Source: Schizochytrium sp. TIO01
Lineage: Eukaryota > Protista > Bigyra: Labyrinthulomycetes
NCBI GenBank assembly: GCA_004764695.1
Contig: SMSO01000031.1
Span: forward strand, 410,436-474,435
Length of the DNA: 64,000 bases
Direction: 5' to 3'
The position numbers were made by a program, and so were the translations under genes. Below the pieces are notes generated by a model. It made no database searches and was not told where the DNA came from. It saw only the letters and a list, made by a program, of their open reading frames with translations. Positions 1-64,000 of the stretch are shown here, one piece after another; the stretch's first letter is position 1, and each line of letters starts with the position of its first letter.

Positions 1-3000
1 AGGTCCTGGATCTTCTACTTGGAATGATTCTTGTTTGGCAATTAGTTCTTGTCGAAGAACTGCAACCGCTTTTAGAGCTTTAGCATGATATCGCCGCGCT
101 TTGCGAAGCTTATTTAAAAGTAAGTTGCTAGTATTTGCTCCGAAGGTAGGAGCTTCAGTTTGACCTAGCTCCTGCTGCAACTCAATTTGAAGGCGATGAA
201 CTATTTGCCAATCCGCTGCCCCACCTGGTCCTATCAATGGGTTACAATCTAAATCCTGATTTGATGAACGGCGACCTGAAGTAGACATGCCTAGGCCTTG
301 TAATCTGATGTCTAACTCATCTCGCTCTTTCTCTAACGAAGCTACGTCTTGCTCTGCACGAGACATTTCTTGAAATGCTGAGAGGTTCTCGGTGTATACT
401 GACTCTGCAGTGAGAGTGTGAGTTAAGTTTCTTTGTGTAGCTACCTTTCGTTCTTTCTCTAAGGCAAAGTATTGAGTTTCGAGCCTTGCAACACGCAGTG
501 CCAATTTCAGCTTCTCTTCTTTGATATGCGTTAAATCTTTCAAGATTGCCTTTGCATCAGTATCAAATTCGTCCAACGCGCGTTCATGCGTTTTGGCCGT
601 GTCTGTAAGTGCATTTTCTTCCATTTTTGCCTCGCGCAAATCCTTGCGAGCATCATCATCTTGTTCTCGAAGAAACTGTACTGCTTCACGAGCGCTCCTT
701 AATTCTTCAAGCCGAATAGCTAAACCAGTTGATGCGGACGGGTTAGCGACTGGTGATGCACGTCTCTCCTGGGTTTTTATGAGATCCTTCTGCGGGGCTC
801 TTGCTTGCCCACTATCCAAAGCACCAGCATCTTTTTGGTCAGAAAAAGCGTTTCTGAGCATATTAAGTAGTACCTGATTCTCGACCGTATGCGGTTCCAC
901 TCCAGCAGACACATCGACCTCTTGAGGTACCTGATACCTCGCCTCGATAATCGAATTAGTTTTCGGCGAGTCAGTTGAGAGGGAGTTAAATAGCTCAAGT
1001 TCTGCTGTAAACACACGCTTTCGTCCTAAACATAGATACGCAACAGTTGCAGCCTCCTGTATATCTCTCATCTCACGAGCCATATTGGCAAGTATACTCT
1101 GGTGTATCTGTATGCTTTGTAGATTGTCAGATGAAATATCAGACGGCTCGAGACCATCGAGCTGGCGTAGACAGTCTTGAATGTTTTGCATTGACCTTTG
1201 AAGCGATGGCAGCTTTTTATTGTCTAGCTCCAGGACTTGGTTGTAAAGTGTCGTGAGCTCGCCTGTCCGTAAAAGACCTGCAAAATGATCGTGTGGCATT
1301 TCATGAAGTATTTGTAAGATAGGTTGCGCCACACTAATTGCAGACTGTAAAAAGAGTTCGCCCATGTGTAATAGGCTCAAATTACTTTGTGCTTGTAATA
1401 AACACTCCTGAACAGAAAACCGATGGGCAGTATCCCCTTCACTTGAAGGACTTTGCATTTCATTGAAAGTGAGCTCTGAAACCTGTAAGTTTTGAATGGC
1501 TTGTTCTTTTGCTTCTTTACTTTCTCTTGTAGCCTTTATTACCATCATCAGTTGTCGACGGTCATCCTGGAGTTGAGTAAGGTTTTCCTTAAGAGAAATT
1601 TCATGCCCTGCTATTTCATTAGCTTCTTCAGCTAATGTACCTGGATCTGTTGCATCTGTGGGAGGAGTATTTGTGTCATTATTGACCTGCAAAAGAGACA
1701 TATCATTCTGTCTAGAGAAGGACGTGATTTTCTCTTCTAAAACTTGTAACTGTGTTTCAAGAGCGCTCAACTCGGACTTAATTCTGTCAAGCTCAAGATG
1801 ATTCTGTAAGGGGGCTTCGTGCGCTTGTAAAAGTGCTTGCCATGCTGACCGGGCTTGCTGCGCCGAATGCAAGGCAAGCTTCAAAGCCTCTAATTGAGAA
1901 TGTTGGTGCTCCTCATCAGGTTGATATTGCACAAAGTTGATATGGATACCATGCAGAAAGGGTTTTATTTGATCTGATATAGGTTGAATGCGCCTCTGAA
2001 CTTGATTTGCAACCTCCTTGATTTCGTCTTCTAACAGATTTCGGAGCTGGTCAGAAGTGTCTCGAAGTTTATCAACCTCTGGAAGTGTCTTTTGACCTAA
2101 TCCGCTGGATTGTAGCAAACCTAATGTACCAGCTTCGTGTTGTGAATGGCGGAATCGTTTTTCAGCTCGGTCATAGGCATCACGCTGCTGGAGTAAAACA
2201 TGTGCATCAGGCTGTTTGTAAGACTCCACTAAAGCACTGGTTTCCTTTCCGAGCTGAACCCAATCGGATTTGCAGCGTGCAAATTTTTGTTGACTAATTT
2301 TGAAAGCCTGGTCAAGCGTTTGCACAGCCTCTTCAGTCTTAGCATGCACAACCGAATACATATCAGGGATCCTTGCTCCCAAGTCGCGAGCTTTGCCGGT
2401 AAGGCTTCTCAGTAGGGCATATAGTTCTAGTGCCCACGGGATTATCTCATTGGCTAAGTTCTCAAGAAATCGAAGAACACTAGTACGCGGACTTAGCTCA
2501 CGAAAAATACTGCTGATACTTGCAGCGAAGCTGGCAAGCAGCACATCCACTTGAAGCTGTGTCTTCAGAATAGCTCCTCGTGCTTCAAAAGAGAACTCCT
2601 GAAGTTTTGAGCATTTCAGAAGGTCATGGTGCCGTTCTTTTCGAAGTACAACAAGCTTGTGCTCTGTATATTTTAAACGTGCTGCATCTAAGCTCTGCTG
2701 AGCATCGTGCTCACTTCTAATGAGTTCTTTTGCGCGAGAGAGCATGGCAGGGTTTACAGTGCCTACATATTCTTGTTGAATGCGCGTGAATTGCACTTCG
2801 CAAGCACGGGCTGCACTAATAGCCCGCTCCTGAGCCTGATCTAGAATTTTGCTCAACTCATTTAGTGCCAGTCGATCCTTTGCTAAAGTATTCTGACTTG
2901 CTTGAATGCTTGCCTCTACCTCCATCGCCAATTTTTGGTGTCCTTGAAGTCTCTGTAAAATTTGTTGCTGTCGCTCACGGAAAGTTGCTTGCACCTTGTC

Positions 3001-5991
3001 ACGTGCTTCCCTAATTTTATCACACAAACGGATAATTCGAAGTCTTTGCAAGGTATCTTTGCGTAGTATGATCAAGTCTTCCGTAATTTCTGTATCTGCA
3101 AGATCTCGAAAGTCCAGGTGTATGGCACGGATACTAGATAATAGAATACGCACATCGTACGGAGTGTACGTAAGATCAGGTTCACTTGGATGTCCTGAAG
3201 CAGCTTTACCTTTTGGATGATGCATGTTGAGATTTTGCTGCAAGGCATCGCGCTCTCCATTGCTCGTTTGGAGTTGCTTCTGTTGAGGTAGGTCTCTCTC
3301 CTGGCTACTAGATGAGTCTGGAGAATATTTGTGGGAGGGGACCAGATTTGGGTCATTACTTGTAGGGTCCATTTTTCCCTGCGTCTCGCAGCTTGATGTT
3401 AGACTGGAATCTAACAACACCTTTTGATCCTCCAGAGCAGCCTCGTCATCAAGAAAATGAAGCTCGCTTTCCAAGAGTTGTAGTTTTTCAACAGCATTGT
3501 TAAGTTCCACTCGACGTGCTTCCGCTTTTTCCTCAAGATTCTGACGCTCAGTAGCTTTGCGCGCAAGTTTAGTTTTAAGAAGCAAAACTTGAGACATAAG
3601 TGTACTCTGGTGACCAATCTCTCCTGTTGTAGCCCATAGACCTGTTTCTTCCTGAACAAGGGCATCAAACTTTCCTTCTCGTCGCACGTTCTCTTGTTTA
3701 CTTGCTGCAAGCTCTTGAAGGACCTCCTGCAGATTACTCTGTAACTGAGCCAAACTTGTTTCAAGCTGGGCTGCTTCATCCTCTTCCTGGTGTAAGGTTT
3801 TATTAAGGGAATCGACTTCATTTTCAAGGAGCTCAAGCTGAAGAGTATTATCTGCATTCATACCATGCCGAGGCAAAGGATTTCTGATCTCTTCTTCAAG
3901 TTTTTCCACTTCCACTTCCTTTTGTTTCTCCCGGCGTGATTTGCGAAGGTGTTGACTAATTGCCTTCTCAAGTTCTACTCGATCTTTGTCGAGATGTTCA
4001 TTTTCTTTCAGTATTTGGTCCTTTTCAAGACGCAAGCGCTGAAGAAATTCAGTCATATCTCGTTTTTCTTGAATCCAGGCTCTTCGCTGTTCATGTTTTC
4101 GCAGTCTTCGCCGCCCAGGTTTTGACGATACCGATGCGGATGTGGTCGAATTAAAAGATGAGTTTACATGACTGGCCTCCAAAACAGAGCCTGAGGTTTC
4201 AGGGACCTGGGGTATCTCTGGCTGAGTTCCATCAGTATCGCCTTTGACAGTTTGTTGTGTTTCAGCAAGTTCGCTTGAATTTACCTTTGCACTTTTTGTC
4301 TTCATCACACCAACCATTTTTTTAGGCAAGGTCATTTCTGGATTAAGTATCATAATATCATCAAGACGTTGCATTTCGCGCGTGCAAACTCTTTCGATAT
4401 CAGGATTTCCGCTGGACCGGAGACCTGCAAGAAGCTCATTAAGCTCGTGTTCGTTTTGTTTCAGAACAACTTTAAGATCAGACACCTCTTGCTGGTTTGC
4501 ATTAACTAGGCCACGAAATTTTTCAATTTTTTTTGTAGAAGCCTGTCGTGCGTTTTCCAATAGCTGCTCAATGAGAGCTGCTGGATTTCGAGTACCCGTA
4601 GATTTGCGCTTCTGCAATAATTCAAGTTGAGCAACCTTTTCATCAAACTGAGATTGTAATACTGAATATTGTACTTCAAGTTCATGCTTGCGTATTTGCT
4701 CATCACTCAGTTCAACTCCGCGTCTCTGATTTTTCAAGTGCTTATCATTGAGTGCTTCTTGTCTGATTTTTTCTTCTTCCTCTTCTAGTAGTTGAAGCTT
4801 ATTGTGCTGTTGCTGCTGCTTTAACATTCTTGCTTGCTGTTGCAACCCTGCGTAGAAGCTATTGAGGGCATTGAATTCATGGTACTCTGCTTCAAGAATT
4901 TGAGCATCAACTAATCCCTTTGTATCTGCAAAATCTTGCTCATACTCTGAGGTGAGTGCGAGTTGGGCCTCGAGGACTTTATTTTCCTCGCGCAAGCCAC
5001 GTGAAGCCCGAGCGAGCCAGTTGCCACAACCTCGTAAAGTTGTTTGTCGGTTCATTGATGAAAACTGAGCAACAAGACGATCTACAATTGATTTAGAATG
5101 CGTGCCGAGCATAACTCTTTGGTCAGGTGAAAACTCTTGAGAGCGCCCCTCATAGAGCATCTCCACGAGAATCTTAAGTGCTTCATCAGCCTCAAGTTCA
5201 TCAAGATCGATCTCAGTAGCAATTGCAGAATGAATGCTTGTGCGGGAGGTATGCCTAGTAAGAGCAAATCGTGGCGATGAAGAAGCAGAAGATAGTCTTT
5301 GACGACTTCGTGAAGATGCTGAAGACCATTCTGTGGAAAGATTTTCTAATTTGCCCATGGCGTCAAGGAACCTTTGCTCAGATGCTTTGACTAATTCGTA
5401 GTGTCCTAACACGCTTTGTGGGCGCTTGCTGGCGTTGCCATGCAGATTCGCAGCGCCTCCAAAGAGCTTGTTGTGAATGTTTGCTCGCTCCACGCGCGCC
5501 TTGAATCGGGCGATGCGAGCCGCCCGTTGTGATTTAACAAACCGTGTTTTTCGTTTAATTCTTGATAGAAGCGTAAGACGTTGAGCAAGGGTCTGAAGGG
5601 ATGTCCTTCTTTCTTCAGCATTTGTGTCGAACTCTTCAGTCTCTCTCGTAAGACCTTCATCTTCCTTGTTTTTCGTGAGCGAAGCTCGACTTGATGAGCG
5701 TCGTACTATTGTAATTTGTGCTCCGCCGGGTTTTCTCCCCTTGCTCTGTTGGTCTTTGCTTTTGTAATTAGTACTAATCTCATCGCCCTCACTATCGGTA
5801 TCATCGAAGTCTTCACCTGTTTTATAATTGTTGGCGATGTCGCTGGTTTTCTCTTCATGCTGGCGGTGTTGCTGTGGAAGCTGCAGGCGACGCCTTGATG
5901 ACCCTTGTCGAACATTCCGACGAAGAGAAGGTCGTTTAGAGAGACCACCGGTTTCGCGACGATTGGGTGGGGATGAAGATAGGTTGGGCAT
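1..5991 (-). CDS. Large coiled-coil-rich hypothetical protein, 3'-partial (>=1,997 aa, open to the window edge)
   Basis: ATG at 5991 (MPNLSSSPPNRRETGG...). I hand-translated several stretches (5991-5450, 3360-2280, 1500-1260, 60-1) and found no stop; the product is E/K/Q/L/R-rich and helical, ending ...VLRQELIAKQESFQVEDPGP at base 1. The ORF track lists no ORF in this frame, as expected for a frame with no stop inside the window. No known domain recognised. Confidence 0.85.
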   Translation of the reverse strand, partial: MPNLSSSPPNRRETGGLSKRPSLRRNVRQGSSRRRLQLPQQHRQHEEKTSDIANNYKTGEDFDDTDSEGDEISTNYKSKDQQSKGRKPGGAQITIVRRSSSRASLTKNKEDEGLTRETEEFDTNAEERRTSLQTLAQRLTLLSRIKRKTRFVKSQRAARIARFKARVERANIHNKLFGGAANLHGNASKRPQSVLGHYELVKASEQRFLDAMGKLENLSTEWSSASSRSRQRLSSASSSPRFALTRHTSRTSIHSAIATEIDLDELEADEALKILVEMLYEGRSQEFSPDQRVMLGTHSKSIVDRLVAQFSSMNRQTTLRGCGNWLARASRGLREENKVLEAQLALTSEYEQDFADTKGLVDAQILEAEYHEFNALNSFYAGLQQQARMLKQQQQHNKLQLLEEEEEKIRQEALNDKHLKNQRRGVELSDEQIRKHELEVQYSVLQSQFDEKVAQLELLQKRKSTGTRNPAALIEQLLENARQASTKKIEKFRGLVNANQQEVSDLKVVLKQNEHELNELLAGLRSSGNPDIERVCTREMQRLDDIMILNPEMTLPKKMVGVMKTKSAKVNSSELAETQQTVKGDTDGTQPEIPQVPETSGSVLEASHVNSSFNSTTSASVSSKPGRRRLRKHEQRRAWIQEKRDMTEFLQRLRLEKDQILKENEHLDKDRVELEKAISQHLRKSRREKQKEVEVEKLEEEIRNPLPRHGMNADNTLQLELLENEVDSLNKTLHQEEDEAAQLETSLAQLQSNLQEVLQELAASKQENVRREGKFDALVQEETGLWATTGEIGHQSTLMSQVLLLKTKLARKATERQNLEEKAEARRVELNNAVEKLQLLESELHFLDDEAALEDQKVLLDSSLTSSCETQGKMDPTSNDPNLVPSHKYSPDSSSSQERDLPQQKQLQTSNGERDALQQNLNMHHPKGKAASGHPSEPDLTYTPYDVRILLSSIRAIHLDFRDLADTEITEDLIILRKDTLQRLRIIRLCDKIREARDKVQATFRERQQQILQRLQGHQKLAMEVEASIQASQNTLAKDRLALNELSKILDQAQERAISAARACEVQFTRIQQEYVGTVNPAMLSRAKELIRSEHDAQQSLDAARLKYTEHKLVVLRKERHHDLLKCSKLQEFSFEARGAILKTQLQVDVLLASFAASISSIFRELSPRTSVLRFLENLANEIIPWALELYALLRSLTGKARDLGARIPDMYSVVHAKTEEAVQTLDQAFKISQQKFARCKSDWVQLGKETSALVESYKQPDAHVLLQQRDAYDRAEKRFRHSQHEAGTLGLLQSSGLGQKTLPEVDKLRDTSDQLRNLLEDEIKEVANQVQRRIQPISDQIKPFLHGIHINFVQYQPDEEHQHSQLEALKLALHSAQQARSAWQALLQAHEAPLQNHLELDRIKSELSALETQLQVLEEKITSFSRQNDMSLLQVNNDTNTPPTDATDPGTLAEEANEIAGHEISLKENLTQLQDDRRQLMMVIKATRESKEAKEQAIQNLQVSELTFNEMQSPSSEGDTAHRFSVQECLLQAQSNLSLLHMGELFLQSAISVAQPILQILHEMPHDHFAGLLRTGELTTLYNQVLELDNKKLPSLQRSMQNIQDCLRQLDGLEPSDISSDNLQSIQIHQSILANMAREMRDIQEAATVAYLCLGRKRVFTAELELFNSLSTDSPKTNSIIEARYQVPQEVDVSAGVEPHTVENQVLLNMLRNAFSDQKDAGALDSGQARAPQKDLIKTQERRASPVANPSASTGLAIRLEELRSAREAVQFLREQDDDARKDLREAKMEENALTDTAKTHERALDEFDTDAKAILKDLTHIKEEKLKLALRVARLETQYFALEKERKVATQRNLTHTLTAESVYTENLSAFQEMSRAEQDVASLEKERDELDIRLQGLGMSTSGRRSSNQDLDCNPLIGPGGAADWQIVHRLQIELQQELGQTEAPTFGANTSNLLLNKLRKARRYHAKALKAVAVLRQELIAKQESFQVEDPGP

Positions 5992-6819
5992 TTGTCTGTC
6001 TAACGCGCCGTATGGATTTACATTGACTGATTGGTTGCCCCACCAATTCTATCTGCAAACCCAGTTTTGCTCAGTCATACTGGTCCTTCATTTGTCCGGT
6101 GATCAAAATACGTAGCAACACTTTTTTTCTATACCTACTAGTACCTACATAGTGCCTATTTTGTTTAAAAATTGAAATAGCGCTGGTGTCTTTTTCTAAG
6201 TAGGACTATGTTTATTACCTTCGTTATGTTTTGGATTATTTAATTTTAATTTAACTTTTCATTCTTCATTTAAAAACTAATAATTTTTAATCATAATACC
6301 TCAGACCTGCGGGAGTAGTGTCTCTAGCTAGATACCTCTGGTGTAAAAACGTACCAGCATTTGTAAACTTTAATCCAATGTCTCTAGCTAGAGTCAGACT
6401 ATTAAAGCCTATATTGCTTGGGTAAAAGCTCAAGTCAAAGCATTTAATTCTAGTGACTTTAAACAGTCTGAAGAATCAATCAAATAGATCAATGACGCAA
6501 CCGATTGAAGACTACAGGAGGTGGCAAAATAAATCATTGCTTGGGCTCGTCATGCGCGCCTGGATATACTCTCGTAATGAAAAGGGAACGGAAACAACGA
6601 ACTAGTAAAAGATTTTACGAAAAACTTTTGTGAAAAGATACCTCAGAAAGAAAAGAAGCAGATTGCTTTATATCTAGGAGTAAGTGCAATTTGATATGAG
6701 AGTCAACAGAAATATTTAGAGGTTTCTTGGTTTGTTTGATTATTTGATTTGTTTTTGTTTTTTGCTTTTTGGGGGGTGATTTTTTTTTAGAGTAGGGGGA
6801 TCGAGGGGATGCGCGAGTA

Positions 6820-7441
6820 TCACATATGTTCTTCAACCTCCACGACACGTGACAAAATGTGACGCTGCACCAATTTGTTCATCTCAAACATCCCTGTAAA
6901 TAAATCATACAAAATCAGGTAACGTTAAGTCAGTAATGGACCAAAACAGCAAATAAACAAGACTGAGCGAAGACTTGCTTGCACAGATCGTTAACTTCTT
7001 TGGTTCTTCACACAGTTCGACTAGTGTGGTGCTGACTTACCAACCTTGTCTTTACCAAATAATTGGCGAAGTTTGACATCACAGATGATTTCCCTCCTGT
7101 TATCCGGATTTTGAAGCTTTTTAGCCTTAATGTAATTCCAACTGTGAAAACGCAATGACGTCGATAATCGCCTCAGTTAGATGACTGTGTGCTGACGGAC
7201 ATTTAAGCAAAATCTACTACTGCACCTGCCACAGGCGAATCTGCAAGGATTCAAATAATTGGCTTGTTTTGTTTTGTAGGGGTGTGAGGTTAACTTACAT
7301 GCCCTTGACCACGTCTGCTCGGGTTGCGGTGGCTTGCTCAATCACCTCAAAAAGTTCATAAGTTAGATGGTACAGCGTCTTGCTAATGGGGCTGAGGCGG
7401 ACCTGGCCTTGTGCTCCGTTCATAGCATCTGGTTGGTTCAT
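6820..7441 (-). CDS. Stand-alone SWIB/MDM2-domain protein (105 aa, 3 coding exons: 7441-7299, 7141-7041, 6893-6820)
   Basis: Spliced translation: MNQPDAMNGAQGQVRLSPISKTLYHLTYELFEVIEQATATRADVVKGIWNYIKAKKLQNPDNRREIICDVKLRQLFGKDKVGMFEMNKLVQRHILSRVVEVEEHM*. Both introns have GTAAGT donors and (T)nCAG-type acceptors, and the phases add up (143+101+74=318 nt). The motif R.DVVK.IW.YIK...LQ.P.NRR.I.CD..L..LFG...V.MFEMNK...H is the SWIB signature. Confidence 0.92.
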
Positions 7442-7644
7442 TGTGTGTTTCTATGCACTTATAAACAGTCTATCTTCAACAATTTGATACAGAATTGTAC
7501 ATTCATCAACATTTCCAGAGGGGAGAGAGAAAAAAAAGCAATGATCAATTTCAACATTCCATACGAGGCAAAACCCGTTAGTTATTCTCTTCTTCTCAAA
7601 AGATACTTGTGGTCAAAGCCCTTTCCCAAGCACATTTGCGCACA

Positions 7645-7866
7645 AAATAGTAAAAACAAGCTCTATTCTCTAGGCCAGGTATGGGTACGAAGGACTTTCT
7701 CTTTCTCTCTCTCTCTCTCTAGCTAGGATATCTTCAAATTAGGAGATCCCTGCCTGTCCTCACGAAATAGCAAAACAGCTCTGTTCTGCAGCCCAAGTAT
7801 AAATACGAGATATTTTTGCTCTCTTAAGAACATCACCTCCAAGTCAGGAGCTCCCTGCCTATCCTC
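7645..7866. repeat. Diverged ~120-bp tandem duplication
   Basis: aaatagtaaaaacaagctctattct...aggagatccctgcctgtcctc (from 7645) aligns with aaatagcaaaacagctctgttct...aggagctccctgcctatcctc (from 7765). Confidence 0.7.
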
Positions 7867-8277
7867 TCTGCGAAGTGTTCATATGAGAACCCTCGCAGAC
7901 AGGGCGGCCACTCTTGGGTTCTTCTTGATTGATCGCTGGCCAAGGACTTTTCCTCTATTGTATAGGCATACCCAGAACAAGTTGAGCTCGGGGTTTTCTT
8001 GAAAGGTGTTCACGCTCACTTCTTCAAGCTCTCTGTGCTCAAGCAGCTTCACGCGTCGGCCAAACCCTATGTTGCCCGCATGCATACTCGCATACTTGCA
8101 AGCGAGCGCCCAAAGGCTGGTTCTCCTCGAGAGTGCCTGTCATGTGCCTGTCATGTGCCTGTCTGCCTGCCATCTCCCCTCTTCTTCAAGTGCCAAAACC
8201 TTGGAACTGGAAAAAGAAAGATAAGAAGCACCCCTAACAACATCAACCAAACTCCAAAGCCATTCGGTCACCCAACG

Positions 8278-8700
8278 AGTGAGTGACTGACTGACTGACT
8301 GCCTAGCTCATGCCTGCCTCCCTCCCTCCGCCAGCTCCTCCGCTCCTCCCCGTCCTTCAGCCTGCCTTCGCGCCTGCCTTCGCGCCTGCCGTTCTCCACG
8401 TACCTCGAGCCGAGCTGAGCAGAGCTGAGCTGAGCAGAGCAGAGCAGAGAGCGCCGCCGTCGTCGTTCTCTGCGCCGTCTTCGCCCTTTCTTCTCCTGCC
8501 ACACTGAGTTTGCTGCCTCTTACGGAGTCTAGAGCCACGAGTCCGGAGGGGCGGGCGCCCCACTGCCTCTGCGCGCCCCAGTGGGCTCCCTCTCAGGCAC
8601 CCTGCGCGACGCCTCTCACACAGAGAGGGGCCATTTGCGGAAGTCGCCGCACGCTTTTGTGAGGGGGAAGCGCGCGGGTTTTTTTCCCGCCTCTACTAAG
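8278..8700 (-). promoter_or_regulatory. GC-rich probable promoter / 5'UTR exon region of the SWIB gene, with an E2F-type site (TTTTCCCGCC, 8682-8691)
   Basis: Local GC peak with (GACT)n and (GAGCT/GAGCA)n repeats. A minus-strand donor GAG|GTACGT at 8404/8403 and an acceptor ...GCATAG 9 nt upstream of the SWIB ATG are compatible with a 5'UTR intron. TTTTCCCGCC matches the E2F consensus TTTSSCGC. Confidence 0.4.
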
Positions 8701-8995
8701 GACCGAGTCTCCTCTGAGCCGAGATCGGTGTCCTTTGGAGGGAGGCTGAAATTGAAGGGAATTATGTGAAGGGACTATAGGGTAGGGTCCCTCGTGGGTC
8801 GCGGCCAGTGGAGGAAAGGGGGGGGCGAGCTAAATTATGCCAAATTGATTCTCCAGGTTTCTACGTAGGAGTGCCTACTGGATGTGCTAGGAGGTGGGTA
8901 CGTAGGTAGGGATGTTGTAGTGGGTTAGCAGTAGGTACCTTTACCTACCTACTCTGCACGGAAAGGAGGTAAGTACTTTGAAGTTTCACTTAGGT

Positions 8996-9048
8996 TCTTT
9001 CTTTTTTTCTTTCTTTCTTTCTTTCTTTCTTTTTCTTTAATTTCTTTC
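8996..9048. repeat. (TTTC)n microsatellite / pyrimidine tract
   Basis: Directly visible. Confidence 0.85.
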
Positions 9049-9068
9049 CGAGTCCTTCGACAAATGGT

Positions 9069-9101
9069 GACAGGACTTTGTAATCCTTGCAAAGTCCTGT
9101 C
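9069..9101. repeat. Perfect 12-bp inverted repeat (hairpin)
   Basis: gacaggactttg-taatccttg-caaagtcctgtc; extends to 15 bp with one G-U pair. Confidence 0.8.
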
Positions 9102-9984
9102 GTAAAGATGTGTCTGTATCCCTTCTCAGTATTGCTGATGTTCGTAAAAGCAAGAAAGAGCGAAAGTTGTTGCCATTTTGATGATAAGGTTTGTATGAAA
9201 TCTCCTTTCTAAATTAAAATATACTTATTTTATTTATTTTATTTTAAAAAAATAAAAATAAAATAAAAACTTGATCAAATGAGTTGTACCTAGGTACATT
9301 TATTGATTGGATAAACAGTGCTAGGTACCTACGGTCATCGATGAGGCGTGAAGGATTCTCAGAAAAGCTGACCAAATACAACGTTTGTTCAGAGTTTCAA
9401 GTCGCAAACAGTTCGAAAGCAAAGGAAGAATACGCTGATGATATTTGCGATCACAAACAACTTTTTCTTTTTCTTTTTCCTCCTTCCTGAGTATGAAATT
9501 TCGTGACGGTTTATCATCCATGAAATTTAATAACAACAATTTTTAAATTAAAAAAAAATTAAAAAAAAAATAAAAAGAAGAAACAGAAACAGAAACAGAA
9601 ACACCTCTTTTGCTTTATACTGATTTTATAAAACGAAAGCAAAGAATGCTTTCTACTCTAAAGTTGAAGAACGTTTGGGCATTTCGAAGAAGATTATTCC
9701 GTTTACTGATTACGGTCTTTTGTCTTCTCAGAAACGAGCTGCGACTGCTACTACTCCCACCTACATATATTTAATTAAAAGCATTTCTAAAAGAAATAAC
9801 TGAGCAAGAACTCACTCAGTCATGACTCTACAGCTGTTAAGTGCCCTGATCTTCAAGATCGTGTCACTTCAAGATCGACTAAGTTAGCCTTCTATACTCG
9901 CTCAACTGATCTGAGGGTTAAGCCAGCTTCATGGAGAGGACCTGCGTTCTTTAGGACAACCTCCCACTCATGAGAGGGACTGCT

Positions 9985-10152
9985 AAACCTTCAGGTCTAA
10001 GAGAAACCTTCAGGTCGAAGAGAAACCTTCAGGTCGAAGAGAAACCTTCAGGTCGAAGAGAAACCTTCAGGTCGAAGAGAAACCTTCAGGTCTAAGAAAC
10101 CTTCGAAGTCTAAACCCTTCGAAGTCTATATAACCATCAGGATCTAAATCTT
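9985..10152. repeat. 19-bp minisatellite (AAACCTTCAGGTC[G/T]AAGAG), ~6 copies plus degenerate copies
   Basis: Units start at 9985, 10004, 10023, 10042, 10061 and 10080, followed by shortened variants such as aaaccttcgaagtct. Confidence 0.95.
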
Positions 10153-13100
10153 CAAGGGTTCCTAAGCCCTCGAGGTATAGAAGTTTCAAGGAATTGCACC
10201 TACTCACTGCACTACAGGTCTATCATGAGAGATGCCTTTGATTTGCTTCTTTCTTCAAGACATGCGCAACGCAAAAGATTGACGGAACTAGTTCATTAGG
10301 TACTGAGTGTGGTCCTGAAGGCGCCCACTCCACTCAGCCAAACCTGCCTCCATCGCGTGGAATGCTGGGACGGATACGACATACCGTTTGTCTGTTGCCA
10401 ATGGAATTGCCGCGACAGCTCAACATATGAAGGAAGTACGTGGGTTTGCTCAACCAAATCGCAGGAGCACCAGCGTCTCTTGAGCCTTTGAAAGCCTCTT
10501 TGGTCATTGTCATTTGCCCAACCTTCAAGAAACATATTTAGAAGGTTAATTTTTATTAAATCTTATTTTAGTTTTAAAATAAAATAGAAAAAGGAAAACA
10601 AGCTCAGGCACTCAGTAGCTATACTAAGCATGTTGTAGTCGATTATATAGGTACTACCAACTGCTATGTGACGCAGTACATCTGTCCCAGGAAGAGCAGC
10701 CCTCCCACCAACCACTGAGATTTTCTTCCTGCGCATGATAATCCTTCGTTAGGTGTTGAAAGGGCAGCTTTTAAAAGGCGCACGCCAGAGGAGCCGACTC
10801 GGAAAAAGAGCTACAACGTCCCCAGTGTGTGAAGAGAAAGCACACTGAGAACTTCCAGGCATTCTCCCGTGTAATTTAAATAAACTACCACAGTTACCTC
10901 TAGACACCACTGGGCATTTATGTGACGAGTTAAAAACTTGATGCCTCTTGGTGCAGTTGGGTAAACTTATAAATCCCCCCGCAGTCCTCTCTCATACATC
11001 CCTCAGACGTTAGGAAGAGGCTGCTGCTCAGTGTGCTGGGGGCAGTAGCCGAAAGTGAAATTGGGGCTACAGAAATCTGTGTGGTATAGAACAATTTATA
11101 GCATAGTTTTTGACGGGGAAAAGAATTTGAAAACCCCTTTTTCTTCATCCAACATTATTCTAGTTAGACCTACACTATTATGTTTTCACCTTTCTAACAT
11201 TTTACTACTATTTCTTCTTCTTCTTCTTCCTTTTTTAATTAAAGTAAAATTGTACCCTGTGTGCTGTATATAGTAAAACAACGCAAGGCAATACTAAATC
11301 CGAGATAGAGGTCAACGAGTTAGCTCAATGCTCTGAAAGTGAAGCAATTTGGATGGGTGCTATAGGTGAAGCCAAGTAAAAGGGGTGTTTTTAGTAGGAG
11401 TAGCAGGCTTCTGACTAGCCGAAGTGAGACTAGGATTGTTCATCAGCTTCTAATTTTATTTTATTTTTTCGAAAATAAATAAAGATTTGACCATGCATAC
11501 TGGCATTTTAACAGAGAAGCAAACAGAAACGAGATCGTGATCTCGTTGCTACAGCCCATTGATCCATATCAAACAAAGCTGCACCAGGAAAAAATTGAGA
11601 TATAACATTGCTTCTGGCACCCGCACATAGTGCCAATTTATTGCCTTTAGAATATTATAATTTATGGGACAGCGAACAGCGACAACAGACAAGCAATACG
11701 GCTTGCGGGCATAGTTCTTATTCTCTAGACTCGAGCTATTTGCAATCAAGTTCTACTATGTAGTGCCATGTGATGATGAGAGATAATGTGTGGCGAAGCA
11801 TGCTCATTGAGGATCTATAAATGAAAACCCACACGGTCCATGACGTTAGTTTGTGCTTCTTGAGCTAATTAAATGAGACTTCATAGTTGATTGAATCTTG
11901 TGCCTAGCAAAAGTCGGTGTTATTGAGCATCTTCATGGCATTGCGGAAGAAATCAACATGCGAAACAACAAAAGGAGAGAAGACAAGAGGGAAGATTTGT
12001 TAAATAGATTGCGTTCTTTTTCCTTATCATGTTGTATTTGAATCAATCTGAAAACTATCGATTTCCAGCCAAGCTTATATTCTCAACCATTTTTGGCTTG
12101 GAGACTAAGATCATTCGCAAAATTAAAGTAGGTAGGCAAGTATGAAGCCTTGAAGTCTTTCTCAGATCACCATATCTATATATTTCATTCAAATTCATTT
12201 TGCTCCTATTTTTCATACAGTTTTAGCACCATACATCTAACCTATATCTCCAAAGATATGTATGATAAACTTTGAAGTAAATCTATGCTATAATTGCTGC
12301 TTAAGTGTGATGACTGAGTGATTTGCGAAATCGAGCAATATTTCATTCAAATCTTCGCAAAAAGAAGTGCCAGATGCTTCAATTGCATTCAATACTCTGT
12401 AAGATTAACCCTGCACCTTGTGCCTGCGCATAAACGTACAGTCCCTTTCTTTCAATAGATTTAGATATATGGATTCGCGCATGAGGCTCTTATTACAAAG
12501 AATTCCATCTACAATGCCGAAAGCTTAACATAATGGACAGCCTGCACTTAATTCTTCAAGGATGGAGAGATATGCAACTGCGGCCCACCCACCTCTTTAA
12601 AGTAGTAATTATTGAGTAACCCTTGAGTTTGGGTTTTTCGTGACAATATGGTGACTAGACGTGACGCATTGAAACCTCATCAGCAGCTCTTCTGAGGATG
12701 GTCGGTGGTAATGGGTACACAATTTCCCCACTGAGGATATGATCGCTTTTCGTCATTAAAACTGGAGTTTTGACTGGAGTTTTAGCCCCAAGATAGATAA
12801 ATTATCGATAGAAACTCTATGATAAATTATTGATAGAAGCCACATGCACGAAGAGTGTGCCTCAGGGATTTCGGGAACGGTCCCAGAATTAAGAGGAACT
12901 CGAAGTATCAGGTAGAAAGGTATATAGGTATTATGCGGGGTAACTACTAAGTCTAAGGTACAATCACCTTACCTGTACTACTAGTAGGTATTGTTGGCAA
13001 GTGGCGATAAATGAGAAATACTACCTTAGGTAAATAGGTAGGTGGGTAGTAGATACCTAGGTTGTCAATAGTCTGAAGTCTGAAGGACTGGAAACGAGGT

Positions 13101-13265
13101 CGAAGTACTCCAATAAGCTTTGGAAGGGCGTGGACAAGTGTCGAAGGAGGCATTGGTTGGCCTTTGTAGACGCTCATAACCCTGTCGAAAGTCTTCACGT
13201 GTGAGAGCAATAGACAAACAGAAAAGGAATTCGGCGGGCAATCCCACGAAACAAGCCAACACAAA

Positions 13266-14420
13266 ATGAGCGGGTCTGCAACCTCCACCACTAACACGAG
13301 CCTCATGACTCCTGCTGTGGTGCGCTCAAAGGTGCGGCAGCTGGCTACATTTTTGGACGCCGATGAAGCAAAAAAGGCCAACAGTGCAGGTAATTTGCAG
13401 GGTACAAGCAACACCAATGTGGTCAGTCAGAAGGATTATGAGACATTTCGCCAAATGATTGGCAACGCGTCAGAGCAAGTCGAGCAACAGAGCAACAAGG
13501 TTGCGCTGGGTTGGAAATCAATGCGAAACGATGAAGAGCGCCACGGGCTTTTGCAAGCACTTATGCAGCAAGCAGAGCTTGTGTTTACGTGCACCTTTCT
13601 CATGACCACAAGCCAGGGTCTTTGCTGTGCTGCTGCACGCGATGAGATCACCTATGCTGCAAAACAGATTAGCGCCTCTATTGATGTAATGATGGAACTT
13701 TTGGAGAGGTCTGATGCTATTGACAAACAAGCATTTATGCCAGAGATAGCTCAGAAATGCGGTGCTGTCTGGGAAGCCTGCAAAGGTGTTCGCCTTGTGG
13801 CAAAGTCGAACCGTGCTGCTACGAAACGCAAGCTGATGCGCTCTATCCGTACGATCAAAGACACGCACGACGAGTTTGAGGATATGGTAAAGAATGCCCG
13901 AGAAAGGGGCTCTAGCGCTACAAACAATGATGACGATGACGACGATGTCAATACTGGAAACTCTGCAAACATTTCTGGTGGCGAACCCGAAATCGGTAGT
14001 GATGAGTGGTATGCCATGATGGACGAACTTGGCGAAGAGGAGTCCATGGACGAAACTGATTGTGAACGGGTTGAAAATGGTCTCGAGGTTGTGCGTACCA
14101 CTGGTAGAGTTCTTCAGAATGCCGCCAAGACTGTTGGTTCTGTTGAACCCTGGAGAGGTGACAATGAGAAGATTTCCTATGTGTCTTGGCTTGATCAGAT
14201 TGCAATTGCTGCTTCTCAAATTGAGAAGGCTATCACACAGCTAGGCGTCAACATGTACCCCCCGCTTGATGAAGATGTCATCATAAATACTACACAAAAC
14301 GTTCGCGCAGCCTCTAAAGGATTGATTGATGCTATTAACTCTGCATCCGTACCACTGGCAGAACCCGACACGAAGGCCTTAGATGATCTGCAGGCAACTT
14401 TGTCATCAATGAAAATTTAG
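13266..14420 (+). CDS. CCNDBP1: Cyclin-D1-binding protein 1 / GCIP family protein (384 aa)
   Basis: All-helical protein with GCIP hallmarks: CGAVWEAC...SNRAA....L......IKD..DEFE, a central acidic tract, and a C-terminal LD.I.....I...I..LG...YPP.D motif. Single exon. Confidence 0.75.
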   Translation: MSGSATSTTNTSLMTPAVVRSKVRQLATFLDADEAKKANSAGNLQGTSNTNVVSQKDYETFRQMIGNASEQVEQQSNKVALGWKSMRNDEERHGLLQALMQQAELVFTCTFLMTTSQGLCCAAARDEITYAAKQISASIDVMMELLERSDAIDKQAFMPEIAQKCGAVWEACKGVRLVAKSNRAATKRKLMRSIRTIKDTHDEFEDMVKNARERGSSATNNDDDDDDVNTGNSANISGGEPEIGSDEWYAMMDELGEEESMDETDCERVENGLEVVRTTGRVLQNAAKTVGSVEPWRGDNEKISYVSWLDQIAIAASQIEKAITQLGVNMYPPLDEDVIINTTQNVRAASKGLIDAINSASVPLAEPDTKALDDLQATLSSMKI

Positions 14421-15019
14421 TTTAGATGTTAAGCAAAAATTGCTTTTTTTTTTGGTTCTTTTTTTTTAGGATTGCACCCTGGAGCAAAGTTGATTGTCAT
14501 GTATTTGCCCCCAAAGGTTTCTATTTATGGATTTAATTATACTCTATCTTTGGATCTATCTTTTGTTCTTTTGCGGGTCCTCAGTATTCTTTTTGAAAAA
14601 AATCTGACTACACATGACCATCTAACACGTGGTTGTGCTCTATTTGAACCCCATCTTGTGCCTTTCATTCGCCTTAAAAGCTCAAATTCGTTCCAAAATC
14701 TCTAGTAATGACCCACGGGATCTTACACTTTCAATCTGTTGTGAAGAAGAATTAAATGTCAACAGTGGTAAGAACAAACGCGACTTTTAGAAGCTGCGTT
14801 TCTCTTTGTAGTGCAGCCAACGCAACAAAGGGAATACTTCACTTATATTAAGCTTGGAAATGTTTTTGATAACTTTGTAAATTAGGAGATCAGGGTCGAA
14901 AAAATATTCTAGCAAGACGGATATTAACATATTTCTTGCTACAATTGTTTTATGTTTCAGAACCTTTAAATTAGAATATTTATTCTGGGTAAGTATTATG
15001 TCGTTTTTTCCTTTTTCTA

Positions 15020-16468
15020 TTACTTGTGCCGTTTTCTTGTGTGGTTTCGATTTGGAAACAAACAACTTGATGCACTTAGCGTGTCAGGAAGATTTGCAAC
15101 TGCAATGCGATCTTGTTGGACACTACCGAAAGGCTTAGCTCTCAGAGCCGAAGATGAAGTATTAGTAGAACCGTTGCTTGAAGACCGAATCATCGCATGT
15201 GCTCCTGAGACTCGTGGTGTCGGGGATCTTACTCTAACTTGGGCTGCTTGAACCCCGACTTCTTGAACACCATAGCATCCAGCACTGTCTTCAAGACGCG
15301 AATCTTTGATAGCTACTTTGCGTTGTAGCGAAATGGTCATCGCAGCGTCACTCATGTCTACGGGTATCATCTTTGTGGATTGTTTTGCCATTAAGTGGAG
15401 TGGATGTTTCGCGGAACTCTGATCTTGCTTTTCCTCAGCATGCGAATACCTAGAACTAGATATTCTGGCAGACCCACTTGTGTAAGGCCTTGTTTGTGTT
15501 GAATCACTGAAAATTGAGTTCAAAATGCCTTGTTGGCTTTGCTCATCGGATAGAACCGGTGTATGACTGAAACCCTTGTCTCCAGCATTTTGAATGACAG
15601 TATCATTTGGTGGGAACGGAGCGGGTGCTCGCCTTCGGGATGCTGGAGCTGTTGAACAGCGGATCATCTCACCATCAAGGCCCCGATATGTAGGCTGCAA
15701 TGGGTTGGTGGGCGGCCGCTTTGTAATGAGACCGCGACATAACGAGTCGGCTCCGGAGCCCTCTACGGGTGCCTTTGTGCGCACAGGGCAATCCATCTGC
15801 GCTCGCAAAAGGGACCCAGCTTGCGCCCCTGGAATATCTGTTGTACGAAGCCCACGTCCCGGTGTAGGTCGAAGATCATTTGCTGAAGTATGTGGACGCG
15901 TTCTAGGACTGTCTTGAATTTTCAAATTGTTAACAAAGTACACAGGTCGCAGTGGGTCCGATACACGATTCGTGCGTTTACGTTTGCTTACAATATCTTG
16001 CACATCAAGAGAGTATCTCAGAATTTCTCGCTGTTTTTGGCTCTTTTCGAAAAGGAATGAGGTTTCTTGTGTCGCACCAGGAATATCAGAGATATCAAGC
16101 TGATCACATACATTTTGACGAGCCTTGTGTGTCTTTGGTCGAGCACCAGGCAAGTCACTCACGTCTAAGGTATCGCGCAAAAACTTTGGTTCTTCGAGAG
16201 GTGCGAGCTTTGCTTGCGGTAGCTTGTATTCTGGATTTAGGGGGTCCACTACACGTTGCGTGCGAAATACTTTTGTGCGGGGTTTTGCATCGGAGACTCC
16301 TGCAGTGCTTAAGCTCTCTGGCCTGTTAATCATTTTCGCATGCAGCTTCTTGGGTTGTGCTCCTTCAATATCTGATGTTGTGAAAAGGTCAGGCTTTTCC
16401 CAACGCGTCCATCTCAGAGCTGGTGCTGCGCCTTCGATGTCAGAGACATCGTTTGTCTCACGGGGCAT
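15020..16468 (-). CDS. Uncharacterised repeat protein with DIxGAxP and (D/N)PLxPxY motifs (482 aa)
   Basis: Repeats SDIEGAAP, SDIEGAQP, SDLPGARP, SDIPGATQ and TDIPGAQA alternate with VDPLNPEY, SDPLRPVY and TNPLQPTY. The C-terminal half is low-complexity and S-rich. Confidence 0.8.
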   Translation of the reverse strand: MPRETNDVSDIEGAAPALRWTRWEKPDLFTTSDIEGAQPKKLHAKMINRPESLSTAGVSDAKPRTKVFRTQRVVDPLNPEYKLPQAKLAPLEEPKFLRDTLDVSDLPGARPKTHKARQNVCDQLDISDIPGATQETSFLFEKSQKQREILRYSLDVQDIVSKRKRTNRVSDPLRPVYFVNNLKIQDSPRTRPHTSANDLRPTPGRGLRTTDIPGAQAGSLLRAQMDCPVRTKAPVEGSGADSLCRGLITKRPPTNPLQPTYRGLDGEMIRCSTAPASRRRAPAPFPPNDTVIQNAGDKGFSHTPVLSDEQSQQGILNSIFSDSTQTRPYTSGSARISSSRYSHAEEKQDQSSAKHPLHLMAKQSTKMIPVDMSDAAMTISLQRKVAIKDSRLEDSAGCYGVQEVGVQAAQVRVRSPTPRVSGAHAMIRSSSNGSTNTSSSALRAKPFGSVQQDRIAVANLPDTLSASSCLFPNRNHTRKRHK

Positions 16469-16685
16469 CGTCTCACGAGAAAAAACCTGCCGCGTCTCAC
16501 GAAAGTTAGGTAGCAGCAGAATGCACCTGAGCAGGCAGGCTCGGTGAATGGAAACGTGCGAGCTGCTTCTGATTCAATCGCAAGCGTGAGTATGTAAGAC
16601 CACTCCGCGCGAGTCTCTGGGTTCTGTAATTCTCAAGATCCATATATTAAACGATGGTAAAAAGAAAAGAACAATCTTATTTCTT

Positions 16686-16703
16686 TATATATATATATAT
16701 ATA
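16686..16703. repeat. (TA)n microsatellite
   Basis: Directly visible. Confidence 0.85.
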
Positions 16704-19430
16704 GACATTTATATTTATTTATTACTTCAAAAGTAAGATATGATATATTTAGAGAGAAAATTATGATATTATCGCAGGTATGTTTCCGCTATTCTACTAG
16801 CCTGGTAGGACTTGGAATTGTTTTCCTGTTTCTGAAATAATTTATCATGATATTGCATACTTGTATCGTTCAATGTAGCTCTCGTGCTAGACCTCCTATT
16901 ACTTTCTCCACTTTCTTGTGAATATTAAAAATATTTACATACCTAGTACTAGAAGATAGTTAAACAGGTATCTAGCACCCCTCCTAGAGCTCTTATAATA
17001 AAAGAACTATCTAAAACTGATAAGAGGGGGGAAAAAAAAGAAAAAAAGAGCACACCTCCAGCAGTCGTTAGGAATGTGGCTCAAACTCCTCTTTCCGCGC
17101 CGCTTTCAAAATTTCTTAGAAGGTGTACCAGATTTCTAGCACGTGCAACTCGCAGAAGAGATGATGGGTACCTAGATGGTAGTGAACTTGAATACAGAAA
17201 TTGAAACATGTTGCAGTAAGTTATTGGCATCAATGACTCATTCACAGTGACAGCTGTACAGTCGAAGCAAGTGAAAGTATGTGGTTGCATGTTTTAGACT
17301 GATTCACTAAGTAGCTCGTCCAGCACTCTTTTTGTTAGCCGGTTATTAGATAAGCATGCGTAGTTATGCACCTAGTAGAACTGAGGACAACCCAAACATG
17401 CATAAAGAGGGGATTCGACTAAATTGTAGAGCTACTTAAAGCTAGTCCTGTTGGTCTTAAAAGCGTATTTAGCGGGAAACTAGACGAGAAGAAAGGACTC
17501 TTGGTACTATTAGAGGTTCAAGTTCAGCTTGGTTTTAAATAGTCTTTTTACTATTCTATGTTTCAAGGAATACTTGGAATAGAACATATAAATAGAATCA
17601 CCAAGGTTCTAAAGTTTTAGAAAATGCATTAAGAATTTGTAGTTACCGCTCTCTTCATTTCATAGAAGCTGCGTCTCAAAGGTATCAGCCAATATATATT
17701 CAGAACTTCTTGGGCTCAACCCTGATCAATTGGCAAAATATATCTCGTAGCGCTAAGGTTTCGAAACATTATAACTTTCATACACGTCCAGTGTTCTAAA
17801 AAGTTCCAAGAGGAAAGAATTAAGATTCCCAAACGAACACCTAGGTCTCATGGTGTATATTTTTTGAAGCTTTAGCAAATGCCAGGATGAAGTTTAAATT
17901 TCGATTTACAGGCTAAACTTTCAAACATTAAAATATAAGTTGATGCGGTAGAACATTCATTGTTTCCCCGTGTAATGGTAGAAGCTCTCCTGGGCAGAAT
18001 TATGATAGCAAAGGGGCTAGTACATAAATCAGAAAGACATTTACCTACGACAAACTACGGCTAAAAATTCGCCGGAGGTTCAATGTGTCAGAATTGAAAA
18101 TGCCAATTTCGACTGCAACATAGTGAACCTAGATTCAGAATGCTACTGACAATATACTTAGCACTCCTCTTCCCCCAGTCAAGTGCACGCTGAGATATTT
18201 ATTCGATAATTTCTTTCGAATATATATACATATCCTAGCTTTTGCGATCTGCAGCTGCGGCTGCTGAGATAAAATCATTTGCATCGTTGCTGAAGGGTGC
18301 TCAGAAAACGGGATGTAGGAGCACTTCCAACAGTCGCAACTAATTGAATGCGAGTCGAATGGACTGCGTATGAACAGTCACTATCAAAGATGCTTGTAGA
18401 GTTTTGACGAAGCAAACTAGTTCACATTGAAGTATTGGAATCCCTTCCAAAGCTGCGTTACCACGTCTGCATGTATCTCAAGTCGTATTATCACTTACCG
18501 CAAAATGAACATTTTCGCTACCCAAGGACCGAGGTAGCTCAACCTTGCTTCTGCTCATCCAAAAGGTCCAGATGGCCTGACTTCGATGCATAAGCTTGGA
18601 AGTCGACTCACCCCTTCCGCGCTACGGCGCGCTGCATAATAAATTATAGCGCAGCCCTAAGTCTTATTAGGGCTATCTCATATAGCAGGTGCCTTACTTT
18701 TTTCTAGAGTCTACTTCCAGGACAGAGCCCACACGTATCATGGGGTTTCGAGACACAATTATTATGAGCGGAGTTATCAAAATAGGGTTGCTTTGTAATG
18801 TAATATCCTTGGAGTCTGCCTTCAAATCGCCACTTCACGATGAAGATGTCGAGTCTGAAGTACATGGCATGTTACAAGATAACAACAGCTAAGTTCTACA
18901 ACACCCCCCCCCTCCCCCAAACATATAAATGTCAATATTCTGCCTTGCTGTAGTGGAGGTATGATGAGCACTTCTGAGCGACCGTTGGTCTCGGCTTTTT
19001 TTTCTTTAATTCATAAGGCACCATAGAGGAAAAAGGTTCTTTTACCTGACACTTAACTTCGTCCGGTAAGGCACACTAAAGCTAGGGAAGAAGAACTAGG
19101 TCGCCATAGAAAGGCTCTGCCTTTCGCCAGTAGCCTCGCAGCCCTGCACTGGTCTCCACTTTGCATGAGCTCAATCATCGATTGGTTGAATGGATGCTTT
19201 CGGCAGAGCTCCCAATGAAAGACCGGCCGCGAGACAGCTTCAGGTTGAAAGACCTGATTGGAACTTCGCCAGGGTTGCTACTTCTTTCACCTCTGCTACC
19301 ACCTAGTTACCCAATGCTACACCAGGACCAGAAGACACATTTTGAAAGACCCGGATCAGTGCACGCTCCATCGTTCGTTGTCTGTTTGCTATGGCGATGA
19401 TTATGATGATTGTGTGAAAGAACTGGAAAA

Positions 19431-19456
19431 CACACACTCTCACACACACACACACA

Positions 19457-19490
<34 letters not shown>
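19431..19490. repeat. Compound (CA)n(CT)n microsatellite
   Basis: Directly visible. Confidence 0.95.
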
Positions 19491-19824
19491 GCGTATAACA
19501 ATCTGCTGCCGCACGCATGCTTTAGAAAGGTCACGAAGAAGGGGCGAGCGCAAGCACTTCAAGCCACGAGAAGAGAACCAGGAGCGCCATGGTTGAACTT
19601 TGAACTCGAGTCGCAAATAGAAGAGTTTCGCCTCGCAAGGATGGATGTTGCCCACCGCCTTTCCACGCATTGCAGCAGCAGCAGCAGCGTGTCCCATCTG
19701 CCCTCCCAAGGCGTCTGCTTTCTTGCTCTTGGATGAGATGAGGCCAAGTTCAACGATGGAGAATTCAAAGCGGAGAAGACTCACTCGGATTCGCTCGCCA
19801 TCGACTGAGCTAGCAGACGAAGGC

Positions 19825-19861
19825 ACGCATGCATGCATGCATGCACATGTGCGTGCGTGCG
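19825..19861. repeat. (GCAT)n/(GCGT)n self-complementary microsatellite
   Basis: acgcatgcatgcatgcatgcacatgtgcgtgcgtgcg. Confidence 0.8.
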
Positions 19862-20136
19862 ATCCGCTGTGCTGCCCAAGCAGACCAGGGAGGACCCTCC
19901 TGGTGCTCAAACTTGCTTGGTGACGCAGCGAGGAATGCCTTTCCTGTTGTTTCGCAAACTATCATATATATGTCTTTCTTATCCCATCTTTCCTTTCCTT
20001 CACGTATGCGATTCTTGGAGGCCCGGGAAGGCTCTAGCCGGTGCCTAGCGAGCCTTAGGAGCCAGCGTTGGGAGGCGCTTGTAGCGGAATCGCTAGCAGG
20101 TCTTAGCCGTCTGTTGTTTTGTTTGTTTGTTTTTTC

Positions 20137-20273
20137 CAAACAGAAACAGAAAAGAGAGAAAAGAAAGAGAGAAGAAAGAAAGAAAGAAAGAAAGAAAGGA
20201 TAAATAAACTAAAGCCAGTAAGTAAGTAAGTAAGTAAGTGAGTAAGTAACTTACTTAAGTAAGTAAGTAAGTA
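20137..20273. repeat. (GAAA)n tract followed by a (GTAA)n tract with an internal inversion
   Basis: Directly visible; gtaagtaacttacttaagtaagt contains an inverted segment. Confidence 0.9.
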
Positions 20274-20563
20274 GTCAATCAACACCTCGTCTCCCCAAAC
20301 GTCTGCCGAGGCAAGCAAGGCGCCCGCCACTCTGCCTCGCAGGGTTCATAAAGGAAGAAGTCCTTGCAGGCCTGTGGAGGCTGTCTTCTCCTCAGGACGC
20401 CTTGCGGGCTTGGGCGGCACCGCCTCCGGCCTCTCTCTCCCTGGGCGGCGAGCGACGAGAGCGCTCTTCGCAGAGACCAGAACGGAAGCGAGGCCATCTC
20501 CGATTCACCGATTCACTCTGAAAAGGCCCAAAAGAACGCTTTCGCTGTAAGTAACTTTGAAAG

Positions 20564-20610
20564 TTGTTTGTTTGTTTGTTTGTTTGTTTGTTTGTTTGTT
20601 TGTTTGTTTG
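20564..20610. repeat. (TTTG)n microsatellite
   Basis: About 11 copies directly visible. Confidence 0.95.
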
Positions 20611-21087
20611 AAAGACTCGAAAACCAAAGCAGAAAGAGAGAGAAAGGGAAACGAAAGGGACCGAGTTCAAATTGAGAGAGCGCCCGTTCTGTGGCTCATC
20701 TCTGTTGAGACGGCATCCGTAAAGCATACTGCCCGTGTAGGACCAATTCCTCTCCTCACGCACGCACAAAGAGCGCGATTGCCTTGTGGGCTTTAGCGAG
20801 AGCAACGCGGGTTGTCCTGCGCACGAAAAGACTTCCTTCCTTCCTCTTTGTGGGCTCTCTTGCTTTTCCTCTTCGCTCGTTTTGGACCAATCCACCAACG
20901 GCGGTTCCTGATTCGTGCTGTCAGACAGTCAGGCAGCAGCAGGGCAGCAGGGCAGGCAAGGCGGGTATCAGCAGCCTCCTCGCTTGCCTGCCGTTGTGCA
21001 AAAGTCGTTTGTGTTGAGCAGGCCAAACACACGAGTAAGCAGCACAACAATATACCTAGCACAGTTTCAAGATCCAGGCGCCAGCCC

Positions 21088-24000
21088 ATGGGGGGAAGGA
21101 CCGTGGTCTTCAGGCTCAGCAGGCCAAAAAGGCCACGAAGAGGCGTGGGCAATATGCTATTTCCTGCGCTTCTAGTGCTCATGGCTTTGGGACTTGGTCC
21201 ATTGGCAACCTTTGCTGCAACAAACCCCGGCAGCTCTTCGGACAGACTCGCCATTGCTTCTGAGCACCTCATTGCGTTCTATCCTTTAGATGACGGAAGT
21301 TATAGTCCAGGTAGCGACGAACCTGAGACTTTACGCAACCTTGCGCCTTATGCGACTGAGGCAGACGCATTCGCTCGCTCGGGTCAAAACGAGGGTGGCA
21401 AAACCACCAGCGCGGGACTTGGAGGTTCTCGCGCTCTGTATATGAATGGGAAAGCATCTGCGTCCTTTGAGATCGATGTTCGCTCCTGCACAACATCGTC
21501 GTTCTCTGCTGGCATCTGGGTTCGAGTGACCAGCCTCGCACAGTTCAAGGACATTGAACTCACACATATTCTCACTTTAACCGGGGAAAATCCCGCCAAC
21601 CCTGAAGAGCTTTCTCAAGGCTGGGCTCTGGGTATTCAAAGCGGCAATTGGGTCTTGCAGCTTGAAGATGGCGAGTCCATTGTAAACTCAGGGGTTTCTG
21701 TTCAAATTGAGTCGTGGACGCTGGTTGCATGGTCCCTTGACATTACATCCAGTACACCACATGCTTCTATATTTGTAAACCACGCAGAGGTGGCGAGAAT
21801 TCCATACACTGGAAAGGCATGTGCACCAAATGAAATGAACCAGCGCTCTATTCTGCTCGGTGGCAACAGAGCGTTTAAGGGATTCCATGGAGCCGTCCAA
21901 AACCTTTTCATCTATAGCCGTGTCCTCTCTTCAGAAGAGTTTATGGCGCTTGCGAATCTTCGAAGCGTGGTGATTCGTGCACCACCAACATTCGCGCCGC
22001 GCTCAGCAGGCTACGCTCTTCGTCTATCTGGCAATGAAATATTATCCCTTCAGGATTTCCCAGGTACGAGGGGAAGGCGCCTCGACGATGGTTTTGCTAC
22101 GAGCTTTTGGATCAAACCCGCTCAAAAAACCCTCGTTGCTCCAGATGACAAAACAGAAGCTGTAATAGCTTCACTTATTGGCCCAGAAGAAAGCTTTATT
22201 CTGATCTCTCTTATTTATGAGCCTCAAAAAATGACTAGCGATCTTCGCGTGAGCTTTGGAGGCAGCTCCTCGACAAATCCTTTCATTTGGAACACTTACC
22301 TCTCTGTCAGCATTAACAGTTGGACACACTATACGATTTCGTTGGATTTGGAGCAGAATATAGCAATCGTGTATGTCAATGGAGTAGAAGCTGCCCGCAA
22401 GCTTGTAGACCCCACGCTTGACCTCGCCGTTGAGGCTCCAAGCAGTGGTAGCAACCTCCTCATTGGAGCACGTAGTTTCTTAGCAGCATTGCAGGGTAAA
22501 AAGCTATTTCTGGGTGAAATCGATGAGTTTCACCTTTGGGGACGCTCAGTCACTGCAGAAGAGGCTGCGCAGTCGGCTTTTCTTTCGAGCACAGGGATGG
22601 AAGAAAAGCTTTTGGTATATCTTCCGTTCCACGAATGGGATATGCTTATTAAAACGCGTAGCGTGGTATGGGGTGTGGAGGCTTGGGCAAGCTTGGAGCT
22701 TGTATCACTTCAACCCAACAAGCTCAGTCTCCGAGCAATTGTACCAAGCACTGCTCCCTTCGTTGATGATTTTCTCGTCACAAATGAAGACCAAGCAGCT
22801 CTATTGCTCATAAATGCTACAGATCTGCGTCGTAGACCTCTGACTATCACATTGCACAGCCTACCCACCTCCGGAATGTTATTCCGAGGTCCATTTTCTG
22901 AACAAGTTCCAATCCGGAGCGTACCGACTGAACTTGCGCTGGGAGAACCACTCACTTATATGCCACAGCTAAACGCAAATGGTGAAGAACTGGATACTCT
23001 TACTTACTCTGTTTCAGTGTCTAGTGCAAGTGAAAGTGCAGATCAAGAGCAATCAACTCAGCTCACTACAATAAGAATTCGTGTTGAGCCGGTTGCTGAT
23101 CCTCAGTCCTTGGTTTCGATCAAACCATACAATCATATCCAGGTCTCCATCCTTGGTGTCGGTGTGAATGACATTGATGCGGAACAAGCTCCACATGGGT
23201 ATGAAATGAAAGTCGACCTTAACTTGAGAGATTCTTCCGATGGGTACCTGCAAGTTGCTCAAGAAAAGGAGATCGCTATGAAGACACGAACCCCACATGT
23301 TCTTGAGTTTCAAGGCATCCTCTCAAAGATTAACACTGCACTATCCCAGATCACTATTGAACAGCCCTTTTCGTTTGAGGAGTTCGACCAACTCAATCTC
23401 ACGATTGATGACCTTGGGTACTACGGAAAAGGAGGACCGATGTCTGCCTCACAGACTTTTCAAGTGGGAAGCCGTCTTGCTGCTATTCCTCTCATTACCT
23501 CCGTTGAACCTCTTGAAATCGCTACGTCAACAGATTTCCTTCGAGTTTCTGGCTTAAACTTTATTGGGAATTCTTCTGGGGCAATCCGTTGCATCTTCTC
23601 TTTTCTGGATCAGGATGGTCTTTCCACTGAAGTCTCCAGCGTGGGCAGCAAACTCGCTGACAGTGAGACAACTGAGTTACAATGCAAGCTGCCATCCTCA
23701 TTGAGTGACCTTGAGTCAAGCTCATTTGTCTCTCTGTTTATTGAGAACGAATCTCGATTTCGCGGAAATTCCATTCGCCTCACAACTCGTAAAGACTTAG
23801 AGGTGTTGACTGTCTGGCCTACCTCAGGATCGGTATCTGGACTTACATGGATTAAAGTTCACCTTTGCAGAGATGAAGAAGCTCCAGTACAACTACAAGA
23901 CGAAATTTTCTGTGCGTTCAACGATAGAATTTTGTCTGCCGAGAAGCTCTCGAGTGACCTTATTGGGTGTCTGACTCCTCCAGCACAACGTGACGGTGAT

Positions 24001-24696
24001 ATTGCAAAACTCTCAATCATTCGAAACGGTGCTCAGTATAGTACAGAGTGGACTTTTACCTATGAAGAGGCAGCAGTTGTGCGTGCCTTGCATCCAATGC
24101 AAGGATCGGAGCTCGGAGGCTTTGGTCTTGAAGTTTTGGGGTCTGCGTTTCACACAGATCTCAACACCTCAAATGTTACCTGTGACTTTTACTTAGACCT
24201 TCAAACAGGTTCCCAAGGACTGGTTCGGGTACCAGTTGATGAAATCATGAGTTCATCGCAACTTATTTGCAAGGTTCCTTCACGAGCAAGGATGCTAGCT
24301 GCAAATCCACACCTCGATCCTGCTGTGGATGGCTACCTCGTTTATGTTTCTATCTCAAACAACGGACAAGACGAAAGTGCTGCGCCTCCTATGCAATTTT
24401 CGTATTTGAGGATGCCTAGACTGCTTTCTGTCAATCCGGCAACTTTACCCTCCTCTGGGAATATCCCTCTGGTTATTTTTGCTGACTCGTTTCCGTCAGG
24501 AGCATCTATGACTTGTGTTTTTAATCAAGAGGTCGCTGTGGAAGCTCTCGAGGTGACCGAATCTTACGCTCTTTGCATAGCCCCATCTTTTTCTGCAGTG
24601 TCTGGAAGTCGCACAGTCTCCTTGGACATCATTTCATCTGACCACGTACAACTTCCACTTTCTTTCCTGAAACATCATGGAAAAGCCTTTCAGTGA
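21088..24696 (+). CDS. Giant gene segment 1: signal peptide, LamG x2, cadherin-like x2, IPT x4
   Basis: ATG at 21088 (or 21154) gives a basic n-region followed by MLFPALLVLMALGLGPLATFAA. LamG motifs include LIAFYPLDDG, FSAGIWVR, WTLVAW, IFVN, F.GAVQNLFIYSRVLS (21268-21954) and FATSFWIKP, WTHYTI, VYVNG, FLGEIDEFHLW (22009-22635). TNED..., LTY.P..NANG.. and L.IDDLG..G.GG motifs lie at 22780-23466. Confidence 0.85.
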   Translation: MGGRTVVFRLSRPKRPRRGVGNMLFPALLVLMALGLGPLATFAATNPGSSSDRLAIASEHLIAFYPLDDGSYSPGSDEPETLRNLAPYATEADAFARSGQNEGGKTTSAGLGGSRALYMNGKASASFEIDVRSCTTSSFSAGIWVRVTSLAQFKDIELTHILTLTGENPANPEELSQGWALGIQSGNWVLQLEDGESIVNSGVSVQIESWTLVAWSLDITSSTPHASIFVNHAEVARIPYTGKACAPNEMNQRSILLGGNRAFKGFHGAVQNLFIYSRVLSSEEFMALANLRSVVIRAPPTFAPRSAGYALRLSGNEILSLQDFPGTRGRRLDDGFATSFWIKPAQKTLVAPDDKTEAVIASLIGPEESFILISLIYEPQKMTSDLRVSFGGSSSTNPFIWNTYLSVSINSWTHYTISLDLEQNIAIVYVNGVEAARKLVDPTLDLAVEAPSSGSNLLIGARSFLAALQGKKLFLGEIDEFHLWGRSVTAEEAAQSAFLSSTGMEEKLLVYLPFHEWDMLIKTRSVVWGVEAWASLELVSLQPNKLSLRAIVPSTAPFVDDFLVTNEDQAALLLINATDLRRRPLTITLHSLPTSGMLFRGPFSEQVPIRSVPTELALGEPLTYMPQLNANGEELDTLTYSVSVSSASESADQEQSTQLTTIRIRVEPVADPQSLVSIKPYNHIQVSILGVGVNDIDAEQAPHGYEMKVDLNLRDSSDGYLQVAQEKEIAMKTRTPHVLEFQGILSKINTALSQITIEQPFSFEEFDQLNLTIDDLGYYGKGGPMSASQTFQVGSRLAAIPLITSVEPLEIATSTDFLRVSGLNFIGNSSGAIRCIFSFLDQDGLSTEVSSVGSKLADSETTELQCKLPSSLSDLESSSFVSLFIENESRFRGNSIRLTTRKDLEVLTVWPTSGSVSGLTWIKVHLCRDEEAPVQLQDEIFCAFNDRILSAEKLSSDLIGCLTPPAQRDGDIAKLSIIRNGAQYSTEWTFTYEEAAVVRALHPMQGSELGGFGLEVLGSAFHTDLNTSNVTCDFYLDLQTGSQGLVRVPVDEIMSSSQLICKVPSRARMLAANPHLDPAVDGYLVYVSISNNGQDESAAPPMQFSYLRMPRLLSVNPATLPSSGNIPLVIFADSFPSGASMTCVFNQEVAVEALEVTESYALCIAPSFSAVSGSRTVSLDIISSDHVQLPLSFLKHHGKAFQ

Positions 24697-27600
24697 AATA
24701 CGTGAAAGAATTGGAGATTGCAACCATGAAGCCGCCCTTTCTAACAGTATCATTATCCCCTGTGCAGCTCTTTATCACAACGTCTGAAGAGCTCGCACCC
24801 TATGGCCATCTTGAATGTGTTCTTGAGTTCGTTGGTAGCCAATCTGCGCAAGTTTTTCTGTCAAGCAATATTCAAATATTAGCTTCAAACATGCTTGCAT
24901 GCCAATTCGAGTTGGTGTCAAGGATTGTAAATGTATCCGAGTCAGGAATTCTTTGCATCCGACCCGTCAGTTGGCAGCAAAGCAACCCGCTTTCGTGCAA
25001 TGAGGCAGGTGCTTTTGCTCGTAATGAGCTTCCTTTGATGCCAGCAGCAATGCTTCATTATATTGCACCTGCCAGGGTAGCCCAATCTGGAGGCAATGAC
25101 ATTATAGTATACGGAGATTTCACTTCTTTCTTGGAGAGTTATCCTCAACATCCAACTGCTACTGTCTTGTGCAAGATTACTGGTGTATATTTTCCTTTAC
25201 AGCATGTAAGTGCTGCAATTGCTGTTGAAAGTGAGCGTGTTGTTTGCATTCAACCGCCTCTTGCAGTTGGCGAGTACCATATCCAGGTTTCTATTGATGA
25301 AGGTTACACTTTTAGCGAAGATAGATTTCTTCTGACTGTAACTGATCCATTTGTTGTATGGGGCTCGCATCCTCGGAAAATAATCCTAGGGCAATCCACA
25401 ATGTCCTCTATTAAACTCCTTGGAACAAATTTGCAAGCAATTGACCCTGCAGCACAATGTGCGTGGTACTGGACCTCTAATTCATCTCTTCTGGGAACAA
25501 CGCAAATAACGCAGGTAGATACTGATGGAAGTTGGCTAAGTTGTAATATACCAGAAATTACCTCCCCGACAAGAATGCGAGTAGAACTATTTACAGATGG
25601 CGTGAGCTTGTCTAGTAATGCTGGCACCGTTGAAGTAGAATTTCTCTTCTTGCCCAAAGTCATTCGACTAGAGCCGAACCATGGTTTACCAGGCACAAAA
25701 GTGATTGTACACCTGGACCAACCTCTTTCTCGCGTCAAGGCTTCTACTTGGGCTTGTGTTGACGAGTCTGGCCATGTTCTCAAAAAGGCTCTTTGGCTGC
25801 AAGAGAAGCAGATGCAATGTGCGTTTCGCAGTGATGAGATGCTCCCTTCTTCCATCGGTGTCATTGACTTAGAAGAGCTTGAATCTATCGAGAAGATTCC
25901 AACTTTGAACTTCACTTCTTGGGCAGTTTTGACTAATGAGGAGGATGTCATAGTAAGTATTCATGAGCACTTGGATATTTTCTCTGGGATACCCCGAAAG
26001 GTGCATGTTCGTGTCGAGGGCTTGCCTTTAGTGGCTCAAGTTGATCGAGAAGAATTTCGTTGTAGTTTTAGTACTTTGGGGCTTGTTTCAGGTCGTTCAG
26101 GCGTTTACGACGTTAAACCTCAGCATTCAACTTCGCTCTCTTCCACTAGTGCTGAGTTTACATGCGAGATTCCATCTAATTTTGCTGGACATCTTGTGAA
26201 TTTCACAATGTACTGGATGGGCGGTGATGTTAATCTCCCTGGTACTGCTCAACTGAATATTTTGACTCCTCCTCGACTTCAACGAGTGGAACCTGCAATC
26301 ATTTCGCCTCTAATGAACACCAGTACAATTGATCTCCTGGGCTCTTTTACATTTGGTAAGAATACTTTGCCCTCATCGTATAATTGGACCTGTATGTTTT
26401 ATGCTACTGGCATTCGATTACACACGTCTCCTGGCGTATTTGTAGGCACAGATCGCATTCGTTGTGCCTTTGATAGCTTCCCAGAAACCCAATTATCTGG
26501 TCTTGTAAACGTATATCTGGAGGTTGATGGCGCTCCTATGTGTGAACATGATGGTGTTGCATTTATCCATGTTGCAAATACTACTTCTATGGGGGCTTTA
26601 CTTTGGCCTTCAACTGTGCACCAGAATACTAGTGAGGAACTCTTAATTTCTTTCGAAGAGGCAGCTGAAGTCCATGCACTTCTCTCCAGTTTTCAGTGGG
26701 TTGGTTGTGAGTTTGCTTCACAAGTACAGAGTGCCTCTCAGTCGAGCTCTTATGCAAAGGGTAAACTGCGCGCGAACTTGTTCGCATGCAATGTCCCGAG
26801 TACCTTACAGCCAGGCTTTTTCGATGTTATGATTGTAGGAAGCCATCAGTCAGACGGAGGAACCTCAAAGCATACTCTTATTGGTATCGTCAATACCCTC
26901 CATGTTAAGTCACTGGGAACTGTTTTAGATATGACACCTACATCCGCATTGGCAGGCGATACAGTGGAAATTTCTGTTCAGCTTTCGCTTTCTTTGCTCG
27001 ATGCAATGCAACCGGAAGATGGTTTTATGGATGACATTCTCTGCCGACTCGAAGGCTCCTTAACTACTTCTACAGTGAGATTTCTCAGCGAGGATCTTAC
27101 ATTTACAAAGTTTGTCTGCCCTCTTCAGCTTGATGTTGACGAACATGGCTTTTACCCTCTTCAAGTATCGTTAAACGGGGGGCTAAGCTTTGTCACCATA
27201 GATAAAGACGCAGCAACCTTTGCAATTTTACCAAGGCCAATCGTGTCTAAACTTTTCCCCGACCTTGGTCCACAATCAGGCGGAACATTCCTCGAGATCA
27301 CTGGTGAAAACTTTCCTCAAGATCGAGAATTGAGTTGCATCTTCTTCAATGGAAACACATCTTATAAAGTACCTGCAAGTAGTGTATCCAAAACAACTCT
27401 GAACTGCGTTACTCCCGAGGTTGAGGCTTCTGCTGAGAAAATGTACAGAATTATGTTCCTTTCTGTTTCGGCCTCTGACCAACTAGCACTCGGAACGGCA
27501 GTTGATTCCAGCACAGTATCATTTGCGTTTGCCTCGGATATTTCTCTTTCTTATGTTACTCCAACTGTTGGACCCGAAACAGGGGGAACCGAGATTCTGA

Positions 27601-30600
27601 TGTACGGTGAAAATTTCCCTGTTGATGCTGAACTGCTGTGTCGTTTTGGTAGAACCCATATTGTTCGTGCCAAGGTTTTTAGCCCTGAGCGTGCAGTATG
27701 CACCAGTCCGCCACATCCACCAACGTTTGAAGAAAACCCCATAGCTATTGAGCTTTCTATCAATGGCATTGACTTCGTTGGAAACCCTGGAGCAAATTTC
27801 ACATATGTAATGCTTACCAGAGCATCATTTCTGCAACCCGACCGAGGTGTTGTTGGCGGTCTTCTCCACGTATTTGGCACTGGATTTCGTACCTCGCAAA
27901 CAAACAAAGTGCTTTGCCGCTTTGGGGAGACTATAACAAATGTTGGAGAATTCATTTCATCTTCACAGATTAAGTGCCGGATTCCAGACATGGGCCCAAA
28001 TTTTGATTCAAACGAAATTGTGTCTGTCCAAGTATCTTGCAACGATGGCCAGGACTTTACTCCTTTTGATGAGAATACTGGATTTCGGGTTGAAGATATC
28101 TACAAGCTAGTCTCAATTTCTCCTAAAAGTGGCCCAGTGCATGGAGGAACTGAGATCTTTCTCAAACTCGAGTCACCAAGACTCCTCGATGGTGATTTGG
28201 TGTGTATATTTGATCAAGACCAAGTTGTTCAAGCCCATGTTGTTGATGATTCGTCCTACAGCTGCATCGTGCCAGCTTTGAAGGAAACGACTATGACGAA
28301 TATGGTTTCACTTCACCTTATACCAGTAGCATTGCTTGACACTGCAGATATAGGGGGAAGTACCGAATCTCAACAAATGCTTTACTTTCAATATGACAAA
28401 GAAATCACTCTAGAACAAATTTGGCCACAAATAATACCTGAGGATATTGTGACTGAGGTGAATGTTCTTGGCTCTGGTTTTCGTCACGATATGGATCTTT
28501 TATGTAGAGTTGGCTTCAATTCACAGCTCTCAGAAGCTCGTTTCATCACAACTACTCTCGTCAGCTGTCCTATTGACCCCCAAAACCAACGTCCAGGGCA
28601 TGTTCAACTTTCTCTAACAGCGAACAATCAACAGTTTTCAAACCTCGTCGACCTCAAGATTGTCGCGACAGCTTACATATCTACAGCTAGCCCCTTATCA
28701 GGTTCTATTCTCGGAGGAACAGCAATAAAGATTACTGGTACTGGATTTCACTCTGGGAATGGCTTTGCTTGCTACTTTGGTGGAATCAAGGCTCTATCGT
28801 CTGTAGTAGATTCTTCTACTGAAGCAGTATGTGTGTCACCACCGCGTACCAATGCAGGCCCCGTTAACATTTCCATCTCCAGTAATGATGGACAGCACCA
28901 TGGTATTTCGACAGTTCCGTTTTTGTACACAGAACCACCAAAGATTACCTCAATTTACCCACCACGGGGTCACGTTGGCTCTACGGTGATAATTCGAGGC
29001 AACTTTCCGGATATTGCCTACGATGAGTTGACCCTTTGCCAGATGCAAAATGTAACTGTCCTTGCTCACTGGGCAAACACAACAAGCATTGCTTGTGAGG
29101 TGCCATCTGAACTTGCATCTCTGTTGGATTTGAAACATCCCACTTTGCCCCTCGAGATTGCTGTAAGCGTGAACGGGGGTGTGGATTTTTCTCTTTCTGC
29201 ACGTTTCACGCTCGCTCGTGAGCTAAGTGTAAGTAGCATTCATCCACAAGCAGGGCCGTCTACAGGTGGAACTCGTGTCGTGGTTTCATTGGCAGAGGAG
29301 GCCGAGACTTCAATCTACCTAGGTCCTATAATATGTCGTTTCGGACAGGGTGCGCTAGTTGTAGGAAAGTGGGTTGATAGACACAGTATTGCATGCCTTT
29401 CGCCAGCGCTTACTGCAGAAACTTTGGTTGAGGTTGCAATAAGCACTGATGGAATATCATTCAGCACTTCACCGGAATATTTCAAATCCGAATCAGAAAT
29501 GATTATCTCTTCTTTGACACCGCAAGAAGGAGCCCTGTCTGGAGGCTTTGAAATCACCATTGAAATGCAAGATGATATTTCTATCCTAGAAATCGACGCT
29601 ATATACTGTCGATTTGCTGAGCGAATTACTGTACCTGGTCGTCAGATCAACTCAAAGACAATTCAATGTACAATGCCAGCTCTTTCTCATGCTGGAAAAT
29701 TGCTAGTGGAGGTGTCTTTTAACAATGGAAAGACCTTCATCAAGAGCGACGTTTCCTTCCTTGCACATACACGAAATCTCATGACTGCTCAATTGCGCTC
29801 ATACCTTGCTCCAACCAATTCAGACAGTTTCCTGGAAATTTCTTGGCCTGGTTTGACCACAATAGACGATGCAGACTCAGACCTTACTTGCCGATTTGGA
29901 GATCTCACATCAAGCATTGAAATAGTTGATCGCGCAACAGGCCGTTGCAAGTGCAGTATCCCTCTGCACAGCGTTCCAGGAAGTACAAAGCTAGTTCTTG
30001 AATCTTCAAGTTTGATCCTTGCGGATCTTGGGCCAGTTTATCTTTATGAACCTTTCCAGGTAGACCGAATTTTTCCAGATGTGCTAGAAGAAGAGCAAAG
30101 CCATATATGGCTCTGGACTCGAAACCTACCTTCTATTTTGACCGTGGTGTGTTCTTTTGACCCCATCCAAACAAGCAAAGGTAGCTCTGGTACAATGAGA
30201 AGGTTGGCATCTGGTACAGTTACCGGAGAAGCAGTGCATTGCGACGTTCCACGGTCTTTAAACCCCGGAGAATACAGTGTTTCACTCAGTGCAAATGAAG
30301 GTATTAACTTCTCTACTGCTGAGAATACCTTAACCGTACTTCCATACTTGCAAGTCACTTCGCTGAGTCCTGTTGCAGGGCCTCAATCAGGCAATACTCC
30401 TATCACAGTTTTCTCATCGGTAGTAGATTCATTTTCAATTATCGAGCGTGATCCTGTCTTTTGTGTTTTTCAAGGCCTAGATGGCTCACAAACCTGGAAG
30501 GAAACCCCCGCAACGCTCATTTCTGTAGACGCTGGTTTTGCATTTTCATGTCGTACACCTGCTCAGCGTACTAGCGGCTTTGCAACTGTGGCACTACTTC

Positions 30601-33600
30601 GCCATAGCACCAGACAGTCAGGTGCAGCTTCGCACACTCTCTCTAAGGCTCTGCTTGATTCCCCAAAGTTCAGGTATGAACCGGCACGTGAGGAGTATCT
30701 TGCGAGCCCAGTTGCCGTACCAATGACAGGAAATTCCCAGCTTTCTATTATTGGAGCACATTTTCCTAGGTTGGATTCTGAGTTCACTGCAATTGTGAGC
30801 CTGCCATGCGGCAACGATGTAGAAACGACATGCTTGGTGGTGAGCGATACCGAGGCTTCCTGCATTGTTCCTCCATCAAATGAGTTTGGATGGGCATCTA
30901 TTATACTCTCGAAACATCCATCAGCCCCAGGAGCTACAAATGAACGTGTCACGTTTTATATGCATCAGCCCTACGAAATCTCAGTCCTTTCTCCTTTTGG
31001 GGCATCCGAGCTAGGAGGTAAAGAAATCATAGTGCAATTAGACAAGCCTATCTCCGGCATTCTTCGAACTCTGGCATCCGAGCAAACCAGGTGCTTCTTC
31101 GGCGCAGATAGGTCTTCTCCAGGTCGCTGGGTTGACTCCTCCCATTTAGAGTGCATTTCGCCGGCGATGCGTCCGGGAAAATATACTTTTTCGATTTCAT
31201 TTGTTCAGGATGCACCAACCATTGGGGGTGGCGGTACATTGATTGATATTTACGATGTGGAGACTCTTACTGACATCTCAGCTCCTCTTGTGACAAGATC
31301 AGGTGGACAGCAGGTACTTCTTTCAGGCACTAATTTCGCCGCTGGTATGAAATGTCGATTTGGAGATCTGATGGTGAATGCAAATGTTGTTAATACCAGT
31401 ACTGCCGTTTGCACTGTTCCACGACGCCACTTGGGCCCCTCCCGAGTGGCTGTGCAAGTAAGCCGCTGGGCAATCTGGGACGAGGCTTGGTCAGAGCATA
31501 TTGACGATTTCCAAACAATATACTACCACCCAGATATTGCTGTTGAAAATATCGAACCTCGCTCAGTGTTGTCTAGTCATAGCCTGTTCATGAGTCTGTC
31601 TGGACTCAATGGCTCATTTTTTTCTCAAAATGAACTCTACTGTGCCTTCCATGGAGTTGTAAAAACAACTTCGTTAGCAGCTATGCACGAAGATGGCACT
31701 CTGGAATGCTCCGTGCCTAACCTGGAAGCCTTTGAGAACCTGGGAGTCTATGAGCTCTTTTCTGTAGGTATAGAGATGTCTTCTGGAAATCGAGTCGACC
31801 TATCGATATCCAGCCGTCTACACTCAATGATTGAAGTTTATCGCCTTCCTAAGATATCTTTGCTCAGACCGCTTGTCTTTGCTCAAGAATCGTTGTCGTC
31901 AGAGACAAACTCAATTGATATGATAGGAAGACATTTCTCCGCTCGAATTGAGCTCTTATGTTACTTTTTTCTACCTGAAGACAGTAGTAACTCAACACAT
32001 TGGGTCACCCAACTGACCTTTTTGTCTTCTGGCATGGCACGCTGTCAGGTCCCGCATGATCTGCCACTAGGCATTGTTGCCGTTCAGTTGGCCAATCTTT
32101 CACCTACAAGTAATGAAGCTGTGAAATTGCCCATGGATGATAGTTTCACTTTTCTTGTCATTCCACAGCCCAAGATGGAGTCTATCTATCCTAAGAGTGT
32201 TTCCGTCGCAGGTGGACAAGATGTGGTAGTCAGTGGGCATGGGTTCTCTCGTGTAAACTCTATGCCATTGCTTGAAGTGGCGAACCTTTATTGTGATTTC
32301 GGTGGTCAGCGTCGCACTCATGCAGAGGTGCTGAACGATACGCATGTTAAATGCCTCGCACCTCACGGATCCAAACCAGGCTCCCTGAATGTGAGTCTCT
32401 TTCATGCTGACACTGAAGTTGGGCTCATTGGAGGCTCTGCACGTTTGACCTACACTCCTCATACTCAGGTTCGCCATTTATCTCCGATGTTTGGGTCGGT
32501 AGCCGGCGGCACAACTCTTACAATAATTGGCCAAGGACTCGATAGTTTATCAGAAAGTTTACTAGACACTGAAATATTGGCATGCTGTTTTGTTGATGGG
32601 CAAGCTGGGACCGGAACTCAAAACTTTGAAACGAGCCTACTTTGCACAGCTGCAAATCTCGTAAGCAGTGATACCGTGGAATGCCTAACGCCTGAAAATG
32701 CATGGAACTTAAGTGATGAAGAACGCAAAACAGTAGGAGTGTTTGTTTCCACTGCCGAAATGAGCGAGTCAAGATTGGTCAGAAGAGGAAGCAAAGACCA
32801 AAGCCTTGCACTTTTCATAATGGTACCCTCGCCTCAGATCCACTCTGTCTATCCCCGGATGGTCTCGGAACTAGGCGGGGACATACTTCACTTAGAAGGC
32901 ACAAACTTCTTGGCTCTGGATCCAACTATTCAGCCTCTGTGCATTTTTGGGCCTGGTTCTTCGACTCAAGCCCAAATTGTATCACCTTCGAAAATGCTTT
33001 GCAAAGTCCCTGCGCATATACCTAGTAAAGTTCTTCTTCGCGTTTCGTTGAATGGAATAGACACCATCGAGGTATCAAGTAGTACCATAGAGTTCTATAC
33101 CCAAGCAACAACAACATCTATTAATCCTACAACTGGGCCAGCAAGTGGAGGTACTCTTCTCACTGTATCTGGAAATCAGTTTGTCCAGTCTGAGAATCTT
33201 TCATGTATTTTCCATCCGACCGATGGAGATCTTAAATCTCTCCGAATGACTGCACACTTTACGTCAGCAACCCAAGTCACCTGTGGAGCTCCACGAGTAA
33301 AGTTCGATGTAGACAGCTATGGCGTGATAGACTACTACGTCGAGGTAAGCAATTCGGGTGAATCTGTTGTGAGTAATACCAGCTTCGTAAAGTCTCTTGG
33401 CGGACTACCTACGTATTCGGTTCATCAAGATTTAGGTTCTTTTAGTGCATTCCCATATCTAATCAGCGCAGGGTCCACGACAGAGCTAACACTTTCTGGC
33501 TCTAATTTGCAGAATGTGCAATACTGTAGGCTTGGCACTCTTCAGTCGCCTGCTCTCGTTCGAGCTGGAGGGAATATGACCTGTCAGTTTGATCTTTCTC

Positions 33601-36600
33601 TAGACCAAGAGACACTAGTAGGCGGAAAGGTTTTCTCTCTCTACCTTTCCTCTAATCTTCAAGACTGGACTGCAGTCCCACATGTAATAACTGTTGCTCC
33701 AAGTCTTTCCGTCAATGATTTAAAGCCAGATCGTGTCGATGCCCACGGGGATACAATTGTTAGCCTTTTGGGGACTGATTTTGCTATGGCCTCAAAGATC
33801 TCTTGTCGGTTTGGCCTCAACACCACAAGTGATGCGATATGGGTGTCTGATTCCGAAATCAGATGCCTATTTAAACAAGCAGACAAGTCTCTTTATGCAG
33901 TGGGTGAGGTGCTCCCTGTTTATATATCTGTCGATGGTGTATTTTTCAGAGATACGGGAAAAGCTATCGCCATTCACTCGGTGGTGCAGGTCTTTAGTAT
34001 ATCTCCTGCTAGAGGTGAAGTCAACCGTGTACATCAAATCAGTGTTCAGGGACAGAACTTCGATTTTTTAGACCCAAATAATGTGTTCTGTATTGCATCG
34101 CATCCGCGCTCATCATTGAAGGGTGAAGATGTGGTGACACCGACGATCAAAATGCATGCGCATATTGTTTCTAGTGAAGAGATTTTGTGCGAGAGCATTG
34201 CTGCTACTACAGCAATGGCTTATGACTTCCACCTTGTGACCAATGGAAGAGATCGCGCTTTTTCCTCGCACCCTTTAAAATGGACATTATTACACCCACC
34301 GGTGATTACTAATATCATGCCTGTAGCTGGGTCTACTGCAGGAGGAACACAAGTGACTATTTTTGGTACAGGATTCTCCATTACCGAGCAAATGAAGTGC
34401 ACCTTTGGAGTGCATGGTGAAGTAGCAGCCTCGTTTGTCACTGAAAACGTCCTCACGTGTCAGACTCCAGCAATTCCAAAGTCCTCTGCAGGTCCACTTC
34501 AAGTTACAGTTGCATCTTCGGATAGCGCAATTATGGCTAGAGGATCTCCCATGTATAGATACCTGGTAGTTCCGATCGCAGATAGTGTTCTCCCTTCAGG
34601 TGTTTTTGCAGGATCTTCCGTGTTGCCTGTTATCATCTCGGGAAAAGACTTTGTTGATACAGAGACGGCTTCTTGTCATTGGTTCACGGAGCAAAGTGCA
34701 ACTATGATCTCCACTAAAGCAACGTTTTTAGATGAGACACGCATTGCATGCAACATTCCTGCTACTAACCGCCCGGGACTACTACGAGTTGTTCCCACTA
34801 ATGACGGACACTCGGGACTTCTTCCATTAACTATGGAGGTTTTTGATGTTCCACGGTGCAGTGGTGTCTCTCCAACCCAGCTGACGGCAAGACAGCATCC
34901 AACTACAATTCAAATGAATTTTGAGCGTCCTCTTGGAGAAGAGATTAGAAACAGTGGTATGGTATTTACATGTCACATCCGAAATGCAATTGAGCAAGAT
35001 TTGCAGGAAATAGTCTTCTCCGCTCGTTTAAGTGTTGACGGATCTTCCATTGAATGTCTCGGGGTATCTCTTAGTCATGAAGGGCGCTTTCACATCGAAA
35101 TTACCGCCAACGAAGCCATCATACCCGGGCTTTGTGACCGAGATCTCGATGTGGTGAGCTCGGCAACAATTTATTCGGCAACATGGACTGTGCCTTTTGT
35201 TGGGGGGGCGGATATTCGAATCGAAGGAACTGGTCTTGAGAATTTCCCCAAGCCACTCCGATGCATCTTCGGAGACATTGATTCTGGGCAGCCTAAGGAG
35301 CATACTGAGGATGTCATTATTTGCGTTGCCCCGCCTATGGAATCGCCAACTCAGGTCAGCCTACAACTGGTCGACAGCCGGGACTATATTCAGACGACTG
35401 AAATCGTGGTCAAATATGTAGAGCCCGTAGTTATTGCAGAAATTAAGCCGACCCTGGTTCCTGAGTCTGGTGGAACAAAGGTCTATGTCCGTCTCGAAAG
35501 ACCTTCCAGATTACTTTACGGAAGCCTTCACTGTAGATTTGGAACCATTCTTGTTGAAGCAATCATTGAACAGAATGATCTTCTCTCGTGCATAGCTCCA
35601 CGCATAACACCTAGTCGTGTTAACTTTGGTATATTGGTTGGTGAGAATGACTTTGCTGCAGCTGAAGATTCAATAACATTTATTCCGCATATCGCCATTA
35701 CATCTACTAGCCCTGCTGCTGGTATTTCGTATGGAGGAACATCTGTGACCATTCGGGGCACTGGGTTCTCTAGCTTAGGATCTCTTTATTGTGCCTTTGG
35801 CAAACTTCCTGCAACACCAGCAGAAGTAGCCGATGCAGAGACCGTTCTTTGCACAACACCCTCTGCTTTGTCCTTAGTACAAAATGAAGATGAGCCTCGC
35901 TCTGTAGACTTCCAGCTGCTAGGTGGAGAGGGGGTCAATGTTATCGTTGCTGAAGTCAAAAGCGCTTTCAGTTTTTATTCTTCACCCCAAATTGATGACT
36001 TATACCCCACTCTTATTCCGAAATCTAGTGGGGCTATGGTATCGATTTATGGTAGTCGAATGCCACAATTTGGAGAGGTTCAGTGCCGACTTACTCAATT
36101 GGGTTCAGCAACACTGCATCCTGCTATTCAGATGTCAGCCAACCAGGTTGACTGTATGTTGAATGTTGGTCTTCTTGAAGTCGGGGAGTCAACTGTGGAG
36201 GTTAGCTTTGATAGCAGCTATTACTTCCGGGCTGGAAAAATTATTATGCATTCTCCTATTGAACTTGAAGCAGTTCATCCTCTAAGAATTTCTTCTGCTG
36301 GAGGCGACCCAGTTATAATTCGTGGAAGCAACTTCGTCCGTGGCAGTGAGCTGCAGTGCAGATTTGGCGTGCGAGATATGGTACCGGCTGAATTTTTTGA
36401 TTCTTCAACAATCCAGTGTCGTTCTCCACCCGGCCTTCCAGGCCCAGCTATGCTAGCAGTGTCTAATAATGGACGCGATTTCTCTTCACTGGGAAAGTCC
36501 ACTTACGTTGAATATGCTCCTCTTCTTGCTGTTGATAGCATTGAACCTCGCACTGGATCTCGGAGTGGTGGAACCAAAATTTTGGTTCGTGGCAATCACT

Positions 36601-39600
36601 TTGATTCTTCAGGCCTCGTCTTCTGTCGATTCCAAGGCCCAGAAAAGGATGAGTTTGCTTTAGTCCCAGCGAATGTTACATCGCCTACTGAACTCCAATG
36701 CAGAAGCCCAGCATGGACTGAATATGATACATCTAGTGTGGTTTTTGATGTAATCAAGTCTTCAGAATGGGGTTTTACAGAAAATTATGCTGAATTTCGC
36801 GACGCAACATTTTTGGCAGCAACCACTTTGCACTTTACTTTCCATTTAGATGCTCAAATTGGTAATATAGTACCAGGGTTTGGCCCTGAGTCAGGAGGGA
36901 CTTCTTTGCAAGTTGCCGGTGCCGATTTTGTCGCCTCTACCAGCTTGCAATGTATCTTTAACTCTCAGGTTTGGATCCCTGCCACATTTGCCAGCTCGTC
37001 TCTCATTTTTTGCTCTGTTCCGAGCATCGAAAGTCTCAGTATGGTGGAGAACAAAGGAATCAGTGTTCAAGTAACAAATGATGGGGTCTCTCTGTCATCT
37101 GCTCTTCAATTTTCATATGCAGCGTCAATTGAAACTACTCAGGTTTACCCTTCATACGTGTCTGCACAAGGGTCCGCTTCAATAACGATTGTTGGCTCTG
37201 GCTTTATGGACTCCGAGCATCTACAGTGTCGTGTTGGATTCCTTCCACCTACGCACTTTCAAGCTATTTTTCTAGACCCGCACCGTATTCGATGCATGTG
37301 GGATCAAACCCTTATCCCAGGAAAGTATGAAGTATTTGTCTCAAACAACGCTGTGGACTTCGAAGCAACTACCTTTACTATTGAAGCAACCATTGACCAA
37401 CCAATGCTACAGCGCACCTATATCTCTTCGAGTGGAGGCGATGAACTTCTTGTCGGCCCCTTCCAGACTGCACGTATTCAAAATGCTGAAAATTTATCCT
37501 GCCAAATTGGTAATGACCGTGTACCTGGTTTAGTGAACAGTGATTATGTGCAATGCTCTGCTCCGCCGTTTCTTGACTTCGGCTGGAAGACAGTTACGAT
37601 ACTTGCCATTTATGATGGCAGCGGTGAAGACTATGACATCCTTTGGCAACGTGATGATGTTGTGTTTGTTCATGCTCCACTGGAGATTAAGCAGATTCAG
37701 CCGCATTCACTGAGCTGGGCTCGCTCTACACAAACTAGGCTTTTCCTTACGGCTGACATTCCTAGTGAAATTTCTGAATATGTCAGCGCTGAAATTTCGT
37801 ACCCTAATGGAATCACCCGAATTCTTGAAGTCTCGAAATTGACCAGTAGCGAGCTTCTTGTGGATGTTCCACCAGCAACCGATTTATACATGGACAGTGA
37901 AGATCTAGGTCGATCCCAAGCACCTTTGATGGTAGGGATTCGCTTGCTCGTCAATGGTTTTGGGAATGAAGTATCGTTTATTGGGCGTGCTGCTCATCGT
38001 TCAGACCTGTTAATTGTAGCAATGCAACCTACTGTCCTTGTATCAGGAGGACGTGTTAACACCCCCATTGTTCTAACTGTCGATACAGATTTTCTTGTAA
38101 GTGACGACTCAGACATCATGTGCCGATTTGGTGTCCAGCATGTCCAAGGTACACGTCTCGGACATTCTCAACTGGTATGTGATGCTCCTCGAAATGTTGC
38201 AGTTGGTTCATTTCTTTCCTTAGAAGTCAGTATCGACGGTGCGCAGTTTACCGATAGTGGCTTTGAGTTAGAATATATTGGAAATCTTGAGATAATGTCT
38301 CTTGAACCTGAGTTTGTACCACAAGGTGGATCGATTATTCAAATTCATGGTGAAGAATTTCCGGTGTTTCGTGACTTGCTTTGTCGTTTTAGATCAGGCC
38401 CCTACACAAAGGTGACTAATGGTTTTCGCCAAAGTGAAAAGGTCATTACGTGTCTAACGCCAGCACAATTTGAGCTTAGCTCATCTTATTCAAGTGTGTC
38501 TGTGGATCTTGTCCTTCCAACTGCATTGCCCGGCGTATATATCGAACTCTTGCAGTCAAGCACCACTCATGAATTTGCGTATATCAGTAACATTGAAGTT
38601 ACGGACGTAACACCGCGAGCTGGCCCTGCACGTGGCGGAACACTTGCTTACATTCGCGGCAATGGATTTTCGGACCTTCACTCGCTTGTTTGTGGATTTT
38701 CACTCAAATCGGCTGATCATACTTTTGCAAAGGGGACCTTTGGGAAAGGCGTCACTGTGACCACGACTGCGGAGTTCATTTCAAGCAACGAAGTGCGTTG
38801 CGAGATCCCTGCCGTCGATGAACTCGCTGTTGGCCAGGGCTCAAGTAAGCAAATTGAAATAAGTGTCTCCTCTAACGGAGCGGACTTCTCTCAAGCATTT
38901 GTGATATTTCGTTACGAACCAATTGCAACAATATCTCGACTTTCTCCAAGCCATGGTCCTTGCGAGGAAGGAGTTCTTGTTACTGTATTTGGAAATAATT
39001 TCGAAGATTCAGCAAATTTGCAATGCCGGTTTGGAATGTCTGCTCCATCCAAAGCTGTTTTTATTTCCTCTGAGGAGATTCGTTGTTTGACGCCACGCCC
39101 TCTTCACCAAGGCCCTGTGGCATTAGAGGTTACCAATAATGGGGTAGATTACTCTGCAGATGTTGTGTTGTATTCATTCATGGAGAGACCTCTAATTTAC
39201 CACATTGAGCCCACATTTGGACCTGTTACTGGAGGTACAAAAGTTAAAGTGTTTGGAGCTAACTTTAAGGAAGGGACAACATGCCAGTTTGGTATCGTCA
39301 CTATCCCTGTCTCGCGGTTGTTGAGCAGTAATGAAGTAGAATGCGAAGTGCCGTCCTTAGAAATTAACTTCAGTGACGAGTCTTTGATTGTCAACGTTTC
39401 CGTACATGACGCGGCTAGGGCACCAAAATGAAGGCATAGTGGCTTCTTGGGATGCAACCTATGCCTATGGCCTTTCTACAGTAAATTATAGATATATGCC
39501 AGAACTTGAGCTCAACAGCATCTATCCTCCTCAAGGGCCGATTTCTGGAGGGACCCGTGTTCTGCTTAGCTTCACAACTTTTGCAACAGTTGGCTCTGTA

Positions 39601-42600
39601 CGTACCACTGGGTTTTGTAAGTTTTTTGTAGAGGGCACAGAAGAAAATCTACTTTCTTCTGCTACACTGGTATCTGAAGACTTAATTGAGTGTGTAACCC
39701 CAGCTCTATCAAGGTCCTTTGGAAAACGTTTCCATGCCCAAGTTACAGTAACCTTCAATGGCCAGGACTTTGCAAATCAAGGACTTTCTTTCCTTTATGT
39801 GGCAAACCCTCAGCCGCAACGACTTTCCAACACACGGGGGCCTGCTCACGGTGGGGTCGCTTTGAGAATTTTCGGAGAAAACTTTATTCGGTCCCCTCTC
39901 ACGGCGTGTCAGATTGAGAAGGATGTTGTTCAGGCTAGCTATATTTCTCCCGATGGAAGTTTTATGGATTGTATTACTCCAGTGAACCAAAGAGAACGCA
40001 ATGAGATTCAAGAAATTCATGTTTCGACCAGCGAGTCTCCGAAACGAACGACATATGAAATCGACATTTCATCACTTCCTACGCAGTCCGAGATTCACTT
40101 CCTCACATTCAATGCAAGTGGGTCAGACCCTCTTACAGGAGCTGTTGCTGAGATTCAACATATTCAGTCAAACGCATCAACCGTGCTTCATGGCACTTTT
40201 ACGATGTCTTTTCGTAACGAAACTACCGAGGCTTTGCCTTTTGATGTTTCTGCCAACGGCATGGCAGCTGCCTTGAATGCACTGAATTCAATTGATGGGG
40301 CAACAGTCTCTCGTACTGTTGATGATGAAGGATTTCACTGGTACGTCACATTTCATGGAAATGCTGGTGACTTGGAGCTGTTAGTCGCGAACCATTCGAA
40401 ATTGCACAGCATTGCTTCTGATGATGCAACGGTTTATGTCTCTTCTATTAGAAATGGAAGCTCTGTGGCAATTTCGTCAGGCTCGTTTACGCTGGCTATC
40501 GAAAACACCGTTGTTGAGTTGGCTTATGATGTGGACGCAACTGAGATGAAAGAAGCACTGGACTCGCTGTATGGAATTTCGGGAATCCAAGTCACACGTT
40601 CTGCCAGTTCTGACCTCAACGGCGCTTTCGCCTGGTTTATCACATTTCCTGGGACTTCACCGTATTCACTTGCGGTTGCAAACGTTTCAGGATTGCTTCC
40701 GGCCACAGCCGTAAAACCATTTCAGGAGAGAATTCAGCTGGGAAGTACAATCGGGGGAAATTTTACGCTTTCCTTTGCTGACAAAGAAACGTACCCCATT
40801 GAGCTTTTTTCCAACGCTTTTACAATTTCAAATGTCATTTGGCAAGACCTTGGCCTGAATGTTACTCTTGAAGAATCCGTCGAAAATTCTTCTTTGTGGG
40901 TGAAGAAGATGACGGTAACTTTTGATGACATTCCTGGTGTGCCAAATGACCTTTCTGTAAATATTTCGGGTGTCACGGGCACTCTTTCAGAGGTTTCAAC
41001 TAGGCTTATACAGCATGGAGTTCAGGAACTATATGGCTCTTTCAAATTAAGCTTCGAAGGAGAATCAACCGATTCGTTGAGCTTTGATGTAAATGCTACA
41101 GAACTAAAATCTGCATTGGAGGGCCTCGCAACGATCGGGTCTGTGAATGTATTAGAAGAGAGCCGCACAGTGTCTGATGTGCGATGGCGTGTGACTTTCA
41201 CCTCGCATGGTTCTCCTTCAAACATTGGCCCCCTTAACAAGCTTCAAGCAAACTCTGATCGTGGGATCGGAACAGGCTTTTTCCTTCGCACATACAAAAT
41301 TCAAGAGGGCTGTTGCTCTGTTCGAGTCACGATCGACGGACAGCAATATTCACCGCCTCTGAGCTATCGTTATGATTATAAACCTTCTGTGGACCACGTC
41401 AGTCCAATGTTTGGAAGCCTGAATGGCGGGACGGTTCTTCACGTGAAAGGTTCGGGCTTTTATGAGGCAGCAACAATTGCATGTGTCTTCCAAGGTGACG
41501 TCGAAACCCCTGCAAAATATGTCAACGAAACAACGATTACATGCCATAGCCCTCCATACATTGCTTTTCGGGAAGTTCCTGAGCAAGGCAATGTTTCTGT
41601 AACGGTTCGCTATCCTATGTTTTCATCTGATTCACAAGACTCAAATACGCAGGCTAGTTTTAAATACTCTTCACGTCTGCGCATCGACCATATCGTGCCA
41701 GACCGCGGTCTAAGTAGAGGCGGCCTAGTTGCCGAAGTTTTTCTGGAGCATGATGTTGATGAGTCAGAGTTGGAAAGTGCATGGTGCATTTTCGCAAGTA
41801 CTTCGAATGACAAATTATTTACGAAAGCAAACTATTCTACCGAGGAGAGTGTAACGTGTGTGACACCCCCGCACGAAGCAGGTAGTGTGAGCGTATATAT
41901 TACGCTGAACAATCAAGACATTTCAGAAAATGCAGCGAGTTATCAATATGAGGAGCCGCTTAATCTTGAATACCTAAGTGTAATCGCGGGTCCTCGCGGA
42001 GGTGGTACACCTATTCGGCTTATCAGTAGTGAGATTCCGCGCACTGAAGGGTTGGGCTGTGATTTTGGAGCTCGAGGTATTGTTCCTGCCCAGTGGTTGA
42101 ATGAAAATCAAGTGGAGTGCATTGTACCACCTCTTTCGTTGGAAGAAACTGTTTTATCTGGTGATATCGAAACGCTTCTACTCCACACTACAAGCCGCTC
42201 GGAAGATTTGAATTTTGGTGCTAACGCTTCATTTAGTATGGAGAGTACCTATGAAACAATTCTTTTATCAGTCTCTGCAGCAACAAACTGCTCAGTCTTA
42301 GACATAGAGAAGTCATTCTACAACGGAACAGAAAGAAGTTGGCTTATTCGTACAAGCTGCCTAGAGGCCATCAAGCAAAGCGCATCTAGTGAACTGTATT
42401 TCACGGACTTATTTGACAGCTCTATCGTGGTTGCTTTGACAACTAACAATGTGGAATTTTCGAATCCGTTACTCTTCGAAGTATTTGATTCTCCCTCTGT
42501 ACTACAGGTTGTTCCTCTGTCAGCTCCTCTGCGCGGGGGTACTCTTGTAAAGATAGAACTAGACCTGAATGCGACAGCATTAGATGTATCCTGCTGGTTC

Positions 42601-45600
42601 GGTGCACACATGGTGAGTGCTGATGTTTTCCATGATGGATTTCAGGTTGAGTGCCTCACGCCACTCGTTGAACTTCCTCAACAAGTCCCCCTTCAAGTTT
42701 CGGCCAACACTGGTATAGACTTTTTTGAGGGAACATTTACTTTTGAATTTGTGAACACTCTTCCAGCAGAGATTCTTGAGATTGAGCCTCGGTTTGGGCC
42801 TGCATCGGGAGGTACATTACTTACATTGTATGGTGAGGCACTTGATGGACTTGATCTCGACGACCAGGATATTTTCTGTTTGTTTACGAATCCGATTGAT
42901 ACTCAAGTTGTCGACACTACTGCTACTCTTCTTATGCCGTCTGGATCTGTACAATGTCTCACACCATCGCAAAACAATTTCTCTGCGACCCAACCCAAAT
43001 ATGTATCGCTTGATATTGGCGTTGGTGAACAGCGACAAGTTCTCACAGCATCTCATGTAAAATTCACTTTTGATGAAGATATTGTGCTGCAAGCAATTGA
43101 TCCGCCTTATGGACTTCGCTTTGGCGGCTCGGATATTCTTGTTCACGCTGGACCTGTGCCTGCATCTCGCCAGTATGTGGATGGCCAGCTTCTGTGTCAG
43201 ATTGGCAATCAAGTGGTCGATGCAAAACTCCTTCAACCTGGAGATATTGCTCTTCTGAGCTGTCCAGTTCCTAGGCTTGAACCTGAAAAACAAATCGAAA
43301 GCTTTGGGTTTTCAGGCTCTGAACCACATCCCCGGGTGGAGAGGATTCAGGTCACCTCGTCAGCACCAACTAAAGAGGTTGGCAGAATTGACTTTGTGGC
43401 AAGTGATTTTGAAAAGGATGTTCAAAATGTTACTCTACTTGGGGGAGATGCAACTATCTATGAGCTTTCAACAACATTAGAACCTTCCAACCGAGCACAG
43501 GTCGTCTCTATTTCTACGAGCTCAAGCGCCCTTTATCCTGAAACCCATTCAATCACTGTGCAAGCTGACCTTGAAGTTCAACAAACTACGGCCAGAGTTA
43601 TTCTAGATGTTCAAGCATCAGCTGAAGTACACCAAGTTCAACGCATTTCAGTTTCTGCTGCGCAGAATCTTGACGGGAGCTTTACTTTAAGCTACCAGAA
43701 CGTCTCAACCGGCAACATTCTTGTAAGTAGCAGCGCAACCGACCTGGAAAATGCACTTTCGCACATCGTAAGTGTGACGGTCTCTCTCGATAACGATTAC
43801 GATGTTTCAGGTATTCGTCACGCATGGTTAGTGACTTTTCCCATCGAAGAAGCAAACCCAGATCTTCTTGCGCTTGATGATAGTAACTTAGAAGGTGAGG
43901 ACCACAGTTTTATAGTTGAAGAGATTACCCCCCAAGCACTCTGTGAAGTTCAGACTATCAAAATCAACAAAGCAGCAAATGGCATCACGGTATCTTATCA
44001 TGGATTTGAAAGTTCTCTTTCTCTCGCAAACTCCGATATTTCCGATTCTAGTAAAGTTGAAACATGGATAGAAAGTATCCCGGCTTTTGGTGAAGGAAGT
44101 GTTTCTGTCAGTCAAGAACAAGAAGAAACTACATTTGTGGTTTATCAAGTATCTTTTGAGGGAATTAATGGTGACCTAGATTTGTTAGAGCTCTCCGACG
44201 AAGATTCTTTAGTTCTGCAAAACCGCAACGGAACAAGTATTCATGTACATGGTTTTCTGAATGTTGATGTCTACACTGAAACTGGGTATAGCGCTCTGGT
44301 GAGCATGGATCTTTCAACAGTACGAGAAGATGACCTTGTACGCACTCTCACTTCTCAATTTAATGGATATGATGAAAGCCTCTTCTCTTTGCGTATAGAC
44401 CGAAGTACGCCTTCAAACGGGAATAATGGAGCTAGAACATATATAATGACTTTGCCACCATACTTCGAGGTGAAAAAGTCTGCTGTAGACCAGCTTGTTG
44501 GTACTAATACAACCGTTTCTGTCGCGTCATCCAATGGACTTGATACAGCGAGTGGATATTTCACCGTTCAGCTCCAAATGGGAGCAAATGGAGGATTGAC
44601 TGCTTCATCTTCCCCTATCGCATTTAATGCATCCGCAAACGAACTAGAGGATGCGCTTCATAGCTTAGGGCTATCTTTTCCACCGGCCGAAGTTAACCTT
44701 GTAGACTCTGGGCCATTTACTTACTCCTGGCTTATCAAACTCTCAGGACCTCCCAAGAATGCTTCCAACGGCGACCCGGAGTACTTTGTAACGAATGGTG
44801 CGTCCCTGAATGGCTTCTCGGTATCTACAAAGAAAGAACGCAGCGCACGATTAAACGAAATTCAAACCATTCGAACAACGACGTCGTCCGGGTTGGGGCG
44901 TATAACAGGAGTTTTTGGAATCTCTTTGGGCACAGTTTACGGAAAGGTCCGCGGTATTCCCTGCGATGCAACTGAGGAATATGTTCGTGATGCCATTCAT
45001 GATCAAGCTCCTGAGACGGGGTTAGTTACCGTCACTCGAGAAGACATAGGAACATTTGAATATGCTTGGACAATTACATTCGTAGAGCTTGCTGGCGACC
45101 TACCAATGCTTTCAGTAGACAGTTCTAAACTTTATTCGACCCTGCCTGGAGATGATGCATTCTTGGAGGTTAAAGAAGTTCAGAAAGGCGATGGTGGCCC
45201 CCTCGATGGGTTTTTCCTTCTACGTTGTACCTCATGTGGGCAAGTTGTACAAGAAACTAAGGTCCCATACGATGCCTCGGCGACTGAAATGCAGACGTTG
45301 GTGAATAGTTTACTTTCTCAAGGTGGAAACGCTTCAAGTGTTGACTCAGTGGAGGTCTCTTCTGAAGATCTTAATGGAGCTCGCACATGGACGATTTATT
45401 TTGCGGCGTTGAAAGATGACCCTTTACCACCGACGCTTGAAGTACGCATGGGTGGTCTACAAGGCTCTGGTGCGGACGTCTCGCTTAAGTACGCAAGCTC
45501 TCCTAGCATTGCTGAGATCCAATCTATTCATTTAATACCCTCCCTATCTGATACGATTACCTGTTTTGCTTCTGGAAACGAGTTCAATTTATCTTATGGA

Positions 45601-48600
45601 ACAAGTGCAGCTTACTTGGCGCTTTCGTTGCAGGAGGCACTAAAATCTGGGGAAGTTATTCAAGTATCTCGCCAAGATGATTCACCAAATCGAACCTGGT
45701 ATATTACTTACACCGATCGCGTTGGCGACGTTCCTGATGATCTTCTGAGTTGTGCAAATAGCGATGTGACAATTGCAACTCAGGTAAATGGAACTGGGCA
45801 AAGCTTGAGTGGAGGCTTTCAGCTCCGCTACAATGGCGTGAGTTCTGATTACCTGACGTTCAATGCAAGTGTAGGGGATATAGAAACTGCCCTAGAAAGA
45901 ATTAACCGAGCAGCAATTAGCATAACTCGTAGTTCAAGCCCAGATATCAACGGTGGATACTCATGGAATATTACTTCTGGTCGTGAAATGGAAATTGATG
46001 TGGTTTATGCAGACTCTCTTTTTGGAACCAATGCAGTCGCTCGCTTCAATCCCCTCACATCCCTACCAGACCGTAATGAAACCTTTCAGCTATTTTATGA
46101 AATGGAGTACACTAGATCTCTTGGGTTTAGTACTTCCGCTTCGGAACTTCAGGAGGCTCTCGAGGCGTTAGAAAAAATAGATGCTGTAATTGTATCACGA
46201 GCTGGGCCAGACAAATATGGTAATATAACTTGGATGATCACCTTTATGCCTTTGATCGACGGGGAATACACGAAGAATTATGGAGCTCAGCCAATCTTCA
46301 CAGTAGATGAAGAAATGCTTCACCGTGTAGATGTTCAAAGGGTTTCGTATGGCACACGTGCTTTTGACGGAAATTTGACTCTATCTCTCGGCAACGGAAA
46401 CAGTCAAACTGTTCAGATGGGTCCTGAATGGTCTAGTACTATGCTTGCCAACCAGGTACATGCAGCATTACAAAGCCTATATGTTAATATGACAAATGAG
46501 GTAGATGTCATTCAAACTGGTCCCACTGTTGATGGAACCGTATCGTGGGAATTTGAAATGCCTTGGAATGGGAATGAATACGACAAGTTAAATGTTGCTG
46601 CAACTGGCTTTGAAGGAGTAGCTACTCTGGCCAGCATTGGATACAGCTCTTACGCAGAGCCTGAGCTTTCAGGAAAATTTAAACTTATTGTAAACAACAG
46701 CATTGATTCAACAGAAGCTCTGTTTATGAATGCTAGTGCAGAAGAACTCCAGCTTGCTCTCGAAGCCCTAGTGGGTGAGGATACTGTGCGTGTGGTGAAA
46801 TTGCAACAGCCGCAAGACCAGAACAACCGAAATTTTTTTTGGGATGTTACATTTCTAGATGATACTTTTGATAACAGTGAAGTGTCCCCAATTCTTCAAC
46901 TGGATGTCTCTGAGATTGCTGGTCCTAATGATCGCGTGGCAAATGTCACTGTTTTGGACGTGGAGACGGTAAATGAAATGCAGATAGTAACTCTTCTTGC
47001 AAAGAACAATAGCGCTCTAGAGGGGTCTTTTGCATTCACTCTTCCTCAATCTTGGTTTCCAGAACCATATTCTAACTTCTCTGCATCAGCAAGGACAACG
47101 GCATACCTTTCCTACAATGCAACCTCGTCTGAAGTAATGCGCGCTATGATGGAGATTTTATCTTTGCATGGTTACAGTACTGATGCAGCTCAGGTGCTTC
47201 AAGTTGAGTCACTCGAAGAATCATCGTGGCGTCTATCTGCACTCTCTGAGCTTGTGGGGGACCTTGAGCCTATTATTGTTCAAACCAGCCGTCTGCGCAG
47301 TTTGGCAAACGTAAGTGTTGTGGAAAAGGTCAATGGTACTACTAAGAGAATATCTGGAGCACTTCGACTTAATGTTATTGGACCATGCTACGACGGAGAA
47401 TGCTATACTCGTGCGTTGAAGTTAGATATTACTTCCTCTACAACAGCTGATGATGTCAAGTCAGCTCTTCAAGTCCTTGACGACCCTTGGTTGTATACAG
47501 CTCAGGTTTTCATGGAAGTAACTGATAACACAGGTGGTAGAAGCTGGACCGTGAGCTTTGCTGATGGCACCCCGTACAGACGGTTGTTTGTCGACACAGC
47601 TTTGTCCACACTTTCTGGAACACGACCTTGGACCCGTGTAGATACATGGGGGCTGGAAAGTCCCACTGGCGAGGTTATGGTTCGCCTTTCTATCAATGGA
47701 CAAGACTTCTCTTTGAGCGAACAATCATATGAATACCTTGAGTTACCAGTTGTCCATGGTGTGTACCCGAACCATGGTTCAACTGCAGGTGGGACACTTG
47801 TTGTGATTTTGGGAGAATATTTAGCAGACCCTGCGAGTGCACGACAGCTATCCTGCCAATTTGGAGATTTGGCACCTATCGAAGCTTTTGCAGTGAATAA
47901 GAGTGCAGTTTATTGTGTAACCCCTGCTGTAGGCTGGGCTGGTCCACGCGAAGTAAAAGTTGGGCCATGGGGTGCTGCTACCTATGCACCTTCACGTGTA
48001 AACTTTACGTTTTCGGAGCCCCTCGTTATTTTCGGCATATACCCTCGCCAAATTCCCCTTGGTCAAGAGTCTGAGGTGCGCATTACAGGAAGTGGGTTTG
48101 TGCCTTCAGATGAACTCGTTTGTAGATTTTCTGTGGCCCAAGCTGCGGAGCAAATCAAACTCCTTGTAACGGCAACATGGCTAGACTCTTTCGAGGTGCA
48201 CTGTAAATTCCCGGCTCATGCAATCAGTGTTGCAAGCAACATGCATGTAGAAGTGTCGAATAACGGACTAGACTTTACTTCATCAAGTTCAGACTTGCTG
48301 GTTTTTGAAGCTCCCAATGTTACCAACGTTTCTCCACGAAGTGGTGCAGCGAATCGAGTTGGTTCAAAACTTGTTCTTAGTGGATCAAACTTTAGTAGCT
48401 CGCCCGAGTTAGCATGTCGCTTTGATGGTGAAATCGTAGCCCCTGCCAAATTCGTAAATGAGGGAGAGGTTTGGTGCTGGACTCCGGTACTAAACCGTTC
48501 TCTTGATAACTTTTCCCTGAATCGTCACCTGCATACAAATGGTGACTTCGTATTTCCTGACACCCACGGATTCCCTCTGTACCAATCAAGGTTGGTTGAC

Positions 48601-51600
48601 TTAGAATTATCAATCAATGGTGCTGACTTTCATCAAACAGGTTTCCGATTTCTTTACACTAAAGAAGCCTCTTTGGATACGGTTTCGCCGGCAAAGGGCT
48701 ACATTGGTACAGCTTCAGGTCTCCACCTATTCCTTCAAGGTTCAAACTTCATCAACTCTACGGATCTTTCTTGTCAGCTTGGACATTTCAATGGAGTAGC
48801 CACATATTTGTCTCCTTCTGCTATGGTTTGTCATATTCGTCTCAGCCCTGATTCTCACGAACTTACTGGGCAAGGCAGACATTTTGTGGTGAGCGTCTCA
48901 AATAATGGGTATGACTTTTCGACTGATTTCGTAGTGTTCGAGAGCCTTGGACAGTGCCCTGAGGGTCGGTACTGCTCTGAGTCAACTCAAGCATTGCCGT
49001 GCCCGCCTGGTGCATATTGCCCTGGTTTAGGGAATGCGAATTTCACACTCTGCCCTCGTGGAACATATCAGCCTATGCCTGGCACTCAAGGTTGCTTACG
49101 GTGTCCAATTGGATATGCCTGCCCAGAAAATGGCATGCGAGTTCCACGTATCTGCCCTGCTGGCTTTGTATGTGACGTGACAGGTACAGAAGAGCCACGC
49201 CAACCCTGCCCTGAGGGCCACTTTTGTCTTGAAGGTACAGCAACCACAGCTACCACTTGCGGTGATCCATCAGAACTTTCGAGTGAATTAACACCTTCCC
49301 GCCGCCTCGGAGAGTTGAGTGGGACCATTCGCAAGCATCGATCTCCTTTTGGCGGGGATTTTGTTCTTGGATCCCGAAACTCAGCATGCTGGAGCAATTC
49401 CACCTCTGATTTTGGCCTGCAAGTAACACACTATCCTGGGCGCTTCTGGTCTGAGCGGCATCTGCTTCCGCTGGACCCCTACACTCCATTTTCCCCTATG
49501 CGTGGACGTTATTGTCTTGACGACAGCTGTATGCGATTAAGTGACAGCGACGCCATGCGAGTTACAGATTATGCTTTCACGTACACCAACTTCAATTTGC
49601 GTAGACCGGTACCTTGTCCTGCTGGCACCTACTGTGCTCCAGGTACTGCTGTCGGGGAAAGCAACATGAAAAATTTTACTACTCCTCAGCCTTGTTTTGA
49701 GAGTATGTATTGTCCAGAGGGTAGTGCATCGCCTCAAGGTGTGGGGGATTGCCCCGCAGGTTTCTATTGCCCCTTTGGAACACGCTTACCTTGTCCACCA
49801 GGGACATACTGTCCCCGAGAAGGAATGGATACTCCCCTTCCGTGCCCTCCTAGTACTTTTAATAGTATGGTGGGGCAAACAGCATGTGTTTCTTGCGCGC
49901 CTGGCTACTATTGTCCTGGCTTTGGTCGTGTAGATCCTGCTACTTGTCCTCATGGGTTTGTTTGTTCCGAGGAAGGTTTGAGTAAACCAGATACACGGTG
50001 CCCAGCTGGCTTCTATTGTCCAAATGGTACCATGACCTCTGACGTGTTCCGTAATGATACCACACGGCGTCCATACCCTTGCTACCCCGGTACATATTGC
50101 CCGGGTGGTGTTGGCTACAATCAATCGATTGAAGGAGATTATCTATACGCTCAGCCATGCGCCCAAGGATTTTACTGTGAGCTTGGTTCCACATCGCCGA
50201 AAGGAGCAGGGTTGTGTCCAAAAGGATTTTATTGTCCTCCTGGTACAGCTGTTCCTATTCCTACTGCCCCCGGCTCATTTGCGTACATGGAAGGTACTGT
50301 GCAAGCTGCAAAATGCTTGCCTGGGTATTATGCTCCGACCATTGAGACAGTTTCTTGCTACCCATGTCCCGCCGGTACACAATGTGTAAACGATGGCACA
50401 TCAGAAGCTCTCATTTGTCCACCGGGTACATACAAAACAATGACTCAACCTGGCGAGAGTGTGGTATGTAAAGGCTGCCCAGCAGGCACTTGGTCTAAAA
50501 ACTGGGAACTTCGGGATGACAGTGAGTGTACGATCTGCCCACCAGGTGTAACATGCCCTATGGATGGTATGTCATTTCCATGCTCATATGACGATTTGCC
50601 AACACCATATACTCCCACGGGGCTCAGCGAATCCAAATATAAATGTACGAACAAGGGGTCCAACTTTTATTATGGTTACCTGGAATGGCCAATTGATGAA
50701 CGAGGCCGTGGTCCAAACCTTGTAACATCTACCAAGGTTCAAGGCGCAACTGAAATTATTCAAGATGACGAAGGAAACAATATCACTGTTACTGTCCAAT
50801 GCTACAGTAACTTGCAGCCTGAAGGCAGTAAGGTCTATCAGCGTTTTCAAGATTATCACGGTCCACGTTATGAAATTCAGTCTGGCGGTGTGTACCATCA
50901 AGGGTATGGCGATGGAACCTATGAAGGTTATTATGGACGAGGATCGCTTTATATTGAACAGCCAGTTTCAAACATATACTATTCTGCACGAAACTGTACC
51001 CCTGGTTATTTCACGTATAACACAACTAGTCGAACGGACTCATGGGTAGTTGGCACATGTGAAGCAGATTTAATTTGTGCATACACCAATAAAGCAGAGG
51101 CCCAACCATGCAATGAGGGATATATTTGCGGAAATGGCACAAACGCTCTTACAGCACTTGATATTGAATGTGCACCTGGTTATTACTGTGACTTTGGAAC
51201 GACAACCGATGTCAGCTTGGAAGCTCCACAAGGACGTTATCATGACCTCTGTGAGGAAGGTTACTACTGCGAACGAGGCACTGGCGCAGGCCAAGCTCAG
51301 TCAAAGTCATGCCCCGTAGGATACTTTTGCCCTACTGGACTCGGAAATCCATACATGGGACTTCCTGCGGGCGACTCACTTGTGAGATTTTTGAACGAGA
51401 CATCTGCAAATCCTTTCTATGACTACCTGTATATTGCCATGTGGGACCCAGAAAACTTTGAACCGCGTGAAATATCCGCGCATGATGACCGCTGCTTCAA
51501 AGGCATCAACGAGGACCTTCAGGAGACTTATCGCATGAAAAGAACAGCAGATGGGCTGTACGATGGCTATATTTCGGTTGCAATTGAGAATGACCTACAA

Positions 51601-54600
51601 TGTGGTCGTGATCACAAGTGGCGGCTTATATCGGATACAATTGACCGTCTTCGCTGTGACTGTGATGTATTCAAGGCGCGCGCTTTACTGATATACAGTT
51701 TGTGGGATTGTACGAGAAACAACAACAGTGACGCATGTGCAGAACTTGCAAGCGATGCTGATGGGTTTTACGCTAAGTTTGAATACACCACAAGTGAGCT
51801 GAAGTTCATCAAGGCACGAAAACTTTGTGATCATGCACTTGATCCAAGTATTGAGTGTGATGACGTTCCCCATGGGGATCTTCTTGTTGTAGAGACCAAT
51901 GCCACATCAACTGTTGTATATGATATGGAGACATATTGTGAGGGAACAGACTACCCAGAAAATTGTATGCTTTTCAAATTTCGAAACGATGCTTCTCAGA
52001 CACATCGAAGGAGCATGGCATTCAACTCCTACGATGATCTGAAGGCATTTGTATACTCGGAAGAAGACAACCTTATTGATGATGATGATGCAACCACAAT
52101 GGGAGAACGTCTCAGAGATCGTTACGGCATTACATCTTCGTCATCGTTTGACCCATATCAGGGAACATTTAATACTCAAGTTGACAACAAAATGGATTGC
52201 TCGCAAACTGATCGGTGTTCATACATTGATGCGATTCTCTATGATCTTTGGGGGTCTATTCAGATTATTGACGAATTTGGAACTGATGCAAAGGCATTAC
52301 TGAGTTCAGACCGTCTCGATTCTTGCGCATGCCAGGACTTGGCAAGGTGTCCAGATGGAACAACTTCTTCAACAGGGGCTACTAACATTTATGCCTGCGT
52401 GAAAAGTGGAGATGAGGTCCTTACACGTTTAATGCCGCTGGTACCAATGAATCCAATCATTAACATGAGTGGATGGGAAGATACACTAGAGATCATGGAT
52501 CGCGAGGAGACTGACGAGGAAGCAGCCGCTGGACTTTTTGGTGACTATGTATCGGACGGCTATGTTGGCCTTGGCACTATTGCTCTCAAGGCCTGGGACA
52601 TTGCAGTTGTGACTTTAGACCTTCGTAGTGTATTGCGTAATATGACGTACAACGACCACTACCAGTTGTCCATATATCTAGATTGTAAACCGTGTCAGGT
52701 TCGAGTTATTTGCGACAGCTTGGATGAGACAGAACGTCCTGACTGCTGTGATTGCTCGCGGCACGGTTTACCTTACTGGTTTGAGGACGTCAATTATGAC
52801 CCAGAGGACTACCCTGATGACAAGCATGCTCTAGTCCAGGTCAACATTGCAGCACAGCGGGACCTTGAAGTTGTTTTTGTCCTCGAGCTTGTTCATGGTT
52901 TATACTACGGTCCGTTCCAGGACATCTCACCTGCCGCAGGCGATATTGTTATTCATCGCCCGTCGCGCGCTAATTGGGGTGAACGAGACCAATTTATCGC
53001 CGTTATTGTGCGTTCTGACTTCGAGGATCTCGGTCTACCCTACAACTTGCCACTCAGCATGCGCAGTTCTGGATCAACGTCAGGTTCTGAATATAGTCAA
53101 TACGAAGTTGAGGATGACGCTTTTATCGATCGTGTTGCGCGCATTCATATTGGTGATCCTGACTATGGTACTCGCTCGAACACGGAATTTAGCAACAGTT
53201 CAGCATCCAGTCGTAGGCGAAGTCTTGCAAACTATACGTCTCTAGATGATTTACTGAATGGGGGTACAAGCAACTCCTCTAACACCACACTAGAGTACGT
53301 AGCACGAGATCCTTCAAGTCTACTTGCTCGGGATGACGGATGGTGGGATCTAGTCGACGACGATGGTACGGACTTCTTTGGATTGCATTATTTGCCATTT
53401 ATGAGCAATTGCCGAGAGTATGACTCACATATTTACTTCAGCAAGGTTTTAGAAATGCATCCAGAACCATACTGTACACATGTTTCCCTTGAGGAAACTA
53501 TTTACGTGAGCCCATACCCATGGAAGCACCAGACCGAACCCCAAGCGGACGACTGCAGGTTACCACCTGACGAGCTTGATGCATTGTATGCTCCAGACAA
53601 ATTTTGTGTGGATTCTGAAGATTGCAAGTCTAAGGAAGCTGAGTATCCTGGTATGGGCCTTTCGTGCACATATGAAGAGGAAATCTATCGTGCTGCTGAT
53701 AAGACTCGTTGGTACGAAGCAAGCGAGGGAACAACCTTGTTTCATATCACCAAATACCCTGTCAATGTTGATGATTTTGTTACATCTGGCAGTGAAAAAT
53801 GGGGCCGCCGTTCAAATCTTGCTGCTCTTGTAGGCACTGAAAATTTGATTCCCATTGAAGTTGAGGAGGACTATGGAAGTCAAGAGAATCTTGTTCCGCG
53901 TAAAGTTTATTTTTACTTAATGTACTACCAGTACACTGCGGAGCGCAAGTCGATCGTTTATGGATCCATTCGTTTTGATGATATGTGCACCATTAGTGAT
54001 GACCCCACGGTGATTGAGAAGTTTTCAAAGTATGACCCTCCCATTGGAGAATGTGATAGCGATGACTATGACTACACTGTCTACTTTCGATGGAGTCCTC
54101 TTGGATGGTTTGACTTGATTAACAACTTCCAGTTCAGTTGGGATGTATATGCCCTCTTTTTCATGGTTGTTGGATTCGGAAGTGCAATGGTGGGTATGGT
54201 GTTGTGGATCTTCTCGCGGGTGCTCACAAGGCTTAAACACCCACCTCCTTTCAAATTCTTCTCTTTTTACCGAACTGTGGCCAAACCATCATCCTACGGA
54301 ATGTTCCTCTCCTCGGTGCCAGTTGCATTGGTGGGTCTGGTAACTCTAACCTGGTTCACGTGGCTGGCCTCGGATGATGCATCTGTTTCTCCTTCCGCTG
54401 TCACTTTCGAAGGCATCACCGGAAACTTCCAGGACACTCTTATTCTGACCGACAGCAACCGTGAGCGCTATCGCAAAGGACGAATGGGAATGGTTTTCAT
54501 TGTTAGTGCGTTTTACATGATTTATGCTTCTGTTAAGCTTGCCATTCCTGCGAATCGATTTGATGAGCGCCGACGTGACGAACGTGCAAAATATGGAATT

Positions 54601-57600
54601 AACCGTGGAGATAATGATGACCTAGAAGAGCTCGATGATGATGAGCTCGAAGCAAGTGCTGCTTGGCGCCCACGCTTCTGGAAGCGTGCTCATGTCATCT
54701 TAGTGAGCTTAGTAGAGTGCCTAGGCTTATTGGCTATCTTTGAGTTTTCATACAGCAACACTTTTGAGACATATGTTATGGAATTCCTTGTGTGCTTCAA
54801 AATTTCGCATATGCTCTTTAACATTTTCTTGCAGGATGTTTTACGAGATGTCCTATTGATCGCTCCATTTGTCGTAGTCATTCAGGTAGTGGAAATGGTG
54901 GTGACAATGGGTTCATCTGATTTCATGGACTTTGTGGTATCATATGAGGTGGAATTGGGCATGATGTTGGTGGAGAGATTGTTCGCGGAGCCTATGGTTG
55001 ACCATGTTCTACTCATGCTCCCGAAATGGAAACTAATGTTTCGTCGCAAGTTCATCAACAACAGCCGTAAAATGACACGGGATCAGCGCGCACGTGAAGA
55101 AGCTGAATGGAAAAAAGTGAATGAGCTTATTGCACTTGAGACAGAGGGCGTTGAGCCCCTCCTTGGAGCTTACGCATCTTATGTCAACTCAGCTCAAGCT
55201 TTGATGATGGCGCCATTTGTAAACGTTTTTTTGATCGTCTTCAACAAAACAACGGAGATTCCAGATGGGTATGGTATCCGAGAGACGGATTTGAAATTCT
55301 ATTTCATGTTCTCCTTACTTATTATTCCTTTCACCCTGGCGATGGATATCTTTCTTCTTAGCGTTCAGGAGCTTACATTGGGATTCAAAATGTATGAGTA
55401 TGTGTCTTACCAGCAGTATCGTTTTTCAGTGCGAGAGAATCGATGGCAAATGGATGCTGACACGGTGGACGAAAGCATTGCACCAAAGCTACAGTTCATT
55501 GATAGCTTATGCTTCTCATCGCAATACTATTTCATGGCAGGACTTCACGCCTGGGGAATCGTATTATTTGTGTTTGGTGTGACAGTTCAAATTCGCAATA
55601 CGTACAACCTCTTTGCTGATCCGATGATGCCTGCAATTCTGGCAGTTGTATTAGTTCTATGTGTTATTGTAGAACGTTTACTTCGTAAAATTGGTGATCG
55701 ACTTGGTATTTGGAAGTTGCGGTCCTTGGAAGGCACAGTCGATGATGATGTTGCGAATAAGCTTGCAATTGGTGCTGGGCGTCAAGAAGATCTTGAGCAA
55801 GAGCGTCTTGAGCTACAAGCCATGAACTCTGAGCGCTTCAGGCATCGATTTCTTGAGCGCAACCGCCCTTGGATTCTTCAGCATCTCGCAGAACTTCTCA
55901 CTCCTCGAACACTACAAATGCCAGGGCCAGATGGACGTCCAAACATTGAGTACATTCGTGATGTCTATAATGATCTTGTTGCAATGGGTGAGGGTCGGCG
56001 ACAGGCCGGAGATCGGGAGGACATTTCTTCTGATGAGGAAGATGATCAAGAATTGATGCGTCGTAATTGGTCAAAGGCACCTCTCAGTGCATCGTCAAAA
56101 GCTATTGCACAATATTGGCTCATGCGTGCAAGGCAGCGTCGAGCTTTCTTCAAATTAGTGAAGGGCCATATTGAAAAACAGGTTGATGATGTGTGCAGCC
56201 AGTGTGGACGAAATCAGCAAAGCGGAGTGCAAATGTTTGCCGAGTTGGCTGATGAGAACCACAAACCTGACCCTCGGGCCTTGGACAAGCTTATTCGCGA
56301 GTATGAAGAGGCCTACCCTGGAAAAGGCTTTGATGGGGCACTTTGGCAAGCCTTCTTTCGAGGTCACGCGAAGTTCACAACGCGCTGTCAAATTTGCCTG
56401 GACCAACAACGCCAAGCCGAATTGGCCAAGAAGAGGGAGGCCATGAGAGGACCAGGACCCGGCCGTGTTGCTAGGGCAGTTGATATTTCGTCTGACGAAG
56501 AGGATGAGGCTGACGATGATGTTTATGACCCAGTCATTGTATCGCGGACCTCGGTCGAGGGCCGTGCAATGTCGAAATGGCTTAACGCAGCTCGTACTCG
56601 CCTTGGCGGCGATTTCCCTCGCCCTGACGCCAGAGAGCAGATGAAAGAGTATGCTAACCGGATGAAGGATGCTAAGTTGCGTAAGGAAGCAAGGCGGAAG
56701 TCCCGACGTGGCCAAGGGGGTGCACGTGGTGTTCCTTCTTCATCCGCGAACCCGAATGCTGGCCGGGGCGAGGCTGATTCTCCGATCTTTGGCCAAGTCC
56801 AACTTTCGGCAGCAAGCACTGCAATCTTACAGCGTTGGGTTCGTAACGCACAAGCTTCTCTCGTGACAAAAGGTAAACAAAAAATGACTCAAATCAGGGC
56901 AGACTTAGATGATGTTTTGGACCATATGCGCGAAGAAGATGACTGGTTTTATTCGTCTGACTTCCGCCAGGAAGGCTTGGGCCTAAGGAGAGAAGGTGCT
57001 GATTTGCGAGATCAAGCAATGGCGTTGGATGGAGATGCGCAGATTAAAATCAGTGATCTCGAGCAAGGCCTAGAAGCCTTCCGGATAGAGACGAACCAGG
57101 AGATTGACAGTTTAACAGCTACTCTTGATGAGTACATTCAACAAGAAAAAATTAAGACAATCGAGGAGGCCGAGGACAAAATTCAAGAATTAACGCAAAC
57201 TTTACAGCAATTGAAGGATGATTTCCGCCTTGCCCCGAACCTCACTGCTGCTCAGAGGACCGAAAAAACAAAGAATCATAACCAGCAAGTTCACGATTTG
57301 GAGCAACGCATCGCTAATGAACGTGCACACCAGCTCGAGGAACTTGAGGCAAGACTTCAAGACAAACGTGACGAACTTCGTGGCAATATAGAGAGATTGA
57401 AGCAAACCCTTTCTGTTAAGCGTCGCGAAACGAATGAACAGATTCTTGAGATCCGACAGCAAGTAAATTCTCAGGTCGCGCCTCCAGAGACAAAGTTTCA
57501 ACGTACTGCTCTTGTTTATATCAACAAGGCCAGGCGTAAGATTGAGGCTAAGAAAGAGGAGGATGCGGCAAATGACGTCAACAAGCAACCGCTTGTTAAG

Positions 57601-57627
57601 AAACAGCGGCGTCGACGTAAAAAGTAA
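21088..57627 (+). CDS. Giant cell-surface protein (~12,180 aa): signal peptide, 2 LamG, 2 cadherin-like, ~60 IPT/TIG with nested EVQ-domain inserts, Cys-rich GCC2/GCC3-like repeats, multipass TM domain, cytoplasmic tail; interrupted by two frameshifts
   Basis: Three overlapping same-strand ORFs continue one IPT repeat array across both junctions, each of which falls inside a domain. Only the first ORF has a signal peptide and only the last has membrane segments. ORF1 and ORF3 are in the same frame. Confidence 0.8.
24642..39431 (+). CDS. Giant gene segment 2: ~47 tandem IPT/TIG (fibrocystin/plexin-like) domains
   Basis: This frame is open from 24642. A ~100-aa unit recurs: P.I.S..P..GP..GGT.I.V.G..F......C.FG.....A........C..P......V.VS.NG..F.....F.Y. 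The count is estimated from length. Confidence 0.9.
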   Translation, partial: PRTTSTFFPETSWKSLSVKYVKELEIATMKPPFLTVSLSPVQLFITTSEELAPYGHLECVLEFVGSQSAQVFLSSNIQILASNMLACQFELVSRIVNVSESGILCIRPVSWQQSNPLSCNEAGAFARNELPLMPAAMLHYIAPARVAQSGGNDIIVYGDFTSFLESYPQHPTATVLCKITGVYFPLQHVSAAIAVESERVVCIQPPLAVGEYHIQVSIDEGYTFSEDRFLLTVTDPFVVWGSHPRKIILGQSTMSSIKLLGTNLQAIDPAAQCAWYWTSNSSLLGTTQITQVDTDGSWLSCNIPEITSPTRMRVELFTDGVSLSSNAGTVEVEFLFLPKVIRLEPNHGLPGTKVIVHLDQPLSRVKASTWACVDESGHVLKKALWLQEKQMQCAFRSDEMLPSSIGVIDLEELESIEKIPTLNFTSWAVLTNEEDVIVSIHEHLDIFSGIPRKVHVRVEGLPLVAQVDREEFRCSFSTLGLVSGRSGVYDVKPQHSTSLSSTSAEFTCEIPSNFAGHLVNFTMYWMGGDVNLPGTAQLNILTPPRLQRVEPAIISPLMNTSTIDLLGSFTFGKNTLPSSYNWTCMFYATGIRLHTSPGVFVGTDRIRCAFDSFPETQLSGLVNVYLEVDGAPMCEHDGVAFIHVANTTSMGALLWPSTVHQNTSEELLISFEEAAEVHALLSSFQWVGCEFASQVQSASQSSSYAKGKLRANLFACNVPSTLQPGFFDVMIVGSHQSDGGTSKHTLIGIVNTLHVKSLGTVLDMTPTSALAGDTVEISVQLSLSLLDAMQPEDGFMDDILCRLEGSLTTSTVRFLSEDLTFTKFVCPLQLDVDEHGFYPLQVSLNGGLSFVTIDKDAATFAILPRPIVSKLFPDLGPQSGGTFLEITGENFPQDRELSCIFFNGNTSYKVPASSVSKTTLNCVTPEVEASAEKMYRIMFLSVSASDQLALGTAVDSSTVSFAFASDISLSYVTPTVGPETGGTEILMYGENFPVDAELLCRFGRTHIVRAKVFSPERAVCTSPPHPPTFEENPIAIELSINGIDFVGNPGANFTYVMLTRASFLQPDRGVVGGLLHVFGTGFRTSQTNKVLCRFGETITNVGEFISSSQIKCRIPDMGPNFDSNEIVSVQVSCNDGQDFTPFDENTGFRVEDIYKLVSISPKSGPVHGGTEIFLKLESPRLLDGDLVCIFDQDQVVQAHVVDDSSYSCIVPALKETTMTNMVSLHLIPVALLDTADIGGSTESQQMLYFQYDKEITLEQIWPQIIPEDIVTEVNVLGSGFRHDMDLLCRVGFNSQLSEARFITTTLVSCPIDPQNQRPGHVQLSLTANNQQFSNLVDLKIVATAYISTASPLSGSILGGTAIKITGTGFHSGNGFACYFGGIKALSSVVDSSTEAVCVSPPRTNAGPVNISISSNDGQHHGISTVPFLYTEPPKITSIYPPRGHVGSTVIIRGNFPDIAYDELTLCQMQNVTVLAHWANTTSIACEVPSELASLLDLKHPTLPLEIAVSVNGGVDFSLSARFTLARELSVSSIHPQAGPSTGGTRVVVSLAEEAETSIYLGPIICRFGQGALVVGKWVDRHSIACLSPALTAETLVEVAISTDGISFSTSPEYFKSESEMIISSLTPQEGALSGGFEITIEMQDDISILEIDAIYCRFAERITVPGRQINSKTIQCTMPALSHAGKLLVEVSFNNGKTFIKSDVSFLAHTRNLMTAQLRSYLAPTNSDSFLEISWPGLTTIDDADSDLTCRFGDLTSSIEIVDRATGRCKCSIPLHSVPGSTKLVLESSSLILADLGPVYLYEPFQVDRIFPDVLEEEQSHIWLWTRNLPSILTVVCSFDPIQTSKGSSGTMRRLASGTVTGEAVHCDVPRSLNPGEYSVSLSANEGINFSTAENTLTVLPYLQVTSLSPVAGPQSGNTPITVFSSVVDSFSIIERDPVFCVFQGLDGSQTWKETPATLISVDAGFAFSCRTPAQRTSGFATVALLRHSTRQSGAASHTLSKALLDSPKFRYEPAREEYLASPVAVPMTGNSQLSIIGAHFPRLDSEFTAIVSLPCGNDVETTCLVVSDTEASCIVPPSNEFGWASIILSKHPSAPGATNERVTFYMHQPYEISVLSPFGASELGGKEIIVQLDKPISGILRTLASEQTRCFFGADRSSPGRWVDSSHLECISPAMRPGKYTFSISFVQDAPTIGGGGTLIDIYDVETLTDISAPLVTRSGGQQVLLSGTNFAAGMKCRFGDLMVNANVVNTSTAVCTVPRRHLGPSRVAVQVSRWAIWDEAWSEHIDDFQTIYYHPDIAVENIEPRSVLSSHSLFMSLSGLNGSFFSQNELYCAFHGVVKTTSLAAMHEDGTLECSVPNLEAFENLGVYELFSVGIEMSSGNRVDLSISSRLHSMIEVYRLPKISLLRPLVFAQESLSSETNSIDMIGRHFSARIELLCYFFLPEDSSNSTHWVTQLTFLSSGMARCQVPHDLPLGIVAVQLANLSPTSNEAVKLPMDDSFTFLVIPQPKMESIYPKSVSVAGGQDVVVSGHGFSRVNSMPLLEVANLYCDFGGQRRTHAEVLNDTHVKCLAPHGSKPGSLNVSLFHADTEVGLIGGSARLTYTPHTQVRHLSPMFGSVAGGTTLTIIGQGLDSLSESLLDTEILACCFVDGQAGTGTQNFETSLLCTAANLVSSDTVECLTPENAWNLSDEERKTVGVFVSTAEMSESRLVRRGSKDQSLALFIMVPSPQIHSVYPRMVSELGGDILHLEGTNFLALDPTIQPLCIFGPGSSTQAQIVSPSKMLCKVPAHIPSKVLLRVSLNGIDTIEVSSSTIEFYTQATTTSINPTTGPASGGTLLTVSGNQFVQSENLSCIFHPTDGDLKSLRMTAHFTSATQVTCGAPRVKFDVDSYGVIDYYVEVSNSGESVVSNTSFVKSLGGLPTYSVHQDLGSFSAFPYLISAGSTTELTLSGSNLQNVQYCRLGTLQSPALVRAGGNMTCQFDLSLDQETLVGGKVFSLYLSSNLQDWTAVPHVITVAPSLSVNDLKPDRVDAHGDTIVSLLGTDFAMASKISCRFGLNTTSDAIWVSDSEIRCLFKQADKSLYAVGEVLPVYISVDGVFFRDTGKAIAIHSVVQVFSISPARGEVNRVHQISVQGQNFDFLDPNNVFCIASHPRSSLKGEDVVTPTIKMHAHIVSSEEILCESIAATTAMAYDFHLVTNGRDRAFSSHPLKWTLLHPPVITNIMPVAGSTAGGTQVTIFGTGFSITEQMKCTFGVHGEVAASFVTENVLTCQTPAIPKSSAGPLQVTVASSDSAIMARGSPMYRYLVVPIADSVLPSGVFAGSSVLPVIISGKDFVDTETASCHWFTEQSATMISTKATFLDETRIACNIPATNRPGLLRVVPTNDGHSGLLPLTMEVFDVPRCSGVSPTQLTARQHPTTIQMNFERPLGEEIRNSGMVFTCHIRNAIEQDLQEIVFSARLSVDGSSIECLGVSLSHEGRFHIEITANEAIIPGLCDRDLDVVSSATIYSATWTVPFVGGADIRIEGTGLENFPKPLRCIFGDIDSGQPKEHTEDVIICVAPPMESPTQVSLQLVDSRDYIQTTEIVVKYVEPVVIAEIKPTLVPESGGTKVYVRLERPSRLLYGSLHCRFGTILVEAIIEQNDLLSCIAPRITPSRVNFGILVGENDFAAAEDSITFIPHIAITSTSPAAGISYGGTSVTIRGTGFSSLGSLYCAFGKLPATPAEVADAETVLCTTPSALSLVQNEDEPRSVDFQLLGGEGVNVIVAEVKSAFSFYSSPQIDDLYPTLIPKSSGAMVSIYGSRMPQFGEVQCRLTQLGSATLHPAIQMSANQVDCMLNVGLLEVGESTVEVSFDSSYYFRAGKIIMHSPIELEAVHPLRISSAGGDPVIIRGSNFVRGSELQCRFGVRDMVPAEFFDSSTIQCRSPPGLPGPAMLAVSNNGRDFSSLGKSTYVEYAPLLAVDSIEPRTGSRSGGTKILVRGNHFDSSGLVFCRFQGPEKDEFALVPANVTSPTELQCRSPAWTEYDTSSVVFDVIKSSEWGFTENYAEFRDATFLAATTLHFTFHLDAQIGNIVPGFGPESGGTSLQVAGADFVASTSLQCIFNSQVWIPATFASSSLIFCSVPSIESLSMVENKGISVQVTNDGVSLSSALQFSYAASIETTQVYPSYVSAQGSASITIVGSGFMDSEHLQCRVGFLPPTHFQAIFLDPHRIRCMWDQTLIPGKYEVFVSNNAVDFEATTFTIEATIDQPMLQRTYISSSGGDELLVGPFQTARIQNAENLSCQIGNDRVPGLVNSDYVQCSAPPFLDFGWKTVTILAIYDGSGEDYDILWQRDDVVFVHAPLEIKQIQPHSLSWARSTQTRLFLTADIPSEISEYVSAEISYPNGITRILEVSKLTSSELLVDVPPATDLYMDSEDLGRSQAPLMVGIRLLVNGFGNEVSFIGRAAHRSDLLIVAMQPTVLVSGGRVNTPIVLTVDTDFLVSDDSDIMCRFGVQHVQGTRLGHSQLVCDAPRNVAVGSFLSLEVSIDGAQFTDSGFELEYIGNLEIMSLEPEFVPQGGSIIQIHGEEFPVFRDLLCRFRSGPYTKVTNGFRQSEKVITCLTPAQFELSSSYSSVSVDLVLPTALPGVYIELLQSSTTHEFAYISNIEVTDVTPRAGPARGGTLAYIRGNGFSDLHSLVCGFSLKSADHTFAKGTFGKGVTVTTTAEFISSNEVRCEIPAVDELAVGQGSSKQIEISVSSNGADFSQAFVIFRYEPIATISRLSPSHGPCEEGVLVTVFGNNFEDSANLQCRFGMSAPSKAVFISSEEIRCLTPRPLHQGPVALEVTNNGVDYSADVVLYSFMERPLIYHIEPTFGPVTGGTKVKVFGANFKEGTTCQFGIVTIPVSRLLSSNEVECEVPSLEINFSDESLIVNVSVHDAARAPK
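39388..57627 (+). CDS. Giant gene segment 3: 12 IPT domains with nested inserts, Cys-rich repeats, ~9-11 TM helices, cytoplasmic tail with coiled coil
   Basis: IPT units run to ~48950, CP.G.YC repeats span 48955-51339, hydrophobic segments span 54139-55680, and a charged coiled-coil tail runs to the stop at 57627. Confidence 0.9.
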   Translation: MSTFPYMTRLGHQNEGIVASWDATYAYGLSTVNYRYMPELELNSIYPPQGPISGGTRVLLSFTTFATVGSVRTTGFCKFFVEGTEENLLSSATLVSEDLIECVTPALSRSFGKRFHAQVTVTFNGQDFANQGLSFLYVANPQPQRLSNTRGPAHGGVALRIFGENFIRSPLTACQIEKDVVQASYISPDGSFMDCITPVNQRERNEIQEIHVSTSESPKRTTYEIDISSLPTQSEIHFLTFNASGSDPLTGAVAEIQHIQSNASTVLHGTFTMSFRNETTEALPFDVSANGMAAALNALNSIDGATVSRTVDDEGFHWYVTFHGNAGDLELLVANHSKLHSIASDDATVYVSSIRNGSSVAISSGSFTLAIENTVVELAYDVDATEMKEALDSLYGISGIQVTRSASSDLNGAFAWFITFPGTSPYSLAVANVSGLLPATAVKPFQERIQLGSTIGGNFTLSFADKETYPIELFSNAFTISNVIWQDLGLNVTLEESVENSSLWVKKMTVTFDDIPGVPNDLSVNISGVTGTLSEVSTRLIQHGVQELYGSFKLSFEGESTDSLSFDVNATELKSALEGLATIGSVNVLEESRTVSDVRWRVTFTSHGSPSNIGPLNKLQANSDRGIGTGFFLRTYKIQEGCCSVRVTIDGQQYSPPLSYRYDYKPSVDHVSPMFGSLNGGTVLHVKGSGFYEAATIACVFQGDVETPAKYVNETTITCHSPPYIAFREVPEQGNVSVTVRYPMFSSDSQDSNTQASFKYSSRLRIDHIVPDRGLSRGGLVAEVFLEHDVDESELESAWCIFASTSNDKLFTKANYSTEESVTCVTPPHEAGSVSVYITLNNQDISENAASYQYEEPLNLEYLSVIAGPRGGGTPIRLISSEIPRTEGLGCDFGARGIVPAQWLNENQVECIVPPLSLEETVLSGDIETLLLHTTSRSEDLNFGANASFSMESTYETILLSVSAATNCSVLDIEKSFYNGTERSWLIRTSCLEAIKQSASSELYFTDLFDSSIVVALTTNNVEFSNPLLFEVFDSPSVLQVVPLSAPLRGGTLVKIELDLNATALDVSCWFGAHMVSADVFHDGFQVECLTPLVELPQQVPLQVSANTGIDFFEGTFTFEFVNTLPAEILEIEPRFGPASGGTLLTLYGEALDGLDLDDQDIFCLFTNPIDTQVVDTTATLLMPSGSVQCLTPSQNNFSATQPKYVSLDIGVGEQRQVLTASHVKFTFDEDIVLQAIDPPYGLRFGGSDILVHAGPVPASRQYVDGQLLCQIGNQVVDAKLLQPGDIALLSCPVPRLEPEKQIESFGFSGSEPHPRVERIQVTSSAPTKEVGRIDFVASDFEKDVQNVTLLGGDATIYELSTTLEPSNRAQVVSISTSSSALYPETHSITVQADLEVQQTTARVILDVQASAEVHQVQRISVSAAQNLDGSFTLSYQNVSTGNILVSSSATDLENALSHIVSVTVSLDNDYDVSGIRHAWLVTFPIEEANPDLLALDDSNLEGEDHSFIVEEITPQALCEVQTIKINKAANGITVSYHGFESSLSLANSDISDSSKVETWIESIPAFGEGSVSVSQEQEETTFVVYQVSFEGINGDLDLLELSDEDSLVLQNRNGTSIHVHGFLNVDVYTETGYSALVSMDLSTVREDDLVRTLTSQFNGYDESLFSLRIDRSTPSNGNNGARTYIMTLPPYFEVKKSAVDQLVGTNTTVSVASSNGLDTASGYFTVQLQMGANGGLTASSSPIAFNASANELEDALHSLGLSFPPAEVNLVDSGPFTYSWLIKLSGPPKNASNGDPEYFVTNGASLNGFSVSTKKERSARLNEIQTIRTTTSSGLGRITGVFGISLGTVYGKVRGIPCDATEEYVRDAIHDQAPETGLVTVTREDIGTFEYAWTITFVELAGDLPMLSVDSSKLYSTLPGDDAFLEVKEVQKGDGGPLDGFFLLRCTSCGQVVQETKVPYDASATEMQTLVNSLLSQGGNASSVDSVEVSSEDLNGARTWTIYFAALKDDPLPPTLEVRMGGLQGSGADVSLKYASSPSIAEIQSIHLIPSLSDTITCFASGNEFNLSYGTSAAYLALSLQEALKSGEVIQVSRQDDSPNRTWYITYTDRVGDVPDDLLSCANSDVTIATQVNGTGQSLSGGFQLRYNGVSSDYLTFNASVGDIETALERINRAAISITRSSSPDINGGYSWNITSGREMEIDVVYADSLFGTNAVARFNPLTSLPDRNETFQLFYEMEYTRSLGFSTSASELQEALEALEKIDAVIVSRAGPDKYGNITWMITFMPLIDGEYTKNYGAQPIFTVDEEMLHRVDVQRVSYGTRAFDGNLTLSLGNGNSQTVQMGPEWSSTMLANQVHAALQSLYVNMTNEVDVIQTGPTVDGTVSWEFEMPWNGNEYDKLNVAATGFEGVATLASIGYSSYAEPELSGKFKLIVNNSIDSTEALFMNASAEELQLALEALVGEDTVRVVKLQQPQDQNNRNFFWDVTFLDDTFDNSEVSPILQLDVSEIAGPNDRVANVTVLDVETVNEMQIVTLLAKNNSALEGSFAFTLPQSWFPEPYSNFSASARTTAYLSYNATSSEVMRAMMEILSLHGYSTDAAQVLQVESLEESSWRLSALSELVGDLEPIIVQTSRLRSLANVSVVEKVNGTTKRISGALRLNVIGPCYDGECYTRALKLDITSSTTADDVKSALQVLDDPWLYTAQVFMEVTDNTGGRSWTVSFADGTPYRRLFVDTALSTLSGTRPWTRVDTWGLESPTGEVMVRLSINGQDFSLSEQSYEYLELPVVHGVYPNHGSTAGGTLVVILGEYLADPASARQLSCQFGDLAPIEAFAVNKSAVYCVTPAVGWAGPREVKVGPWGAATYAPSRVNFTFSEPLVIFGIYPRQIPLGQESEVRITGSGFVPSDELVCRFSVAQAAEQIKLLVTATWLDSFEVHCKFPAHAISVASNMHVEVSNNGLDFTSSSSDLLVFEAPNVTNVSPRSGAANRVGSKLVLSGSNFSSSPELACRFDGEIVAPAKFVNEGEVWCWTPVLNRSLDNFSLNRHLHTNGDFVFPDTHGFPLYQSRLVDLELSINGADFHQTGFRFLYTKEASLDTVSPAKGYIGTASGLHLFLQGSNFINSTDLSCQLGHFNGVATYLSPSAMVCHIRLSPDSHELTGQGRHFVVSVSNNGYDFSTDFVVFESLGQCPEGRYCSESTQALPCPPGAYCPGLGNANFTLCPRGTYQPMPGTQGCLRCPIGYACPENGMRVPRICPAGFVCDVTGTEEPRQPCPEGHFCLEGTATTATTCGDPSELSSELTPSRRLGELSGTIRKHRSPFGGDFVLGSRNSACWSNSTSDFGLQVTHYPGRFWSERHLLPLDPYTPFSPMRGRYCLDDSCMRLSDSDAMRVTDYAFTYTNFNLRRPVPCPAGTYCAPGTAVGESNMKNFTTPQPCFESMYCPEGSASPQGVGDCPAGFYCPFGTRLPCPPGTYCPREGMDTPLPCPPSTFNSMVGQTACVSCAPGYYCPGFGRVDPATCPHGFVCSEEGLSKPDTRCPAGFYCPNGTMTSDVFRNDTTRRPYPCYPGTYCPGGVGYNQSIEGDYLYAQPCAQGFYCELGSTSPKGAGLCPKGFYCPPGTAVPIPTAPGSFAYMEGTVQAAKCLPGYYAPTIETVSCYPCPAGTQCVNDGTSEALICPPGTYKTMTQPGESVVCKGCPAGTWSKNWELRDDSECTICPPGVTCPMDGMSFPCSYDDLPTPYTPTGLSESKYKCTNKGSNFYYGYLEWPIDERGRGPNLVTSTKVQGATEIIQDDEGNNITVTVQCYSNLQPEGSKVYQRFQDYHGPRYEIQSGGVYHQGYGDGTYEGYYGRGSLYIEQPVSNIYYSARNCTPGYFTYNTTSRTDSWVVGTCEADLICAYTNKAEAQPCNEGYICGNGTNALTALDIECAPGYYCDFGTTTDVSLEAPQGRYHDLCEEGYYCERGTGAGQAQSKSCPVGYFCPTGLGNPYMGLPAGDSLVRFLNETSANPFYDYLYIAMWDPENFEPREISAHDDRCFKGINEDLQETYRMKRTADGLYDGYISVAIENDLQCGRDHKWRLISDTIDRLRCDCDVFKARALLIYSLWDCTRNNNSDACAELASDADGFYAKFEYTTSELKFIKARKLCDHALDPSIECDDVPHGDLLVVETNATSTVVYDMETYCEGTDYPENCMLFKFRNDASQTHRRSMAFNSYDDLKAFVYSEEDNLIDDDDATTMGERLRDRYGITSSSSFDPYQGTFNTQVDNKMDCSQTDRCSYIDAILYDLWGSIQIIDEFGTDAKALLSSDRLDSCACQDLARCPDGTTSSTGATNIYACVKSGDEVLTRLMPLVPMNPIINMSGWEDTLEIMDREETDEEAAAGLFGDYVSDGYVGLGTIALKAWDIAVVTLDLRSVLRNMTYNDHYQLSIYLDCKPCQVRVICDSLDETERPDCCDCSRHGLPYWFEDVNYDPEDYPDDKHALVQVNIAAQRDLEVVFVLELVHGLYYGPFQDISPAAGDIVIHRPSRANWGERDQFIAVIVRSDFEDLGLPYNLPLSMRSSGSTSGSEYSQYEVEDDAFIDRVARIHIGDPDYGTRSNTEFSNSSASSRRRSLANYTSLDDLLNGGTSNSSNTTLEYVARDPSSLLARDDGWWDLVDDDGTDFFGLHYLPFMSNCREYDSHIYFSKVLEMHPEPYCTHVSLEETIYVSPYPWKHQTEPQADDCRLPPDELDALYAPDKFCVDSEDCKSKEAEYPGMGLSCTYEEEIYRAADKTRWYEASEGTTLFHITKYPVNVDDFVTSGSEKWGRRSNLAALVGTENLIPIEVEEDYGSQENLVPRKVYFYLMYYQYTAERKSIVYGSIRFDDMCTISDDPTVIEKFSKYDPPIGECDSDDYDYTVYFRWSPLGWFDLINNFQFSWDVYALFFMVVGFGSAMVGMVLWIFSRVLTRLKHPPPFKFFSFYRTVAKPSSYGMFLSSVPVALVGLVTLTWFTWLASDDASVSPSAVTFEGITGNFQDTLILTDSNRERYRKGRMGMVFIVSAFYMIYASVKLAIPANRFDERRRDERAKYGINRGDNDDLEELDDDELEASAAWRPRFWKRAHVILVSLVECLGLLAIFEFSYSNTFETYVMEFLVCFKISHMLFNIFLQDVLRDVLLIAPFVVVIQVVEMVVTMGSSDFMDFVVSYEVELGMMLVERLFAEPMVDHVLLMLPKWKLMFRRKFINNSRKMTRDQRAREEAEWKKVNELIALETEGVEPLLGAYASYVNSAQALMMAPFVNVFLIVFNKTTEIPDGYGIRETDLKFYFMFSLLIIPFTLAMDIFLLSVQELTLGFKMYEYVSYQQYRFSVRENRWQMDADTVDESIAPKLQFIDSLCFSSQYYFMAGLHAWGIVLFVFGVTVQIRNTYNLFADPMMPAILAVVLVLCVIVERLLRKIGDRLGIWKLRSLEGTVDDDVANKLAIGAGRQEDLEQERLELQAMNSERFRHRFLERNRPWILQHLAELLTPRTLQMPGPDGRPNIEYIRDVYNDLVAMGEGRRQAGDREDISSDEEDDQELMRRNWSKAPLSASSKAIAQYWLMRARQRRAFFKLVKGHIEKQVDDVCSQCGRNQQSGVQMFAELADENHKPDPRALDKLIREYEEAYPGKGFDGALWQAFFRGHAKFTTRCQICLDQQRQAELAKKREAMRGPGPGRVARAVDISSDEEDEADDDVYDPVIVSRTSVEGRAMSKWLNAARTRLGGDFPRPDAREQMKEYANRMKDAKLRKEARRKSRRGQGGARGVPSSSANPNAGRGEADSPIFGQVQLSAASTAILQRWVRNAQASLVTKGKQKMTQIRADLDDVLDHMREEDDWFYSSDFRQEGLGLRREGADLRDQAMALDGDAQIKISDLEQGLEAFRIETNQEIDSLTATLDEYIQQEKIKTIEEAEDKIQELTQTLQQLKDDFRLAPNLTAAQRTEKTKNHNQQVHDLEQRIANERAHQLEELEARLQDKRDELRGNIERLKQTLSVKRRETNEQILEIRQQVNSQVAPPETKFQRTALVYINKARRKIEAKKEEDAANDVNKQPLVKKQRRRRKK
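40000..41310 (+). other. Nested EVQ-domain insert 1 (4 opening strands + 4 bodies) inside one IPT domain
   Basis: The host IPT breaks after DCITP and resumes at SVRVTIDGQQYSPPLSYRY. Confidence 0.75.
43273..47667 (+). other. Large nested EVQ-domain insert (9 opening strands, 9 matching bodies, 4 complete side units) inside one IPT domain
   Basis: The host IPT breaks after LSCPVP and resumes at GEVMVRLSINGQDFSLSEQSYEY. Confidence 0.7.
48955..51339 (+). repeat. Cys-rich GCC2/GCC3 (ephrin-receptor-like) repeat region of the giant protein
   Basis: More than 20 CP.G.(Y/F)C..G / CP.GTY motifs. Confidence 0.85.
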
Positions 57628-59378
57628 AGTAGAAGTAAACCGAAAGTTCTGAAAAAATGCCATAATGGCGATATGACGTTGGGACCAGCAACAACTGGAG
57701 CAAAATAAGAGAGTACTCCGGTATACACTATAAAACTATCCAATTCAAAATTGAAATTATAAAAAAGATAAAATAAATATTTGAAATATAAACACAAATC
57801 AGAACACACAATCAAAGGATTACATAGCAAAGCAATACAAGACATGATCAAAAGTCTTTCCTGTATCTGTTGTGAGAGACTCCAAACTTGTAGTTTGATT
57901 GCCTAATACACTCTTTAAATATAGCAATCGTTCTTCACCTTCGTACGTGTTCTGGCAATGTAGTATGAAGAGCGCAACGAATGCCACGCGGCTATGGCTA
58001 TTTTCGGAAACACAGTACATTATAATTTTGTCTTGCGCTTGATACCGAGGAAATCAATTTGAATCGAATTCCTTGATTGCCTTTGGTATTTAAAATTCGT
58101 ACATTTACAGGGTAGTAGTACCTTGTTGTAAAAAATAGCAACATCTCTTCGTAGAGCTACTAAGGCAAACTCATATAGGAAGATCCGTCTAGAGGGTCCC
58201 TTTCTCATTTGTTGACACACGCCTTAATTCATTACTACTAGGAGTCGCCTCTAATTCTGATTATTGAGCTTTCTTGCTTCAGGTTCTTCAAAAAGGTGCG
58301 TAAGTATAATTGGTCCAACTCACGAAATCTTTTTTTATTTTATTCAAGACTTGCTCAGATCATAGCCTCTGAGAGAGCAGAGTACCCTTGGTTAGTGGAT
58401 GCTAGTTATCGTCCTTAATTCGTCACTCCAGGCTTAATGCCTACTTCGTTCACATGAAGAAGCAGAATGGTGAGTATTTCCTTGATTCTTTGGTTTCAAT
58501 TTACTTTCCGAATGCTCCTGGGGATACCTTATATCAATGGTGCTAAAGCAAGCATACCTGACGTGGAGGACTAATAGCAGCTAGGTTTTCAGACCTCCAA
58601 TACATGAGAGCACTCTGCTCTGACTTGAGTTCTTATCCCAAGGAAACCACAAGAGGTTAGAGGCTAGTAAGTACTGAGTAGCACTTAGCACTAAGCTACC
58701 TACCTACCTATGATCTCACTTTCAGTCTCATTTGTCACGTCAAAACAATCGCTCATTGGCTTCCTTTATTTTATCTCTTGAAATAGAAAAATGTTTCATC
58801 ACAAATGAATAGTACGACAACAGTACCTTTTTTTCTGTTTCCTTCTTCTTTTTTTTAAATAAAAGCAAGCTTCTATCTTTATTTCTCTTCTTCTAACTAT
58901 TTCTTATTATCACTAGCTAGGCATAATATTAGTTGAGTTATTCTTGTTATAGAAAGCAGAGTCAACTTTGCGAATAGCCAAAGCTTGCGAGATCGAGACC
59001 CGTGTGGTGCACCAGCAAGCGAGGAAGCCAGGACCCCAAACAAACCCTTGAGGCTCGGTAGTGATTGTGGGCCATCTAGAGTGGTTCTGTGGCCATCTGG
59101 AGTAATCCACTTGCAGGTGATACTCAATTGTGAGAAAGTGCTTTGGAACATCAGGAGCTGCTGCAATCGTCAGCTTGAGTGGAAGAACAAAAACTCAAGT
59201 AATCAGCACCAGCATATTGGAGACCTCACTAACGCACCTTGATTCTCAATCATCTTCACCAGCTCTGAAGTTGCAGACCTTTCAACAAACTGTACATTCT
59301 CAACGATCGCTAAAACTACCCTAAGGAGTGCTTCATAACTAGAACAACCAACTAAGGAGGGAAGTGGTTCCTGAAGTC

Positions 59379-61679
59379 ATGACATCATTGATAACAGCTA
59401 GGGAGTCCATACCGCTATCTCAAGCTTTGCAGGATCTTGAGCTCAACAAACAGTCAAGTCTGTAAGTCTGTACACTTTTCAACTTGTTTAGTACTACAAT
59501 TTCACGATTGACCGAGCTGACATAATCTTGAGCTTTACATTTTCTTGCTTTTGGGTTTTGAAGTGTACTCATGGGCCCGACAGCATGTGGCAATACTGGC
59601 GCGAAAGACATTGCAGCTCTTTTAGAAAGGAATAAGACTTTGACATCACTTATGTAAGTGTAGTTTCAACTAGCTCGTAGGCTTTGAACTCTCAGCATAC
59701 TATCTTGACAAACTGAAAAGCCGAATTGTGGGCAGTATCTCATTCGCATTTTGTGTTTCTCCTTGATACTTAACTTGCCTTATTGAACAATTCTACTTTA
59801 TATCTAAAGGAGAGAAGAACTGACAGGTTATGTTGTGGTCAGGAATAATTGTGACTTCCAATTATCAAAACTTCGACAGGCTCGTAGATACCGCCCTTGA
59901 TCACGATGGCATTGCCATGTTGGCACTAGCGCTCAACAAGAATAGAACTCTCAGAGAGTTGTAGTAAGTTATGCTTTTGGGTATGTAGCATCTTCAGGGC
60001 AACCTTTCGATGATAGGATTTAGCCTTGTCTTTACTTACGCGTAAATGTTTATGTGTGGTAAACAGTCTCGGGTTAAATGTTATTGGACGAGTGGGTGCG
60101 TGTTCGCTCGCGAATGTGCTCAAAAGGAATACTTCTATTTTCCTTCTCGAGTACGTTACGAATTGATTTTTTTTCTTGAGATGCCAGAGAAATATATAAT
60201 TCACTTTAACTGACCTTCTCAATATTGATTGAAATACGTTTCTACTAAAATACGACTTCGACCCGGCTGTCATTGTATATTAGTTTATCTGGTTGCCAGA
60301 TCGGGGATGAAGGAGTGGAAGCTTTAGCAAATATGCTCCATTCTAACTCGACTCTTTCCTCAATCAAGTAAGTTATTAAGATCTCTACAGATCCTCTACG
60401 ATGTAGTTCAGAACAATATTGAAATGGCCACACCTGGTAGGAGCAGCTGTTTTATTTTTTATTTTTCGTACAATATTTGATATAACTAACGAGTCTTTTG
60501 CTTTGTTACCTTTGGAAAAATCAGTCTTCGCTTAAATAATGTCAATGATAGCGGTGCTGTGAACATAGCCAATGCACTCAAAGTCAACAAAGATTTAGTC
60601 TACCTGGAGTAAGTTTATTGTCAATAGCTTATACTTTACTGGTTTTATCTGAAGATAAATATTGCAACTGCAGGTTTCCAAACATCAAGTCTCAGAAGTT
60701 TGATTTTGAATTAACTGTATTGTATTGTTATTGTTGTTGTTGTTGTTGTTGTTGTAAACATTGCAGTCTTCGTGTAAATAATCTCGCTGAAAGAGGAGCT
60801 CAGGTTCTCATTGAAGCAGTGAAACAAAATCAGTATATTCAGTATCTCGAGTAAGTCTCATGCAGTCGTAGGGGGGTCATAATCGCCATAACTTTCAAGA
60901 CCCTTTGCTTGTGAAATTTAGCGTAACATACTGCCAACTGTACTTGAATTTCTAAATTAAGAGAAGGACACTCTTGAAAAACATTTAAAATAATGAAGAA
61001 ATGGAAAGAGTGCGTGAGACGTGCTCAGGTATTCTTTGATTAGTTTCTTCAATTGTTTTATTTACCTTTAAAACAAAGAGTTATCAAACAAGAAAAATGG
61101 TCAGTGAGGAAATGTTGTAACTAACCTCCCCTCTTATTTGCTGCTTGTTTGAACAGTATTGACGGCAAACCTCAGCCGTAAGTTTAAATGACATAGGTTT
61201 CCTAAATAGGGTTACTTCTCTATCTCCAAGTACTGCCCCTTCACTTGTGTTCCATTCGAAATAAGCTTTCATTAGTGATGGAAGGGTCTTTAACAAAAAG
61301 TAAGATTGCTCTTCATTTGTACTAACATTCTTTGAATTTTTTGAATTTTTTGAATTTTTCTTTGTGAAGTGAGTTGGAAAGACAACTTTCTTTCAATCGG
61401 GCATTGAAAAAGGCCCAGAATAAACTGCAAACCTTATACGAGATTCAAGGATTAGTTGCTGTCTCAAGAAAATATAACTTCCCTCTGGATGTTTCCACAA
61501 AGAGGTATCGAACGGATGAGTTTCTTGACTTCACCACTGAAGTTAGCCAATACCTCCATCTGATGTCAGTTGAGCCAAAGGTTGTTAAAATCAAAGCAAT
61601 ACAGAAGAAGATTGTTGATGCTCTTCAAGAATTGACAGAATTCGTCCCCCTTCTGACATCTTTGGTCCATTGTAAATAA
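59379..61679 (+). CDS. Ribonuclease-inhibitor-type LRR protein (NLRC3-LRR-like), ~307 aa, 9 exons
   Basis: Exons: 59379-59461, 59564-59653, 59880-59963, 60067-60150, 60284-60367, 60525-60608, 60767-60850, 61157-61177, 61370-61679 (924 nt total). All introns are phase 2 with GTAAGT/GTACGT donors, and several have CTAAC branch points. Translation includes CGNTGAKDIAALLERNKTLTSL, LSGCQIGDEGVEALANMLHSNSTL and LRLNNVNDSGAVNIANALKVNKDL. The ends are less certain; an extra 45-nt intron at 61672-61716 would extend the CDS to 61751. Confidence 0.85.
60727..60755. repeat. (TTG)n microsatellite in an LRR gene intron
   Basis: Directly visible. Confidence 0.9.
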
Positions 61680-62289
61680 ACTTTTTCTTCTCTTTTTTCT
61701 AACTTGTAATCTACAGGGCTGGGACATCTCAATCAAATGATTTTCTATTAGATCTCCTGGCCTGCTGCATTATCTCCAAGTACAAGTTGCAAATAACCCT
61801 TAGATTACATATTTTTTTAATAACATTTTTTGTACATTAAAAGTTGAAAAACATTCGCTAAGGAAGCGATTTTTATTTGATCAAAGACCATAATTTTGGT
61901 GATACATCAGATTGCTTCAGTTTGTGTGCAACCCTCTATAAGATGCGGCTCAGAGCAAGCGCCATAACTCGTGGCAGCTTTCATGGCACGGTAACGAGCA
62001 ACGAGATTGGGCGCAGATGTAATGTAAACTGTTACTGATTAGACGCCTAGTGCATAAACCATGCATATAAAATAGTATTCCAATTGATATGATCTTGGCT
62101 GAGCTCCAGAAAACCGTCGTTCACTATCTATGAGACTGGATAGTTCAATATTGTACTTTAACTTGGCGCCAAGCAGAGTCAATTTCTGGATGATTTGAAG
62201 GAGTGCTGCTCGGGGGCTGCTGGGGATAGATCCTAGGTGATGTTGGCTATGTGTTTGTTCATAGCCACATAGTTTCCGCTGCGGGAGAA

Positions 62290-63760
62290 TTATTGCCAAA
62301 ATGTCTGGAAAGCAAAGCACATCTCCGATGTTATTTCTGTTGGCCGAATGTTTCTCCATTCAGGTCGGTGAAGTTCGTTGTGATAGAGTGTATGTAAGCA
62401 GGGACGTAAAAGAAGGTGCACCTTTTTACGTCCCATTACTAAGTGTGGATCGAGATACTGATGGCTCAAGGAAATCTGATTCATCTTCTTTTTTGTAGGT
62501 AGATCTTGTAAGAAAGTAGCCAAGTGAGAAATTAAATTGTTCTTCACTAAAGCAGGGGGGATTTAAAAAAAGATCTAATCGTCTTAATTGTGCACTCACA
62601 TACTTTGTATATATATTTAGCCAGTTATAGTCAATCCAAACAAAACAGATCAGTTTTCTTCATTATCATCTATTCCGAGAGAGCATATTATTGCTCTCTA
62701 GTATTCTGATCTATCTACCTTTTCAATACCAAATTAAGTTTATACTTTATACACTTTTATATAATATGTCTTAATCAACAAAACATGCAAATATAACAAT
62801 AAATATCAAAATTTTATAAAATATAATAATTATTTTAAATTCAAAAAAAATAAAATTAGATTTTATATCAATTTGTATTTAATTATTATATTTTGATAAA
62901 TATTTATATTTAAATTTAAAATAACAAGTTTGATTACTTGAGAGCTCATAATATATAAGCAATAAAAAGTACTCTAACTTTCATATCGCAGCTTAGACAA
63001 GTGACGACTTTGATACTCTCATTTCCTTTATACTGACTGAACTAAATTGACTTCGATCCTAGCAATTTTTAAAATATAAAGACTTTTTCACATGCTCCTA
63101 TAGGTTTTAGTGATTCTTCTTTCATACCACTGGTCTCCTACTTAATCATGTTTTCAAAATAACAAAACCAATACTCAACTCTGGATTACGATAAGAGATA
63201 ACCAAAAAATATTGAAGACTATCTCTCACGCTTTGAACCACTTGAATTATCAGCAGGAGAGTATTGTGATGAAAAATCAGCACTAAACTGACACAACATA
63301 TATTTATATTAATAGTACTCAGGAAATAAAATGACATAAATTTCACCTTCCACATGCAGATTTGTGATTTGAATCAGAAACCCATATTTCAAAAGTGATT
63401 GTATTTATAGAGGAAATACTAGGGCAGTAATCTAGTTTGCACAGTTCCCAAAGTCATGATATCACATTGGTAGATATTTATAGGACTAATATAGCCGCGA
63501 GGTGTTCAGTGTGAGGGGAGCAAACGAGTGCTCATTCTTAGAATTTTGAGTGAACAAACTAAGACACGAAGATCTGATGGTAAATAACATCCGCAAAACT
63601 ATGGTAGACGTTGCAGTGGCTTTCTAAGGGTCTGAATAGCTGTTTTCCCGGTATACTGCATATTTATTCACTATTTAAACTCTTGAAGGTTCCAAAACAT
63701 ACTCACCTATAGTGTGGAGCAGAGTCTTGAACTTTTTAATACGCACCTTCCTCTAGGCAT
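62290..63760 (-). other. Possible short exons of an intron-rich gene or gene relic entering from the right edge
   Basis: Minus-strand fragments flanked by splice-like signals, e.g. AG|RKVRIKKFKTLLHTI|GTGAGT (~63752-63707), ISSINTITFEIWVSDSNHKSACG and DQWYEREESLKPIG. I could not assemble a clean model. Confidence 0.25.
62730..62930. other. Extremely AT-rich low-complexity tract
   Basis: Almost entirely A/T over ~200 bp. Confidence 0.8.
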
Positions 63761-64000
63761 TGAGTTGTAATGCCCATATGAAAACTTATTTATGCTTTAA
63801 TAATCAAACAAATATTTCTTTTCTAGACAGCTAAGCGATTTCTTTTGCATTGCGAATTATTCTGGATTTGTCAACCAGGTGGTTCACCAACCAAAGGCTG
63901 CAGAATCAGGAAAGCTCATAAAAGGATTTTTACTAGGCCTTTCCAGCTTGTATGGTTCCTAATTTTAATTTCTTCATTAAATATTTAACAATACTAACTT

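What the first reader, a model, noticed from the sequence alone, without database searches (positions are those of the whole stretch)
43273..47667. Recursively nested ('matryoshka') domain array that predicts a branched single-chain protein
Seen: a complete unit here reads (N/A/C)E(V/I)Q.I [opening strand] + G.F.L....T..I...AS...(L/M)..AL..L....V.V......W.(V/I)TF....GD...L.....V.....G [body]. In this ~1,465-codon insert nine opening-like strands are stacked with no bodies between them at 43285-43660: EKQIESF, RVERIQV, KEVGRID, KDVQNVT, TIYELST, AQVVSIS, PETHSIT, EVQQTTARV, HQVQRIS. Exactly nine bodies without an adjacent strand of their own follow (43675, 44251, 44554, 45208, 45811, 46078, 46369, 46672, 47356), interleaved with four complete strand+body units (43942, 44854, 45511, 46972). 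The counts balance like brackets. Inference: each domain is inserted in the loop after strand 1 of the previous one (A1..A9 B9..B1). The chain would run out as a thin strand and return through the bodies, forming a 9-domain stalk with side twigs. I know of no description of nesting this deep. Some strand assignments are by eye and degenerate.
Basis: partly seen in the sequence, partly recalled or inferred. Interest (0 to 1): 0.92.

Follow-up and report, generated by a model that had tools for sequence, protein, structure and literature searches.

The report
Recursively nested domain array in IPT loop
A giant surface protein of a thraustochytrid-like protist carries a 1,460-residue branch made of 13 copies of one small domain inserted into each other like Russian dolls, about nine levels deep; I found this way of building repeat proteins across a large unannotated family but in no paper.

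Summary
Window 43273-47667 is a 1,457-residue insert in one loop of an IPT domain of a roughly 11-12,000-residue membrane protein. It starts with nine short EVQxI-type strands spaced 12-19 residues apart. Thirteen ~100-residue domains follow; four have their own strand and nine do not. As brackets the order is balanced.

The nested reading is supported, mostly by evidence outside the window:
- In 152 relatives, strands and bodies total 2144 and 2147 (per-protein r 0.88). Ladders of 9-13 close exactly, for example nine strands then nine bodies.
- These arrays always sit in a loop of a host domain, IPT here and FN3 in relatives. Models rebuild the host around the insert.
- For relative P0129, AlphaFold2 gives the ladder pLDDT 81-93.
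- In an ESMFold2 split test on P0129, the ladder given as a separate chain docks on the strandless bodies (0.75 against 0.06 for the best control). It docks in reverse order, each strand between a body's W.VTF strand and its tail strand.

AlphaFold2 on the window's own smaller nest was inconclusive. The nine-level array itself was never folded.

The domain matches no Pfam family but is related to the mycobacteriophage Bxb1 "CTE-like" domains (PDB 9d93, 9d9w). Four of six literature searches looked for such a nest and found none.

The parts
43069..43293 (+). Host IPT/TIG domain, N-terminal part (strands up to the C..P strand)
   Evidence: An IPT profile built from this protein's own copies matches positions 2-72 here. 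Pfam TIG hits lie in the flanking parts of the frame.
43285..43650 (+). Ladder of nine short EVQxI-type strands with no bodies between them: 43285, 43333, 43372, 43414, 43453, 43495, 43537, 43573, 43630
   Evidence: Strand-matrix scores are <3, 6.1, 8.8, 9.6, <3, 5.9, 11.3, 3.4 and 18.4 bits. Spacing is 12-19 residues, against a family median of 13.
43675..43941 (+). Body without a strand of its own beyond the adjacent ladder strand 9 (innermost level, pairs with the strand at 43630)
   Evidence: Domain HMM hits; register
43942..44244 (+). Complete unit (own strand CEVQTIKI plus body): first side unit
   Evidence: Own strand scores 15.9 bits; body
44251..44853 (+). Two strandless bodies (44251, 44554), inferred partners of ladder strands 8 and 7
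   Evidence: the body at 44554 is also found by HMM
44854..45201 (+). Complete unit (own strand NEIQTIRT plus body): second side unit
   Evidence: Own strand scores 21.1 bits; body found by HMM
45208..45510 (+). Strandless body, inferred partner of ladder strand 6
   Evidence: HMM hits
45511..45804 (+). Complete unit (own strand AEIQSIHL plus body): third side unit
   Evidence: Own strand scores 14.8 bits; body found by HMM
45811..46971 (+). Four strandless bodies (45811, 46078, 46369, 46672), inferred partners of ladder strands 5, 4, 3 and 2
   Evidence: HMM hits. Each ends in a V.V..V..G tail strand.
46972..47349 (+). Complete unit (own strand NEMQIVTL plus body): fourth side unit
   Evidence: Own strand scores 16.5 bits; body
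47356..47664 (+). Last strandless body, inferred partner of ladder strand 1 (outermost level)
   Evidence: HMM hit; register
47668..47748 (+). Host IPT/TIG domain, C-terminal part (last two strands, V.V.LS.NGQDFS...YEY)
   Evidence: IPT profile positions 70-89 match here. Removing the insert in silico raises the IPT score from 30.5 to 47.4 bits and extends the match to positions 2-96.
39796..41379 (+). Same plan at smaller scale in another IPT of the same protein: four ladder strands (40000, 40048, 40087, 40147), four bodies (about 40186, 40477, 40756, 41035), then the IPT C-terminal part at 41311-41379
   Evidence: excision test 41.9 to 46.5 bits
41947..42486 (+). Same plan at depth one in a third IPT: one strand (42160) plus one body inserted at the same loop
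   Evidence: excision test 49.2 to 56.2 bits

Best explanation
The stretch encodes a side branch of a giant IPT-rod surface protein. The branch is built by recursive self-insertion of one ~100-residue domain.

The domain. A complete unit has an N-terminal EVQxI strand, a core (GxFxL strand, T..I strand, AS..L..AL helix, V.V.R strand, W.VTF strand) and a C-terminal V.V..V..G tail strand. The first strand lies in the middle of the sheet, between the W.VTF strand and the tail.

The nesting. New copies have been inserted, again and again, into the loop after that first strand. The chain therefore leaves the IPT loop and lays down one strand for each of about nine levels, roughly 13-14 residues per level. 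It reaches the innermost domain and returns through the nine bodies in reverse order. Each body clamps the strand deposited on the way out. Four loops hold a second, complete copy, which gives side units.

The consequence. Both ends of the 1,457-residue insert meet at the base, so it can sit in a loop of the IPT without breaking that domain. The result should be a zipped, probably stiff, tree-shaped projection from the main rod.

Shown: the parts, their order and balance, the IPT split, and the family-wide grammar. Predicted in a relative: which strand touches which body. Inferred: the same pairing in this window, the stiffness, and any adhesive or spacing role.
For: Anatomy in the window:
- 13 bodies, 9 ladder strands and 4 own strands, forming a balanced word.
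- The insert sits in one IPT loop. In-silico excision restores a full-length IPT match for all three inserts in this protein.

Grammar in the family:
- The unit profile hits 6,549 protein clusters.
- In the best 150 of those hits plus two found earlier, strands total 2144 and bodies 2147, with per-protein r 0.88. Ladders of 9, 10 and 13 close exactly.
- Arrays with a ladder have equal counts 53 times against 19 expected (maximum 33 in 2,000 shuffles).
- About half of all bodies (1,095 of 2,136) have no strand of their own.
- A paralogue in the same genome (16,277-codon frame) has 81 strands, 85 bodies and a 13-strand ladder.

Structure, relative P0129 (four strands and four bodies inside an FN3):
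- AlphaFold2 with a 24-row orthologue alignment gives mean pLDDT 80.2 and pTM 0.58. The four ladder strands are beta strands at pLDDT 81-93.
- Solved FN3 domains superpose on 95-102 model residues at about 2 A over model range 307..899. The host closes around a ~500-residue insert.
- ESMFold2 split test: bodies 512-850 plus ladder 351-397 give ipSAE 0.75, 0.80 and 0.69 against 0.06 for the best control. Partner pLDDT is at least 75, and the runs share at least 88% of contacts.
- Lowest-error contacts: 358-364 with 783-788 and 826-833 (last body); 370-373 with 684-687 and 723-728 (second to last); the rest of the partner with 568-608.

The gene is real. Polymorphisms between assemblies are 15 synonymous to 17 non-synonymous, where 24% synonymous is expected.
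Against: No model shows the pairing in the window itself.
- AlphaFold2 on the window's 4+4 nest gave mean pLDDT 62.6 and pTM 0.33. The ladder scored 47-73 and the host IPT under 35. The body cores scored 83-96 without any ladder contact. The alignment was misaligned over the ladder and the host.
- The nine-level array was never folded.

The ladder count is soft. Two of the nine strands are not recognised by the strand matrix, and two tail strands resemble ladder strands.

All structural support is prediction. The split test's calibration is for separate proteins, not for pieces of one chain.

The strand and body detectors were built from the same family and miss members, so exact counts carry error. 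With a simple 130-residue gap rule, many arrays came out unbalanced.
Confidence: 0.78

Rival explanations
1. This is an ordinary tandem array. The 13 domains are beads on a string, each complete in itself. The 125-residue ladder is a separate small beta-meander domain or a flexible spacer ahead of them.
For: In the AlphaFold2 model of the window's 4+4 nest, the body cores fold at pLDDT 83-96 while the ladder is at 47-73. The first two ladder strands look like a hairpin with each other. Ladder loops of 5-7 residues would allow a meander.
Against: - It does not explain why strands and bodies are equal in number across the family (2144 against 2147; nine and nine, ten and ten).
- It does not explain why ladder strands keep the same E-V-Q-x-I motif as strands that adjoin their own body.
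- A linear 13-domain string could not easily return to close an IPT loop.
- In P0129 the ladder docks on bodies even when the adjacent fourth strand and its body are left out.
Confidence: 0.1
2. This is a strand-swapped tandem chain. The tail strand of each body serves as the missing first strand of the next body, and the ladder is only a leader.
For: MAFFT aligned the tail of a preceding body with the own-strand position of the next one. Tails such as VDVQRVSY score as strands.
Against: - Complete units carry both a preceding tail and their own strand.
- In the split test, each ladder strand lies between the W.VTF strand and the tail of the same body.
- The equality of counts would again be unexplained.
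Confidence: 0.07
3. The frame is a decaying pseudogene or an assembly artefact, and the pattern has no structural meaning.
For: The giant gene is split into three frames in this assembly, at about 24693 and 39423. One other assembly has a 1-base gap at 43286.
Against: - The frame runs 6,079 codons without a stop.
- The break at 39423 is absent from two other assemblies, whose 1-base difference joins the frames.
- Synonymous changes are in excess.
- The same grammar appears in thousands of proteins of other species.
Confidence: 0.03

Closest known systems
Mycobacteriophage Bxb1 'CTE-like' domains: tail-tip cage gp23 (PDB 9d93 chain M) and the C-terminal extensions of capsid gp14 (9d9w) and tail tube gp19
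   Same: Same domain family by sequence. The unit profile hits gp23 at E 4.7e-26, with EVQ strand, GxFxL, T..I, AS..L..AL and V.V all aligned. It hits the capsid protein at residues 317-375 with E 1e-4. Foldseek ranks these chains first. In gp23 three N-terminal halves (266-323, 329-390, 387-459) are followed by two C-terminal halves (512-552, 556-594). On sequence alone that looks like a three-level nest.
   Different: These are phage virion proteins with one to three copies. The apparent insertion point in gp23 is after the V.V strand, not after the first strand. The phage extensions are dispensable, immunodominant and of unknown function (PMC8704799). [quoted passage not shown] I could not read the Bxb1 structure paper, so I do not know whether its authors describe nesting.
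Flagellin and flagellar cap FliD (D0-D3 out-and-back domains), T4 tail sheath gp18, pneumococcal pilus adhesin RrgA
   Same: They work the same way. Each outer domain is made of an N-terminal and a C-terminal segment, with the next domain inserted between them, so the chain runs out and back. This is from my own knowledge. FliD chains appear among weak Foldseek matches, and Pfam gives a sub-threshold Gp18_domIII_N hit.
   Different: They have three or four levels of different domains. Here one domain is inserted into itself 9 times, up to 15 in relatives by the count, with branches and a countable grammar. No sequence relationship was shown.
Tandem Ig-like, FN3 or IPT rods of giant surface proteins (fibrocystin-like proteins, bacterial adhesins)
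   Same: The host protein is such a rod: about 70 tandem IPT domains, a signal peptide, a membrane-spanning cluster and a coiled-coil tail.
   Different: In those rods the repeats follow head to tail. Here the extra arrays are nested and hang from a loop of single rod domains.

Membership tests
Bxb1 CTE-like domain family (solved examples 9d93_M, 9d9w_A) | Significant profile-to-sequence match over the strand, core and helix | tested here: met
   hmmsearch of the 18-unit window profile against PDB sequences: gp23 E 4.7e-26 with three N-terminal stretches significant on their own (i-E 5.4e-7 to 0.014) and two weaker C-terminal ones; capsid protein E 1e-4
Bxb1 CTE-like domain family (solved examples 9d93_M, 9d9w_A) | Same fold | tested here: inconclusive
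   Foldseek on the window model: 9d93_M E 1.7e-5; 9d9w_Aa probability 0.99, 80 columns, rmsd 3.2. The model was a multi-domain one of middling quality, and no single-domain model was made.
IPT/TIG (PF01833) as host domain | The two flanks together give a full-length IPT match | tested here: met
   N-terminal part matches profile positions 2-72 and C-terminal part positions 70-89. Excision raises the score from 30.5 to 47.4 bits and the match to positions 2-96.
Nested (discontinuous) domain insertion | The insert's two ends meet, so the host domain is rebuilt | tested here: met
   Met in relative P0129: FN3 structures align to 95-102 residues at about 2 A across model range 307..899. For the window's IPT there is only the sequence test; the host came out under pLDDT 35.
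Nested (discontinuous) domain insertion | The early segment of level n packs with the late segment of level n, in reverse order | tested here: inconclusive
   Predicted for relative P0129 with controls: 0.75 against 0.06, with contacts A1 to last body, A2 to second-to-last, A3 to the one before. Not obtained for the window: AlphaFold2 on its 4+4 nest was unclear and the 9-level array was not folded.
Nested (discontinuous) domain insertion | Early and late segments are equal in number and ordered like balanced brackets | tested here: met
   Window: 13 and 13, balanced. Family: 2144 against 2147, with deep ladders closing exactly. Equal counts 53 against 19 expected.
Plain tandem repeat array | Every unit carries all its own elements | tested here: not met
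   Nine of 13 bodies here, and 1,041 of 2,136 in the family, have no strand of their own within 30 residues upstream.
Any Pfam-A family for the unit | Match above the gathering score | tested here: not met
   Only TIG (window) or fn3 (relatives) reach their thresholds. The best hit for the unit is Gp18_domIII_N at 19.1 bits, below its cut-off of 27.

The most novel reading that the evidence does not exclude
Stramenopiles use a so far undescribed way of building repeat proteins. A CTE-like domain shared with phages is inserted into its own first loop again and again, up to about 15 levels, sometimes with two children per loop. One chain then folds into a zipped, tree-shaped projection whose order of parts follows balanced brackets. 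Such projections hang from loops of IPT or FN3 rod domains in thousands of giant surface proteins.
Probability: 0.65. Interest if true: 0.9.

Novelty: new variant of a known kind. Interest (0 to 1): 0.82.

Why it matters
Repeat proteins are normally thought of as beads on a string. This family adds a second rule: the same bead is placed inside the previous one.

That rule produces branched, closed-ended modules that can be dropped into a loop of another domain. It raises three linked problems:
- Folding: the outermost domain cannot finish until about 1,400 residues later.
- Mechanics: a stalk zipped by one strand per level.
- Annotation: half of the domains look incomplete to any tandem-repeat model, and the family has no Pfam entry despite more than 6,500 clusters.

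It also links an orphan decoration domain of mycobacteriophages to eukaryotic surface proteins. Finally, it offers a natural template for designing branched single-chain scaffolds.

Tried and rejected
- AlphaFold2 on the window's own 4+4 nest with its host IPT (alignment A2) was inconclusive. The ladder and host were poorly aligned with the relatives. A mixed alignment with IPT rows was worse and was not used. A host-free alignment was made but not folded.
- Splitting proteins into arrays at gaps over 130 residues cut the long ladders from their widely spaced bodies. This gave false imbalance, with 8-10 stacked strands followed by no bodies. Counting without splitting resolved it.
- A conserved cysteine in the first ladder strand of P0129-type proteins gave no usable disulfide clue to pairing.
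- The wide structure search on the 950-residue model was filled by FN3 hits. It confirmed host closure but gave no range for single nested domains.
- The strand-like scores of VDVQRVSY and KEVQKGD were rejected as extra strands, because both occupy the tail position.
- Literature searches for nested or 'matryoshka' domain arrays, IPT, diatoms and oomycetes found nothing relevant. The Bxb1 structure paper (PMC12124961) is not held.
- The sequencing runs are contigs only. Fragmentary contigs in one run guessed to be RNA hint at low expression but do not show it.


Full report
WHAT IS THERE

The finding lies in frame in a 6,079-codon open frame (39388-57627), preceded by open frames of 4,912 and 1,294 codons on the same strand. 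A profile built from the protein's own copies finds about 70 tandem IPT/TIG domains across the three frames; Pfam confirms TIG. The protein has a signal-peptide-like start near 21151, a cluster of hydrophobic segments at residues 4920-5420 of the last frame, and a charged coiled-coil-like tail. It is therefore a giant membrane protein with an IPT rod outside the cell.

A neighbouring gene is 56% identical to a protein of Hondaea fermentalgiana. The genome is 64 Mb in 37 contigs.

THE OBSERVATION

Positions 43273-47667 hold 13 copies of a ~100-residue domain (GxFxL, T..I, AS..L..AL, V.V.R, W.VTF, GD.P.L, then a V.V..V..G tail). They are found by jackhmmer, by a family HMM and by alignment.

Four copies are preceded by their own (N/A/C)E(V/I)QxI strand, scoring 14.8-21.1 bits with a family strand matrix. 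Ahead of all 13 lie nine strand-like segments at 43285-43650. Seven score 3.4-18.4 bits. The other two score under 3 but sit at the periodic positions; spacing is 12-19 residues, against a family median of 13.

Two apparent extra strands (46327, 45172) occupy the place where every other body has its tail, so I read them as tails. The order is then S9 B SB B B SB B SB B B B B SB B, with 13 strands and 13 bodies, balanced as brackets.

THE INSERT IS INSIDE A DOMAIN

The IPT profile matches positions 2-72 just before the insert and positions 70-89 just after it. Removing the insert in silico raises the IPT score from 30.5 to 47.4 bits and makes the match full length.

The same holds for two other inserts at the same IPT loop in this protein:
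- four strands plus four bodies at 40000-41307
- one strand plus one body at 42160-42435

An insert in a loop must bring its two ends back together. A linear string of 13 domains does not do this naturally. An out-and-back chain does.

THE FAMILY

No Pfam family matches the unit. A profile of the window's 18 units finds 6,549 protein clusters at E <= 0.001 among 1.84 billion representatives. Named members come from oomycetes and a brown alga. The language-model atlas points to diatoms and oomycetes.

In many relatives the arrays sit inside FN3 domains rather than IPT: Y.VEW, then ladder and bodies, then YYFRV.A.N..G.G.

THE GRAMMAR TEST

I built a body HMM and a strand matrix from the family. 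I then wrote each of 152 relatives as a word of S (strand) and B (body).
- Totals are 2144 S and 2147 B, with per-protein r 0.88.
- About half of all bodies have no strand of their own.
- Ladder spacing is 13 residues, interquartile range 13-14.
- Among arrays that contain a ladder, equal counts occur 53 times against 19 expected when counts are re-paired at random (maximum 33 in 2,000 trials). Of those 53, 41 are balanced words against 10 expected for random order.
- Followed without splitting, long ladders close exactly. P0011 is nine S then nine B, and P0109 is ten then ten. P0001, P0014 and P0027 close with one or more complete units inside. P0005 starts with 13 S and closes.
- A 16,277-codon paralogue in the same genome has 81 S, 85 B and a 13-strand ladder.

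Nine levels is not the record.

STRUCTURE PREDICTIONS

AlphaFold2 on the window's 4+4 nest with its host gave good body cores (pLDDT 83-96). The ladder was weak (47-73), the tails were weak and the host was unfolded, with pTM 0.33. The alignment was out of register over the ladder and host. I count this as inconclusive.

For relative P0129 (950 residues; FN3 host with four strands and four bodies), 24 orthologues align in register, and the glutamines of the ladder strands are nearly invariant. AlphaFold2 gave mean pLDDT 80.2 and pTM 0.58. All four ladder strands are beta strands at pLDDT 81-93, and both halves of the FN3 are confident.

A search of 48,161 solved chains aligned FN3 domains to 95-102 residues at about 2 A over model range 307..899. 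An example is 8oty_A, with Z 13.2, rmsd 2.2 and 101 of 101 residues aligned. The host closes around a 500-residue insert.

THE SPLIT TEST

To separate 'ladder pairs with bodies' from 'ladder is its own sheet', I gave the complex predictor two chains. One was the three strandless bodies of P0129 (residues 512-850). The partner was the first three ladder strands (351-397). The fourth strand and its body were left out.

ESMFold2, without alignments, scored ipSAE 0.80, 0.75 and 0.69, against 0.06, 0.01 and 0.00 for the three controls. Partner pLDDT was at least 75, and at least 88% of contacts were shared between runs. The tool's mark was reached by 51 of 78 solved complexes and 2 of 108 mismatched pairs.

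The lowest-error contacts are:
- strand 1 (358-364) with 783-788, the W.VTF strand, and 826-833, the tail, of the last body
- strand 2 (370-373) with 684-687 and 723-728 of the second-to-last body
- the remaining partner residues with 568-608 of the body before that

It also shows that the strand sits between two strands of the body rather than at an edge. It remains a prediction. The test was calibrated on separate proteins, not on pieces of one chain.

WHAT IT MOST LIKELY IS

The stretch is a side branch of the IPT rod, made by repeated insertion of a complete unit into the loop after the first strand of another unit. The inferred pairing in the window is:
- strand 9 with the body at 43675
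- strand 8 with 44251
- strand 7 with 44554
- strand 6 with 45208
- strand 5 with 45811
- strand 4 with 46078
- strand 3 with 46369
- strand 2 with 46672
- strand 1 with 47356

The complete units at 43942, 44854, 45511 and 46972 are second children in four loops. Function is inferred only from context: a stiff, closed-ended projection on a cell-surface rod, plausibly for spacing or adhesion.

RELATION TO KNOWN THINGS

By sequence the unit belongs with the 'CTE-like' domains of mycobacteriophage Bxb1. Matches are the tail-tip cage gp23 at E 4.7e-26 and the capsid C-terminal extension at E 1e-4; Foldseek ranks the same chains first. Those extensions are dispensable, immunodominant and of unknown function (PMC8704799). 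PMC13252515 mentions three CTE-like domains in the Bxb1 distal tail protein.

In gp23 the profile matches three N-terminal halves followed by two C-terminal halves. That suggests a three-level nest at a different loop. I could not check this against the structure paper, which is not held.

Out-and-back nesting of three or four different domains is known from flagellin, FliD, T4 gp18 and RrgA (my own knowledge). Self-nesting to 9-15 levels with branches and a countable grammar is something I found in no paper.

IS THE GENE REAL?

Contigs of 19 other public runs from 12 studies hold most of the stretch. Between assemblies there are 15 synonymous and 17 non-synonymous differences, where 24% synonymous would be expected.

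The break between the second and third frames lies at a run of A's. Two other assemblies lack one base at 39423, which joins the frames. A third lacks two bases.

VERDICT

I rate it a new variant of a known kind (nested domain insertion), of high interest.

Noticed in passing
window 39405-39431: The frame break between the 4,912-codon and 6,079-codon frames lies at a run of A's. Two other assemblies lack one base at 39423, which joins the two frames into one of about 10,990 codons. A third lacks two bases at 39424.
   Followed up: partly
window 24690-24700: A second frame change separates the 1,294-codon frame from the 4,912-codon frame, with IPT domains on both sides. It is probably the same gene, through an assembly indel or a short intron.
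   Followed up: no
window 43286: One older assembly (run X7, contig depth 8.6) lacks one base at the first ladder strand, which would shift the frame there. It is either an error or a strain difference.
   Followed up: no
G000:C32:about 887000-936100, minus strand (L001-L006): A paralogue in the same genome has a 16,277-codon open frame, 85 bodies, 81 strands, a 13-strand ladder and no IPT domains.
   Followed up: partly
PDB 9d93 chain M (Bxb1 gp23), residues 266-594: The unit profile matches three N-terminal halves and then two C-terminal halves. On sequence the solved phage protein itself looks nested three deep, at the loop after the V.V strand.
   Followed up: partly
P0130 residues 370-520 and its orthologues: Some relatives seem to carry a second insertion point. 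A strand plus GxFxL plus T..I is followed by a new EVQ strand before the helix, with conserved cysteines.
   Followed up: no
window 48942-54150: About 1,700 residues between the last IPT and the membrane-spanning cluster match no Pfam family.
   Followed up: no
window 21151-22100: A signal-peptide-like start (MLFPALLVLMALGLG...) is followed by a region that looks like a lectin or LamG-type domain by eye.
   Followed up: no
window 54150-57627: A cluster of hydrophobic segments (residues 4920-5420 of the frame) is followed by a long charged, coiled-coil-like tail ending in a basic run.
   Followed up: no
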